Shown here: positions 1 to 32,000 of the stretch, one piece after another
How positions within the stretch are numbered: the stretch's first letter is position 1
Layout of the letters: each line of letters begins with the position of its first letter
Source: an uncultured Bacilli bacterium
Lineage (GTDB): Bacteria; Bacillota_I; Bacilli_A; RF39; UBA660
Length of the DNA: 32,000 bases
Assembly (NCBI GenBank): GCA_934101225.1
Contig: CAKOQK010000005.1
Span: forward strand, 27,323 to 59,322
Reading direction: 5' to 3'
Translations under genes and position numbers: made by a program
Notes under the pieces: generated by a model
Told to the model about the DNA's origin: nothing
Database searches by the model: none
What the model saw: the letters and a program-made list of their open reading frames with translations, nothing else

Positions 1-2
1 TA

Positions 3-350
3 ATAAGAAGCATTGATGAAAACGAAAAATTAAAAAGTAATTTAAGCATTTATCTTCCTGAAATAGATGAACATATTAACCTTATGATGTTATCTACATA
101 CTTATTAAAGGAAAATCCAAATTATAATTCCGATTTAATAGTAAAGGTATTTTGTACAGATGAAGAAAATATCAAAAACGTTAACAATCTTTGGACTGCA
201 GATTTAATTTATGATTCAAATGATATAATTTTAAATATTCCTATTTATAAAATATTAAATAGCAAAAATCCAAAATTAAAAAATGCCATATTTAATTGTG
301 TTAAAAATGTTGAAAAACCTAAGATAAAAATTAAGGAAAATGGAAAATGA
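3..350 (+). CDS. hypothetical protein, probably the 3' part of a gene that starts upstream of the window (alternative internal ATG at 84)
   Basis: The frame of the 84..350 ORF stays open back to position 3 (IRSIDENEKLKSNLSIYLPEIDEHINL precedes the first Met). Its stop overlaps the next start (ATGA at 347-350). No recognisable domain. Confidence 0.45.
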   Translation: MRSIDENEKLKSNLSIYLPEIDEHINLMMLSTYLLKENPNYNSDLIVKVFCTDEENIKNVNNLWTADLIYDSNDIILNIPIYKILNSKNPKLKNAIFNCVKNVEKPKIKIKENGK

Positions 351-1018
351 TAAATAATGAATATAAAATTGAGATTTATGCTGAATCAACAATTGAAGGT
401 ATAATTGAAAGCTTTAAAAATATAAAAGATGCTGGTATGCAAGGTTATATTGAAATTGAAAATAAAAAAATATATGAAACTAGCGATAATTTTGTTTATT
501 TAGTTGAGCAAGAAATCAAAAGACAAAATCAAAATGTGTGCAATAGCGAAACAAAAATCAAAACTAATAAAATAATAAGAGAAGAATCTAGTTCTGAAGA
601 AAAAGATTTATATAATTATATGTTTCATTGTCTAGCTGTTCGTTTAAATTCAGTTTTTAATTATTATTTGGGTATAGTGCTAAAATATATTAAACCAGAG
701 TATAAACAGGATATCATAAAATATTATATAAATGTGTATGGTGATAATTCATTAAATTCTATGCGTGATTTACACGTATTTGCTCAAATAGTGAACATTT
801 TAGATAATGAAGATAAAAAGATAATAATTGAAAAACTTAATTTTCTATTTGCAAATATATCAAAAGAAGATGAGGATTTGTTATTTTTGTCATTAAGTAA
901 AATAAGAAAATATACATATTTTGGTGATTTAGTTGATTTATTTTTTAATGCCAATGTAGTTGAAAATGAAATGACGATAACAGAAGAAAAAATAAAAAAA
1001 TATAGAAAAAACATATAA
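347..1018 (+). CDS. hypothetical protein (223 aa)
   Basis: Long ORF on the same strand as its neighbours, with an ATGA stop/start overlap to the upstream ORF suggesting translational coupling. No motif recognised. Confidence 0.6.
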   Translation: MINNEYKIEIYAESTIEGIIESFKNIKDAGMQGYIEIENKKIYETSDNFVYLVEQEIKRQNQNVCNSETKIKTNKIIREESSSEEKDLYNYMFHCLAVRLNSVFNYYLGIVLKYIKPEYKQDIIKYYINVYGDNSLNSMRDLHVFAQIVNILDNEDKKIIIEKLNFLFANISKEDEDLLFLSLSKIRKYTYFGDLVDLFFNANVVENEMTITEEKIKKYRKNI

Positions 1019-1061
1019 TAAATGTTATAAATTATAAGAATTTAGTGTTAAAATTATATTT

Positions 1062-1691
1062 ATGGAAGAAATATTAAATAAAGCAGAAATTATATATAAT
1101 TATTTAAATACTAAAGATGAAATTAGTAAAAGTGATGTTATCTTAGGCTGTGGGTCTATCGATACTACAATCGTTGAAGTAGTAAAAGAATTAGATGATA
1201 AATACAACTTTAAAACAATAATTTTTAGTGGATATAAAGGTAAAGGAACACTTGGTAAAATAAAAACAAGTGAAGCAAAAAGGTTTAAAGAATATGCTCT
1301 TAAATTAGGTATTAATAATGATAAAATAGTGTTAGAAGAACATGCTAAAACAACTAAACAAAACATAATAAAATCCTTAAAAAAGGTAGATTATAAAAAC
1401 TTAATAATTGTTCATAAGCCATATACTTTAAAAAGAACTAAGTTAATCTGTCAAAAATATAATATTGATTGCAAAATAACATCAGTTAATCTTTCATTAA
1501 GAAAGTACATAAATAAAGTAGTTAAAGAAAATAATATGTCTGAATCAGATGTTATAAATGAAATAGTTGGTGAAATATTTATGTTAAAGCACTATAAATT
1601 ATTTGGGTTACCTAAAATAGAAATAGATGATAATGTATTAGAAGCATATAAATATTTAAAAAAGAAAGGATATCGTAAATATACAATTTAA
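1062..1691 (+). CDS. YdcF/DUF218-family protein
   Basis: The layout VILGCGS...IIFSGYKG...EEHAKTTKQNI...IIVHKPYTLKR resembles the DUF218 (YdcF/SanA/ElyC) pattern: a G-rich Rossmann-like start, an xT.eN motif and a later H..R. Assigned by eye only. Confidence 0.55.
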   Translation: MEEILNKAEIIYNYLNTKDEISKSDVILGCGSIDTTIVEVVKELDDKYNFKTIIFSGYKGKGTLGKIKTSEAKRFKEYALKLGINNDKIVLEEHAKTTKQNIIKSLKKVDYKNLIIVHKPYTLKRTKLICQKYNIDCKITSVNLSLRKYINKVVKENNMSESDVINEIVGEIFMLKHYKLFGLPKIEIDDNVLEAYKYLKKKGYRKYTI

Positions 1692-1708
1692 GATATAAAA
1701 GGTTAGAT

Positions 1709-2293
1709 ATGCAATATTTTGATAATAATGAAAATTTAAGAAGTGAACTTAGAGATGTTTACTATACTTATAATAATGAAACATTTAAATTTAAAAGTGA
1801 TCTTGGAATATTTTCTAAAGATAAAATAGACGAAGGAAGTAAAGTATTAGTAGAAACATATATAAAATATGGCAAAGATAATGTTAAAGGTTTAGATATG
1901 GGTTGTGGAGTAGGTTTTATCGGTATAATGTTATCTAAGTTAAAAAATATAACTTTTGATATGGTTGATGTTAATAATAGAGCTATTCACTTAACAAATA
2001 TGAATATAAAATCTAATAAGGTAAAAGCAAACGTATTTGTAAGTGATATGTACGATAAAATTAATGATAAATATAATTTAATTATAACTAATCCACCTAT
2101 TAGAGCAGGAAAAGGAGTATACTTAACAATACTTAATTCTTCTTTTAATTATCTTACTGAAAATGGAGAATTATGGTTTGTAATGCGTAACAATCATGGT
2201 GTTAAAACAGTTGTATCTGATTTAAATAAAGAACATCATGCTGAAATATTAAAAAGAGATAAGGGCTATTATGTAGTAAGGGTAACAAGATGA
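1709..2293 (+). CDS. class I SAM-dependent methyltransferase, RsmC/YbxB-like small methyltransferase domain
   Basis: SAM-binding motif I LDMGCGVGFIG and catalytic-type motif IV ITNPPIRAGK (NPPF/NPPI family of N-methyltransferases). A homologous gene (ybxB) sits upstream of rpoB in Bacillus. Confidence 0.75.
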   Translation: MQYFDNNENLRSELRDVYYTYNNETFKFKSDLGIFSKDKIDEGSKVLVETYIKYGKDNVKGLDMGCGVGFIGIMLSKLKNITFDMVDVNNRAIHLTNMNIKSNKVKANVFVSDMYDKINDKYNLIITNPPIRAGKGVYLTILNSSFNYLTENGELWFVMRNNHGVKTVVSDLNKEHHAEILKRDKGYYVVRVTR

Positions 2294-2772
2294 AAGCAAT
2301 ATTTTTAGATATCGATGGTGTATTAAATTCTAATGAACATACCGCATTTATTAAATCATTTGTAACTTATAGTGATAATATGATTGAACCATTTGATGAT
2401 GATTGTTTATATAATTTAAAATATATAGTAGATGAAACTGATGCTAAGATAATAATCACATCTATTTGGCGCTTATTTCCTGACTATTTATACATATTGA
2501 TGAATAAACTAGAAGAATATGGTTTAGATAAGAATGTTATAAGTCTAACAACTAGTAATAAATATAAAGATAAACTTCAAGAAATAGCTGTAAAACTAAA
2601 AAAATTAGGTATAACTGAATATGTAGTTTTAGATAACGATGATACATTAAAATTAGATCGCCATGTCATTACGAATAATGCAACTGGTTTAACTGAAGTA
2701 GATGCTAAACAAGCAGTTAAAATTCTTTCATTTAATGAAAATATACAAAAGAGAACAAAAGAGAACAAATAA
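2290..2772 (+). CDS. HAD-like phosphatase/hydrolase (HAD_SAK-type small HAD domain)
   Basis: N-terminal MKAIFLDIDGVLNS carries the DxDG HAD motif I in the typical context of stand-alone HAD domains. The start overlaps the upstream stop (ATGA at 2290-2293). Confidence 0.6.
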   Translation: MKAIFLDIDGVLNSNEHTAFIKSFVTYSDNMIEPFDDDCLYNLKYIVDETDAKIIITSIWRLFPDYLYILMNKLEEYGLDKNVISLTTSNKYKDKLQEIAVKLKKLGITEYVVLDNDDTLKLDRHVITNNATGLTEVDAKQAVKILSFNENIQKRTKENK

Positions 2773-2834
2773 GAAATAAACTTTACAAGTAGCAATTTTT
2801 ATTATAGAATATAATATCGAATGGAGGAACACTA

Positions 2835-3434
2835 ATGTCAAATATATGGAAAATACTTGTTCAAGAAATGTCTAAATCAAACGGTAGTGCTAAAACAGTA
2901 ACAAAAGATTATAAAGAATGGATTGCTTGGCTAAATTATGAGCCAGAATTTGAAAAACAAAGAAAAAATTATTTAATGTCTAGAAAATTTGAAGAACTAA
3001 ATGAATCTGAACAAATTGAGTTAAGCCATTATATTAAATATCAAACATATGCCGATTTATTTAATAAGTATGAAACAAATACTTGTACACAAGAGGAATA
3101 TATAAAAGTATATAATTTTATGAAAATAGAGTCTTTGGAAGATTTAATAATAAGTAAATTAACAGCTGAAGAACTTAATTATGTAAAGAGTGAAATTAAT
3201 AGAATAGAAAATTTATCATTAACAGATTTCGAGAGCGAATATCGTAAATTGAGAGATTCATATTTTAATGAGCAATTAACAATGACTGAAAGATATGTTT
3301 ATTATTTAAGTTCAAGGATAGCAGCATATAGAAATAATATAAGAGTAGAAAATGAAATAAGTGTTCAATTAAAAGAAAATGAGAATATGCGTTACAGAAG
3401 TTATATTTATTCTCAAAATCCTTATAGAAAATAA
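2835..3434 (+). CDS. hypothetical protein (199 aa)
   Basis: Long ORF preceded by GGAGGA (2823-2828), 6 nt upstream of the ATG. No recognisable domain. Confidence 0.6.
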   Translation: MSNIWKILVQEMSKSNGSAKTVTKDYKEWIAWLNYEPEFEKQRKNYLMSRKFEELNESEQIELSHYIKYQTYADLFNKYETNTCTQEEYIKVYNFMKIESLEDLIISKLTAEELNYVKSEINRIENLSLTDFESEYRKLRDSYFNEQLTMTERYVYYLSSRIAAYRNNIRVENEISVQLKENENMRYRSYIYSQNPYRK

Positions 3435-3468
3435 AAATAAAACATAAAATTTTCCTAAAAAATTACAA

Positions 3469-3497
3469 TTGTACAAATTATTAAAATTTGATATTAT
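3469..3497 (+). promoter_or_regulatory. sigma-A-like promoter (TTGTAC - 17 nt - TATTAT, with TGn extended -10)
   Basis: TTGTAC at 3469-3474, a 17-nt spacer, TG at 3489-3490 and TATTAT at 3492-3497. No protein-coding ORF of any size follows before the terminator at 3580-3612. Confidence 0.35.
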
Positions 3498-3503
3498 GAA
3501 TGT

Positions 3504-3612
3504 GTAAGGAAAACTTACATAAAATAAAAAAGGAACGCCTAATTTTGGAATGTTGGGTGATTACCTTTTATGGGAAATGCACCAAAACCCCGTGTTTATG
3601 GTGTTTTTATTT
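3504..3612 (+). ncRNA. candidate ~105-nt small RNA, a possible antisense antitoxin of a type I TA pair
   Basis: Bounded by the promoter at 3469-3497 and an intrinsic terminator at 3580-3612. It contains a 5' hairpin (TGTAAG GAAAA CTTACA) and a locally GC-richer core in otherwise extremely AT-rich DNA. Its 3' end is antisense to the 3' end of the - strand peptide ORF. Confidence 0.25.
3580..3612 (+). terminator. rho-independent terminator
   Basis: CACCAAAAC (3580-3588) pairs with GTTTATGGTG (3594-3603) with one bulged A, around the loop CCCGT, followed by TTTTTATTTT. It could instead terminate the 2835..3434 gene, 146 nt upstream. Confidence 0.45.
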
Positions 3613-3694
3613 TAATATTAATATAGAATAAAATAAAAATAATTATAAATAAATTAATTAAAATAAAATATAATAATTTATTATTCACAACCAT
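3596..3694 (-). CDS. candidate 32-aa hydrophobic peptide MVVNNKLLYFILINLFIIIFILFYINIKIKTP (type I toxin-like)
   Basis: Translated by hand from the - strand. AGAGGTG Shine-Dalgarno at 3701-3695. ATG at 3694, or in-frame GTG at 3688 with an 8-nt spacing. One predicted TM helix plus a K-rich tail; stop TAA at 3598-3596. Too short for the ORF track. Caveat: pure A/T DNA yields I/L/F/N/K ORFs by chance. Confidence 0.3.
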   Translation of the reverse strand: MVVNNKLLYFILINLFIIIFILFYINIKIKTP

Positions 3695-3725
3695 CACCTC
3701 TTTCTATTGCTAGAGTAGAGGTAAT
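3693..3725 (-). promoter_or_regulatory. 5'-UTR hairpin sequestering the SD and start codon of the small peptide ORF
   Basis: On the - strand RNA, AUUACCUCU (plus 3725-3717) pairs over 9 bp (one G-U) with AGAGGUGAU (plus 3701-3693). The latter contains the SD and the AU of the AUG. The loop is 15 nt. Confidence 0.35.
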
Positions 3726-3835
3726 TGCCTAAACAATTAAATGTTCCTTAAGTAATAGAATATCAGAATACTAATTATCAAATCAATATAAAACACGAAA
3801 TTTCATATAAAGAATAATTTCCTTAAAAAATAAAT

Positions 3836-3864
3836 TTGTATTTTTTCATTATATATGATAGAGT
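3836..3864 (+). promoter_or_regulatory. putative promoter of paralog 1 (TTGTAT - 17 - TGaTAGAGT)
   Basis: The same architecture and a conserved TGATAGAGTATA box recur at the same distance upstream of all three paralogs (also 6134-6162 and 8598-8626). Confidence 0.35.
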
Positions 3865-3887
3865 ATATCCTACTTGGAGAAATTAAT

Positions 3888-6095
3888 ATGTTTTGGAGTA
3901 AATTATTTAAAAAGAAAAATAAACTATCAAATGTTGATATTGTAGTAAATAGTTCTTATACTAAAATGCCTTTGCTTGAAGAATTAACTGCTGAAGAACA
4001 AGGATACGTTAATAAACTTAAAGAAGAGTACTTAAATTTTTATGATACCGAAGATAATTATATTGATTTAGATAAAGAACTATTTAATGAAATAAAAATG
4101 TGTCAAGATTTAGCTCTAGATATTATGCATAATGATCATTTTGGACACATTGCAAGTTCAATAATAGATAGTAAAAAACTAGTATATTATTCACATGAAA
4201 TAACCGAAATAAATAACATTTTAAAATATAAATATATTGCCTTAAACGAACTAAGAAAAGATAAAAAATATCTAGCTAAATACATGAGTTTATATGTTCT
4301 AGGAAGAAGAAAAATAAACATATTAAAAGCCCTAGATCATCAAATGAATCTTATTAATAATTTAATAGTTATTGCTGATCAAAGAATATATGATTATAGT
4401 ACTAAAGCAGTTGCCAATTATCCCAAAAATATAAATGAAGATATAGATTATGAATTAGAAAAAAGATATGATATTGTATTAAAAGATTATTTAAATTTAT
4501 TCAATGATTCAAACACACTAAATAAAAAGATAAATAATACCGATAAAATTACATATATGGAGATAATGCTAAACAAATTTGTTTATGAAAATAAAAATTT
4601 AATAGGCAAATTAAAAGAACGTTTAAATGCAATTGCAAATACTGAAATAGAAGAGATAGAAGATCAAAATGATATCATAAGAGATTTAAGAAATATAAAG
4701 ATGTATTTCAATATTTTCGATAAATATGGAAGAAGTATTATAAAAAAAGAAGATTTTGAAGAAATATATCAAGCAATTTTTAATACGATTAATTACTATC
4801 CGTTTACATACGGCATTAGAAGTTATTGTAGAAATGAAGCAAATAAGGAAGAATTAATATTTTATAGCAAAATCATTAAAAGAAAAGCAGAATTATTTAT
4901 AGATAAAAAATCAAAAATATTTGAAACAGGAATTATTAATGATAATATTTATCAAATTCTTTTAAAATTATTTGAATTGGATTCCACAGGAATTATATAT
5001 AATGAAATGTTTATAAAAAATAATTTTGAAGTTTTTGATATGAAATACATAGACTTACTGCTATGTTTAGATAATCTAAATGGATTTTATTTATACTTTA
5101 ATCAAACTAATTTTGAATTATTTGATTATATTATGAGCGCTTTACCAGTTGATCACGACACAATTAAAAGAAATTTATTTAAATATATTATCGGCTTATG
5201 TGACAAAACACAATTTGAAGATATTGATATAGATAGAGAATATTTTCTCGATAAATATTGTTTTAATGTTTCCAATATTTATGAAATGAAATTATATTAT
5301 CAATTATATAAAGAAAATATTAACTTTAGTTATTTACCATTACTAAATGAAACATGTGATATGGATAAATTTATTAATTATATCAATAAAAGTTGTCACG
5401 ATAAAACAGTACTCTTACCAGAAGGAACTAAAGAATTAGAAATATATGTTGATAAATCATATAATGGTATAAAAATATATTTAAATAACGATATTTCTGA
5501 CGTAAGATTTTATGGCAATGATATTGATTATAAAAAGTTAAAACACATTAAAATTTATCTGCCATTAGACTTTAATAAAATAAATATTAATTTTATCGTA
5601 GAAAATGAATTAAATTATAATGCAAATTCTCCTAAAGCAAGAATTTTAAATAAACAAGCATTGTTAGCAATCATTGAAAAAATTGGTTCAACATTGGTCT
5701 TACCAAAAAAGATATTTAGTGTATCTAATTCGTCAGAAGATAATCAAAAATTGTATAACGATCTATATTCACTATTTTATGGTTTTTATAAAAGTGTTAA
5801 ATATTTTATTGAAAAGTCAAATTCAATTAAAGAATCTGATAGTAGCGAGTTATTTAGCACATTGTTTAACAACATAATAATTTTCGAAGAAAATTCTAAT
5901 GAATATAAAATTAATAATGATTTATTTGATAAAGAATCAATAAATGAAGAAATACATAGTGATTGTAATAATAATATTCTTAAGAGCTATGAAAAAGCCT
6001 TAAAAGATTTTGTCATCAAATTAATAAAATATAAAAATTATAGAAATTTAAAAATAGAACAATACATTAGCTCATTAAAAAGAAAAACTAAATAA
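3888..6095 (+). CDS. large hypothetical protein, paralog 1 of a tandem three-member family (735 aa from the ATG at 3888)
   Basis: Starts MFWSKLFKKKNK like the other two copies and is preceded by GGAGA (3876-3880). The tracked start at 3855 would lie inside the conserved promoter box. About 80 percent identical to copies 2/3 over the first ~180 aa, with scattered conserved islands later. Confidence 0.8.
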   Translation: MFWSKLFKKKNKLSNVDIVVNSSYTKMPLLEELTAEEQGYVNKLKEEYLNFYDTEDNYIDLDKELFNEIKMCQDLALDIMHNDHFGHIASSIIDSKKLVYYSHEITEINNILKYKYIALNELRKDKKYLAKYMSLYVLGRRKINILKALDHQMNLINNLIVIADQRIYDYSTKAVANYPKNINEDIDYELEKRYDIVLKDYLNLFNDSNTLNKKINNTDKITYMEIMLNKFVYENKNLIGKLKERLNAIANTEIEEIEDQNDIIRDLRNIKMYFNIFDKYGRSIIKKEDFEEIYQAIFNTINYYPFTYGIRSYCRNEANKEELIFYSKIIKRKAELFIDKKSKIFETGIINDNIYQILLKLFELDSTGIIYNEMFIKNNFEVFDMKYIDLLLCLDNLNGFYLYFNQTNFELFDYIMSALPVDHDTIKRNLFKYIIGLCDKTQFEDIDIDREYFLDKYCFNVSNIYEMKLYYQLYKENINFSYLPLLNETCDMDKFINYINKSCHDKTVLLPEGTKELEIYVDKSYNGIKIYLNNDISDVRFYGNDIDYKKLKHIKIYLPLDFNKININFIVENELNYNANSPKARILNKQALLAIIEKIGSTLVLPKKIFSVSNSSEDNQKLYNDLYSLFYGFYKSVKYFIEKSNSIKESDSSELFSTLFNNIIIFEENSNEYKINNDLFDKESINEEIHSDCNNNILKSYEKALKDFVIKLIKYKNYRNLKIEQYISSLKRKTK

Positions 6096-6119
6096 AATTA
6101 TAAAATGTAATATATGATA

Positions 6120-6145
6120 ACACAAACATTTGCTTGTGTTTTTTC
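6120..6145 (+). terminator. terminator-like hairpin between paralogs 1 and 2
   Basis: ACACAA (6120-6125), 8-nt loop, TTGTGT (6134-6139), then TTTTT. The stem is only 6 bp and its descending arm doubles as the -35 of the next promoter. Confidence 0.4.
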
Positions 6146-6162
6146 ATTGTATATGATAGAGT
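6134..6162 (+). promoter_or_regulatory. putative promoter of paralog 2 (TTGTGT - 17 - TGaTAGAGT)
   Basis: Conserved box shared with 3836-3864 and 8598-8626. Confidence 0.35.
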
Positions 6163-6725
6163 ATAACTTACTTAAGGGGAATAAATATGTTTTGGAGTAA
6201 TTTATTTAAAAAGAAAAATAAAATATTTAATACAGAAATAGTTAATAATACATCTTCTAAAATACCTTCATTTGAAGAATTAACTACTAAAGAACAAGAA
6301 TATGTTAGTAACTTAAAAGAAGAATATCTAAAATTTTATGAAAATGAAGATAATTATATTAACTTAGATAATGAACTATTTAATGAAATAAAAATGTATC
6401 AAGATTTAGCCCTAGATATTATGCATAAAGATCATTTAGGTAATATCGTTAACTCAATAATAGACAGTAAAAAACTAGCATATTATTCTCAAAAAATAAC
6501 TGAAATAAATAACACTTTAAAATATAAATATATTGCCTTAAACGAATTAAGAAAAGATAAAAAATATTTAACTAAACATATGGGACTATATGTTTTAGGA
6601 AGAAGAAAAATAAACATATTAAAAGCTTTAGATCATCAAATGAATATTATAAACAATATGTTTGTTATCGCCGACCAAAAAATAATTGATTACTGTACCT
6701 GTGCAATCGCAAACTATCCAAAAAA
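6154..6725 (+). repeat. ~572-nt block apparently identical to 8618-9189 (leader + first 179 codons of paralogs 2 and 3)
   Basis: No differences seen by eye between the two blocks. Identity ends abruptly inside a poly-A run: CCAAAAAAAATCG in copy 2 versus CCAAAAAATATA in copy 3. Confidence 0.8.
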
Positions 6726-8427
6726 AATCGATAAAACCACTGAAAAAGCATTAAATGACAGATACATCGAAGTAGAGAAAGATTATAAAGATTTATTTAA
6801 TTCATCAATTGAATTAGATGATAGTATATCTATTGCAGATGAAATAACATACATGGAAATACTTATAGATAAATTTATATATGAAAATAAAGACTTAATA
6901 AATAAATTGAAAAAACAGTTAGATATAATAGCTTTTAATGAAATAATTGATGCAATGGAGCAACAGGAAAAAATATCAAATCTTAAAAAAATAAAAATGT
7001 ACTATCTTATATTTAACAAATATGGACGAAATCTAATTACCAAAGACGATTTTAATGACCTATATCAAATAATATTTAATGTATATACTTATTTCCCTAT
7101 TAGTAGTGGTTTCACAGAGTATTTTAATAAGAAAGCAAATAAAGACGAACTAATATTATATAGTAAAATAATAAAAGGTAAATCTGAAGCATTCATACTA
7201 AAACAATCAAAAATATTTGAAGCAAATAAAGTTAGCGATAAAGCTTATAGTTTGTTCCTGAAAATTTTCAATTTAACCGAAAGTGATGAAATTTATAAAA
7301 ATATATTTATATATGATGATTTTAATATTAAATTTTTTCCAAATGTAGAATTGCTTTTATCGTTAGATTTTGTAGATGGTATTGATAAGTATTTTGATAA
7401 AAAAGCATTTGACAATCTTCTTAAAATATTTGATAAAGAGCCTTGGATTAGCAAAAATGTCTTAAAAAAAGACTATTATAAATATGTTTTGGGTTTATGT
7501 ACCAATCCTAGTTCAGAACAAGAAAATAGTGAAGAAAAAAAACAATCTTCAATAAATATAGGTGAATTGTCATTGTATTCCGATTCAGAAGAGATTATGC
7601 TTTATTATCTATTATATAAAGACAAAATAAATTTTAATGTTTTGCCATATTTATCAAAAGATTGTGATTTGAGTAATTTTATCAATTATCGTAGGAATTC
7701 TTGCAAACAAGGCAAAGATAAAAGCATTAATATATATATACCAAGCAAAACTAAAACATTATCTTTAAATTTATATACTTTTGGAAAAGATGAAAAAAAT
7801 TTAATAAAAGTGTATGCTAATGAACAATTAGAAAAAATAATAATAGGAAAAGACAACCCATTACTAGAGCAAAAAATACAAATAATACTTCCAGAAGGAT
7901 CTAACTTCATAAGTATTATTTTAAAAAAATTAGAATCTTACGAATTAAGGAAATACGGCTTTTCAGGTACAATTTATAGACTTAGTAAATGTATTGTATT
8001 ACCGAATAAAATTTTTTATATGGAAGACAACATCGAAAATAACAAATGGCTTTTTAATTATTTATTTTATTTGTTTTATGAAAGTGCATTGAGAATGAAT
8101 TATTTTTTTAAAAATGAAGCTAATACAGGGTTTATTTTAGGCAATTATGAAGATCCATTTAGTGATTTATTTCGTAATTTAATAATATTAGAAGAAGACA
8201 ATAATTTATATTCTGTTGGCTACCACAATGTGAAACATTATCCCCGAGAATCTTATGATATAAGTGTTAAAATTAGTAAAGCAAAAGATATTATAGAAGC
8301 GTATAAAATTTATATTGAATATTATATAAAAGATCTTAATATATATAAAAAAGAACTAAAATCTCAATTAATGTATGAAGAAAAGCAAATATCAACAGAG
8401 CCAAAGAAATTAATCAAAAAGGCATAG
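6187..8427 (+). CDS. large hypothetical protein, paralog 2 (746 aa)
   Basis: Long ORF with GGGGA RBS. Residues 1-179 are identical to paralog 3. The C-terminal ~560 aa diverge but keep islands such as LYSKIIK, SKIFE, YKDKINFN.LP and IVLP.KIF. Confidence 0.85.
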   Translation: MFWSNLFKKKNKIFNTEIVNNTSSKIPSFEELTTKEQEYVSNLKEEYLKFYENEDNYINLDNELFNEIKMYQDLALDIMHKDHLGNIVNSIIDSKKLAYYSQKITEINNTLKYKYIALNELRKDKKYLTKHMGLYVLGRRKINILKALDHQMNIINNMFVIADQKIIDYCTCAIANYPKKIDKTTEKALNDRYIEVEKDYKDLFNSSIELDDSISIADEITYMEILIDKFIYENKDLINKLKKQLDIIAFNEIIDAMEQQEKISNLKKIKMYYLIFNKYGRNLITKDDFNDLYQIIFNVYTYFPISSGFTEYFNKKANKDELILYSKIIKGKSEAFILKQSKIFEANKVSDKAYSLFLKIFNLTESDEIYKNIFIYDDFNIKFFPNVELLLSLDFVDGIDKYFDKKAFDNLLKIFDKEPWISKNVLKKDYYKYVLGLCTNPSSEQENSEEKKQSSINIGELSLYSDSEEIMLYYLLYKDKINFNVLPYLSKDCDLSNFINYRRNSCKQGKDKSINIYIPSKTKTLSLNLYTFGKDEKNLIKVYANEQLEKIIIGKDNPLLEQKIQIILPEGSNFISIILKKLESYELRKYGFSGTIYRLSKCIVLPNKIFYMEDNIENNKWLFNYLFYLFYESALRMNYFFKNEANTGFILGNYEDPFSDLFRNLIILEEDNNLYSVGYHNVKHYPRESYDISVKISKAKDIIEAYKIYIEYYIKDLNIYKKELKSQLMYEEKQISTEPKKLIKKA

Positions 8428-8430
8428 ATG

Positions 8431-8565
8431 CAAGTAAAAAAGAGTAGTTAAACAAAACCAAAAGTATCTTAAAATCTCAAAAAATGTTAACCATGTGTAA
8501 ATATTTTAAACAAAATATTTTAAACAAAATATACCTAAATGTTAAATTTATTGATATAATTAAAA
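8431..8565 (+). repeat. repeated 3'-flank/intergenic segment (copy A)
   Basis: CAAGTAAAAAAGAGTAGTTAAACAA...AAAAAATGTTAACCATGTGTAAATATTTTAAA...ATACCTAAATGTTAAATTTATTGATATAATTAAAA recurs at 10853-10974. This copy has an extra internal ~14-nt duplication (ATTTTAAACAAAAT). It ends in an extended -10-like TGATATAAT. Confidence 0.8.
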
Positions 8566-8583
8566 AACTAGTAATATATGATA

Positions 8584-8612
8584 ACACAAACATTTGCTTG
8601 TGTTATTTCTTT
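8584..8612 (+). terminator. terminator-like hairpin between paralogs 2 and 3
   Basis: Same ACACAA/TTGTGT hairpin as at 6120-6139, followed here by TATTTCTTT, a weaker U-tract. Confidence 0.3.
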
Positions 8613-8626
8613 ACATGTGATAGAGT
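8598..8626 (+). promoter_or_regulatory. putative promoter of paralog 3 (TTGTGT - 17 - TGaTAGAGT)
   Basis: Conserved box shared with 3836-3864 and 6134-6162. Confidence 0.35.
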
Positions 8627-8650
8627 ATAACTTACTTAAGGGGAATAAAT

Positions 8651-10831
8651 ATGTTTTGGAGTAATTTATTTAAAAAGAAAAATAAAATATTTAATACAGA
8701 AATAGTTAATAATACATCTTCTAAAATACCTTCATTTGAAGAATTAACTACTAAAGAACAAGAATATGTTAGTAACTTAAAAGAAGAATATCTAAAATTT
8801 TATGAAAATGAAGATAATTATATTAACTTAGATAATGAACTATTTAATGAAATAAAAATGTATCAAGATTTAGCCCTAGATATTATGCATAAAGATCATT
8901 TAGGTAATATCGTTAACTCAATAATAGACAGTAAAAAACTAGCATATTATTCTCAAAAAATAACTGAAATAAATAACACTTTAAAATATAAATATATTGC
9001 CTTAAACGAATTAAGAAAAGATAAAAAATATTTAACTAAACATATGGGACTATATGTTTTAGGAAGAAGAAAAATAAACATATTAAAAGCTTTAGATCAT
9101 CAAATGAATATTATAAACAATATGTTTGTTATCGCCGACCAAAAAATAATTGATTACTGTACCTGTGCAATCGCAAACTATCCAAAAAATATAAACAAAA
9201 ATACAAAATATGTATTAGAAAACAGTTATAATAAAGTAGAGAAAGATTATAAAAAATTATTTAATTCATCAATTAATTTAGATGATAATCTAACAGCAAC
9301 CGACAAAGCAACGTATATAGAAATTATAATAGATAAGTTTATATATGAAAATAAAGATTTAATAGATAAATTAAAAGAACAACTAGATCAAATTGCAAAT
9401 AGTGAAATTAAAGATAAAACGATGCAGCAAGAAATAATAGATAATTTAATGAAAATCAAAATGTACTATAATATATTTAATAAATATAGTCGAAATAAAT
9501 TAACTCAAGAAGATTTCGAAGATCTATATCAAATAATATTTAATGTATATACGTATTTCCCATTTAATAATGGGTTTAAAAATTATTGCGAAATTGAAGC
9601 AAATAAACAAGAATTAAAACTATATAACAACTTCTTAAAATTAAAATTAGAAATGTTTTTCTTAAAAAAGTCAAAAATATTCGAAACAAATATTATAAAC
9701 GATAAAATATATGATCATCTTTTGGAAATCTTTAATTCGAATCAAGTAGATGACTGGCAAAAAACAGGCTTACCTAAAGATAATCTTATAAGTGATTCAT
9801 TTGATATTATAGAATTTGAAAATTTAGATTTACTTTTAACGTTAGATTACCCAAATGGATTTGATTTATATTTTAATGAACCACTTATGTTTGAATGGGA
9901 CAATCTTAATATTTATATTGACAAATATACCATTAGAAAAGAATTTTATAAATACATTTTAGGATCAGATACTTGCATAGAAGATAACATATCATGTGAT
10001 AGCAAAAAATTAAATAAAATAAATAATGATTGCAAATTATTTAGCTTACTGTATAAAGATAAAATAAATTTCAATATCCTACCATTTTTGTTAGAATCTT
10101 GCAGTATAGATAAGCTTGATTGGTACATTTACAAGAGTTGTGATATAAATAAAGATCGTCATATGCAATATCATCAATTATATCTACCAGATAAAACGAA
10201 AAAACTTTATATAGATTATTCAAAAATTAATGTTGGTTTAACAAAAATTTATCTTAATAATGGTTTAAATGAATTAATATTAGAATTGCCTCCATATGAC
10301 TCAAAATATAAAGTTGAAGATACGCAAATTATATTGTCAAAAGATTTAGATCCGTTAAATATTAAGATTAGTATGTCTAACGTATATAATGATTATTATC
10401 TTTATCAACTATATTATGTAATTTTTGAAATTTGTGAAGCTATAGTATTACCTTCAATAATATTCTTTTCCAATAATAATGAGCACAATAATAAAATAAT
10501 TTTTAATTATTTGTATCATTTACTTTATGAATTTTTTATGGTTATAAAAGAATTTAAAACAGGTGAAAATTCTGATTATTATACTATTTTTAGTGAAATG
10601 TTAAATAAACTAGCAACACCATATGAAAAAAATGACCATTTGCCTAGTATTGGCGATCATACATTATTAAATAATCCAGCATTAAACAACCAGAAAAATT
10701 TAAAATACGAAAATAATAATGATATTGAAGAAGCGTATAAACAAGCTATTAAAGATTATATAGAAAAAATTAATAGTGATAAAGATTATTTTAATTTTAA
10801 ATCAGATGAAGAATTTATTAAATTAAAATAG
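8651..10831 (+). CDS. large hypothetical protein, paralog 3 (726 aa)
   Basis: Long ORF whose 5' ~540 nt and ~33 nt of leader are apparently identical to paralog 2. The rest is divergent. Confidence 0.85.
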   Translation: MFWSNLFKKKNKIFNTEIVNNTSSKIPSFEELTTKEQEYVSNLKEEYLKFYENEDNYINLDNELFNEIKMYQDLALDIMHKDHLGNIVNSIIDSKKLAYYSQKITEINNTLKYKYIALNELRKDKKYLTKHMGLYVLGRRKINILKALDHQMNIINNMFVIADQKIIDYCTCAIANYPKNINKNTKYVLENSYNKVEKDYKKLFNSSINLDDNLTATDKATYIEIIIDKFIYENKDLIDKLKEQLDQIANSEIKDKTMQQEIIDNLMKIKMYYNIFNKYSRNKLTQEDFEDLYQIIFNVYTYFPFNNGFKNYCEIEANKQELKLYNNFLKLKLEMFFLKKSKIFETNIINDKIYDHLLEIFNSNQVDDWQKTGLPKDNLISDSFDIIEFENLDLLLTLDYPNGFDLYFNEPLMFEWDNLNIYIDKYTIRKEFYKYILGSDTCIEDNISCDSKKLNKINNDCKLFSLLYKDKINFNILPFLLESCSIDKLDWYIYKSCDINKDRHMQYHQLYLPDKTKKLYIDYSKINVGLTKIYLNNGLNELILELPPYDSKYKVEDTQIILSKDLDPLNIKISMSNVYNDYYLYQLYYVIFEICEAIVLPSIIFFSNNNEHNNKIIFNYLYHLLYEFFMVIKEFKTGENSDYYTIFSEMLNKLATPYEKNDHLPSIGDHTLLNNPALNNQKNLKYENNNDIEEAYKQAIKDYIEKINSDKDYFNFKSDEEFIKLK

Positions 10832-10852
10832 TTAAAGAAAAAAACTAGAAAA

Positions 10853-10974
10853 CAAGTAAAAAAGAGTAGTTAAACAATAACAAGATCATCTTAAAAAAAT
10901 CAAAAAATGTTAACCATGTGTAAATATTTTAAATAAAATATACCTAAATGTTAAATTTATTGATATAATTAAAA
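10853..10974 (+). repeat. repeated 3'-flank/intergenic segment (copy B)
   Basis: Matches 8431-8565 with a few substitutions or indels. Confidence 0.8.
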
Positions 10975-10982
10975 GAATTTGT

Positions 10983-11012
10983 TTGACAAACTCTTTTTTT
11001 ACTTGATATAAT
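10983..11012 (+). promoter_or_regulatory. rpoBC promoter (TTGACA - 18 - TGaTATAAT)
   Basis: Consensus -35 at 10983-10988 and consensus -10 at 11007-11012 with an extended TG. It is followed by a short CCGG/CCGG leader hairpin (11029-11043). The repeat just upstream supplies a second TGATATAAT (10961-10969). Confidence 0.55.
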
Positions 11013-11081
11013 TTAGATTGGAACTGTGCCGGTTTTTATCCGGTTATAGCAGAAAAAATATATTGTTTGGGGTGAAAATGA

Positions 11082-14000
11082 GTGGCGTACAAAAAAGCTA
11101 AATTTGGCGATCATGCCGAGAGAATTACATTCTCAAAAACATCTAATAATTACGAATTGGCAGATTTATTAGATATTCAAAAGAAATCATTTGATTGGTT
11201 TCTAACAGAAGGAATAAAAGAGGTATTTGAAGATTTATTCCCAGTAGAAAGTTTCACCGGAAATATTTCCCTAGAATTTGGAGATTATTCCTTTGATGAA
11301 CCTAGATACTCAATTAAAGAGTGCAAAGAAAGAATGCTTACATTCGCAGCACCTTTAAAAGTAGAAGCAAGAGTTTTCATTAATGAAACAGGTGAAGTAA
11401 AAGAACAAGAGGTTTTCTTAGGTGACATGCCTATGATGACTGAAGCTGGAACATTCATTATTAATGGTGTAGAAAGAGTTATTCAATCACAATTAGTAAG
11501 AAGTCCATCTATTTACTTTAAACGTGAAATTGATAAAAACGGTCGTCCAGTAGTTTCTGGAGAAGTTATTCCAAATAAAGGAACATGGCTAGAATTCGAG
11601 TTAGATGCAAGAGATGTTATCTACGTAAGAATTGATCGTACTAGAAAAGTTACAATCACAACACTTTTAAGAGCACTTGGATTATCAAGTGATGAAGCAA
11701 TCAAAGAAGTATTTGGTGAAGATAATTACTTTATCAATAATACATTAGAAAAAGATAGTACTAAAAATACTGATGAGGCTTTAATTGAAATTTATGAAAA
11801 ATTAAAACCAGGTGAACCAGCTACCCTTGATAGTGCTAAGAATCAATTAGTAGTAAGATTCTTCGATAAATTTAGATATGACCTAGCAAAAGTAGGACGT
11901 TATAAATTTAATCGTAAATTAAATGTACTAGACAGACTATTAGGTTGTACACTTGCTGAAAACTTAAAAAATGGTAAAGAAATAATCGCTAAAGAAGGCG
12001 AAGTAATTGATAAAAAACGTTTAGAAGAATTAAGACCATACTTTGCTGATGGATTAAACGTTAAAGAAGTTACAATAAATGAAGATTTAGATACATATAA
12101 CAAGATTCAAGAAGTTGTTGTATATGATAAGAAAGATCCTACTAAGAAAGTTAATATTATTGGAAATGATCAAACTATTGCTGAAAGAAGATTAACTATT
12201 TCTGATGTGTATGCAGCAGTAAGTTATTATTTAAATTTACTTGCAAATATTGGTAATATTGACGAAATAGATAACTTAGGAAATCGTCGCGTAAGACAAG
12301 TTGGAGAATTAGTTCAAACTCAATTTAAAGTTGGTATGGCTCGTATGGAAAGAGTTATTCGTGAAAGAATGACTACTCAGGAATTAGATACAGTTACACC
12401 AAAAACATTAATAAATATTAGACCAGTAACAGCTGCACTTAAAGAATTCTTTGGTTCATCTCAGTTATCAAAATTCATGGATCAAATTAACCCAATTGCT
12501 GAGTTAACAGATAAGAGACGTCTATCTTCTTTAGGACCAGGTGGTTTATCAAGAGACCGTGCTGGAATGGATGTACGTGACGTTAACGAATCACACTATG
12601 GCCGTATTTGTCCAATAGAATCACCAGAAGGTGCAAACATCGGACTTATTACATCACTAGCAAGTTATGCAAAAATTAATGAATATGGGTTTATTACAAC
12701 TCCATATCGTAAAGTAGAAAATAAACATATTTTAGATGAAGTAGTTTATTTAACAGCTGATGAAGAAGCAGATTATTACATAAGTCAATCAACAATCAAT
12801 ATTGATGAAAATAATAATATTGTTGATGAACAAGTAGTTGCCAGACTTAATGGTGAATCAGTTATGGTTAAATCAGATTTAGTTAACTATATTGATGTAT
12901 CACCATCACAAATCGTTTCAATTACAACAAGTTGTATTCCATTCTTAGATCACGATGATGCAAGACGTGCCCTAATGGGTTCAAACATGCAAAGACAAGC
13001 AGTACCTGTATTAAGACCAGAATCACCAATAGTTGGAACTGGTGTTGAATATGTTGCTGCTAGAGATTCAGGATCAACAATCGTTGCTAAAGCCGACGGT
13101 GTAGTAGAATACGCTGATGGTAAAAAAATTGTTATTAAAAACGCTAAAGGAAAAGATGAATATTATTTAGCATCATTCGAAAGAAGTAATGCTGAAAGTA
13201 ATATTTCTCATAACCCAATTGTTAAAAAGGGTGAAAAAGTTCATCGTGGTGAAGTTATCGCTGATGGACCAGCTACTCAAAATGGAGAACTTGCACTAGG
13301 TAGAAACATGGTAGTAGCGTTCATGACATGCAATGGTTATAACTATGAAGATGCCGTTGTATTAAATGAAAAATTAGTTAAAGATGATGTTTATACAACA
13401 TTACATATTGAACATTATGATACAGACTGTCGTGATACAAAATTAGGACCTGAAGAAATTACAAGAGATATTCCAAACGTTGGAGAAGATGCTCGTAAGA
13501 ATTTAGATGCTAATGGTATCGTAAAAATTGGTACTGAAGTACATGAAGGCGATATCCTAGTTGGTAAAGTTACTCCAAAAGGAATGCAAGAATTAACTAG
13601 TGAAGAAAAATTATTACATGCAATCTTTGGTGAAAAAACTAGAGAAGTAAGAGATACTTCACTTAGAGTTGCTCACGGTGCTGACGGAATTGTTCATGAC
13701 GTAAAAGTTTATACAAAAGAAAATTCCGATGAATTAGCTCCTGGAGTTTCAAAAATCGTTCGTGTTTATATAATTCAAAAACGTAAGATTCAAGTCGGAG
13801 ATAAAATGTCAGGACGTCACGGTAATAAAGGTGTTATTTCCCTAATTTTACCAGAAGAAGATATGCCATACTTACCAGATGGTACTCCAGTTGATATTGT
13901 TCTTAACCCACAAGGTGTTCCATCTCGTATGAACTTAGGACAAATCTTAGAGTTACACTTAGGAATGGCTGGTAAAAAATTAGGCGTTAAATATGCAACT

Positions 14001-14759
14001 CCAGTATTCGATGGTGCAACAGTTGATGAAATTAAAGAAGAAATGGCTAAAGCTGGTATGGACTTAGATGGTAAAACAGATCTATATAATGGACGTACTG
14101 GTGAAAAATTCGAAAACCGTGTTGCTGTAGGTGTTATGTACATGATCAAATTACATCACATGGTAGATGATAAAATTCATGCTCGTTCAACTGGGCCTTA
14201 CAGTTTAGTAACACAACAACCATTAGGTGGTAAAGCACAATTTGGTGGTCAAAGATTCGGAGAAATGGAAGTTTGGGCATTATATGCGTATGGTGCTGCT
14301 CATGTATTGCAAGAAATCATGACAATTAAATCAGATGATGTAGTTGGACGTGTTAAAGTATATGAAGCCTTAGTTAAAGGACAAACTCCAAAAGGTGCTG
14401 GAATGCCTGAATCATTCAGAGTATTAATTAAAGAATTCCAAGCATTAGGACTTAATGTTGAAATGATCGACCAAGATGGTGTTGCTCATGAATTAAAAGA
14501 ATTAGAAGCCGAAGAAGATGCTGCATCAGATGCAATTACTATTGATGAAATAGATGCAAAAACTGGTGATATAGTCCATAAAAAAGATGCACCACTTCCT
14601 GAAAACTTTAGAAGACCTGAAGTAAATGCAGATTTAAATGATAATCTAGAAGATGATTATTCAGATGATGATGAAGAAGATGAAGATTTCGATGACGAAG
14701 AACCTGATTTTGAAGAATTAGAAGACATCGAAAACGGAAATCTAGAAGTGGAGGAATAA
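11082..14759 (+). CDS. rpoB: DNA-directed RNA polymerase subunit beta
   Basis: Unmistakable conserved blocks: [61 protein letters not shown] start 8 nt after GGGGTGA. Acidic C-terminal extension. Confidence 0.97.
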
Positions 14760-14761
14760 AA

Positions 14762-17700
14762 ATGTTGGAAGTTAATAATATTAAAGGTATTCGTATTAGT
14801 ATTGCTAGCCCTGAAAAGATAAGAAGTTGGTCATTTGGTGAAGTTAAAAAACCAGAGACAATTAATTATCGTACATTAAAACCAGAAAGAGATGGATTAT
14901 TCTGTGAAAAAATCTTTGGACCTACAAAAGATTTTGAATGTTCATGTGGTAAATATAAAAGATTAAGATATAAAAACGTAGTTTGTGATAGATGTGGTGT
15001 AGAAGTTACTCGTTCTAAAGTACGTCGTGAACGTATGGGACACATAGAGCTTGCTGCACCTTGCTCTCACATCTGGTTCTTCAAAGGTGTTCCATCAAAA
15101 ATGGGATTAGTACTAGATATGTCTCCAAGAGAACTTGAAGAAGTATTATATTTCGTATCATACGTAGTAATTAATCCGGGAACAGCTCCACTAGAGAAAA
15201 AACAAACCCTATCAGATAAAGAATATCGTGCATATTATGAAAAATATGGTAATTCATTTGAAGTAGGTATGGGTGCTGAAGCAATCCAAAAATTATTAAA
15301 AGAAGTAGACGTCGATAAAGAAATTGAAAAATTACGTGCTGAATTAGATGGAGCAACTGGTCAAAAACGTATCCGTTTAGTTAAGAGATTAGACTGTTTA
15401 GTAGCGTTCCAAACATCAGGAAATAAACCTGAATGGATGGTATTAGACGTAATTCCTGTAATTCCACCGGATTTAAGACCAATGATTCAATTAGATGGTG
15501 GTAGATTTGCAACATCTGACTTAAACGATTTATATCGTCGTATCATTAATCGTAACAATCGTTTAAAGAAATTGTTAGAGCTTGGTGCTCCATCAATAAT
15601 TGTTCAAAATGAAAAACGTATGTTACAAGAAGCAGTAGATACATTATTTGATAACGGTAGACGTGGAAGAAGTGTAAGCGGTGCAGGTAATCGTGCATTA
15701 AAATCATTATCTTCTATGTTAAAAGGTAAACAAGGACGTTTCCGTCAAAACTTATTAGGTAAACGTGTTGATTACTCTGGTCGTTCAGTTATCGTAGTAG
15801 GACCAAATTTAAAAATGTATGAATGTGGTCTTCCAAAAGATATGGCTTTAGAACTATTTAAACCACATGTAATTAATGGTTTAGTAGAAAGAGGCCTAGC
15901 TCACAACATTAAAGGGGCAAAAAAATTAATAGATAATAAAGATGACTGTGTATGGGATGTAGTTGAAGATGTAATTACTGAACATCCAGTTATGCTTAAC
16001 CGTGCCCCAACATTACATAGACTTGGTATTCAAGCATTCGAACCAAAATTAGTTGGTGGTAAAGCTATTAGATTACACCCACTAGTATGTGCTGCATTTA
16101 ATGCCGATTTCGACGGCGACCAAATGGCAGTTCACGTACCAATTAGTGAAGAAGCTAAAGCAGAAGCAAGAATCTTAATGTTAGGTGCTAATAACATCTT
16201 AAAACCATCAGATGGTAAACCAATCGTTACTCCATCACAAGATATGGTATTAGGAAATTATTACATCACATTAGAATATGCTGGAGAACCAAACGAAGGT
16301 AAAGTTTATAAAAATTCAAATGAAGCATTAATGGCTTATGAAAGAAGAGAAATAACTTTACATACAAGAATCGCTCTTCCAGTTAAATCATTTAAATATA
16401 AAATATTTGCAGATGATGTTAAAGATAAATATTTAGTTACAACAGCTGGTAAATTATTATTTAACGAAATATTACCAGATACTTATCCATTTATTAATGA
16501 ACCAACTAAAGACAATATTGAAGGGTTAACACCAAACAAGTATTTCTTAGAAATGGGAACTAATATTCCTGAAGCAATTAAAGCTATGCCTTTAACACCA
16601 GCGTTTGCTAAAAAGACATTACAACAAATAATTGCTCAAATATTTAAACGTTATAAAACAACAGAAACATCTATGATGCTAGATAGATTAAAAGATTTAG
16701 GATTTAAATATTCTACAATTTCAGGTATCACATTCAGTATTATGGATATTATGACTAGTCAACATAAACAAGAATATATTGCTGCTGGTCAAGAAAAGGT
16801 TAATAAAATAAATAAACAATTCCAAAGAGGTTTAATTACTGATTTAGAAAGACATAATTCAGTATGTGCTGTATGGAATGAAGTAAGAAGTCAAGTAGAA
16901 GCAGAGTTAAAAGATATTGCTGCCACAAACCCAACAAATCCAATATTTATCATGATGTCATCTGGTGCTCGTGGTTCATTAAACCAATTTACCCAAATGG
17001 CAGGTATGCGTGGATTAATGGCTAAACCAAACGGTGATGCAGTAGAAATTCCAATTTTAACATCACTTTATGAAGGACACTCAGTTAACGAATTCTTCGT
17101 TAATACTCACGGTGCTCGTAAAGGATCTGCCGACACAGCTCTTAAGACAGCCGATTCAGGTTACTTAACAAGAAGACTTGTAGATGTTGGTCAAGATATA
17201 ATTATTAAAGAAGAAGATTGTGGTTGTACATCAGGCTTAATAGTATCAGACTTTATTAACGACAGTGATGGCTCAGTTATTGAATCAATGGCTGAAAGAA
17301 TCGTTGGTAGATATGCTGCTAAAAAGGTTATCAATCCCGAAACTAAAGAAGTTATTGTTGATAAAGGTGAAGCAATTACAGAAAGTATTGCAAGCAAGAT
17401 TGTTAAAGCAGGTATTACAAAAGTTGAAATCAGAAGCGTATTAACTTGTAAGAGTGAACACGGAATTTGTCAAAAATGTTATGGTTACAACCTAGCAACT
17501 GGTAACTTAGTTGAAACAGGTGAAGCTGTAGGTATTATGGCTGCTCAATCAATCGGTGAACCAGGTACACAGTTAACACTTCGTACATTCCATGCCGGTG
17601 GTGTAGCTTCAGAAGAAGATATCACTCAAGGTTTACCAAGAGTTGAAGAAGTATTCGAAGCACGTCGTCCAAAAGGAAAAGCAACAATTGCTGAAATTAC

Positions 17701-18484
17701 TGGTAAAGTTTCTAAAATAGAAGAATCTTCTGGGAAATGGAAAGTAACTGTTATGAACGATAATGAAGCTAGAGAACATACAACAAGTTATGGTGCTAAA
17801 CTAAGAGTAGAAGTAGGATCAGAAGTTAATGCTGGTGATAGATTAACTGAAGGTATTATTGCACCTAAAGAATTACTTGCAGTTACTGATCCAATTACAA
17901 CTCAAGAATATATCTTAAAAGAAATTCAAAAGGTATATAAATCACAAGGTGTTGATATTGCTGATAAACACGTTGAAGTTATTGCATCAAGAATGATTAA
18001 TAAGATTAGAATAACTGATGCTGGTGATACTGACATGGTAGCAGGTTTAACAGTTAGTATTAGAGAATTTGCTAAAAAGAATAAACCAATTATTCTTGAA
18101 GGTAAAGTTCCTGCTAAAGGTTATCCAATTATTTTAGGTATTACAAAATCAAGTTTAGAAACTGATTCATTCTTATCAGCTGCATCATTCCAAGAAACAA
18201 CAAGAGTATTAACAGATGCTGCTATTAAAGGAAAAGTTGATGAATTAAGAGGCTTAAAAGAAAATGTTATTTTAGGTAAATTAATTCCCGCTGGTACTGG
18301 TGCCAGACAATATGCTGATGTAGATATAACATTAGAAAAAGAGTTTTTATCAGATGAACCAAGTGAGGTATTAGAAGAAGAATTCTTAGATAATGAAGAA
18401 CAACCAAATATCGAAGTTAATGAAGTAGAAGAAAACGCTTCAGAAAATAACGAAGAAACTACTGAAACTAGCGATAATCAATAA
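14762..18484 (+). CDS. rpoC: DNA-directed RNA polymerase subunit beta'
   Basis: Zn-finger CxCGK...CxxCGVEV, catalytic [12 protein letters not shown], and the trigger-loop/bridge-helix blocks. The ATG lies 2 nt after the rpoB stop, with GGAGGA inside the rpoB 3' end. Confidence 0.97.
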
Positions 18485-18493
18485 TATTAAAAG

Positions 18494-18520
18494 CTAAGAT
18501 AGAAATATCTTAGTTTTTTT
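18494..18520 (+). terminator. rho-independent terminator of rpoBC
   Basis: Perfect 8-bp stem CTAAGATA / TATCTTAG with a GAAA tetraloop, followed by TTTTTTT. Confidence 0.75.
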
Positions 18521-18538
18521 GTTGTTAAAATCAAGTCA

Positions 18539-18560
18539 TATGTTCGTGTTTTATGTTCGT
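18539..18560 (+). promoter_or_regulatory. 9-nt direct repeat TATGTTCGT x2 just upstream of the array promoter (possible regulator site)
   Basis: TATGTTCGT occurs at 18539-18547 and 18552-18560 (13-nt period), ending 6 nt before the -35. It stands out in AT-rich DNA. Confidence 0.25.
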
Positions 18561-18566
18561 ATTTTA

Positions 18567-18595
18567 TTGACATTTTTAAGCAAAAATGGTAGTAT
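18567..18595 (+). promoter_or_regulatory. promoter of the AAA+/VWA array (TTGACA - 17 - TGgTAGTAT)
   Basis: Consensus -35 at 18567-18572, 17-nt spacer, extended TG, -10 TAGTAT at 18590-18595. Its position argues against the tracked ATG at 18586 as the start codon. Confidence 0.5.
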
Positions 18596-18618
18596 ATAAC
18601 GCAAAAGAGGGGTATTGG

Positions 18619-20505
18619 ATGAATAAGAATAGTTTTGAATTAACTTTACTTAGTGAAGGACAAATATGGGGTAATGATAAAGAAAGACAATTAGATGTAA
18701 TAAGAAAGTACGGAATAAAAGCTGCAATTACTGATTTATGTATTTTAACAGGTGGTTATTTGTGTGAAGATACTATAGATGAAGATAGATCTTTAACTGG
18801 TAGAACTAGTTGCTTCTGGACTAGATCTGATGATGGCGATAATGATGTCCGCGAGGTCGATGTGGATGGTGATAGGGTCGACGTATACAGGTATAAACGC
18901 TATGGTGCTGTTCGCCCAGCCTTGCAATCTTCTGTAATCTTTTCCCAAATCTCCCCGAACAAAGTGAGTGGATACAATGGAACGGAAGAGGTTGAATTCG
19001 GAAAATATCCTCAAAATGCTGCTGATTCAAGAATGCAAAATATACTAGAGTCAGAGTATAATAGAGGAATGAGTAAAACTGGAAGAAGTTACACATTTGA
19101 TTCTGTAACAGATTATGACTGTGATACAGGATTTAAACCTGTAACCTATGAAGAATACGAATATCAAGGAAAAGCATATATTCGTATAAAAGCAAACTTT
19201 TATTGTGCTGGTTATAAATTCATGCTTTCAAATGGTGTCGAATATAAAAATGGTGATTATGTTTGGGTAGAAGTGTCTCCTGTAAAATGGTTAATAGATG
19301 ACGAAAACAACCAATTAATTTCAAAAAAAGGATTAGTTTCTGGTATAAGATTTCTTGATAAAAGAACTAATTATAAAGGTGATTTTGATAGAACAGAAAT
19401 GAAAGAATATCTTGATAAATATATGGTTAAAGATTTATTTCAATCAGTAGATTTTGAATATTTACAAGATATGGAATATTCAATAGATAAAAGTGAAAAT
19501 ATCAAAAAAACTAATCCATATAATTTAAGTTTTAATAAAGTAAGTGAAGAAGATATAATAAAAGGAGCAATAGAAAGTGGAGTTGCAGTATTTTTACATG
19601 GTCCATCATCTGAAGGTAAATCAGCAAGAGTTAAACAAATAGATCCCTCTTGTGAAATAATATATTTGAGAAATGCTGCTCCAGATAGTTTAAATGGTAA
19701 AAGTGTTTATAATTCAGAAACAGGTGAAATGATAGATGTTCCACCAACTTGGCTAAAAAAATTACAAGCTAAGTGTTCAGAAGAACCAAATAGACTTCAT
19801 ATATTATTCTTTGATGAAATAACAAATGCCTTACCAAGTATTCAAGGTATAGCGTTTAATATAGTTTTAGATCGAGAGGTAAATGGTATTTGGAAATTAC
19901 CAGATAATGCTAGAATAGTAGCTGCAGGAAATGATATGAAAGATTCTCTAGCAGCAAACCAATTAGCAGAACCATTATTTAATAGATTCGCTCACGTATA
20001 CATAAAAACAACTACTGAAAGTTGGTTAAAATGGGCGAGTGAACATAATATTCATCCAGCCATATATTCATATATAGCTTATAAAAATGGCGAAACACTT
20101 CGAAGTAAGTATGATGGAGAAAAACCTAATGCTGATCCAAGAAAATGGGAAATGGCTTCTAAAATGCTTTATGCAACAGGAAGTCCAGAAATGTTAAGGG
20201 CATTAGTAGGTGAAGATATAACAAGAGAATTTATTGAGTTTTGTAAACAAGAAGTAATAACATTGGAAGATGTTATAAATAAAAATTATACTGATAAAGA
20301 TATTGAATCATTAAATACCGCCCAAAGATATGCAACTACAATGGGATTATCACAAGTAGAAGAATCAAATTTAGAAATAGTTAGAAACTTTACATCAAAG
20401 TTAGGCTCCGAATTTAAAGCTATATTCGATGCTTTATGGACACATAGCGATGAATCAAGAATAGAAATAATCGCTGAATTAAATATAAATAAAAAAAGAA
20501 GGTGA
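18619..20505 (+). CDS. fusion protein A1: variable N-terminal DUF6273-like domain + MoxR/AAA_5-type AAA+ ATPase (628 aa from the ATG at 18619)
   Basis: RBS AAAGAGGGG lies 7 nt before the ATG at 18619. Walker A GPSSEGKS; Walker B ILFFDEITNA (DEINRA-like); sensor-1 IVAAGND; PLFNRF Arg-finger region. N-domain motifs TKAAITDLCILTG, FWTRSDD, AVRPAL, VEFGKYPQ, VKWLIDD. Confidence 0.85.
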   Translation: MNKNSFELTLLSEGQIWGNDKERQLDVIRKYGIKAAITDLCILTGGYLCEDTIDEDRSLTGRTSCFWTRSDDGDNDVREVDVDGDRVDVYRYKRYGAVRPALQSSVIFSQISPNKVSGYNGTEEVEFGKYPQNAADSRMQNILESEYNRGMSKTGRSYTFDSVTDYDCDTGFKPVTYEEYEYQGKAYIRIKANFYCAGYKFMLSNGVEYKNGDYVWVEVSPVKWLIDDENNQLISKKGLVSGIRFLDKRTNYKGDFDRTEMKEYLDKYMVKDLFQSVDFEYLQDMEYSIDKSENIKKTNPYNLSFNKVSEEDIIKGAIESGVAVFLHGPSSEGKSARVKQIDPSCEIIYLRNAAPDSLNGKSVYNSETGEMIDVPPTWLKKLQAKCSEEPNRLHILFFDEITNALPSIQGIAFNIVLDREVNGIWKLPDNARIVAAGNDMKDSLAANQLAEPLFNRFAHVYIKTTTESWLKWASEHNIHPAIYSYIAYKNGETLRSKYDGEKPNADPRKWEMASKMLYATGSPEMLRALVGEDITREFIEFCKQEVITLEDVINKNYTDKDIESLNTAQRYATTMGLSQVEESNLEIVRNFTSKLGSEFKAIFDALWTHSDESRIEIIAELNINKKRR

Positions 20506-20511
20506 AAATAA

Positions 20512-22410
20512 ATGATGGATTATGAATTAACTTTACTTAGTGAAGGACAAATATGGGGAAATGACAAAGAAAATCAATTAGAAGTTCTAAAAAAATATGG
20601 AACAAAAGCTGCAATTACAGATTTATGTATTTTAACTGGTAGTTGTTTACGTAAAGATACTATAGATGAAGATAGATCTTTGGCTGGTAGAACTAGTTGG
20701 TTTTGGACTAGATCTGATGATGATGATAATGATGTCCGCGCGGTCAATAAGGATGGTAATGGGGACATCGGTTTTAGGTATGGACGCTATGCTGCTGTTC
20801 GCCCAGCTTTGCAATCTTCTGTAATCTTTTCTCAAATCTCCCCGAACAAAGTGAGTGGATACAATGGAACGGAAGAGGTTGAATTCGGAAAATATCCTCA
20901 AAATGCTGCTGATTCAAGAATGCAAAATATACTAGAGTCAGAATATAAAAGAGGAATGAGTAAAACTGGAAGAAGTTACACATTTGATTCTGTAAAATAT
21001 AATGACTATGATACAGGATTTAAACCTGTAACTTATGAAGAATACGAATATCAAGGAAAGGAATATATTCGTATAAAAGCAAACTCTTATTGTTATAATG
21101 GCGATAAATTCATGCTTTCAAATGGCGCCTGTTATAAAGATGGTGATTATGTTTGGGTAGAAGTATCACCGGTTAAATGGTTGATAGATGATAAAGCAGG
21201 AATTTTAATTTCAAAAAAAGGATTAGTTTCTGGTATAAGATTTCTTGATAGTAAAACTGATTATGAAGGTGATTTTAATAGAACAGAAATGAAGGAATAT
21301 CTTGATAAATATATGGTTAAAGATTTATTTCAATCAGTAGATTTTGAATATTTACAAGATATGGAATATTCAATAGATAAAAGTGAAAATATCAAAAAAA
21401 CTAATCCATATAATTTAAGTTTTAATAAAGTAAGTGAAGAAGATATAATAAAAGGAGCAATAGAAAGTGGAGTCGCTGTATTTTTACATGGTCCATCATC
21501 TGAAGGAAAATCAGCAAGAGTTAAAGAAATAGATCCAACTTGTGAAATTATATATTTAAGAAATGCTACTCCAGATAGTTTAAATGGTAAAAGTGTTTAT
21601 AATTCAGAAACAGGTGAAATGATAGATGTTCCACCAACTTGGCTTAAAAAATTACAAGCTAAATGTGACCAAGAGCCAAATAGACTTCATATATTATTTT
21701 TTGATGAAATAACAAATGCCTTACCAAGTATTCAAGGAATTGCGTTTAATATAGTTTTAGATCGAGAAGTAAATGGTATTTGGAAATTACCAGATAATGC
21801 CAGAATAGTAGCTGCAGGAAATGATATGAAAGATTCTCTAGCAGCTAATCAACTAGCAGAACCATTATTTAATAGATTTGCTCATGTATATATCAAAACA
21901 ACTACTGAAAGTTGGTTAAAATGGGCAAGCGAAAATAACATCCATCCAGCAATATATTCATACATTGCTTATAAAAATGGTGAAACACTTCGAAGTAAGT
22001 ATGATGGAGAAAAACCTAATGCTGATCCAAGAAAATGGGAAATGGCTTCTAAAATGCTTTATGCAACTGGAAGTCCAGAAATGTTAAGGGCATTAGTAGG
22101 TGAAGATATAACAAGAGAATTTATTGAATTTTGTAAACAAGAGGTAATAACATTAGAAGATGTAATAAATGAAAATTATACTGATAAAGATATTGAATCA
22201 TTAAATACAGCCCAAAGATATGCAACAACTATGGGATTATCGCAAGTAGATGAAGCCAATTTAGAAATAGTTAGAAACTTTACATTAAAGTTAGGCTCCG
22301 AATTTAAAGCTTTATTCGATGCCATATGGACACACGGTGATGAATCAAGATTAGAAATAATCGCCGAGTCAAAACTTATTGAAAAATCGTTAGGAGGTAA
22401 AAAGCTATAA
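20512..22410 (+). CDS. fusion protein A2: variable N-domain + MoxR/AAA_5-type AAA+ ATPase (632 aa)
   Basis: Same architecture as A1, with a near-identical ATPase half and a distinct C-terminal tail (AESKLIEKSLGGKKL). AAGGTGA RBS. Confidence 0.88.
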   Translation: MMDYELTLLSEGQIWGNDKENQLEVLKKYGTKAAITDLCILTGSCLRKDTIDEDRSLAGRTSWFWTRSDDDDNDVRAVNKDGNGDIGFRYGRYAAVRPALQSSVIFSQISPNKVSGYNGTEEVEFGKYPQNAADSRMQNILESEYKRGMSKTGRSYTFDSVKYNDYDTGFKPVTYEEYEYQGKEYIRIKANSYCYNGDKFMLSNGACYKDGDYVWVEVSPVKWLIDDKAGILISKKGLVSGIRFLDSKTDYEGDFNRTEMKEYLDKYMVKDLFQSVDFEYLQDMEYSIDKSENIKKTNPYNLSFNKVSEEDIIKGAIESGVAVFLHGPSSEGKSARVKEIDPTCEIIYLRNATPDSLNGKSVYNSETGEMIDVPPTWLKKLQAKCDQEPNRLHILFFDEITNALPSIQGIAFNIVLDREVNGIWKLPDNARIVAAGNDMKDSLAANQLAEPLFNRFAHVYIKTTTESWLKWASENNIHPAIYSYIAYKNGETLRSKYDGEKPNADPRKWEMASKMLYATGSPEMLRALVGEDITREFIEFCKQEVITLEDVINENYTDKDIESLNTAQRYATTMGLSQVDEANLEIVRNFTLKLGSEFKALFDAIWTHGDESRLEIIAESKLIEKSLGGKKL

Positions 22411-22802
22411 TGAAAAATAAAAAAGAAATTTTCTTATCTTATATTAAAGCAAATGTTGTACCAATATTAGTTGATTTTATGTCTGGTAAAGATCTGCCTG
22501 ATGCTACTATATTGTCATCTAATATAGATGTAAAAGAATTAAACGGTCATTATGAGGGAAAAAATTTTGTTCCGCCCAAATGGCTTAATGAAATACTTAA
22601 TTCAAATACCAGTAAAATACTAGTGATTGATAAAATAGATATAATTTCTAAAGAAGAACAAATGAAATTTGTTGAAATATTAAAATATCGAAAAGTATCT
22701 ACCTTTGAATTCCCAAAAAACTGTATAATAATTGTTACTGCAAATGAAATTAACAAAGATAAAATAAATGAAGAAATACTTTCATTAGTAGCACAAATTT
22801 AG
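22410..22802 (+). CDS. B1: 130-aa minimal AAA-core paralog with degenerate Walker A and Walker B (predicted inactive)
   Basis: Aligns by eye to the ATPase core of the A proteins. VPPKWLNEIL matches VPPTWLKKLQ; ILVIDKID matches ILFFDEIT; IIIVTANE matches RIVAAGND. The P-loop position reads FMSGKD. TAATG stop/start overlap with A2. Confidence 0.75.
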   Translation: MKNKKEIFLSYIKANVVPILVDFMSGKDLPDATILSSNIDVKELNGHYEGKNFVPPKWLNEILNSNTSKILVIDKIDIISKEEQMKFVEILKYRKVSTFEFPKNCIIIVTANEINKDKINEEILSLVAQI

Positions 22803-22811
22803 GAGTAAATT

Positions 22812-24206
22812 ATGAAATATGATATAGAATCATTAAAAAGAAAAATGCTTGTAAAATATCCATTTTTTGGAAGTGTTGTGGCAGGAGTAGAATATATAGA
22901 AGATAATGAAATATCAACTGCAGCAACTGATGGAGAAAAAATATACTATAACCCTAATTTTTTAAATAATATATCAAAAGAAGAACAAACTTTTGTATTT
23001 GCTCACGAAGTGTGCCATATTGCTTTTAATCATATTTTAAGAAGCGAAGGAAAAGATGAGGACATTTGGAATATTGCAACCGATGCTGTCATAAATCAGT
23101 TTCTAAAAAAAGATGGATTACCACTTGCTAAAGGTGGAGTAGATATAGAAGAAGCAATAAATTATAATGCTGAAGATTTATACAAATTATTATTGAAAAA
23201 CCAAAATCAAAATGGACAAAGTAATAATCAAAACACAGGTAATTCAAACAATCATCAAAAAAATAACGAACATAAAAATTCAAACGAATCGAGTTCTAAT
23301 GAACAACAAGAAACAGAAAGTAATCAAACAAGTAACAATAGCAATCATGAAAATGAAGAAAAAAATAATGTTAGTCATAATACTCATAATTTGTGGAAAG
23401 ATGCTGTAAAAAAGCATAAAAAGCAACAGGAAAAATCTAACGAAAATAATAATCAAAATCAAGAAAAAGATAACAATCAAATTGAAAAGAAACAAAAAGA
23501 ACTTGAAAATTTGGGTGAAAAAAATGCATTCAAGAAAAATAGAGATGTCAAGAAAAAACAATTAGAAGAGTTGAAAGAAGCTATTTCAAAACAAGCTTCA
23601 AAAGCAGGTAACTCAACGAATAGTGATATTAGAACAGTTAACGATATAGGTTATGCTAAGCCTTTAATTGATTGGAGATACATTTTGAAAGAAGCTATAA
23701 AATATGATGTTGATTGGTCTTATAAAAATGCTACCATTGAAAATGGAGTTGTTAGTGCAAACCTAGAAGAACAACCTTTCCCTGAAACAGAAATTGTTTT
23801 GGATACAAGTGGATCAATAAATGAAGTGCTTTTAAGAAATTTTTTAAGAGAATGCAAAAATATTTTAAAATATTCAAAACTAAAAGTTGGCTGTTTTGAT
23901 ACTAAGTTTTATGGTTTTACTGAAATAAGAACTGAAGATGATTTAGAGAATATGAAATTTTTAGGCGGCGGTGGCACTAGTTTTAATGCTGCTGTAAATG
24001 CATTCTCAAGACGTGTTGAAAATAAAATAGTGTTTACCGATGGAGAAGCATCAATGCCTAAAATGACACTTGATGCAGTTTGGATCGTGTTTGGCAATAA
24101 AAAAATAAATCCTAAAGGTGGAAAAGTAATAAATATTACTCAAGAACAATTAGATAGATTATATTCTTTTGAAACAAAAAATGCGTACAAAAGAAAAACT
24201 AGATAA
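22812..24206 (+). CDS. C1: DUF2201-type protein, putative HExxH metallopeptidase N-domain + low-complexity linker + VWA domain
   Basis: YPFFGSV...TAATDGEKIYYNP...FAHEVCHIAFNHILR...WNIATDAVIN is the DUF2201_N pattern. C-terminal VLDTSGS (DxSxS MIDAS), GGGGTSF and FTDGEA are VWA motifs. The N/Q/S/E/K-rich linker covers about residues 128-260. Confidence 0.85.
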   Translation: MKYDIESLKRKMLVKYPFFGSVVAGVEYIEDNEISTAATDGEKIYYNPNFLNNISKEEQTFVFAHEVCHIAFNHILRSEGKDEDIWNIATDAVINQFLKKDGLPLAKGGVDIEEAINYNAEDLYKLLLKNQNQNGQSNNQNTGNSNNHQKNNEHKNSNESSSNEQQETESNQTSNNSNHENEEKNNVSHNTHNLWKDAVKKHKKQQEKSNENNNQNQEKDNNQIEKKQKELENLGEKNAFKKNRDVKKKQLEELKEAISKQASKAGNSTNSDIRTVNDIGYAKPLIDWRYILKEAIKYDVDWSYKNATIENGVVSANLEEQPFPETEIVLDTSGSINEVLLRNFLRECKNILKYSKLKVGCFDTKFYGFTEIRTEDDLENMKFLGGGGTSFNAAVNAFSRRVENKIVFTDGEASMPKMTLDAVWIVFGNKKINPKGGKVINITQEQLDRLYSFETKNAYKRKTR

Positions 24207-24246
24207 ATTAAATATAATAAATGTTTCAAAAAGAAGGTGAAAATAA

Positions 24247-26151
24247 ATGATAAATTATGAATTAACTTTACTTAGTGAAGGACAAATATGGGGAAATGAT
24301 AAAGAAAATCAATTAAAAGTTCTAAAAAAATATGGAACAAAAGCTGCAATTACAGATTTATGTATTTTAACAGGTCGTTATTTGTGTGAAAATACTATAG
24401 ATGAAGATAGAACTTTAACTGGTAGAACTGGTTGGTTTTGGACTAGATCTGATGATGGCGATAATGATGTCCGCGCGGTCAATAAGTATGGTAATAGGGC
24501 CAACATAATAAAGAATGCACGCTATGGCACCGTCCGCCCAGCCTTGATATCATCTAGTGTATTCTCACAAATCTCCTCGAACAGAGTGAGTGGATACAAT
24601 GGAACGGAAGAGGTTGAATTCGGAGAATATCCTCAAAATGCTACTGATTCAAGAATGCAAAATATACTAGAAAAAGAATATAATAGAGGAATGAATAAAA
24701 CGGGAAGAAGTTACACATTTGATTCTGCAAAATATGATGACAGTAATACAGGATTTAAACATGTAACCTATGAAGAATACGAATATCAAGGGAAGAAATA
24801 TATTCGTGTAAAAGCAAACTTTTATTGTTTTGGTGGCGGTAAATTCATGCTTTCAAATGGTGTCGAATATAAAAATGGTGATTATGTTTGGACAGAAGTA
24901 TCACCAGTTAAATGGCTAATAGATGATGAAAACAAGCAATTAATTTCCAAATATGGATTAGTTTCAGGTATAAGATTTCTTGATAAATATAATGAATATA
25001 ATGGAGATTTTAATAAAACTGAAATGTATGAATATCTTAATAAATATATGGTTAAAGATTTATTTCAGTCACTTAATCTTGAATATTTACAAGATATGGA
25101 ATATTCAATAGATAAAAGTGAAAATATCAAAAAAACTAATCCATATAATTTAAGTTTTAATAAAGTAAGTGAAGAAGATATAATAAAAGGAGCAATAGAA
25201 AGTGGAGTTGCAGTATTTTTACATGGTCCATCATCTGAAGGTAAATCAGCAAGAGTTAAACAAATAGATCCCTCTTGTGAAATAATATATTTGAGAAATG
25301 CTGCTCCAGATAGTTTAAATGGTAAAAGTGTTTATAATTCAGAAACAGGTGAAATGATAGATGTTCCACCAACTTGGCTAAAAAAATTACAAGCTAAGTG
25401 TTCAGAAGAGCCAAACAGACTTCATATATTGTTCTTTGATGAAATAACAAACGCGTTACCAAGTATTCAAGGAATTGCTTTTAATATTGTACTAGATCGA
25501 GAAGTAAATGGAATATGGAAATTACCTGATAATGCTAGAATAGTAGCTGCTGGAAACGATATGAAAGATTCCCTAGCAGCTAATCAATTAGCAGAGCCCT
25601 TATTTAATAGATTCGCTCATGTATATATCAAAACAACTACTGAAAGTTGGTTAAAATGGGCAAGTGAAAATAACATCCATCCTGCCATTTATTCATATAT
25701 AGCTTATAAAAATGGTGAAACACTCCGAAGTAAGTATGATGGTGAGAAACCTAATGCTGATCCAAGAAAATGGGAAATGGCTTCTAAAATGCTTTATGCA
25801 ACTGGAAGTCCAGAAATGTTAAGAGCATTAGTAGGTGAAGATATAACAAGAGAATTTATTGAGTTTTGTAAACAAGAAGTAATAACATTAGAAGATGTTA
25901 TTACTAGCAATTATTCTGATAAAGATATTAAATCATTAAATACAGCCCAAAGATATGCAACAACGATGGGATTATCACAAGTAGATGAAGCAAATTTAGA
26001 AATAGTTAGAAACTTTACATTAAAGTTAGGCTCCGAATTTAAAGCTATATTTGATGCTTTATGGACACATGGCGATGAATCGAGAATAGAAATAATCGCT
26101 GAATTAAATATAAATAAAAAAAAGAAGGTGAAAATAAATGATGGATTATGA
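24247..26151 (+). CDS. fusion protein A3: variable N-domain + MoxR/AAA_5-type AAA+ ATPase (634 aa)
   Basis: First gene of module 2. The AELNINKKKKVKINDGL tail overlaps the A4 start by 14 nt. Confidence 0.88.
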   Translation: MINYELTLLSEGQIWGNDKENQLKVLKKYGTKAAITDLCILTGRYLCENTIDEDRTLTGRTGWFWTRSDDGDNDVRAVNKYGNRANIIKNARYGTVRPALISSSVFSQISSNRVSGYNGTEEVEFGEYPQNATDSRMQNILEKEYNRGMNKTGRSYTFDSAKYDDSNTGFKHVTYEEYEYQGKKYIRVKANFYCFGGGKFMLSNGVEYKNGDYVWTEVSPVKWLIDDENKQLISKYGLVSGIRFLDKYNEYNGDFNKTEMYEYLNKYMVKDLFQSLNLEYLQDMEYSIDKSENIKKTNPYNLSFNKVSEEDIIKGAIESGVAVFLHGPSSEGKSARVKQIDPSCEIIYLRNAAPDSLNGKSVYNSETGEMIDVPPTWLKKLQAKCSEEPNRLHILFFDEITNALPSIQGIAFNIVLDREVNGIWKLPDNARIVAAGNDMKDSLAANQLAEPLFNRFAHVYIKTTTESWLKWASENNIHPAIYSYIAYKNGETLRSKYDGEKPNADPRKWEMASKMLYATGSPEMLRALVGEDITREFIEFCKQEVITLEDVITSNYSDKDIKSLNTAQRYATTMGLSQVDEANLEIVRNFTLKLGSEFKAIFDALWTHGDESRIEIIAELNINKKKKVKINDGL

Positions 26152-28033
26152 ATTGACTTTACTTAGCGAAGGACAAATATGGGGAAATAATAGTGAATCT
26201 CAATTAGAAGTAATTAGCAAATATGGAACAAAAGCTGCAATTACAGATTTATGTATTTTAACTGGCAGTTGTTTATATAAAGATACTATAGATGAAGATA
26301 GATCTTTAACTGGTAGAACTAGTTGGTTTTGGACTAAATCTGATGATGATGATAATGATGTCTGCGTGGTCAATAAGTATGGTAATGGGACCAGCCTATG
26401 TAGGTATGAACGCAATGTTGCTGTTCGCCCCGTGTTGCAATCTTCTGTAATCTTTTCTCAAATCTCCCCGAACAAAGTGAGTGGATACAATGGAACAGAA
26501 GAGGTTGAATTCGGAGAATATCCTCAAAATGCTGCTGATTCAAGAATGCAAAATATATTAGAGTCAGAGTATAATAGAGGAATGAGTAAAACTGGAAGAA
26601 GTTACACATTTGATTCTGTAAAATATTATGACTATGATATAGGATTTAAACCTGCAACCTATGAAGAATACGAATATCAAGGAAAGGAATATATTCGTAT
26701 AAAAGCTAACTTTGATTTTATTGGCAATAAATTCATGCTTTCAAATGGCGCCTGTTATAGAAATGGTGATTATGTTTGGGTAGAAGTATCACCGGTTAAA
26801 TGGTTGATAGATGATAAAGCAGGAATTTTAATTTCAAAAAAAGGATTAGTTTCTGGTATAAGATTTCTTGATAGTAAAACTGATTATGAAGGTGATTTTA
26901 ATAGAACAGAAATGAAGGAATATCTTGATAAATATATGGTTAAAGATTTATTTCAATCAGTAGATTTTGAATATTTACAAGATATGGAATATTCAATAGA
27001 TAAAAGTGAAAATATCAAAAAAACTAATCCATATAATTTAAGTTTTAATAAAGTAAGTGAAGAAGATATAATAAAAGGAGCAATAGAAAGTGGAGTCGCT
27101 GTATTTTTACATGGTCCATCATCTGAAGGTAAATCAGCAAGAGTTAAACAAATAGATCCAACTTGTGAAATAATATATTTAAGAAATGCTACTCCAGATA
27201 GTTTGAATGGTAAAAGTGTTTATAATTCAGAAACAGGTGAAATGATAGATGTTCCACCAACTTGGCTAAAAAAATTACAAGCTAAATGTGACCAAGAGCC
27301 AAATAGACTTCATATATTATTTTTTGATGAAATAACAAATGCCTTACCAAGTATTCAAGGTATAGCGTTTAATATCGTACTAGATCGAGAAGTAAATGGA
27401 ATATGGAAATTACCTGATAATGCAAGAATAGTAGCCGCTGGAAATGATATGAAAGATTCCCTAGCAGCTAATCAATTAGCAGAGCCCTTATTTAATAGAT
27501 TCGCTCATGTATATATCAAAACAACTACTGAAAGTTGGTTAAAATGGGCAAGTGAAAATAACATCCATCCTGCCATTTATTCATATATAGCTTATAAAAA
27601 TGGTGAAACACTCCGAAGTAAGTATGATGGTGAGAAACCTAATGCTGATCCAAGAAAATGGGAAATGGCTTCTAAAATGCTTTATGCAACTGGAAGTCCA
27701 GAAATGTTAAGAGCATTAGTAGGTGAAGATATAACAAGAGAATTTATTGAATTTTGTAAACAAGAAGTAATAACATTAGAAGATGTAATAAATGAAAATT
27801 ATACAGATAAAGATGTTGAATCATTAAATACAGCCCAAAGATATGCAACAACTATGGGATTATCACAAGTAGATGAAGCCAATTTAGAAATAGTTAGAAA
27901 CTTTACATTAAAGTTAGGCTCCGAATATAAAGCTATATTCGATGCTTTATGGATACATGGCGATGAAAGTAAGTTAGAAAGACTTGCAGAAGCAAAACTT
28001 GCTGAAATACCTAGAGGAGGTATAAGAAGATAA
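26138..28033 (+). CDS. fusion protein A4: variable N-domain + MoxR/AAA_5-type AAA+ ATPase (631 aa)
   Basis: Second gene of module 2, with an A2-like tail (AEAKLAEIPRGGIRR). Confidence 0.88.
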   Translation: MMDYELTLLSEGQIWGNNSESQLEVISKYGTKAAITDLCILTGSCLYKDTIDEDRSLTGRTSWFWTKSDDDDNDVCVVNKYGNGTSLCRYERNVAVRPVLQSSVIFSQISPNKVSGYNGTEEVEFGEYPQNAADSRMQNILESEYNRGMSKTGRSYTFDSVKYYDYDIGFKPATYEEYEYQGKEYIRIKANFDFIGNKFMLSNGACYRNGDYVWVEVSPVKWLIDDKAGILISKKGLVSGIRFLDSKTDYEGDFNRTEMKEYLDKYMVKDLFQSVDFEYLQDMEYSIDKSENIKKTNPYNLSFNKVSEEDIIKGAIESGVAVFLHGPSSEGKSARVKQIDPTCEIIYLRNATPDSLNGKSVYNSETGEMIDVPPTWLKKLQAKCDQEPNRLHILFFDEITNALPSIQGIAFNIVLDREVNGIWKLPDNARIVAAGNDMKDSLAANQLAEPLFNRFAHVYIKTTTESWLKWASENNIHPAIYSYIAYKNGETLRSKYDGEKPNADPRKWEMASKMLYATGSPEMLRALVGEDITREFIEFCKQEVITLEDVINENYTDKDVESLNTAQRYATTMGLSQVDEANLEIVRNFTLKLGSEYKAIFDALWIHGDESKLERLAEAKLAEIPRGGIRR

Positions 28034-28425
28034 TGAAAAACAAGAAAGAAATATTATTATCATATATTAAAGCGAATGTTGCACCAATATTAGTTGATTT
28101 TATGTCTGGTAAAGATCTGCCGGATGCTACTATATTGTCATCTAATATAGATGCAAAAGAATTAAACGGTCATTATGAGGGAGAAAATTTTGTTCCGCCC
28201 AAATGGCTTAATGAAATACTTAATTCAAATACCTGTAAAATACTAGTGATTGATAAAATAGAAACAATTTCTAAAGAAGAACAAATGAAATTTATCGAAA
28301 TATTAAAATATCGAAAAGTATCTACCTTTGAATTACCAAACAACTGTATAATTATTGTTACTGCAAATGAAATTAGTAAAGATAAAATAAATGAAGAAAT
28401 ATTTTCATTAGTTGTACGAATTTGA
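28033..28425 (+). CDS. B2: 130-aa degenerate AAA-core paralog
   Basis: About 90 percent identical to B1, with the same TAATG overlap with the preceding gene. Confidence 0.75.
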   Translation: MKNKKEILLSYIKANVAPILVDFMSGKDLPDATILSSNIDAKELNGHYEGENFVPPKWLNEILNSNTCKILVIDKIETISKEEQMKFIEILKYRKVSTFELPNNCIIIVTANEISKDKINEEIFSLVVRI

Positions 28426-28435
28426 GGTGTAAGCT

Positions 28436-29889
28436 ATGAAATATGATATTGAATTATTAAAAAGAAAAATGCTTGTTAAATATCCGTTTTTCGGAAGCGT
28501 ACTAGCAAATGTATGTTATAAAGAAAACAAAGATATACCAACTGCAGGTACAGATGGGGAAACAATATATTATAATACGGAATTTTTAGAGAGATTGAGT
28601 GTTGAGGAACAAACTTTTATATTTGCCCATGAAGTGTGTCATATTGCTTTTAACCATATTTTAAGAAGTGAAGGTAAGAACCCTGAATTATGGAATATTG
28701 CTACTGATGGAGTTATTAACCAATTTTTAAAAAGAGATGGTTTAAAAATTCCACAAGGTGGTGTTGATATTGCAGAAGCTATTAATTATGATGCTGAACA
28801 ATTATATGAAAAATTATTACAAGAAAAACAACAAAGTGGACAAGGTAATCAGCAGCAAAATAGTGGTGGAAGTCAAGATGAAAATAATCAACAACAATCT
28901 CAATCACAACAGCAATGTAATTCAGGAAGTGGAAGTTTGAAAGAACAAGATAATCAATTACAAGAACATAGTTGTGGTGAATCTGGAAAATGTGTGCAAA
29001 AAGAAGATAAATCAAAACAAGATGTTGGACATGATACTCACAGTATGTGGGAACAAGCAGTAAAAAAACATAAAGAACAACAAGAAAAAACTAATAAAAA
29101 AGAGAGTTTATTAGATAAATTATTAGGAACAGATAAAGATAAAAAATCTAAAGAGAAAAATGAACTTGAAAAGAAACAGGAAGAGCTTGAAAATATGGGC
29201 GAAAAAATGCATTTAAGAAAAATCGAGATGTTAAGAAAAAACAGTTAGAAGAATTAAAAGAATCTATTTTAAAACAAGCTTCAGAAGCAGGTAACTCAAC
29301 GAATAGTGATATTAGAACAGTTAACGATATAAGTTATGCTAAGCCTTTAATTGATTGGAGATACATTTTAAAAGAAGCTATAAAATATGATGTTGATTGG
29401 TCTTATAAAAATGCTACTATTGAAAATGGAGTTGTTAGTGCAAATCTAGAAGAACAGCCTTTCCCTGAAACAGAAATTGTTTTGGATACAAGTGGATCAA
29501 TAAATGAAGTGCTTCTAAGAAATTTTTTAAGAGAATGCAAAAATATTTTAAAACATTCAAAACTAAAAGTTGGATGTTTTGATACTAAGTTTTATGGTTT
29601 TACTGAAATAAGAACTGAAGAAGATTTAGAGAATATGAAATTTTTAGGCGGCGGTGGCACCAATTTTGATGCTGCTGTAAATGCATTCTCAAGACGTGTT
29701 GAAAATAAAATAGTGTTTACCGATGGAGAAGCATCAATGCCTAAAATGACACTTGATGCAGTTTGGATCGTGTTTGGCAATAAAAAAATAAATCCTAAAG
29801 GTGGAAAAGTAATAAATATTACTCAAGAACAATTAGATAGATTATATTCTTTTGAAATAAATAATGTGTATAATAGAAAAACTAGATAA
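28436..29889 (+). pseudogene. C2: DUF2201-type metallopeptidase-like/VWA gene interrupted by a 1-nt deletion frameshift in a poly-A tract
   Basis: The 28436..29248 frame encodes the HExxH domain and linker. The VWA half (identical motifs to C1) continues in the neighbouring frame to 29889. C1 has GAAAAAAATGC (A7, 23518-23524) where C2 has GAAAAAATGC (A6, 29202-29207). Adding one A restores a ~484-aa protein. Confidence 0.7.
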
Positions 29890-29929
29890 ATTAGATTTAA
29901 TAAATGATTCAAAAAGAAGGTGAAAATAA

Positions 29930-31834
29930 ATGATGGATTATGAATTGACTTTACTTAGCGAAGGACAAATATGGGGAAATAATAGTGAACCTCAATTAGA
30001 AGTAATTAGCAAATATGGAACAAAAGCTGCAATTACTGATTTATGTATTTTAACAGGTGTTTATTTGTGTGAAGATACTATAGATGAAGATAGATCTTTA
30101 ACTGGTAGAACTAGTTGGTTTTGGACTAGATCTGATGATGGCCATAATGATGTTCTCGAGGTCGATGTGGATGGTGATAGTGCCAACATATACAGGTATA
30201 AACGCTATGATGCTGTTCGCCCAGCTTTGCAATCTTCTGTCATCTTTTCCAAAATTTCCCCGAACAGAGTGAGTGGATATAATGGAACGGAAGAGGTTGA
30301 ATTCGGAGAATATCCTCAAAATGCTGCTGATTCAATATTACAAAATATACTAGAGTCAGAATATAAAAGAGGAATGAGTAAAACTGGAAGAAGTTACACA
30401 TTTGATTCTGTAAAAGATTATGACGATAATACAGGATTTAAACCTGTAACTTATGAAGAATACGAATATCAAGGAAATAAATATATTCGTATAAAAGCTA
30501 ACTCTTCTAATTTTGGTTTCCATATATTCAAACTTTCAAATGGTGCCTGTTATAGAAATGGTGATTATGTTTGGGTTGAAGTATTACCAGTCAAATGGTT
30601 AATAGATGATGAAAATAAACAATTAATTTCCAAATATGGATTAGTTTCAGGTATAAGATTTCTTGATAGAAAAATTAATTATAAAGGTGATTTTGATAGA
30701 ACAGAAATGAAAGAATATCTTGATAAATATATGGTTAAAGATTTATTTCAATCAGTAGATTTTGAATATTTACAAGATATGGAATATTCAATAGATAAAA
30801 GTGAAAATATCAAAAAAACTAATCCATATAATTTAAGTTTTAATAAAGTAAGTGAAGAAGATATAATAAAAGGAGCAATAGAAAGTGGAGTCGCTGTATT
30901 TTTACATGGTCCATCATCTGAAGGAAAATCAGCAAGAGTTAAAGAAATAGATCCTACTTGTGAAATAATCTATTTAAGAAATGCTACTCCAGATAGTTTA
31001 AATGGTAAAAGTGTTTATAATTCAGAAACTGGTGAAATGATAGATGTTCCACCAACTTGGCTTAAAAAATTACAAGCTAAGTGTGAAAACGAACCAAATA
31101 GACTTCATATATTATTCTTTGATGAAATAACAAATGCCTTACCAAGTATTCAAGGAATTGCGTTTAATATCGTACTAGATCGAGAAGTAAATGGTATTTG
31201 GAAATTACCTGATAATGCTAGAATAGTAGCTGCAGGAAATGATATGAAAGATTCTCTAGCAGCAAACCAATTAGCAGAACCATTATTTAATAGATTCGCT
31301 CATGTATATATTAAAACAACAACTAGAAGCTGGCTAAAATGGGCAAGTGAACATGATATACATCCAGCCATATATTCATATATAGCTTATAAAAATGGTG
31401 AAACACTTCGAAGTAAGTATGATGGTGAAAAACCTAACGCTGATCCAAGAAAGTGGGAAATGGCTTCTAAAATGCTGTATGCTACAGGAAATCCTGAAAT
31501 GTTAAGGGCATTAATAGGTGAAGATATAACAAGAGAATTTATTGAGTTTTGTAAGCAAGAAGTAATAACATTAGAAGATGTAATAAATGAAAGTTATATA
31601 GATAAAGATATTAAATCATTAAATACAGCCCAAAGATATGCAACAACGATGGGATTATCACAAGTAGATGAAGCAAATTTAGAAATAGTTAGAAACTTTA
31701 CATTAAAGTTAGGCTCCGAATTTAAAGCTATATTCGATGCATTATGGACACATGGTGATGAATCAAGAATAGAAATAATCGCTGAATTAAATATAAATAA
31801 AAAAAAGAAGGTGAAAATAACTGATGGATTATGA
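29930..31834 (+). CDS. fusion protein A5: variable N-domain + MoxR/AAA_5-type AAA+ ATPase (634 aa)
   Basis: First gene of module 3, with an A1/A3-type tail and an A2/A4-type Walker A-proximal segment (mosaic). Confidence 0.88.
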   Translation: MMDYELTLLSEGQIWGNNSEPQLEVISKYGTKAAITDLCILTGVYLCEDTIDEDRSLTGRTSWFWTRSDDGHNDVLEVDVDGDSANIYRYKRYDAVRPALQSSVIFSKISPNRVSGYNGTEEVEFGEYPQNAADSILQNILESEYKRGMSKTGRSYTFDSVKDYDDNTGFKPVTYEEYEYQGNKYIRIKANSSNFGFHIFKLSNGACYRNGDYVWVEVLPVKWLIDDENKQLISKYGLVSGIRFLDRKINYKGDFDRTEMKEYLDKYMVKDLFQSVDFEYLQDMEYSIDKSENIKKTNPYNLSFNKVSEEDIIKGAIESGVAVFLHGPSSEGKSARVKEIDPTCEIIYLRNATPDSLNGKSVYNSETGEMIDVPPTWLKKLQAKCENEPNRLHILFFDEITNALPSIQGIAFNIVLDREVNGIWKLPDNARIVAAGNDMKDSLAANQLAEPLFNRFAHVYIKTTTRSWLKWASEHDIHPAIYSYIAYKNGETLRSKYDGEKPNADPRKWEMASKMLYATGNPEMLRALIGEDITREFIEFCKQEVITLEDVINESYIDKDIKSLNTAQRYATTMGLSQVDEANLEIVRNFTLKLGSEFKAIFDALWTHGDESRIEIIAELNINKKKKVKITDGL

Positions 31835-32000
31835 TTTAACTTTATTGTCTGAAGGACAAATTTGGGGAAACAGTAATGAATCTCAATTAGAAGTAATTAG
31901 AAAATATGGAACAAAAGCTGCAATTACAGATTTATGTGTTTTAACAGGTAGTTATTTATGTGCAGATACTGCTTATAATATAAAAGAAGATAGATCTTTA
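31824..32000 (+). CDS. fusion protein A6 (5' fragment, continues past the window end)
   Basis: ATG at 31824 followed by MDYDLTLLSEGQIWGNSNESQLEVIRKYGTKAAITDLCVLTG, in frame through position 32000. It overlaps the A5 stop. Confidence 0.75.
   Translation, partial: MDYDLTLLSEGQIWGNSNESQLEVIRKYGTKAAITDLCVLTGSYLCADTAYNIKEDRSL

Follow-up and report, generated by a model that had tools for sequence, protein, structure and literature searches.

The tandem array of MoxR-like ATPase genes that follows rpoC in the window (the whole 32-kb stretch of DNA that was analysed; Table 1) is best explained as a whole, and with moderate confidence, as a set of genes targeted by a diversity-generating retroelement (DGR), although the lineage was found to have no such element at the locus. 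The array is built from A-A-B-C modules that are arranged head to tail with a period of 5.68 kb and share 91.3% nucleotide identity (self-BLAST), while pairwise self-BLAST places the A copies at 89-94% identity to each other. The original prediction had repeats starting at 18619, 24247 and 29930 and continuing past the window, which agrees with the self-BLAST period; the sixth A gene, truncated by the window end, runs 1.1 kb further in the ENA contig (L001), where that contig stops. The array was also predicted to be served by one promoter with no terminators between modules. The proposed promoter is indeed the best-scoring such site, and no terminator-like site was found inside the array by a scanner that demands at least 3 G-C pairs. 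The probable rpoC terminator itself fails this rule because it is too AT-rich, and the same hairpin is also found 3' of the last A gene in a strain of the same species (L086). The start of A1a was set at 18619, which is preceded by a ribosome-binding site (AAAGAGGGG) and is also used by the public gene call, because the ATG at 18586 falls within the promoter-like site.

Table 1. Features of the array and of the region directly upstream of it in the window.
Feature	Position	Strand	Basis
Probable rpoC terminator: hairpin CTAAGATA-GAAA-TATCTTAG, then T7	18494..18520	+	Direct sequence reading
Promoter-like site TTGACA-17-TAGTAT, TG in front	18567..18595	+	Top score within 18300-32000; consensus match only
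A1a: variable head and MoxR-like AAA+ ATPase, a-type tail, 628 aa	18619..20505	+	ORFs, motifs
VR of A1a	18846-18925	+	Comparison with proxy TR
A1b: head, linker, MoxR-like ATPase, b-type tail	20512..22410	+	Model, Foldseek, phrog_1297
VR of A1b	20733-20812	+	Comparison with proxy TR
B1: 130-aa degenerate copy of the ATPase alpha/beta core	22410..22802	+	hhalign, BLASTP
C1: zincin-like metallopeptidase, linker, VWA	22812..24206	+	DUF2201_N and DUF2201, phrog_1314
A2a (a-type)	24247..26151	+	ORF, motifs, VR
VR of A2a, the most decayed VR within the window	24468-24547	+	Comparison with proxy TR
A2b (b-type)	26138..28033	+	ORF, motifs, VR
VR of A2b, conserved 3' end altered (CCCCGTGTTGC)	26359-26438	+	Comparison with proxy TR
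B2	28033..28425	+	ORF; 89% identity to B1
C2: C1-like protein, single frameshift	28436..29889	+	Three-frame translation, Pfam
A3a (a-type)	29930..31834	+	ORF, motifs, VR
VR of A3a	30151-30230	+	Comparison with proxy TR
A3b: start of sixth A gene, truncated by window end	31821 (about)..32000	+	ORF

Copy number is given as at least six A genes because every assembly breaks inside the array. That every contig terminates there would suit an assembly artefact, but such a reading is barely credible, because the copies are about 9% divergent, with mostly synonymous changes in the ATPase half (dS about 0.25, dN about 0.02 between copies), and because three contigs of the same species from other samples carry A genes that follow rpoC or mark the distal array end; moreover, two records agree on an identical array order, and other strains of the species have arrays of other gene orders and copy numbers.

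Protein A is an AAA+ ATPase whose fold is nearest to the MoxR clade. The AF2 model of A1b (pLDDT 85) consists of a head (residues 1-275), a disordered linker (276-298) and a MoxR-like ATPase (300-627). Foldseek matches the ATPase best to NorQ and CbbQ2 (E about 3e-9, target TM-score 0.66-0.69), A1b matches phrog_1297 at 6e-48, and the motifs GPSSEGKS (Walker A) and ILFFDE (Walker B) are intact and invariant in all A copies. AAA_5 is matched in 11 of 38 relatives; the A proteins of the window fall below the Pfam cut-off, and no Pfam family matched A or B at E up to 0.01. Residues 1-105 of the head are distantly similar to DUF6273 (sub-threshold matches in 4 of 21 relatives, best 1e-4), a C-type-lectin-like scaffold with a C-terminal variable region (VR) that is a DGR target in gut phages (PMC10743442, PMC11792537). 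With a confident model of the head (pLDDT 92), Foldseek gave no significant match in the PDB (best E 0.15), including to the lectin-fold DGR targets of solved structure, and a profile search against PDB sequences was likewise negative. Omega is about 0.07 in the ATPase half, which indicates strong purifying selection, vs about 0.5-0.6 in the head, and region-specific dS reveals that the ATPase halves are mosaic between copies. Both the two N-terminally extended MoxR-like ATPases foreseen in each module and the contrast drawn between conserved engine parts and a diversified N-domain are thereby upheld.

By hhalign, protein B matches the ATPase core of A (probability 97.8%, E 7e-13; BLASTP E 0.011). 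It has no P-loop or Walker A, and DK stands in place of DE at the Walker B position; judged by these motifs, B is a presumptive catalytically dead paralog of that core. Protein C1 matches DUF2201_N (1.4e-34) and the VWA-like DUF2201 (1.3e-13), both above the Pfam cut-offs, and phrog_1314 (2e-70), with a weak match to the minimal zincin MJ1213. It has a zincin motif (HEVCH), a MIDAS motif (DTSGS) and, between peptidase and VWA, a low-complexity linker rich in N, Q, E and K. C is predicted from these features to be a zincin peptidase and VWA/MIDAS protein of the DUF2201 family; the descriptions of B as an AAA core with degenerate motifs and of C as a DUF2201 protein with HExxH and VWA thus proved accurate. 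In C2 a frameshift at about 29210-29240 lies within the low-complexity linker and the remainder is intact in three-frame translation; because of it, Pfam matches the two halves separately. The adjacency of C, a VWA protein with a MIDAS, to the A ATPases is a MoxR-VWA pairing. No hydrophobic segments, signal peptides or membrane segments were found in A, B or C, which appear to be cytoplasmic.

The link to a retroelement comes from related gut Bacilli, in at least 12 species of which the order is accessory gene avd, template repeat (TR), reverse transcriptase (RT), A, B, C. In these relatives an RVT_1 gene and a 166-aa gene lie directly upstream of A. The intact RTs are about 340 aa long and have the motifs LGNQSSQ and YMDD (RVT_1 6.5e-16, Pfam), while avd, upstream of the TR, spans the bAvd profile under the Pfam cut-off (8.6e-5). 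Across the relatives' loci, the RT is intact in 12 species loci and fragmentary in 8. Mismatches between TR and VR fall at TR adenines in 12 of 12 cases (L002), 14 of 14 (L019), 11 of 11 (L028), 10 of 10 (L010), 14 of 14 (L068) and 11 of 12 (L051). Among 110 close homologs there are 47 distinct VRs, which differ mostly at codons with a TR adenine; positions G8, R23, P24 and L26 are invariant. This pattern identifies A-B-C in these relatives as a DGR target cassette. The case for a diversifying sensor is therefore stronger than the original prediction supposed, since the relatives' N-domain holds a DGR VR with avd-TR-RT directly upstream of A. The amplified and diversified array that had been described is present here, but it is not the norm: the system normally consists of one A-B-C triad, frequently accompanied by a DGR, and the A-A-B-C amplification is lineage-specific. 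Many relatives keep A-B-C or A-C without a local DGR in ordinary chromosomal contexts. The importance attached to the location after rpoC was not borne out, since the relatives' triads occupy many contexts and lie near rpoBC only in two loci (L014 and L047).

The VRs of the window are 26 residues long and lie at the end of the head (pattern VRAVNKxGN...RYxRxGAVRPAL). Each of the at least six A genes has a different VR, and no other 60-nt stretch of the gene varies as much as the VR. No RT homolog, avd or TR was found in the 32-kb window, nor was an RT found at the array ends in strains of the same species, whether proximal (window, L085, L087) or distal (L086). The template used for comparison is a proxy, the TR of another species (L002). 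Against it, 53 of 77 differences fall at a template adenine vs 32.5% expected (p=7.5e-11) and 24 fall at non-adenine sites, vs 0-1 per locus in six RT-carrying loci, which suggests an adenine-mutagenesis footprint plus ordinary drift. A1a and the first A gene of L085 are identical across 18685-19585, VR included, although the samples come from Hadza and Nepal and the rpoC genes of the two strains are 98.3% identical. Because RT, avd and TR are absent, the footprint is overlaid by drift and one VR is identical across human populations, the repertoire of this species looks frozen into recombining paralogs. The shared VR could also have been exchanged between the strains recently instead of having stayed unchanged for long, since the whole 900-nt segment around it is identical.

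Alternatively, the array could be a still-active multi-target DGR some or all of whose VRs are rewritten in trans by an RT and TR at another genomic site or within the unassembled array middle. Remote DGR targets are known, as PMC5758913 illustrates with a Treponema example, and one related locus (L027) has avd-TR-RT together with a multi-A array. The VRs of A1b and A3a retain the conserved 3' end GTTCGCCCAGCTTTGC as in active loci, 12 of the 13 differences of A1b from the proxy TR are at adenines, and VR diversity is high across the population. We nevertheless consider this reading unlikely, given the absence of RT, avd and TR from the window and both array ends, the excess of non-adenine differences, the A1a VR shared by the Hadza and Nepal strains and the altered VR 3' ends of A2a and A2b. 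In L027 the four VRs are mutually identical, with mismatches to the TR at non-A positions.

It is quite improbable, in turn, that the array has a housekeeping role as a MoxR-VWA chaperone or maturation system of the NorQD, CbbQO or BchID type, in which the paralogs serve different clients and the DGR of relatives is secondary. Such a role would accord with NorQ and CbbQ as the closest structures, with a triad that is widespread in reduced-genome gut Bacilli and in L014 is conserved like rpoB/C (A identity 76% vs 77-78%), and with the many loci that lack a DGR and lie among ordinary genes. It accords poorly with a recognition domain that is a DGR target of many variants, with the gap in omega between head and ATPase, and with copy number and order that vary between strains of one species. 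The NorQ-NorD, CbbQ-CbbO and BchI-BchD pairs share the ATPase fold and a MIDAS VWA partner with A and C, but they insert a cofactor into, or reactivate, one fixed enzyme and have neither a hypervariable head nor a peptidase; the partner here has a peptidase and is not a metal-insertion adaptor. The ATPase-DUF2201 core pair is, moreover, common in lytic phages. Such pairs occur in phages and cells; in the N4-like Salmonella phage vB_SalP_TR2 (gp16-gp15), for example, the two genes are adjacent and in the same order. The DUF2201 proteins are 26-29% identical, and the phage ATPase is plain (338 aa) and single copy, with no variable head, B or DGR. The phrog_1297 and phrog_1314 matches, the related ATPase in 708 phage records and a full avd-RT-A-B-C cassette on one IMG/VR contig would fit a prophage or mobile-element remnant that carries a phage ATPase-DUF2201 module without host function. 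That reading is very improbable, however: the phage homologs span only the ATPase half (26-31% identity), a full-length relative occurred on only 1 of 2.9 million viral contigs (single peptide pattern scan), the flanks examined hold no integrase or phage structural genes, and the ATPase is under strong purifying selection.

DGR-coupled MoxR/vWA systems are already known; the literature searched appears to contain no description of the present architecture, of its host group or of the RT-less array. The DGR-diversified vWA-MoxR VMAP/iSTAND ternary conflict systems are proposed to sense antigens in the cytoplasm or periplasm (Kaur et al., 2020, PMC7159879; Dore et al., 2024, PMC10907252). They resemble the array in having a MoxR-type AAA+ ATPase together with a vWA protein and a peptidase output, and their DGR-rewritten lectin-fold domain has a putative counterpart in the head of A, but the lectin (FGS) domain is at the C-terminus of the vWA protein rather than the N-terminus of the ATPase, the third component is VMAP or iSTAND rather than a 130-aa dead AAA core, the peptidase is trypsin- or caspase-like rather than a zincin fused to VWA (DUF2201), and the hosts are multicellular cyanobacteria and proteobacteria rather than small-genome gut Bacilli and some Clostridia. 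The likeness to the ternary systems of Kaur et al. that had been suggested was rejected. Those systems are defined by a third component of VMAP or iSTAND type and by effector domains fused to the vWA protein; here no VMAP or iSTAND component was seen, the only third gene is the dead core B, the head sits on the ATPase, and PADLOC matched none of the three proteins, although the libraries used may lack a VMAP model. The AAA-DGR proteins of Paul et al. 2017 (as cited in PMC10907252) and the 'UVR4-Midasin' class (Wu et al., 2018, PMC5758913) are like A in combining a VR domain and an AAA-type ATPase in one polypeptide. Dore et al. (PMC10907252) describe the sensing region of these proteins as C-terminal; RT lineage and host phyla differ, and no DUF2201 or dead-AAA partners are reported for them. 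In the DUF6273 targets of gut phages, including the 'tentaclins' (PMC10743442; PMC11792537; bioRxiv 10.1101/2024.10.15.618418), the VR closes a lectin-like scaffold of DUF6273 type, which the head of A, by the sub-threshold match in relatives, may share; in tentaclins this domain is N-terminal in a longer protein, as the head is in A, and RT-less phages that retain DGR targets have been noted among the DUF6273 gut phages of the same reports. The phage targets belong to the virion, as receptor-binding or decoration proteins that have Ig-like domains, whereas here the DUF6273-like domain is fused to a cytoplasmic AAA+ motor.

In the proposed mechanism, A would form a hexameric ring that exposes the variable heads, and the VWA/MIDAS domain of C would dock on this ring in the manner of NorD with NorQ and CbbO with CbbQ. 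A dead AAA domain, a linker and a VWA domain are joined in BchD, which thus resembles B plus C; B may be a non-catalytic ring partner, with B and C corresponding to a split BchD. The heads would bind an intracellular ligand, proposed because A, B and C lack signal peptides and membrane segments, and the likeliest such ligand is a protein from an invading phage or mobile element. Remodelling driven by ATP would next activate the C peptidase or pass the target to it. In this species a fixed, recombining repertoire of paralogous sensors would have taken over from retroelement hypermutation. We infer that the system most likely functions as an intracellular sensor-ATPase-protease conflict system. 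Possible, if doubtful, is the more specific reading that small-genome Bacilli of the gut possess a cytoplasmic, programmable receptor-AAA+-protease immunity whose receptor head a retroelement normally rewrites, and that this retroelement has been lost here, leaving at least six fixed germline receptor variants that diversify by duplication and gene conversion; as part of that reading, the scaffold of the head may be new among the solved structures of DGR VRs. If true, this would be a natural case in which somatic hypermutation has been swapped for a germline tandem receptor array, that is, a switch between two modes of building a recognition repertoire.

An uninterrupted array of genes on one strand follows rpoC, in the order A1a, A1b, B1, C1, A2a, A2b, B2, C2, A3a and the start of A3b. 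A codes for a variable head joined to a MoxR-like AAA+ ATPase, B for a 130-aa copy of the ATPase core, and C for a zincin-VWA protein (DUF2201). Only 134 nt separate rpoC from A1a. The original prediction of a tandem four-gene module was borne out by self-BLAST, which gave a period of 5.68 kb at 91.3% identity. An ENA contig of a Hadza gut metagenome, assembly ERZ4560218, repeats this gene order and stops 1.1 kb into its sixth A gene. Strains of the same species (rpoC 98.2-98.9% identical) show the orders rpoC-A-B-C-A-A... and rpoC-A-B-C-A..., and their contigs likewise stop inside the array. The count of A genes is therefore a lower bound, at least six. Any two A genes in the window are 89-94% identical. 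The ATPase half of the copies has a dS of ~0.25, a dN of ~0.02 and an omega of ~0.07, versus an omega of 0.5-0.6 in the N-terminal half. This dS/dN pattern rules out that the copies are assembly ghosts. The dS between given A pairs jumps from region to region, which indicates gene conversion.

The window is very AT-rich, with a GC content of 21% before rpoB and 29-35% from rpoB on. The step is sharp and lies at ~11000 (1-11000 against 11000-32000, that is, rpoBC and the array), and the base composition of the array is like that of core genes and unlike that of the AT-rich flank. The window translates cleanly with genetic code 11; code 4 was rejected, as table 11 gives intact reading frames for rpoB and rpoC. 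In the same-species strains, the proximal neighbor of the array is always rpoC. The distal end, seen in strain locus L086, consists of the last A gene, a hairpin, a decayed glycosyltransferase and then ordinary genes. The hairpin found 3' of rpoC recurs 3' of this last A gene (~2085-2115 of L086). The array could have grown upstream of a pre-existing terminator, or the hairpin could be a common terminator motif in this genome. Three tandem paralogs without a Pfam match lie upstream of rpoB at 21% GC, and the second and third are identical over roughly the first 175 residues. A fourth (L086:3082-5274, 730 aa) follows closely on the distal array end and is 64% identical across the first 440 aa. 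With paralogs on both sides, the block of rpoBC plus array is flanked by another expanding family of uncharacterized proteins.

Coordinates of features in and around the array (VR, variable region of A)
Feature	Start	End	Remark
Upstream paralog 1	3855	6095	746 aa
Upstream paralog 2	6187	8427	746 aa
Upstream paralog 3	8651	10831	726 aa
rpoB	11082	14759	
rpoC	14762	18484	
AT-rich hairpin	18494	18520	CTAAGATA-GAAA-TATCTTAG and T-run, 3' of rpoC
Promoter-like site	18567	18595	best of region
Complete VR	18846		80 nt
Complete VR	20733		80 nt
Complete VR	24468		80 nt
Complete VR	26359		80 nt
Complete VR	30151		80 nt

The proposed survey of relatives for presence and copy number, carried out across a genome collection, turned up 77 loci of the family. 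These are mainly from uncultured gut Bacilli (deposited as 'Tenericutes', CAG:417, CAG:605, Faecisoma, etc.) and some Clostridia. A single A-B-C triad is the usual state and multi-A arrays are exceptional. Clostridia have A-C without B, and Zhenpiania hominis BX12 is a cultured bearer of this pair. In human-gut Bacilli the family has 8189 representatives at E <=1e-3 and 630 at 1e-30. Genomic contexts differ among relatives, so the position after rpoC, originally thought unusual, is without meaning.

The relatives identify A as the target of a diversity-generating retroelement (DGR). Just upstream of A, a close relative has genes called for an RVT_1 reverse transcriptase (RT) and a 166-aa protein, and between these two genes lies an 80-nt non-coding repeat that matches A codons 76-101. 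Intact RTs are ~340 aa long and carry LGNQSSQ and YMDD motifs (RVT_1, 6.5e-16), with a gene like the DGR accessory gene bAvd at the same loci. Mismatches between the template repeat (TR) and the VR fall at TR adenines in 12/12 cases in L002, 14/14 in L019, 11/11 in L028, 10/10 in L010, 14/14 in L068 and 11/12 in L051. At loci whose RT is intact, the repeat is a classic DGR template. It codes for VRAVNKNGNRNNKYRYKRNG(A/V)VRP and has many AAY codons. The 110 close homologs compared have 47 distinct VRs, whose diversity centers on template-adenine codons while G8, R23, P24 and L26 are invariant. The adenine-directed mismatches and the VR diversity together make A-B-C a DGR target cassette, and the canonical order of the element is avd-TR-RT-A-B-C.

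The RT is intact in 12 species loci and fragmented or frameshifted in 8; the others have none within reach. Relatives thus form a decay series from intact RT through frameshifted RT and RT fragments to no trace. Locus L079 combines a frameshifted RT with non-adenine TR/VR mismatches. Fragments of 39-110 residues are present in L006, L009, L014, L018 and L036, those of L014 within a 2.4-kb gap from rpoC to A, and longer partial RTs of 233-297 residues in L008, L025 and L079. L027 (2431-11863) reads avd-TR-RT-A-B-C-A-A-A, and its four VRs are identical to one another with many non-adenine differences from the TR; the cause is a very recent amplification or else a collapse in the assembly. No tie between multi-A arrays and RT loss could be made out. 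In a hand count limited to loci with at least 2.5 kb upstream of A, the RT was intact in 1/7 multi-A and ~9/39 single-copy loci, which are indistinguishable. Within the viral collection a full-length relative occurs on a single contig, L088 (IMG/VR UViG_3300006217_003178, putatively viral), one end of which holds a complete avd-RT-A-B-C cassette.

No RT, avd or TR was found anywhere within the 32-kb window, nor any TR-like copy outside the A genes there, and the distal array end in L086 has no retroelement parts. The five complete VRs of the window all differ, and no stretch of the A gene varies more than the VR. As a proxy template we used the TR of L002, a locus of another species, from which the TRs of L010, L019 and L028 depart at just 1-3/80 positions. 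Against this proxy, 53/77 differences of the window VRs fall at template adenines, where 32.5% would be expected (p=7.5e-11). The remaining 24/77 are non-adenine differences, of which six RT-carrying relatives have 0 or 1. A1a and the corresponding gene of a strain sampled in Nepal are identical over 900 nt, VR included, and differ at 76 positions in their 3' halves; the identical segment could reflect recent exchange between strains. These patterns fit VRs that were written by a past DGR and now evolve by ordinary mutation and recombination. We hold with high confidence that the array consists of DGR-target cassettes and with moderate confidence that the retroelement was lost in this lineage; an RT could yet lie within the array interior or elsewhere in the genome.

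In an AF2 model of A (pLDDT 85), residues 1-275 form a compact N-terminal region and residues 300-627 an AAA+ module, with a disordered linker between the two (276-298). The AAA+ module is nearest to the MoxR ATPases NorQ and CbbQ2 (E ~3e-9, target TM-score 0.66-0.69). The Walker A and B motifs (GPSSEGKS and ILFFDE) are the same in all A copies. The AAA+ module also matches phrog_1297 (6e-48); Pfam and NCBIfam run directly on A and B gave no significant match. The C-terminal 25 residues of A come in two tail types. The b-type ends in ...GGxx(L/R), has an ATGA overlap with B and resembles the single A of relatives. The a-type, the extra copy of each module, ends in ...ELNINKKKKVKINDGL (truncated in A1a). 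Family proteins P0122, P0123, P0125, P0130 and others are 890-1020 aa long, give two separate alignments to the query and seem to bear a pair of N-terminal heads on a single ATPase; some other proteins are the head domain alone. B aligns with the alpha/beta core of the A ATPase in profile comparison (probability 97.8%, E 7e-13), lacks a P-loop and has DK in place of the DE of A. On this alignment B is a dead paralog of that core. C has HEVCH and DTSGS motifs and matches DUF2201_N, DUF2201 and phrog_1314. The label 'HNH endonuclease' that PHROG gives to phrog_1314 misleads, because the adjacent N4-like phage protein so annotated is DUF2201 by Pfam. C2 is split by a single frameshift (~29210-29240, in an A-rich low-complexity linker) into a peptidase ORF and a VWA ORF, is wholly intact downstream of it and shows the same frameshift in the ENA contig. 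Possible explanations are recent pseudogene formation, an assembly error in a homopolymer and phase variation at this site.

The motif pattern ...FWTRS...VRPAL of the head resembles DUF6273, which gave sub-threshold matches in 4/21 diverse family members (best 1e-4). Residues 1-280 of A are modeled confidently (pLDDT 92, pTM 0.91). Foldseek of the head found nothing significant in the PDB (best E 0.15) and a sole, weak match in BFVD, an unnamed 97-aa viral protein (E 8e-3); PDB sequences gave no credible match to profiles of the head or of the full family. In gut phages DUF6273 is a C-type-lectin-like domain targeted by DGRs, and its VR lies at the C-terminal end (PMC10743442; PMC11792537); in 'tentaclins' it is also N-terminal in a longer protein (PMC10743442; PMC11792537; bioRxiv 10.1101/2024.10.15.618418). 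A DUF6273-type scaffold is a candidate assignment for the head. Secondary variable patches lie at about residues 163-170, 194-200 and 229-256.

The original reading as a possible biological-conflict system is partly supported: it keeps its parts (ATPase, dead AAA and peptidase-VWA protein) and its diversified N-domain, and the array does not fit the vWA-MoxR ternary systems. The DGR-coupled MoxR/vWA systems require VMAP or iSTAND, neither of which was found here. Their lectin domain is on the vWA protein, whereas A-B-C has its sensor on the motor and, unlike them, a zincin fused to a VWA domain as output. Lytic phages such as N4-like and PA5oct-like ones commonly have the core ATPase-DUF2201 pair, without the head, B or a DGR. 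In CPR bacteria, DGR targets are reported in which a lectin domain is fused to an AAA ATPase (PMC5758913; PMC10907252). PADLOC gave no defense-system match for A, B or C. DGR-coupled MoxR/vWA systems are already known; a full-text literature search found no description of the A-B-C architecture, which appears undescribed in the literature searched.

By analogy with NorQ-NorD, CbbQ-CbbO and BchI-BchD, a ring of A may display the variable heads, B may be a non-catalytic partner in the ring, and C may dock on it via its MIDAS domain. No hydrophobic segment or signal-like N-terminus was found in A, B or C. As all three appear to be cytoplasmic, they would bind a ligand inside the cell, most plausibly a phage or mobile-element component. 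ATP-driven remodeling would turn on the zincin of C or offer it the bound protein. The same logic was proposed earlier for DGR-coupled MoxR/vWA systems (PMC7159879; PMC10907252). From these analogies we infer that A-B-C may function as a conflict sensor.

DGR-coupled NTPase sensors have so far come mainly from multicellular cyanobacteria, proteobacteria and CPR bacteria, and we know of none yet tested as an antigen receptor. They are proposed bacterial antigen receptors (PMC7159879; PMC10907252). In the A-B-C family, the DGR variable region sits directly on a MoxR-type motor, and the partner of this motor is a peptidase-VWA protein that lytic phages commonly have in plain form. DUF2201 and phrog_1297/1314 thereby gain functional context. 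The most interesting aspect is the RT-less array of putative fossil VRs. Together with the decay series, this paralog array offers a testable comparison of hypermutation versus gene-array repertoires.

Follow-up and report, generated by a model that had tools for sequence, protein, structure and literature searches.

The 32,000-nucleotide stretch of DNA analysed here (the window) carries a series of paralogous genes, named A1 to A6, in which one patch of about 25 residues (patch 1) is hypervariable and G+C-rich in all five full-length paralogs, the sixth being cut at the window end. The question raised by this locus is what has diversified the patch, and whether this process still operates. 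We estimate the probability at roughly 85% that patch 1 is the variable repeat (VR) of a target of a diversity-generating retroelement (DGR), residing in a tandem array in which the patches are apparently no longer rewritten and the copies are reshuffled by gene conversion.

Organization of the A gene array

In the window lineage the A genes form an array of at least six copies directly 3' of rpoC, and all array genes in the window lie on the plus strand. A1 (18619-20505) would encode an N-terminal variable binding module of about 290 residues fused to a putative AAA+ ATPase, an assignment that rests on motifs and on Pfam matches below the cut-offs. The Walker A (GPSSEGKS) and Walker B (ILFFDEIT) motifs are readable in A1, and the ATPase part matches AAA_5 (E=0.014), Sigma54_activat (E=0.018) and AAA (E=0.11); a sequence search of the PDB gave no match. 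The longest open reading frame of A1 starts at 18586, and the database protein (P0030, 628 aa), which begins with MNKNSF, starts at 18619. This later start is favoured, since a promoter-like site is found upstream of A1 at 18567-18595; the scan for promoters and terminators was otherwise uninformative.

A2 (20512-22410) is followed by a gene for a 130-aa protein (22410-22802), which by synteny is found 3' of an A gene in all lineages. This small protein resembles the Walker B-to-sensor segment of the AAA+ core, without a Walker A motif, as seen from a weak match to Pfam AAA (residues 60-124, E=0.012) and a BLASTP match to residues 373-439 of A2 (E=0.011). The next gene (22812-24206), also syntenic in all lineages, encodes a putative metallopeptidase of the DUF2201_N family (PF13203, E=1.4e-34) joined to a DUF2201 VWA-like domain (PF09967, E=1.3e-13), both matches exceeding the curated cut-offs, with a low-complexity linker rich in N, Q, E and K. 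A3 (24247-26151), the most diverged copy, and A4 (26138-28033) come next, followed by a second copy of the 130-aa gene (28033-28425) and a second DUF2201_N/VWA gene (28436-29889). The latter is split into two open reading frames (28436-29248 and 29482-29889), called as separate genes of 270 aa (DUF2201_N) and 126 aa (DUF2201), and is judging from this sequence likely a pseudogene. The array continues with A5 (29930-31834) and with A6 (31824-32000), recognized by its translation and cut by the window end. A longer version of A6 is present at 11895-13004 in L001, an independent assembly of the array, and has its own VR, DDGDNNVHLVDEYGLLGSYRRGARCCAVRPVL.

Hypervariable patches in the N-terminal module

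Patch 1 had been noticed in a sequence-only reading, and the five amino-acid strings given there for it were all found as quoted, as was a G+C-rich string, which was located in A1. The 25 codons of patch 1 in A1 occupy 18832-18906, so that the patch is real but had been placed 2 nt off, at 18834-18908; the equivalents in A2 to A5, positioned from flanking anchors, start at about 20719, 24454, 26345 and 30137. Within each patch a 79-nt segment can be delimited by homology to a template repeat (TR) found in relatives (see below), at 18847-18925 in A1, where the hypervariable codons reach 5' to 18832, and at 20734-20812 (A2), 24469-24547 (A3), 26360-26438 (A4) and 30152-30230 (A5). The richness in G+C was borne out: the 79-nt cores reach 48-56% G+C, while the genes have 30-31% and the window as a whole 27.8%, and their adenine share is 18-29%, against 39-40% in comparison. 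Patch 1 is the most variable stretch of the protein among 120 database homologs. Its variation is concentrated on codon positions 1 and 2, and the residues at the variable positions belong mostly to the set reachable from AAY codons.

A second patch, likewise described earlier, is confirmed by the alignments at 19195-19230 in A1, with indels between the copies; its equivalents lie about 378 nt 3' of each anchor, at about 21082, 24817, 26708 and 30500. The ratio dN/dS is about 1.5 for patch 1 and 3.3 for patch 2 (dN 0.36 and dS 0.11), compared to about 0.4 for the rest of the N-module and 0.07 for the ATPase part.

Template, reverse transcriptase and variable repeat in related lineages

In the established DGR mechanism a reverse transcriptase (RT) copies the RNA of the TR while misincorporating opposite adenines, and the resulting cDNA replaces the VR. 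In related uncultured gut Bacilli, a gene with an RVT_1 domain lies directly upstream of a 79%-identical, single-copy A ortholog. The basic order of genes in the family is an avd-like gene, a 79-nt TR, a DGR-type RT, A, the 130-aa gene and the DUF2201 metallopeptidase/VWA gene. This cassette is intact in L020, where the RT (RVT_1, E=2.3e-15) contains the motifs LGNQSSQ and YMDD; RTs of this type have thousands of DGR-like RT homologs. For the open reading frame upstream of the TR (214 aa), the Pfam model bAvd gives E=1.1e-4 and 23 bits, short of its 40-bit cut-off. The TR turned up in 9 representative genomes and on 13 metagenome contigs, and the target in these loci is a single VR located 1.35-1.6 kb downstream, where this lies within the fetched stretch. 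An Rfam search of the TR region identified no family, and its predicted RNA fold has a z-score of only -2.0.

The differences between cognate TR and VR are confined to adenines of the TR. They affect 10 of the 27 adenine sites and none of the 52 other sites in L020, 11/27 and 0/52 in L021, 13 adenine sites and no others in L026, and 14 and none in L027. The system is active in these relatives. L026 and L027, which come from different samples and have identical RT genes, agree at every position of the roughly 2,140 nt compared outside the VR, and have 16 differences over a 44-nt portion of the VR. In the RT-adjacent lineages as a whole, differences at five or more VR residues were counted in 106 pairs of proteins with at least 97% identity outside the VR; in two pairs the rest of the protein is 100% identical, and the VRs are separated by 8 and 10 residue changes.

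Adenine-biased variation in the window

The VRs of the window carry the same adenine signature, even when compared with a heterologous TR borrowed from relatives, as searches for this genome's own TR and RT found neither. For the five VRs taken together, mismatches to the family TR occur at 53 of 130 adenine sites (41%) and at 24 of 265 other sites (9%; p=4.5e-13). The columns that vary among the window paralogs themselves include 19 of the 26 TR-adenine sites and 16 of the 53 others (p=3.5e-4), and the rest of the gene shows no adenine bias (128/737 vs 167/1040). Taken singly, the bias is clear for A1 (12/26 adenine sites vs 3/53 others, p=4.5e-5; G+C 56% in the VR, 31% in the gene), A2 (12/26 vs 1/53, p=2e-6), A4 (10/26 vs 4/53, p=0.0014) and A5 (10/26 vs 6/53, p=0.007); A3 alone is not significant (9/26 vs 10/53), and in this copy the changes extend to the 3' end of the VR. 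The high G+C content of patch 1 is thereby explained, because the TR scaffold has 44% G+C and its adenines are replaced in the VRs mostly by G, T or C.

Recurrent variation was also seen at two positions where the sampled TRs have a base other than A, i.e. the C in GCGCGG and the G that begins codon 94. These suggest that the TR of the window lineage itself must have differed from those sampled, and its expected sequence would resemble GTCCGCG[A]GGTCAATAAGAATGGTAATAGGAACAACAAATATAGGTATAAACGCAATAATGCT and carry A at both sites whose variation is restricted to the window lineage.

Mosaicism and stability of the VR alleles

Variants are shared between the copies in a patchwork, as had been pointed out: the DVDGD patch is shared by A1 and A5, KAGILISKK...DSKTDYEGDFN by A2 and A4, ENKQLISKYG by A3 and A5, and QIDPSC/AAPDS/CSEEP by A1 and A3. 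The 112 parsimony-informative sites fall into 10 mutually incompatible partitions that are arranged in blocks, far from chance; examples, in alignment positions, are blocks in which A2 equals A4 (600-840), A1 equals A3 (840-1080) and A3 equals A4 (1321-1560). Together with chimeric VR alleles and with identical VRs in two genes of L044, these incompatible block patterns substantiate the recombination or gene conversion between copies that had been proposed.

The VR alleles of the window lineage are stable. Among 49 pairs at least 97% identical outside the VR, none had five or more VR differences (0/49) and 95-96% of the pairs had identical VRs, in assemblies that are consensus sequences, so that minority VR variants could be hidden. 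The A1-type VR recurs in 10 cluster representatives whose identity over the remaining sequence goes down to 91%, and the first 1,000 nt of A1, including the VR, are identical to the copy of a Nepalese strain whose rpoC differs by 1.7%.

Search for the retroelement in the window lineage

No RT or avd was found in the window, and a scan of both its strands for the 70 invariant VR positions returned the five VRs only. The same holds for the two complete clusters L030 and L045, which run from rpoC to a tRNA synthetase gene and in which no RT, avd or TR was found, and tblastn searches for these components gave no match on any of the window-lineage loci. None of the 13 TR loci from the metagenome scan is of the window type, and the RT clusters P0128 and P0125 belong to other lineages. 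From these searches, made in metagenome-assembled genomes (MAGs) that are incomplete and in contigs that mostly break inside the array, where a remote DGR could be missed, we infer that the DGR of the window lineage has either been lost or is located elsewhere in the genome.

If located elsewhere, an intact DGR (RT, avd and TR) might still rewrite all six or more VRs in trans, making the array a multi-target DGR locus. Remote targets (e.g. in Treponema denticola and Legionella) and tandem multi-target DGRs are documented (PMC5758913) and provide a precedent. In addition, most window VRs retain the G+C-rich 3' element shared with the TR, GTTCGCCCAG, codon 94 is NNT-diversified only in the window lineage, pointing to a lineage-specific TR at some time, and with the MAG contigs breaking in the array much of the genome is unseen. 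We nevertheless consider continued rewriting in trans rather unlikely. The VR alleles are identical across people and countries in strains that diverge by 1.7% in rpoC and by as much as 9% in the remainder of the protein, unlike the RT-adjacent lineages, in which proteins identical outside the VR have different VRs. Moreover, in a whole-collection scan the closest representative genome (the MAG of L023) yielded copies of the VR only and no other TR, none of the 120 closest RT homologs lies on a contig matching in size those that bear window-lineage A genes, and the 3' elements of A3 and A4 are mutated. The reading as a static array is supported by three observations: the lack of RT, avd and TR in cis, the stable VR alleles, and the exchange of blocks between copies.

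The sequence-only reading had explained both patches by point mutation and diversifying selection, with gene conversion between the copies and no retroelement. It would account for a dN/dS above 1 in both patches, for the clear gene conversion, for a window without RT or TR, and for the indels and missing template of patch 2. As an explanation of patch 1, however, it is very improbable and is refuted by the TR/VR pairs in relatives: mismatches to the TR are 4.5 times likelier at adenine sites (p=4.5e-13) in a gene that is otherwise unbiased, the orthologs, whose VRs have the same boundaries, are demonstrably targets of a DGR, and the residue spectra are largely AAY-derived. Ordinary mutation and diversifying selection fit patch 2 better, and are not the main cause of the variation in patch 1, with its adenine-templated signature.

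Patch 2 was also considered as a second VR and rejected, since a short-word BLAST search for a second TR in six cassette loci gave self matches only, and since patch 2 is constant between near-identical proteins with differing VRs. From its sequence it looks like a neighbouring variable loop, shaped by ordinary mutation, indels and positive selection without a template.

Finally, that the paralog array and its mosaic are an artefact of collapsed or chimeric contigs from a strain mixture is barely credible, although the source genome was assembled from a metagenome and the array is often where contigs end, because the L001 assembly (a 22-kb contig) repeats A2 to A6 with identical VRs, arrays of two to at least four copies occur in several other samples, bounded by rpoC and by a 730-aa gene with a tRNA synthetase gene, and the open reading frames of the array are all intact.

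Structure of the N-terminal module

In an AlphaFold2 model of the N-module (pLDDT 96), the VR is located on a beta-hairpin with strands at residues 75-78 and 84-87. The suggestion that the patches form a specificity-determining surface element thus finds support for patch 1, as the VR of a DGR target on a modelled beta-hairpin. The full-length A model, built with 52 close homologs, reached a pLDDT of 38 and was unusable. Foldseek searches with the N-module model gave nothing significant in the PDB and, in BFVD, a DUF6273 protein as best match (E=0.055); sequence and profile searches of the PDB found nothing relevant. A C-type lectin (or Ig-like) fold, as expected for a VR-bearing domain, was not confirmed by these searches; residues 1-115 would be the candidate C-type-lectin-like subdomain. 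DUF6273 (PF19789) was matched by 3 of 41 homologs, all distant ones, at E values of 8.6e-4 or higher, below the cut-off, and by the window protein not at all at E<=10; these weak matches align the VR end of the Pfam model with the VR region of the N-module. A search of phage genomes returned no homolog of the N-module, and none of the PADLOC defence models was matched by A, by the 130-aa or DUF2201 proteins or by avd.

Proposed role and evolution of the array

We propose that VR replacement in the A family changes some 17 codons, which specify a surface beta-hairpin of the N-terminal module. A, as a variable binding module coupled to an AAA+ ATPase, could act both as sensor and as motor in a small surveillance or conflict system, with the metallopeptidase/VWA protein as its putative partner; the module would then sense a ligand and the system would serve in defence. 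In the window lineage, the A gene has multiplied into a tandem array 3' of rpoC, each copy with a different DGR-written VR; the diversity would now mostly be kept as a set of paralogs rather than made anew, with the copies swapping blocks by gene conversion. We tentatively suggest, as a possible but doubtful extension, that a hard-wired repertoire has replaced hypermutation on demand, i.e. that the RT and TR were lost after the array had been diversified and that gene conversion alone now acts among the six or more paralogs, and that these genes represent a previously undescribed DGR-coupled AAA+/VWA-metallopeptidase surveillance system. If true, diversity would have moved from 'somatic' to 'germline' in a gut bacterium that is unicellular and has a small genome.

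Comparison with known systems

The A family shares with canonical DGRs (Bordetella phage BPP-1 Mtd, Treponema denticola TvpA and Legionella LdtA; Wu et al. 2018, PMC5758913) the presence of a TR, an RT with a [LIV]GxxxSQ motif and, putatively, avd, as well as VR-TR differences at adenines only, an AAY-rich TR, and a 3'-terminal VR element, rich in G+C, that also occurs in the TR. It differs in that the VR lies near the N-terminus (codons ~71-95 of ~630), a position found in only a handful of the surveyed DGRs (PMC5758913), and in that the homology is short (79 nt). Canonical targets are tail fibres or surface lipoproteins, whereas A looks like a cytoplasmic AAA+ ATPase fusion, and the window lineage has neither RT nor TR in cis and seemingly static VRs. 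The VR can thus occupy the 5' end of a large gene, and a DGR target can be recognized without a nearby RT, from a local stretch rich in G+C and poor in A within an AT-rich genome.

A functional parallel may be found in the MoxR-vWA 'VMAP ternary' systems of cyanobacteria and gammaproteobacteria, which have DGR-diversified sensors proposed to sense invaders (Kaur et al. 2020, PMC7159879; Dore et al. 2024, PMC10907252). Like these, the A system couples a DGR-variable binding domain to a putatively MoxR-like AAA+ ATPase and a vWA protein with a peptidase. In the VMAP systems, the variable domain is a C-terminal C-type lectin (FGS) domain, usually carried by the vWA protein, while MoxR has its own gene and a VMAP protein is present; in the A system, the variable module is N-terminal on the ATPase itself, next to a DUF2201_N/DUF2201 VWA partner and a 130-aa AAA-like fragment. 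No VMAP third component was found at the A loci, where this fragment is the sole third gene and no other neighbour is conserved. Diversified MoxR/vWA sensors have been proposed to provide anticipatory immunity and have so far been linked to multicellular cyanobacteria and proteobacteria. The hosts of the A system, in contrast, are small-genome gut Bacilli (some recorded as Tenericutes or Mycoplasma), which are not known to be multicellular. The A family may represent a compact version of such sensors (variable module-ATPase fusion, 130-aa protein and metallopeptidase/VWA protein) in common human-gut Bacilli. It occurs in three natural states, i.e. as a single copy that hypermutates with its RT, with a broken RT and one VR allele across strains, and as an RT-less tandem array, allowing comparison of the targets of the sensors and of the fate of a hypermutation target once its mutator is gone.

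Tentaclins and other DUF6273 targets of gut-phage DGRs carry an N-terminal VR-bearing globular domain with the VR on a surface beta-hairpin flanked by loops (PMC10743442), and the N-terminal module of A has the same arrangement of domain and hairpin. Tentaclins are phage receptor-binding proteins in which Ig-like domains follow, whereas for the A module no homolog was found in phages; it matches Pfam only below threshold, and contains an extra beta-rich part (residues ~115-250).

The cassettes of Neisseria pilE/pilS and Borrelia vlsE are gene-conversion repertoires for surface variation. As in these systems, related copies of A swap short blocks, leading to mosaic alleles of a specificity-determining segment. 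However, the A copies are all full-length, appear to be expressed and lie in one array without a single expression site, and their underlying diversity was written by a retroelement.

Gene organization of the window

The window consists of AT-rich chromosomal DNA (G+C content 27.8%), in which small ORFs (84-3434) are followed by three paralogs of 726-746 residues with unassigned function, located upstream of rpoB (3855-6095, 6187-8427 and 8651-10831), and by rpoB (11082-14759) and rpoC (14762-18484). Directly 3' of rpoC lies an array in the order A1, A2, a gene for a 130-residue protein, a DUF2201_N/DUF2201 gene (metallopeptidase and VWA-like), A3, A4, a second 130-residue gene, a second, broken DUF2201 gene, A5, and A6, of which only the beginning falls within the window. 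The A proteins, in which a variable N-terminal module (N-module) is fused to a putative AAA+ ATPase, are 88-90% identical overall and gave no match to Pfam or NCBIfam at normal thresholds; in their C-terminal half, GPSSEGKS and ILFFDEIT form the Walker A and Walker B motifs, and matches to AAA_5/AAA are weak. The 130-residue protein (22410-22802 and 28033-28425), whose gene always comes next after an A gene, has weak similarity to the part of the A ATPase that runs from Walker B to sensor-1 (BLASTP E = 0.011; Pfam AAA E = 0.012) and has no Walker A motif; it may be a degenerate AAA+ subunit. The first DUF2201_N/VWA gene (22812-24206) is intact, while the second is split into two ORFs (28436-29248 and 29482-29889), likely reflecting pseudogenisation.

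The paralogs at 3855-10831 have a well-conserved N-terminal part of about 330 residues and a highly divergent C-terminal part of about 400 residues, and no match was found in Pfam, NCBIfam or PADLOC. Since members of the same family stand directly after the A array in related loci (L030, 17761-19956; L029, 3082-5274), a second variable gene family brackets rpoBC and the A array.

Hypervariable patches and mosaic structure

A sequence-only reading had described two hypervariable patches in the N-modules with variants shared in a mosaic, and had proposed gene conversion and diversifying selection on a specificity determinant. The variant strings, their equivalent positions, the second patch and the common variants are all present in the sequence; the patch in A1 exists, albeit with coordinates 2 nt off. 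Among 120 database homologs, sequence entropy within the protein is highest at patch 1 (about 25 residues), with a second peak at patch 2. The 79-nt cores of patch 1, here called variable repeats (VRs), have a G+C content of 48-56%, versus 30-31% in the genes. Among the five paralogs, VR codons are variable in 60%, 44% and 28% of cases at positions 1, 2 and 3, respectively, as compared to 6%, 3% and 26% in the ATPase part. The dN/dS ratio is about 1.5 for patch 1, 3.3 for patch 2, about 0.4 for the remaining N-module and 0.07 for the ATPase. The mosaic was confirmed by 112 informative sites that form ten incompatible partitions in a block-wise arrangement. Gene conversion was correctly proposed, and a role as specificity determinant is plausible, but the generator of patch 1, a diversity-generating retroelement (DGR), had been missed.

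A diversity-generating retroelement in relatives

The residues found at variable positions largely equal the set reachable from AAY codons (N/D/S/H/F/G/A/Y/I at residue 79 and D/H/Y/N/F/C/S/T/G/R at residue 81), and therefore a DGR was suspected. A 79%-identical ortholog (P0079) has an RVT_1 reverse transcriptase (RT) gene directly upstream, and an A-rich non-coding copy of patch 1, the template repeat (TR), is located 1.35 kb upstream of its VR. A TR pattern scan of 185,579 representative genomes identified the TR in nine MAGs of uncultured gut Bacilli, whose records carry the labels Tenericutes, Bacillales, Mycoplasma and, in a single case, Muribaculaceae, and VRs in four others. The intact cassette of locus L020 has the order avd-like ORF (accessory variability determinant; bAvd match, E = 1e-4), TR, RT (motifs LGNQSSQ and YMDD), A, 130-residue gene and DUF2201 gene.

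Two cognate TR/VR pairs differ solely at TR adenines (10/27 and 11/27, in both cases versus 0/52 other sites), and two more show 13 and 14 adenine-site differences versus none elsewhere. Contigs L026 and L027, which come from two samples, match exactly across TR, RT and A (about 2,140 nt) apart from 16 differences within 44 nt of the VR. RT-adjacent lineages include 106 protein pairs with at least 97% identity outside the VR and at least five VR residue differences; in two of these pairs the identity outside the VR is 100%, with 8 and 10 VR residues differing. The element is active in these relatives.

Several other features of these loci were noted. A hairpin GCGCC-TTYG-GGCGC lies just 5' of the TR in L020 (6190-6165, minus strand) and at the same place in L008, L009, L011, L021, L026 and L028; in L021 and L028 it reads GCACC-TTTG-GGTGC, with both sides changed and pairing kept, pointing to an RNA stem conserved upstream of the template. 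In L026 (1437-2597; compare L027, 1428-2324) the same RT is found upstream, and the target keeps the N-module followed by unrelated C-terminal sequence instead of the ATPase; either the fusion is a different one or the contig is chimeric. In L002, from the lineage with a broken RT gene, the TR variant GTCCGTGCGGTCTCTTAAAATGG had appeared degenerate. VRs with the same TCTCTT are found on the TR-bearing strand in L037 (TR ~7041, VR ~8409) and L043 (TR ~1427, VR ~2786), and therefore this variant served as template in some strains.

Origin and present state of the window repeats

No template copy of patch 1 was found in the window, and the window VRs were compared with the family TR from the relatives. 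The five VRs mismatch it at 53 of 130 adenine sites and at 24 of 265 other sites (p = 4.5e-13), the replaced adenines having become G (25 times), T (18) or C (10). Columns variable among the paralogs comprise 19/26 adenine sites versus 16/53 others (p = 3.5e-4), or 19/26 versus 8/53 when the diverged A3 is left out (p = 6e-7), and the bias is absent outside the VR. The G+C-rich appearance of patch 1 arises because adenines make up one third of the TR scaffold (44% G+C) and many of them have been overwritten. At two sites where no sampled TR has an A, three or four different bases occur, in the window lineage only. These are the C of GCGCGG and codon 94 (GGT in all TRs, G in all RT-adjacent proteins, NNT in the window lineage), from which we infer a former TR variant particular to this lineage.

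Neither RT, avd nor TR was found by tblastn and TR scanning in the window or any of seven related loci. Two relatives, L030 (four A genes) and L045 (two A genes plus an IS insertion), contain the whole cluster on a single contig, bordered by rpoC on one side and by a 730-residue gene and a tRNA synthetase gene on the other, and no RT was found in either complete cluster. The IS-like insertion (L045, 6787-7838) has two minus-strand ORFs and separates rpoC from an A gene that is truncated at its 5' end; one ORF ends in ...HWEGDTIVG, presumably a transposase-like motif. A remote, rarely acting DGR could still serve the window lineage, as the MAGs are incomplete and contigs mostly break inside the array.

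The VR alleles are stable in this lineage. None of 49 near-identical pairs has five or more VR residue differences, and ten cluster representatives, with identity elsewhere as low as 91%, have the A1-type VR. A copy in a Nepalese sample equals A1 over the first 1,000 nt and differs by about 7% in the 3' half of the gene; rpoC of that sample differs by 1.7%. The VR of homolog P0003 is chimeric, with A4-like ends and an A2-like middle, and locus L044 has identical VRs in two genes. A third state is seen in the P0079 lineage, with a fragmented RT gene and one VR allele common to 30 cluster representatives. We propose that a DGR wrote the VR diversity, the gene having multiplied afterwards or beforehand, and that gene conversion now keeps and reshuffles the copies, new mutagenesis being slight or absent.

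The N-module and the second patch

The N-module of about 290 residues is found widely, in 1,679 clusters at 50% identity, and occurs alone, in tandem or ahead of other domains. In the predicted model (pLDDT 96 with 41 diverse homologs) the VR is a beta-hairpin (strands 75-78 and 84-87) ending a small alpha/beta subdomain, which is followed by a beta-rich subdomain. Fold searches gave no significant match, the best viral one being a DUF6273 protein (E = 0.055). In sub-threshold Pfam matches of two homologs, the VR-bearing end of DUF6273 (positions 120-168 of 172) falls on residues ~45-100. DUF6273 domains are C-type-lectin-like N-terminal DGR targets of gut phages (PMC10743442). The N-module would work like such a CLec-type scaffold, and may itself belong to this group. 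Residues 219-277 of homolog P0312, in the C-terminal region, weakly match the N-terminal part of DUF6273 (positions 2-63; E = 0.018), and in other homologs the N-terminal region matches the C-terminal part of the model, very weak hints that the N-module might be a circular permutation of DUF6273.

No second template for patch 2 was found in the cassette loci. Where the DGR is active, proteins that differ in their VRs have the same patch 2. This patch carries indels, its changes are not limited to adenines of the ancestral sequence, and its diversity is far greater in the array lineage than in others. We take it to be a loop under ordinary positive selection, which may adjoin the VR hairpin.

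Comparison with known systems

No published description of this combination of module-ATPase fusion, DUF2201 and 130-residue protein was found in the searchable literature. DGRs coupled to MoxR/vWA conflict systems are known from cyanobacteria and gammaproteobacteria, with the variable domain C-terminal and usually on the vWA protein (PMC7159879, PMC10907252); N-terminal VRs are rare, and tandem multi-target DGR loci are known (PMC5758913). In contrast to these systems, the variable module is here fused to the ATPase itself, the partners are DUF2201 and a 130-residue AAA-like fragment, the hosts are small-genome gut Bacilli, and the array stands without an RT in cis.
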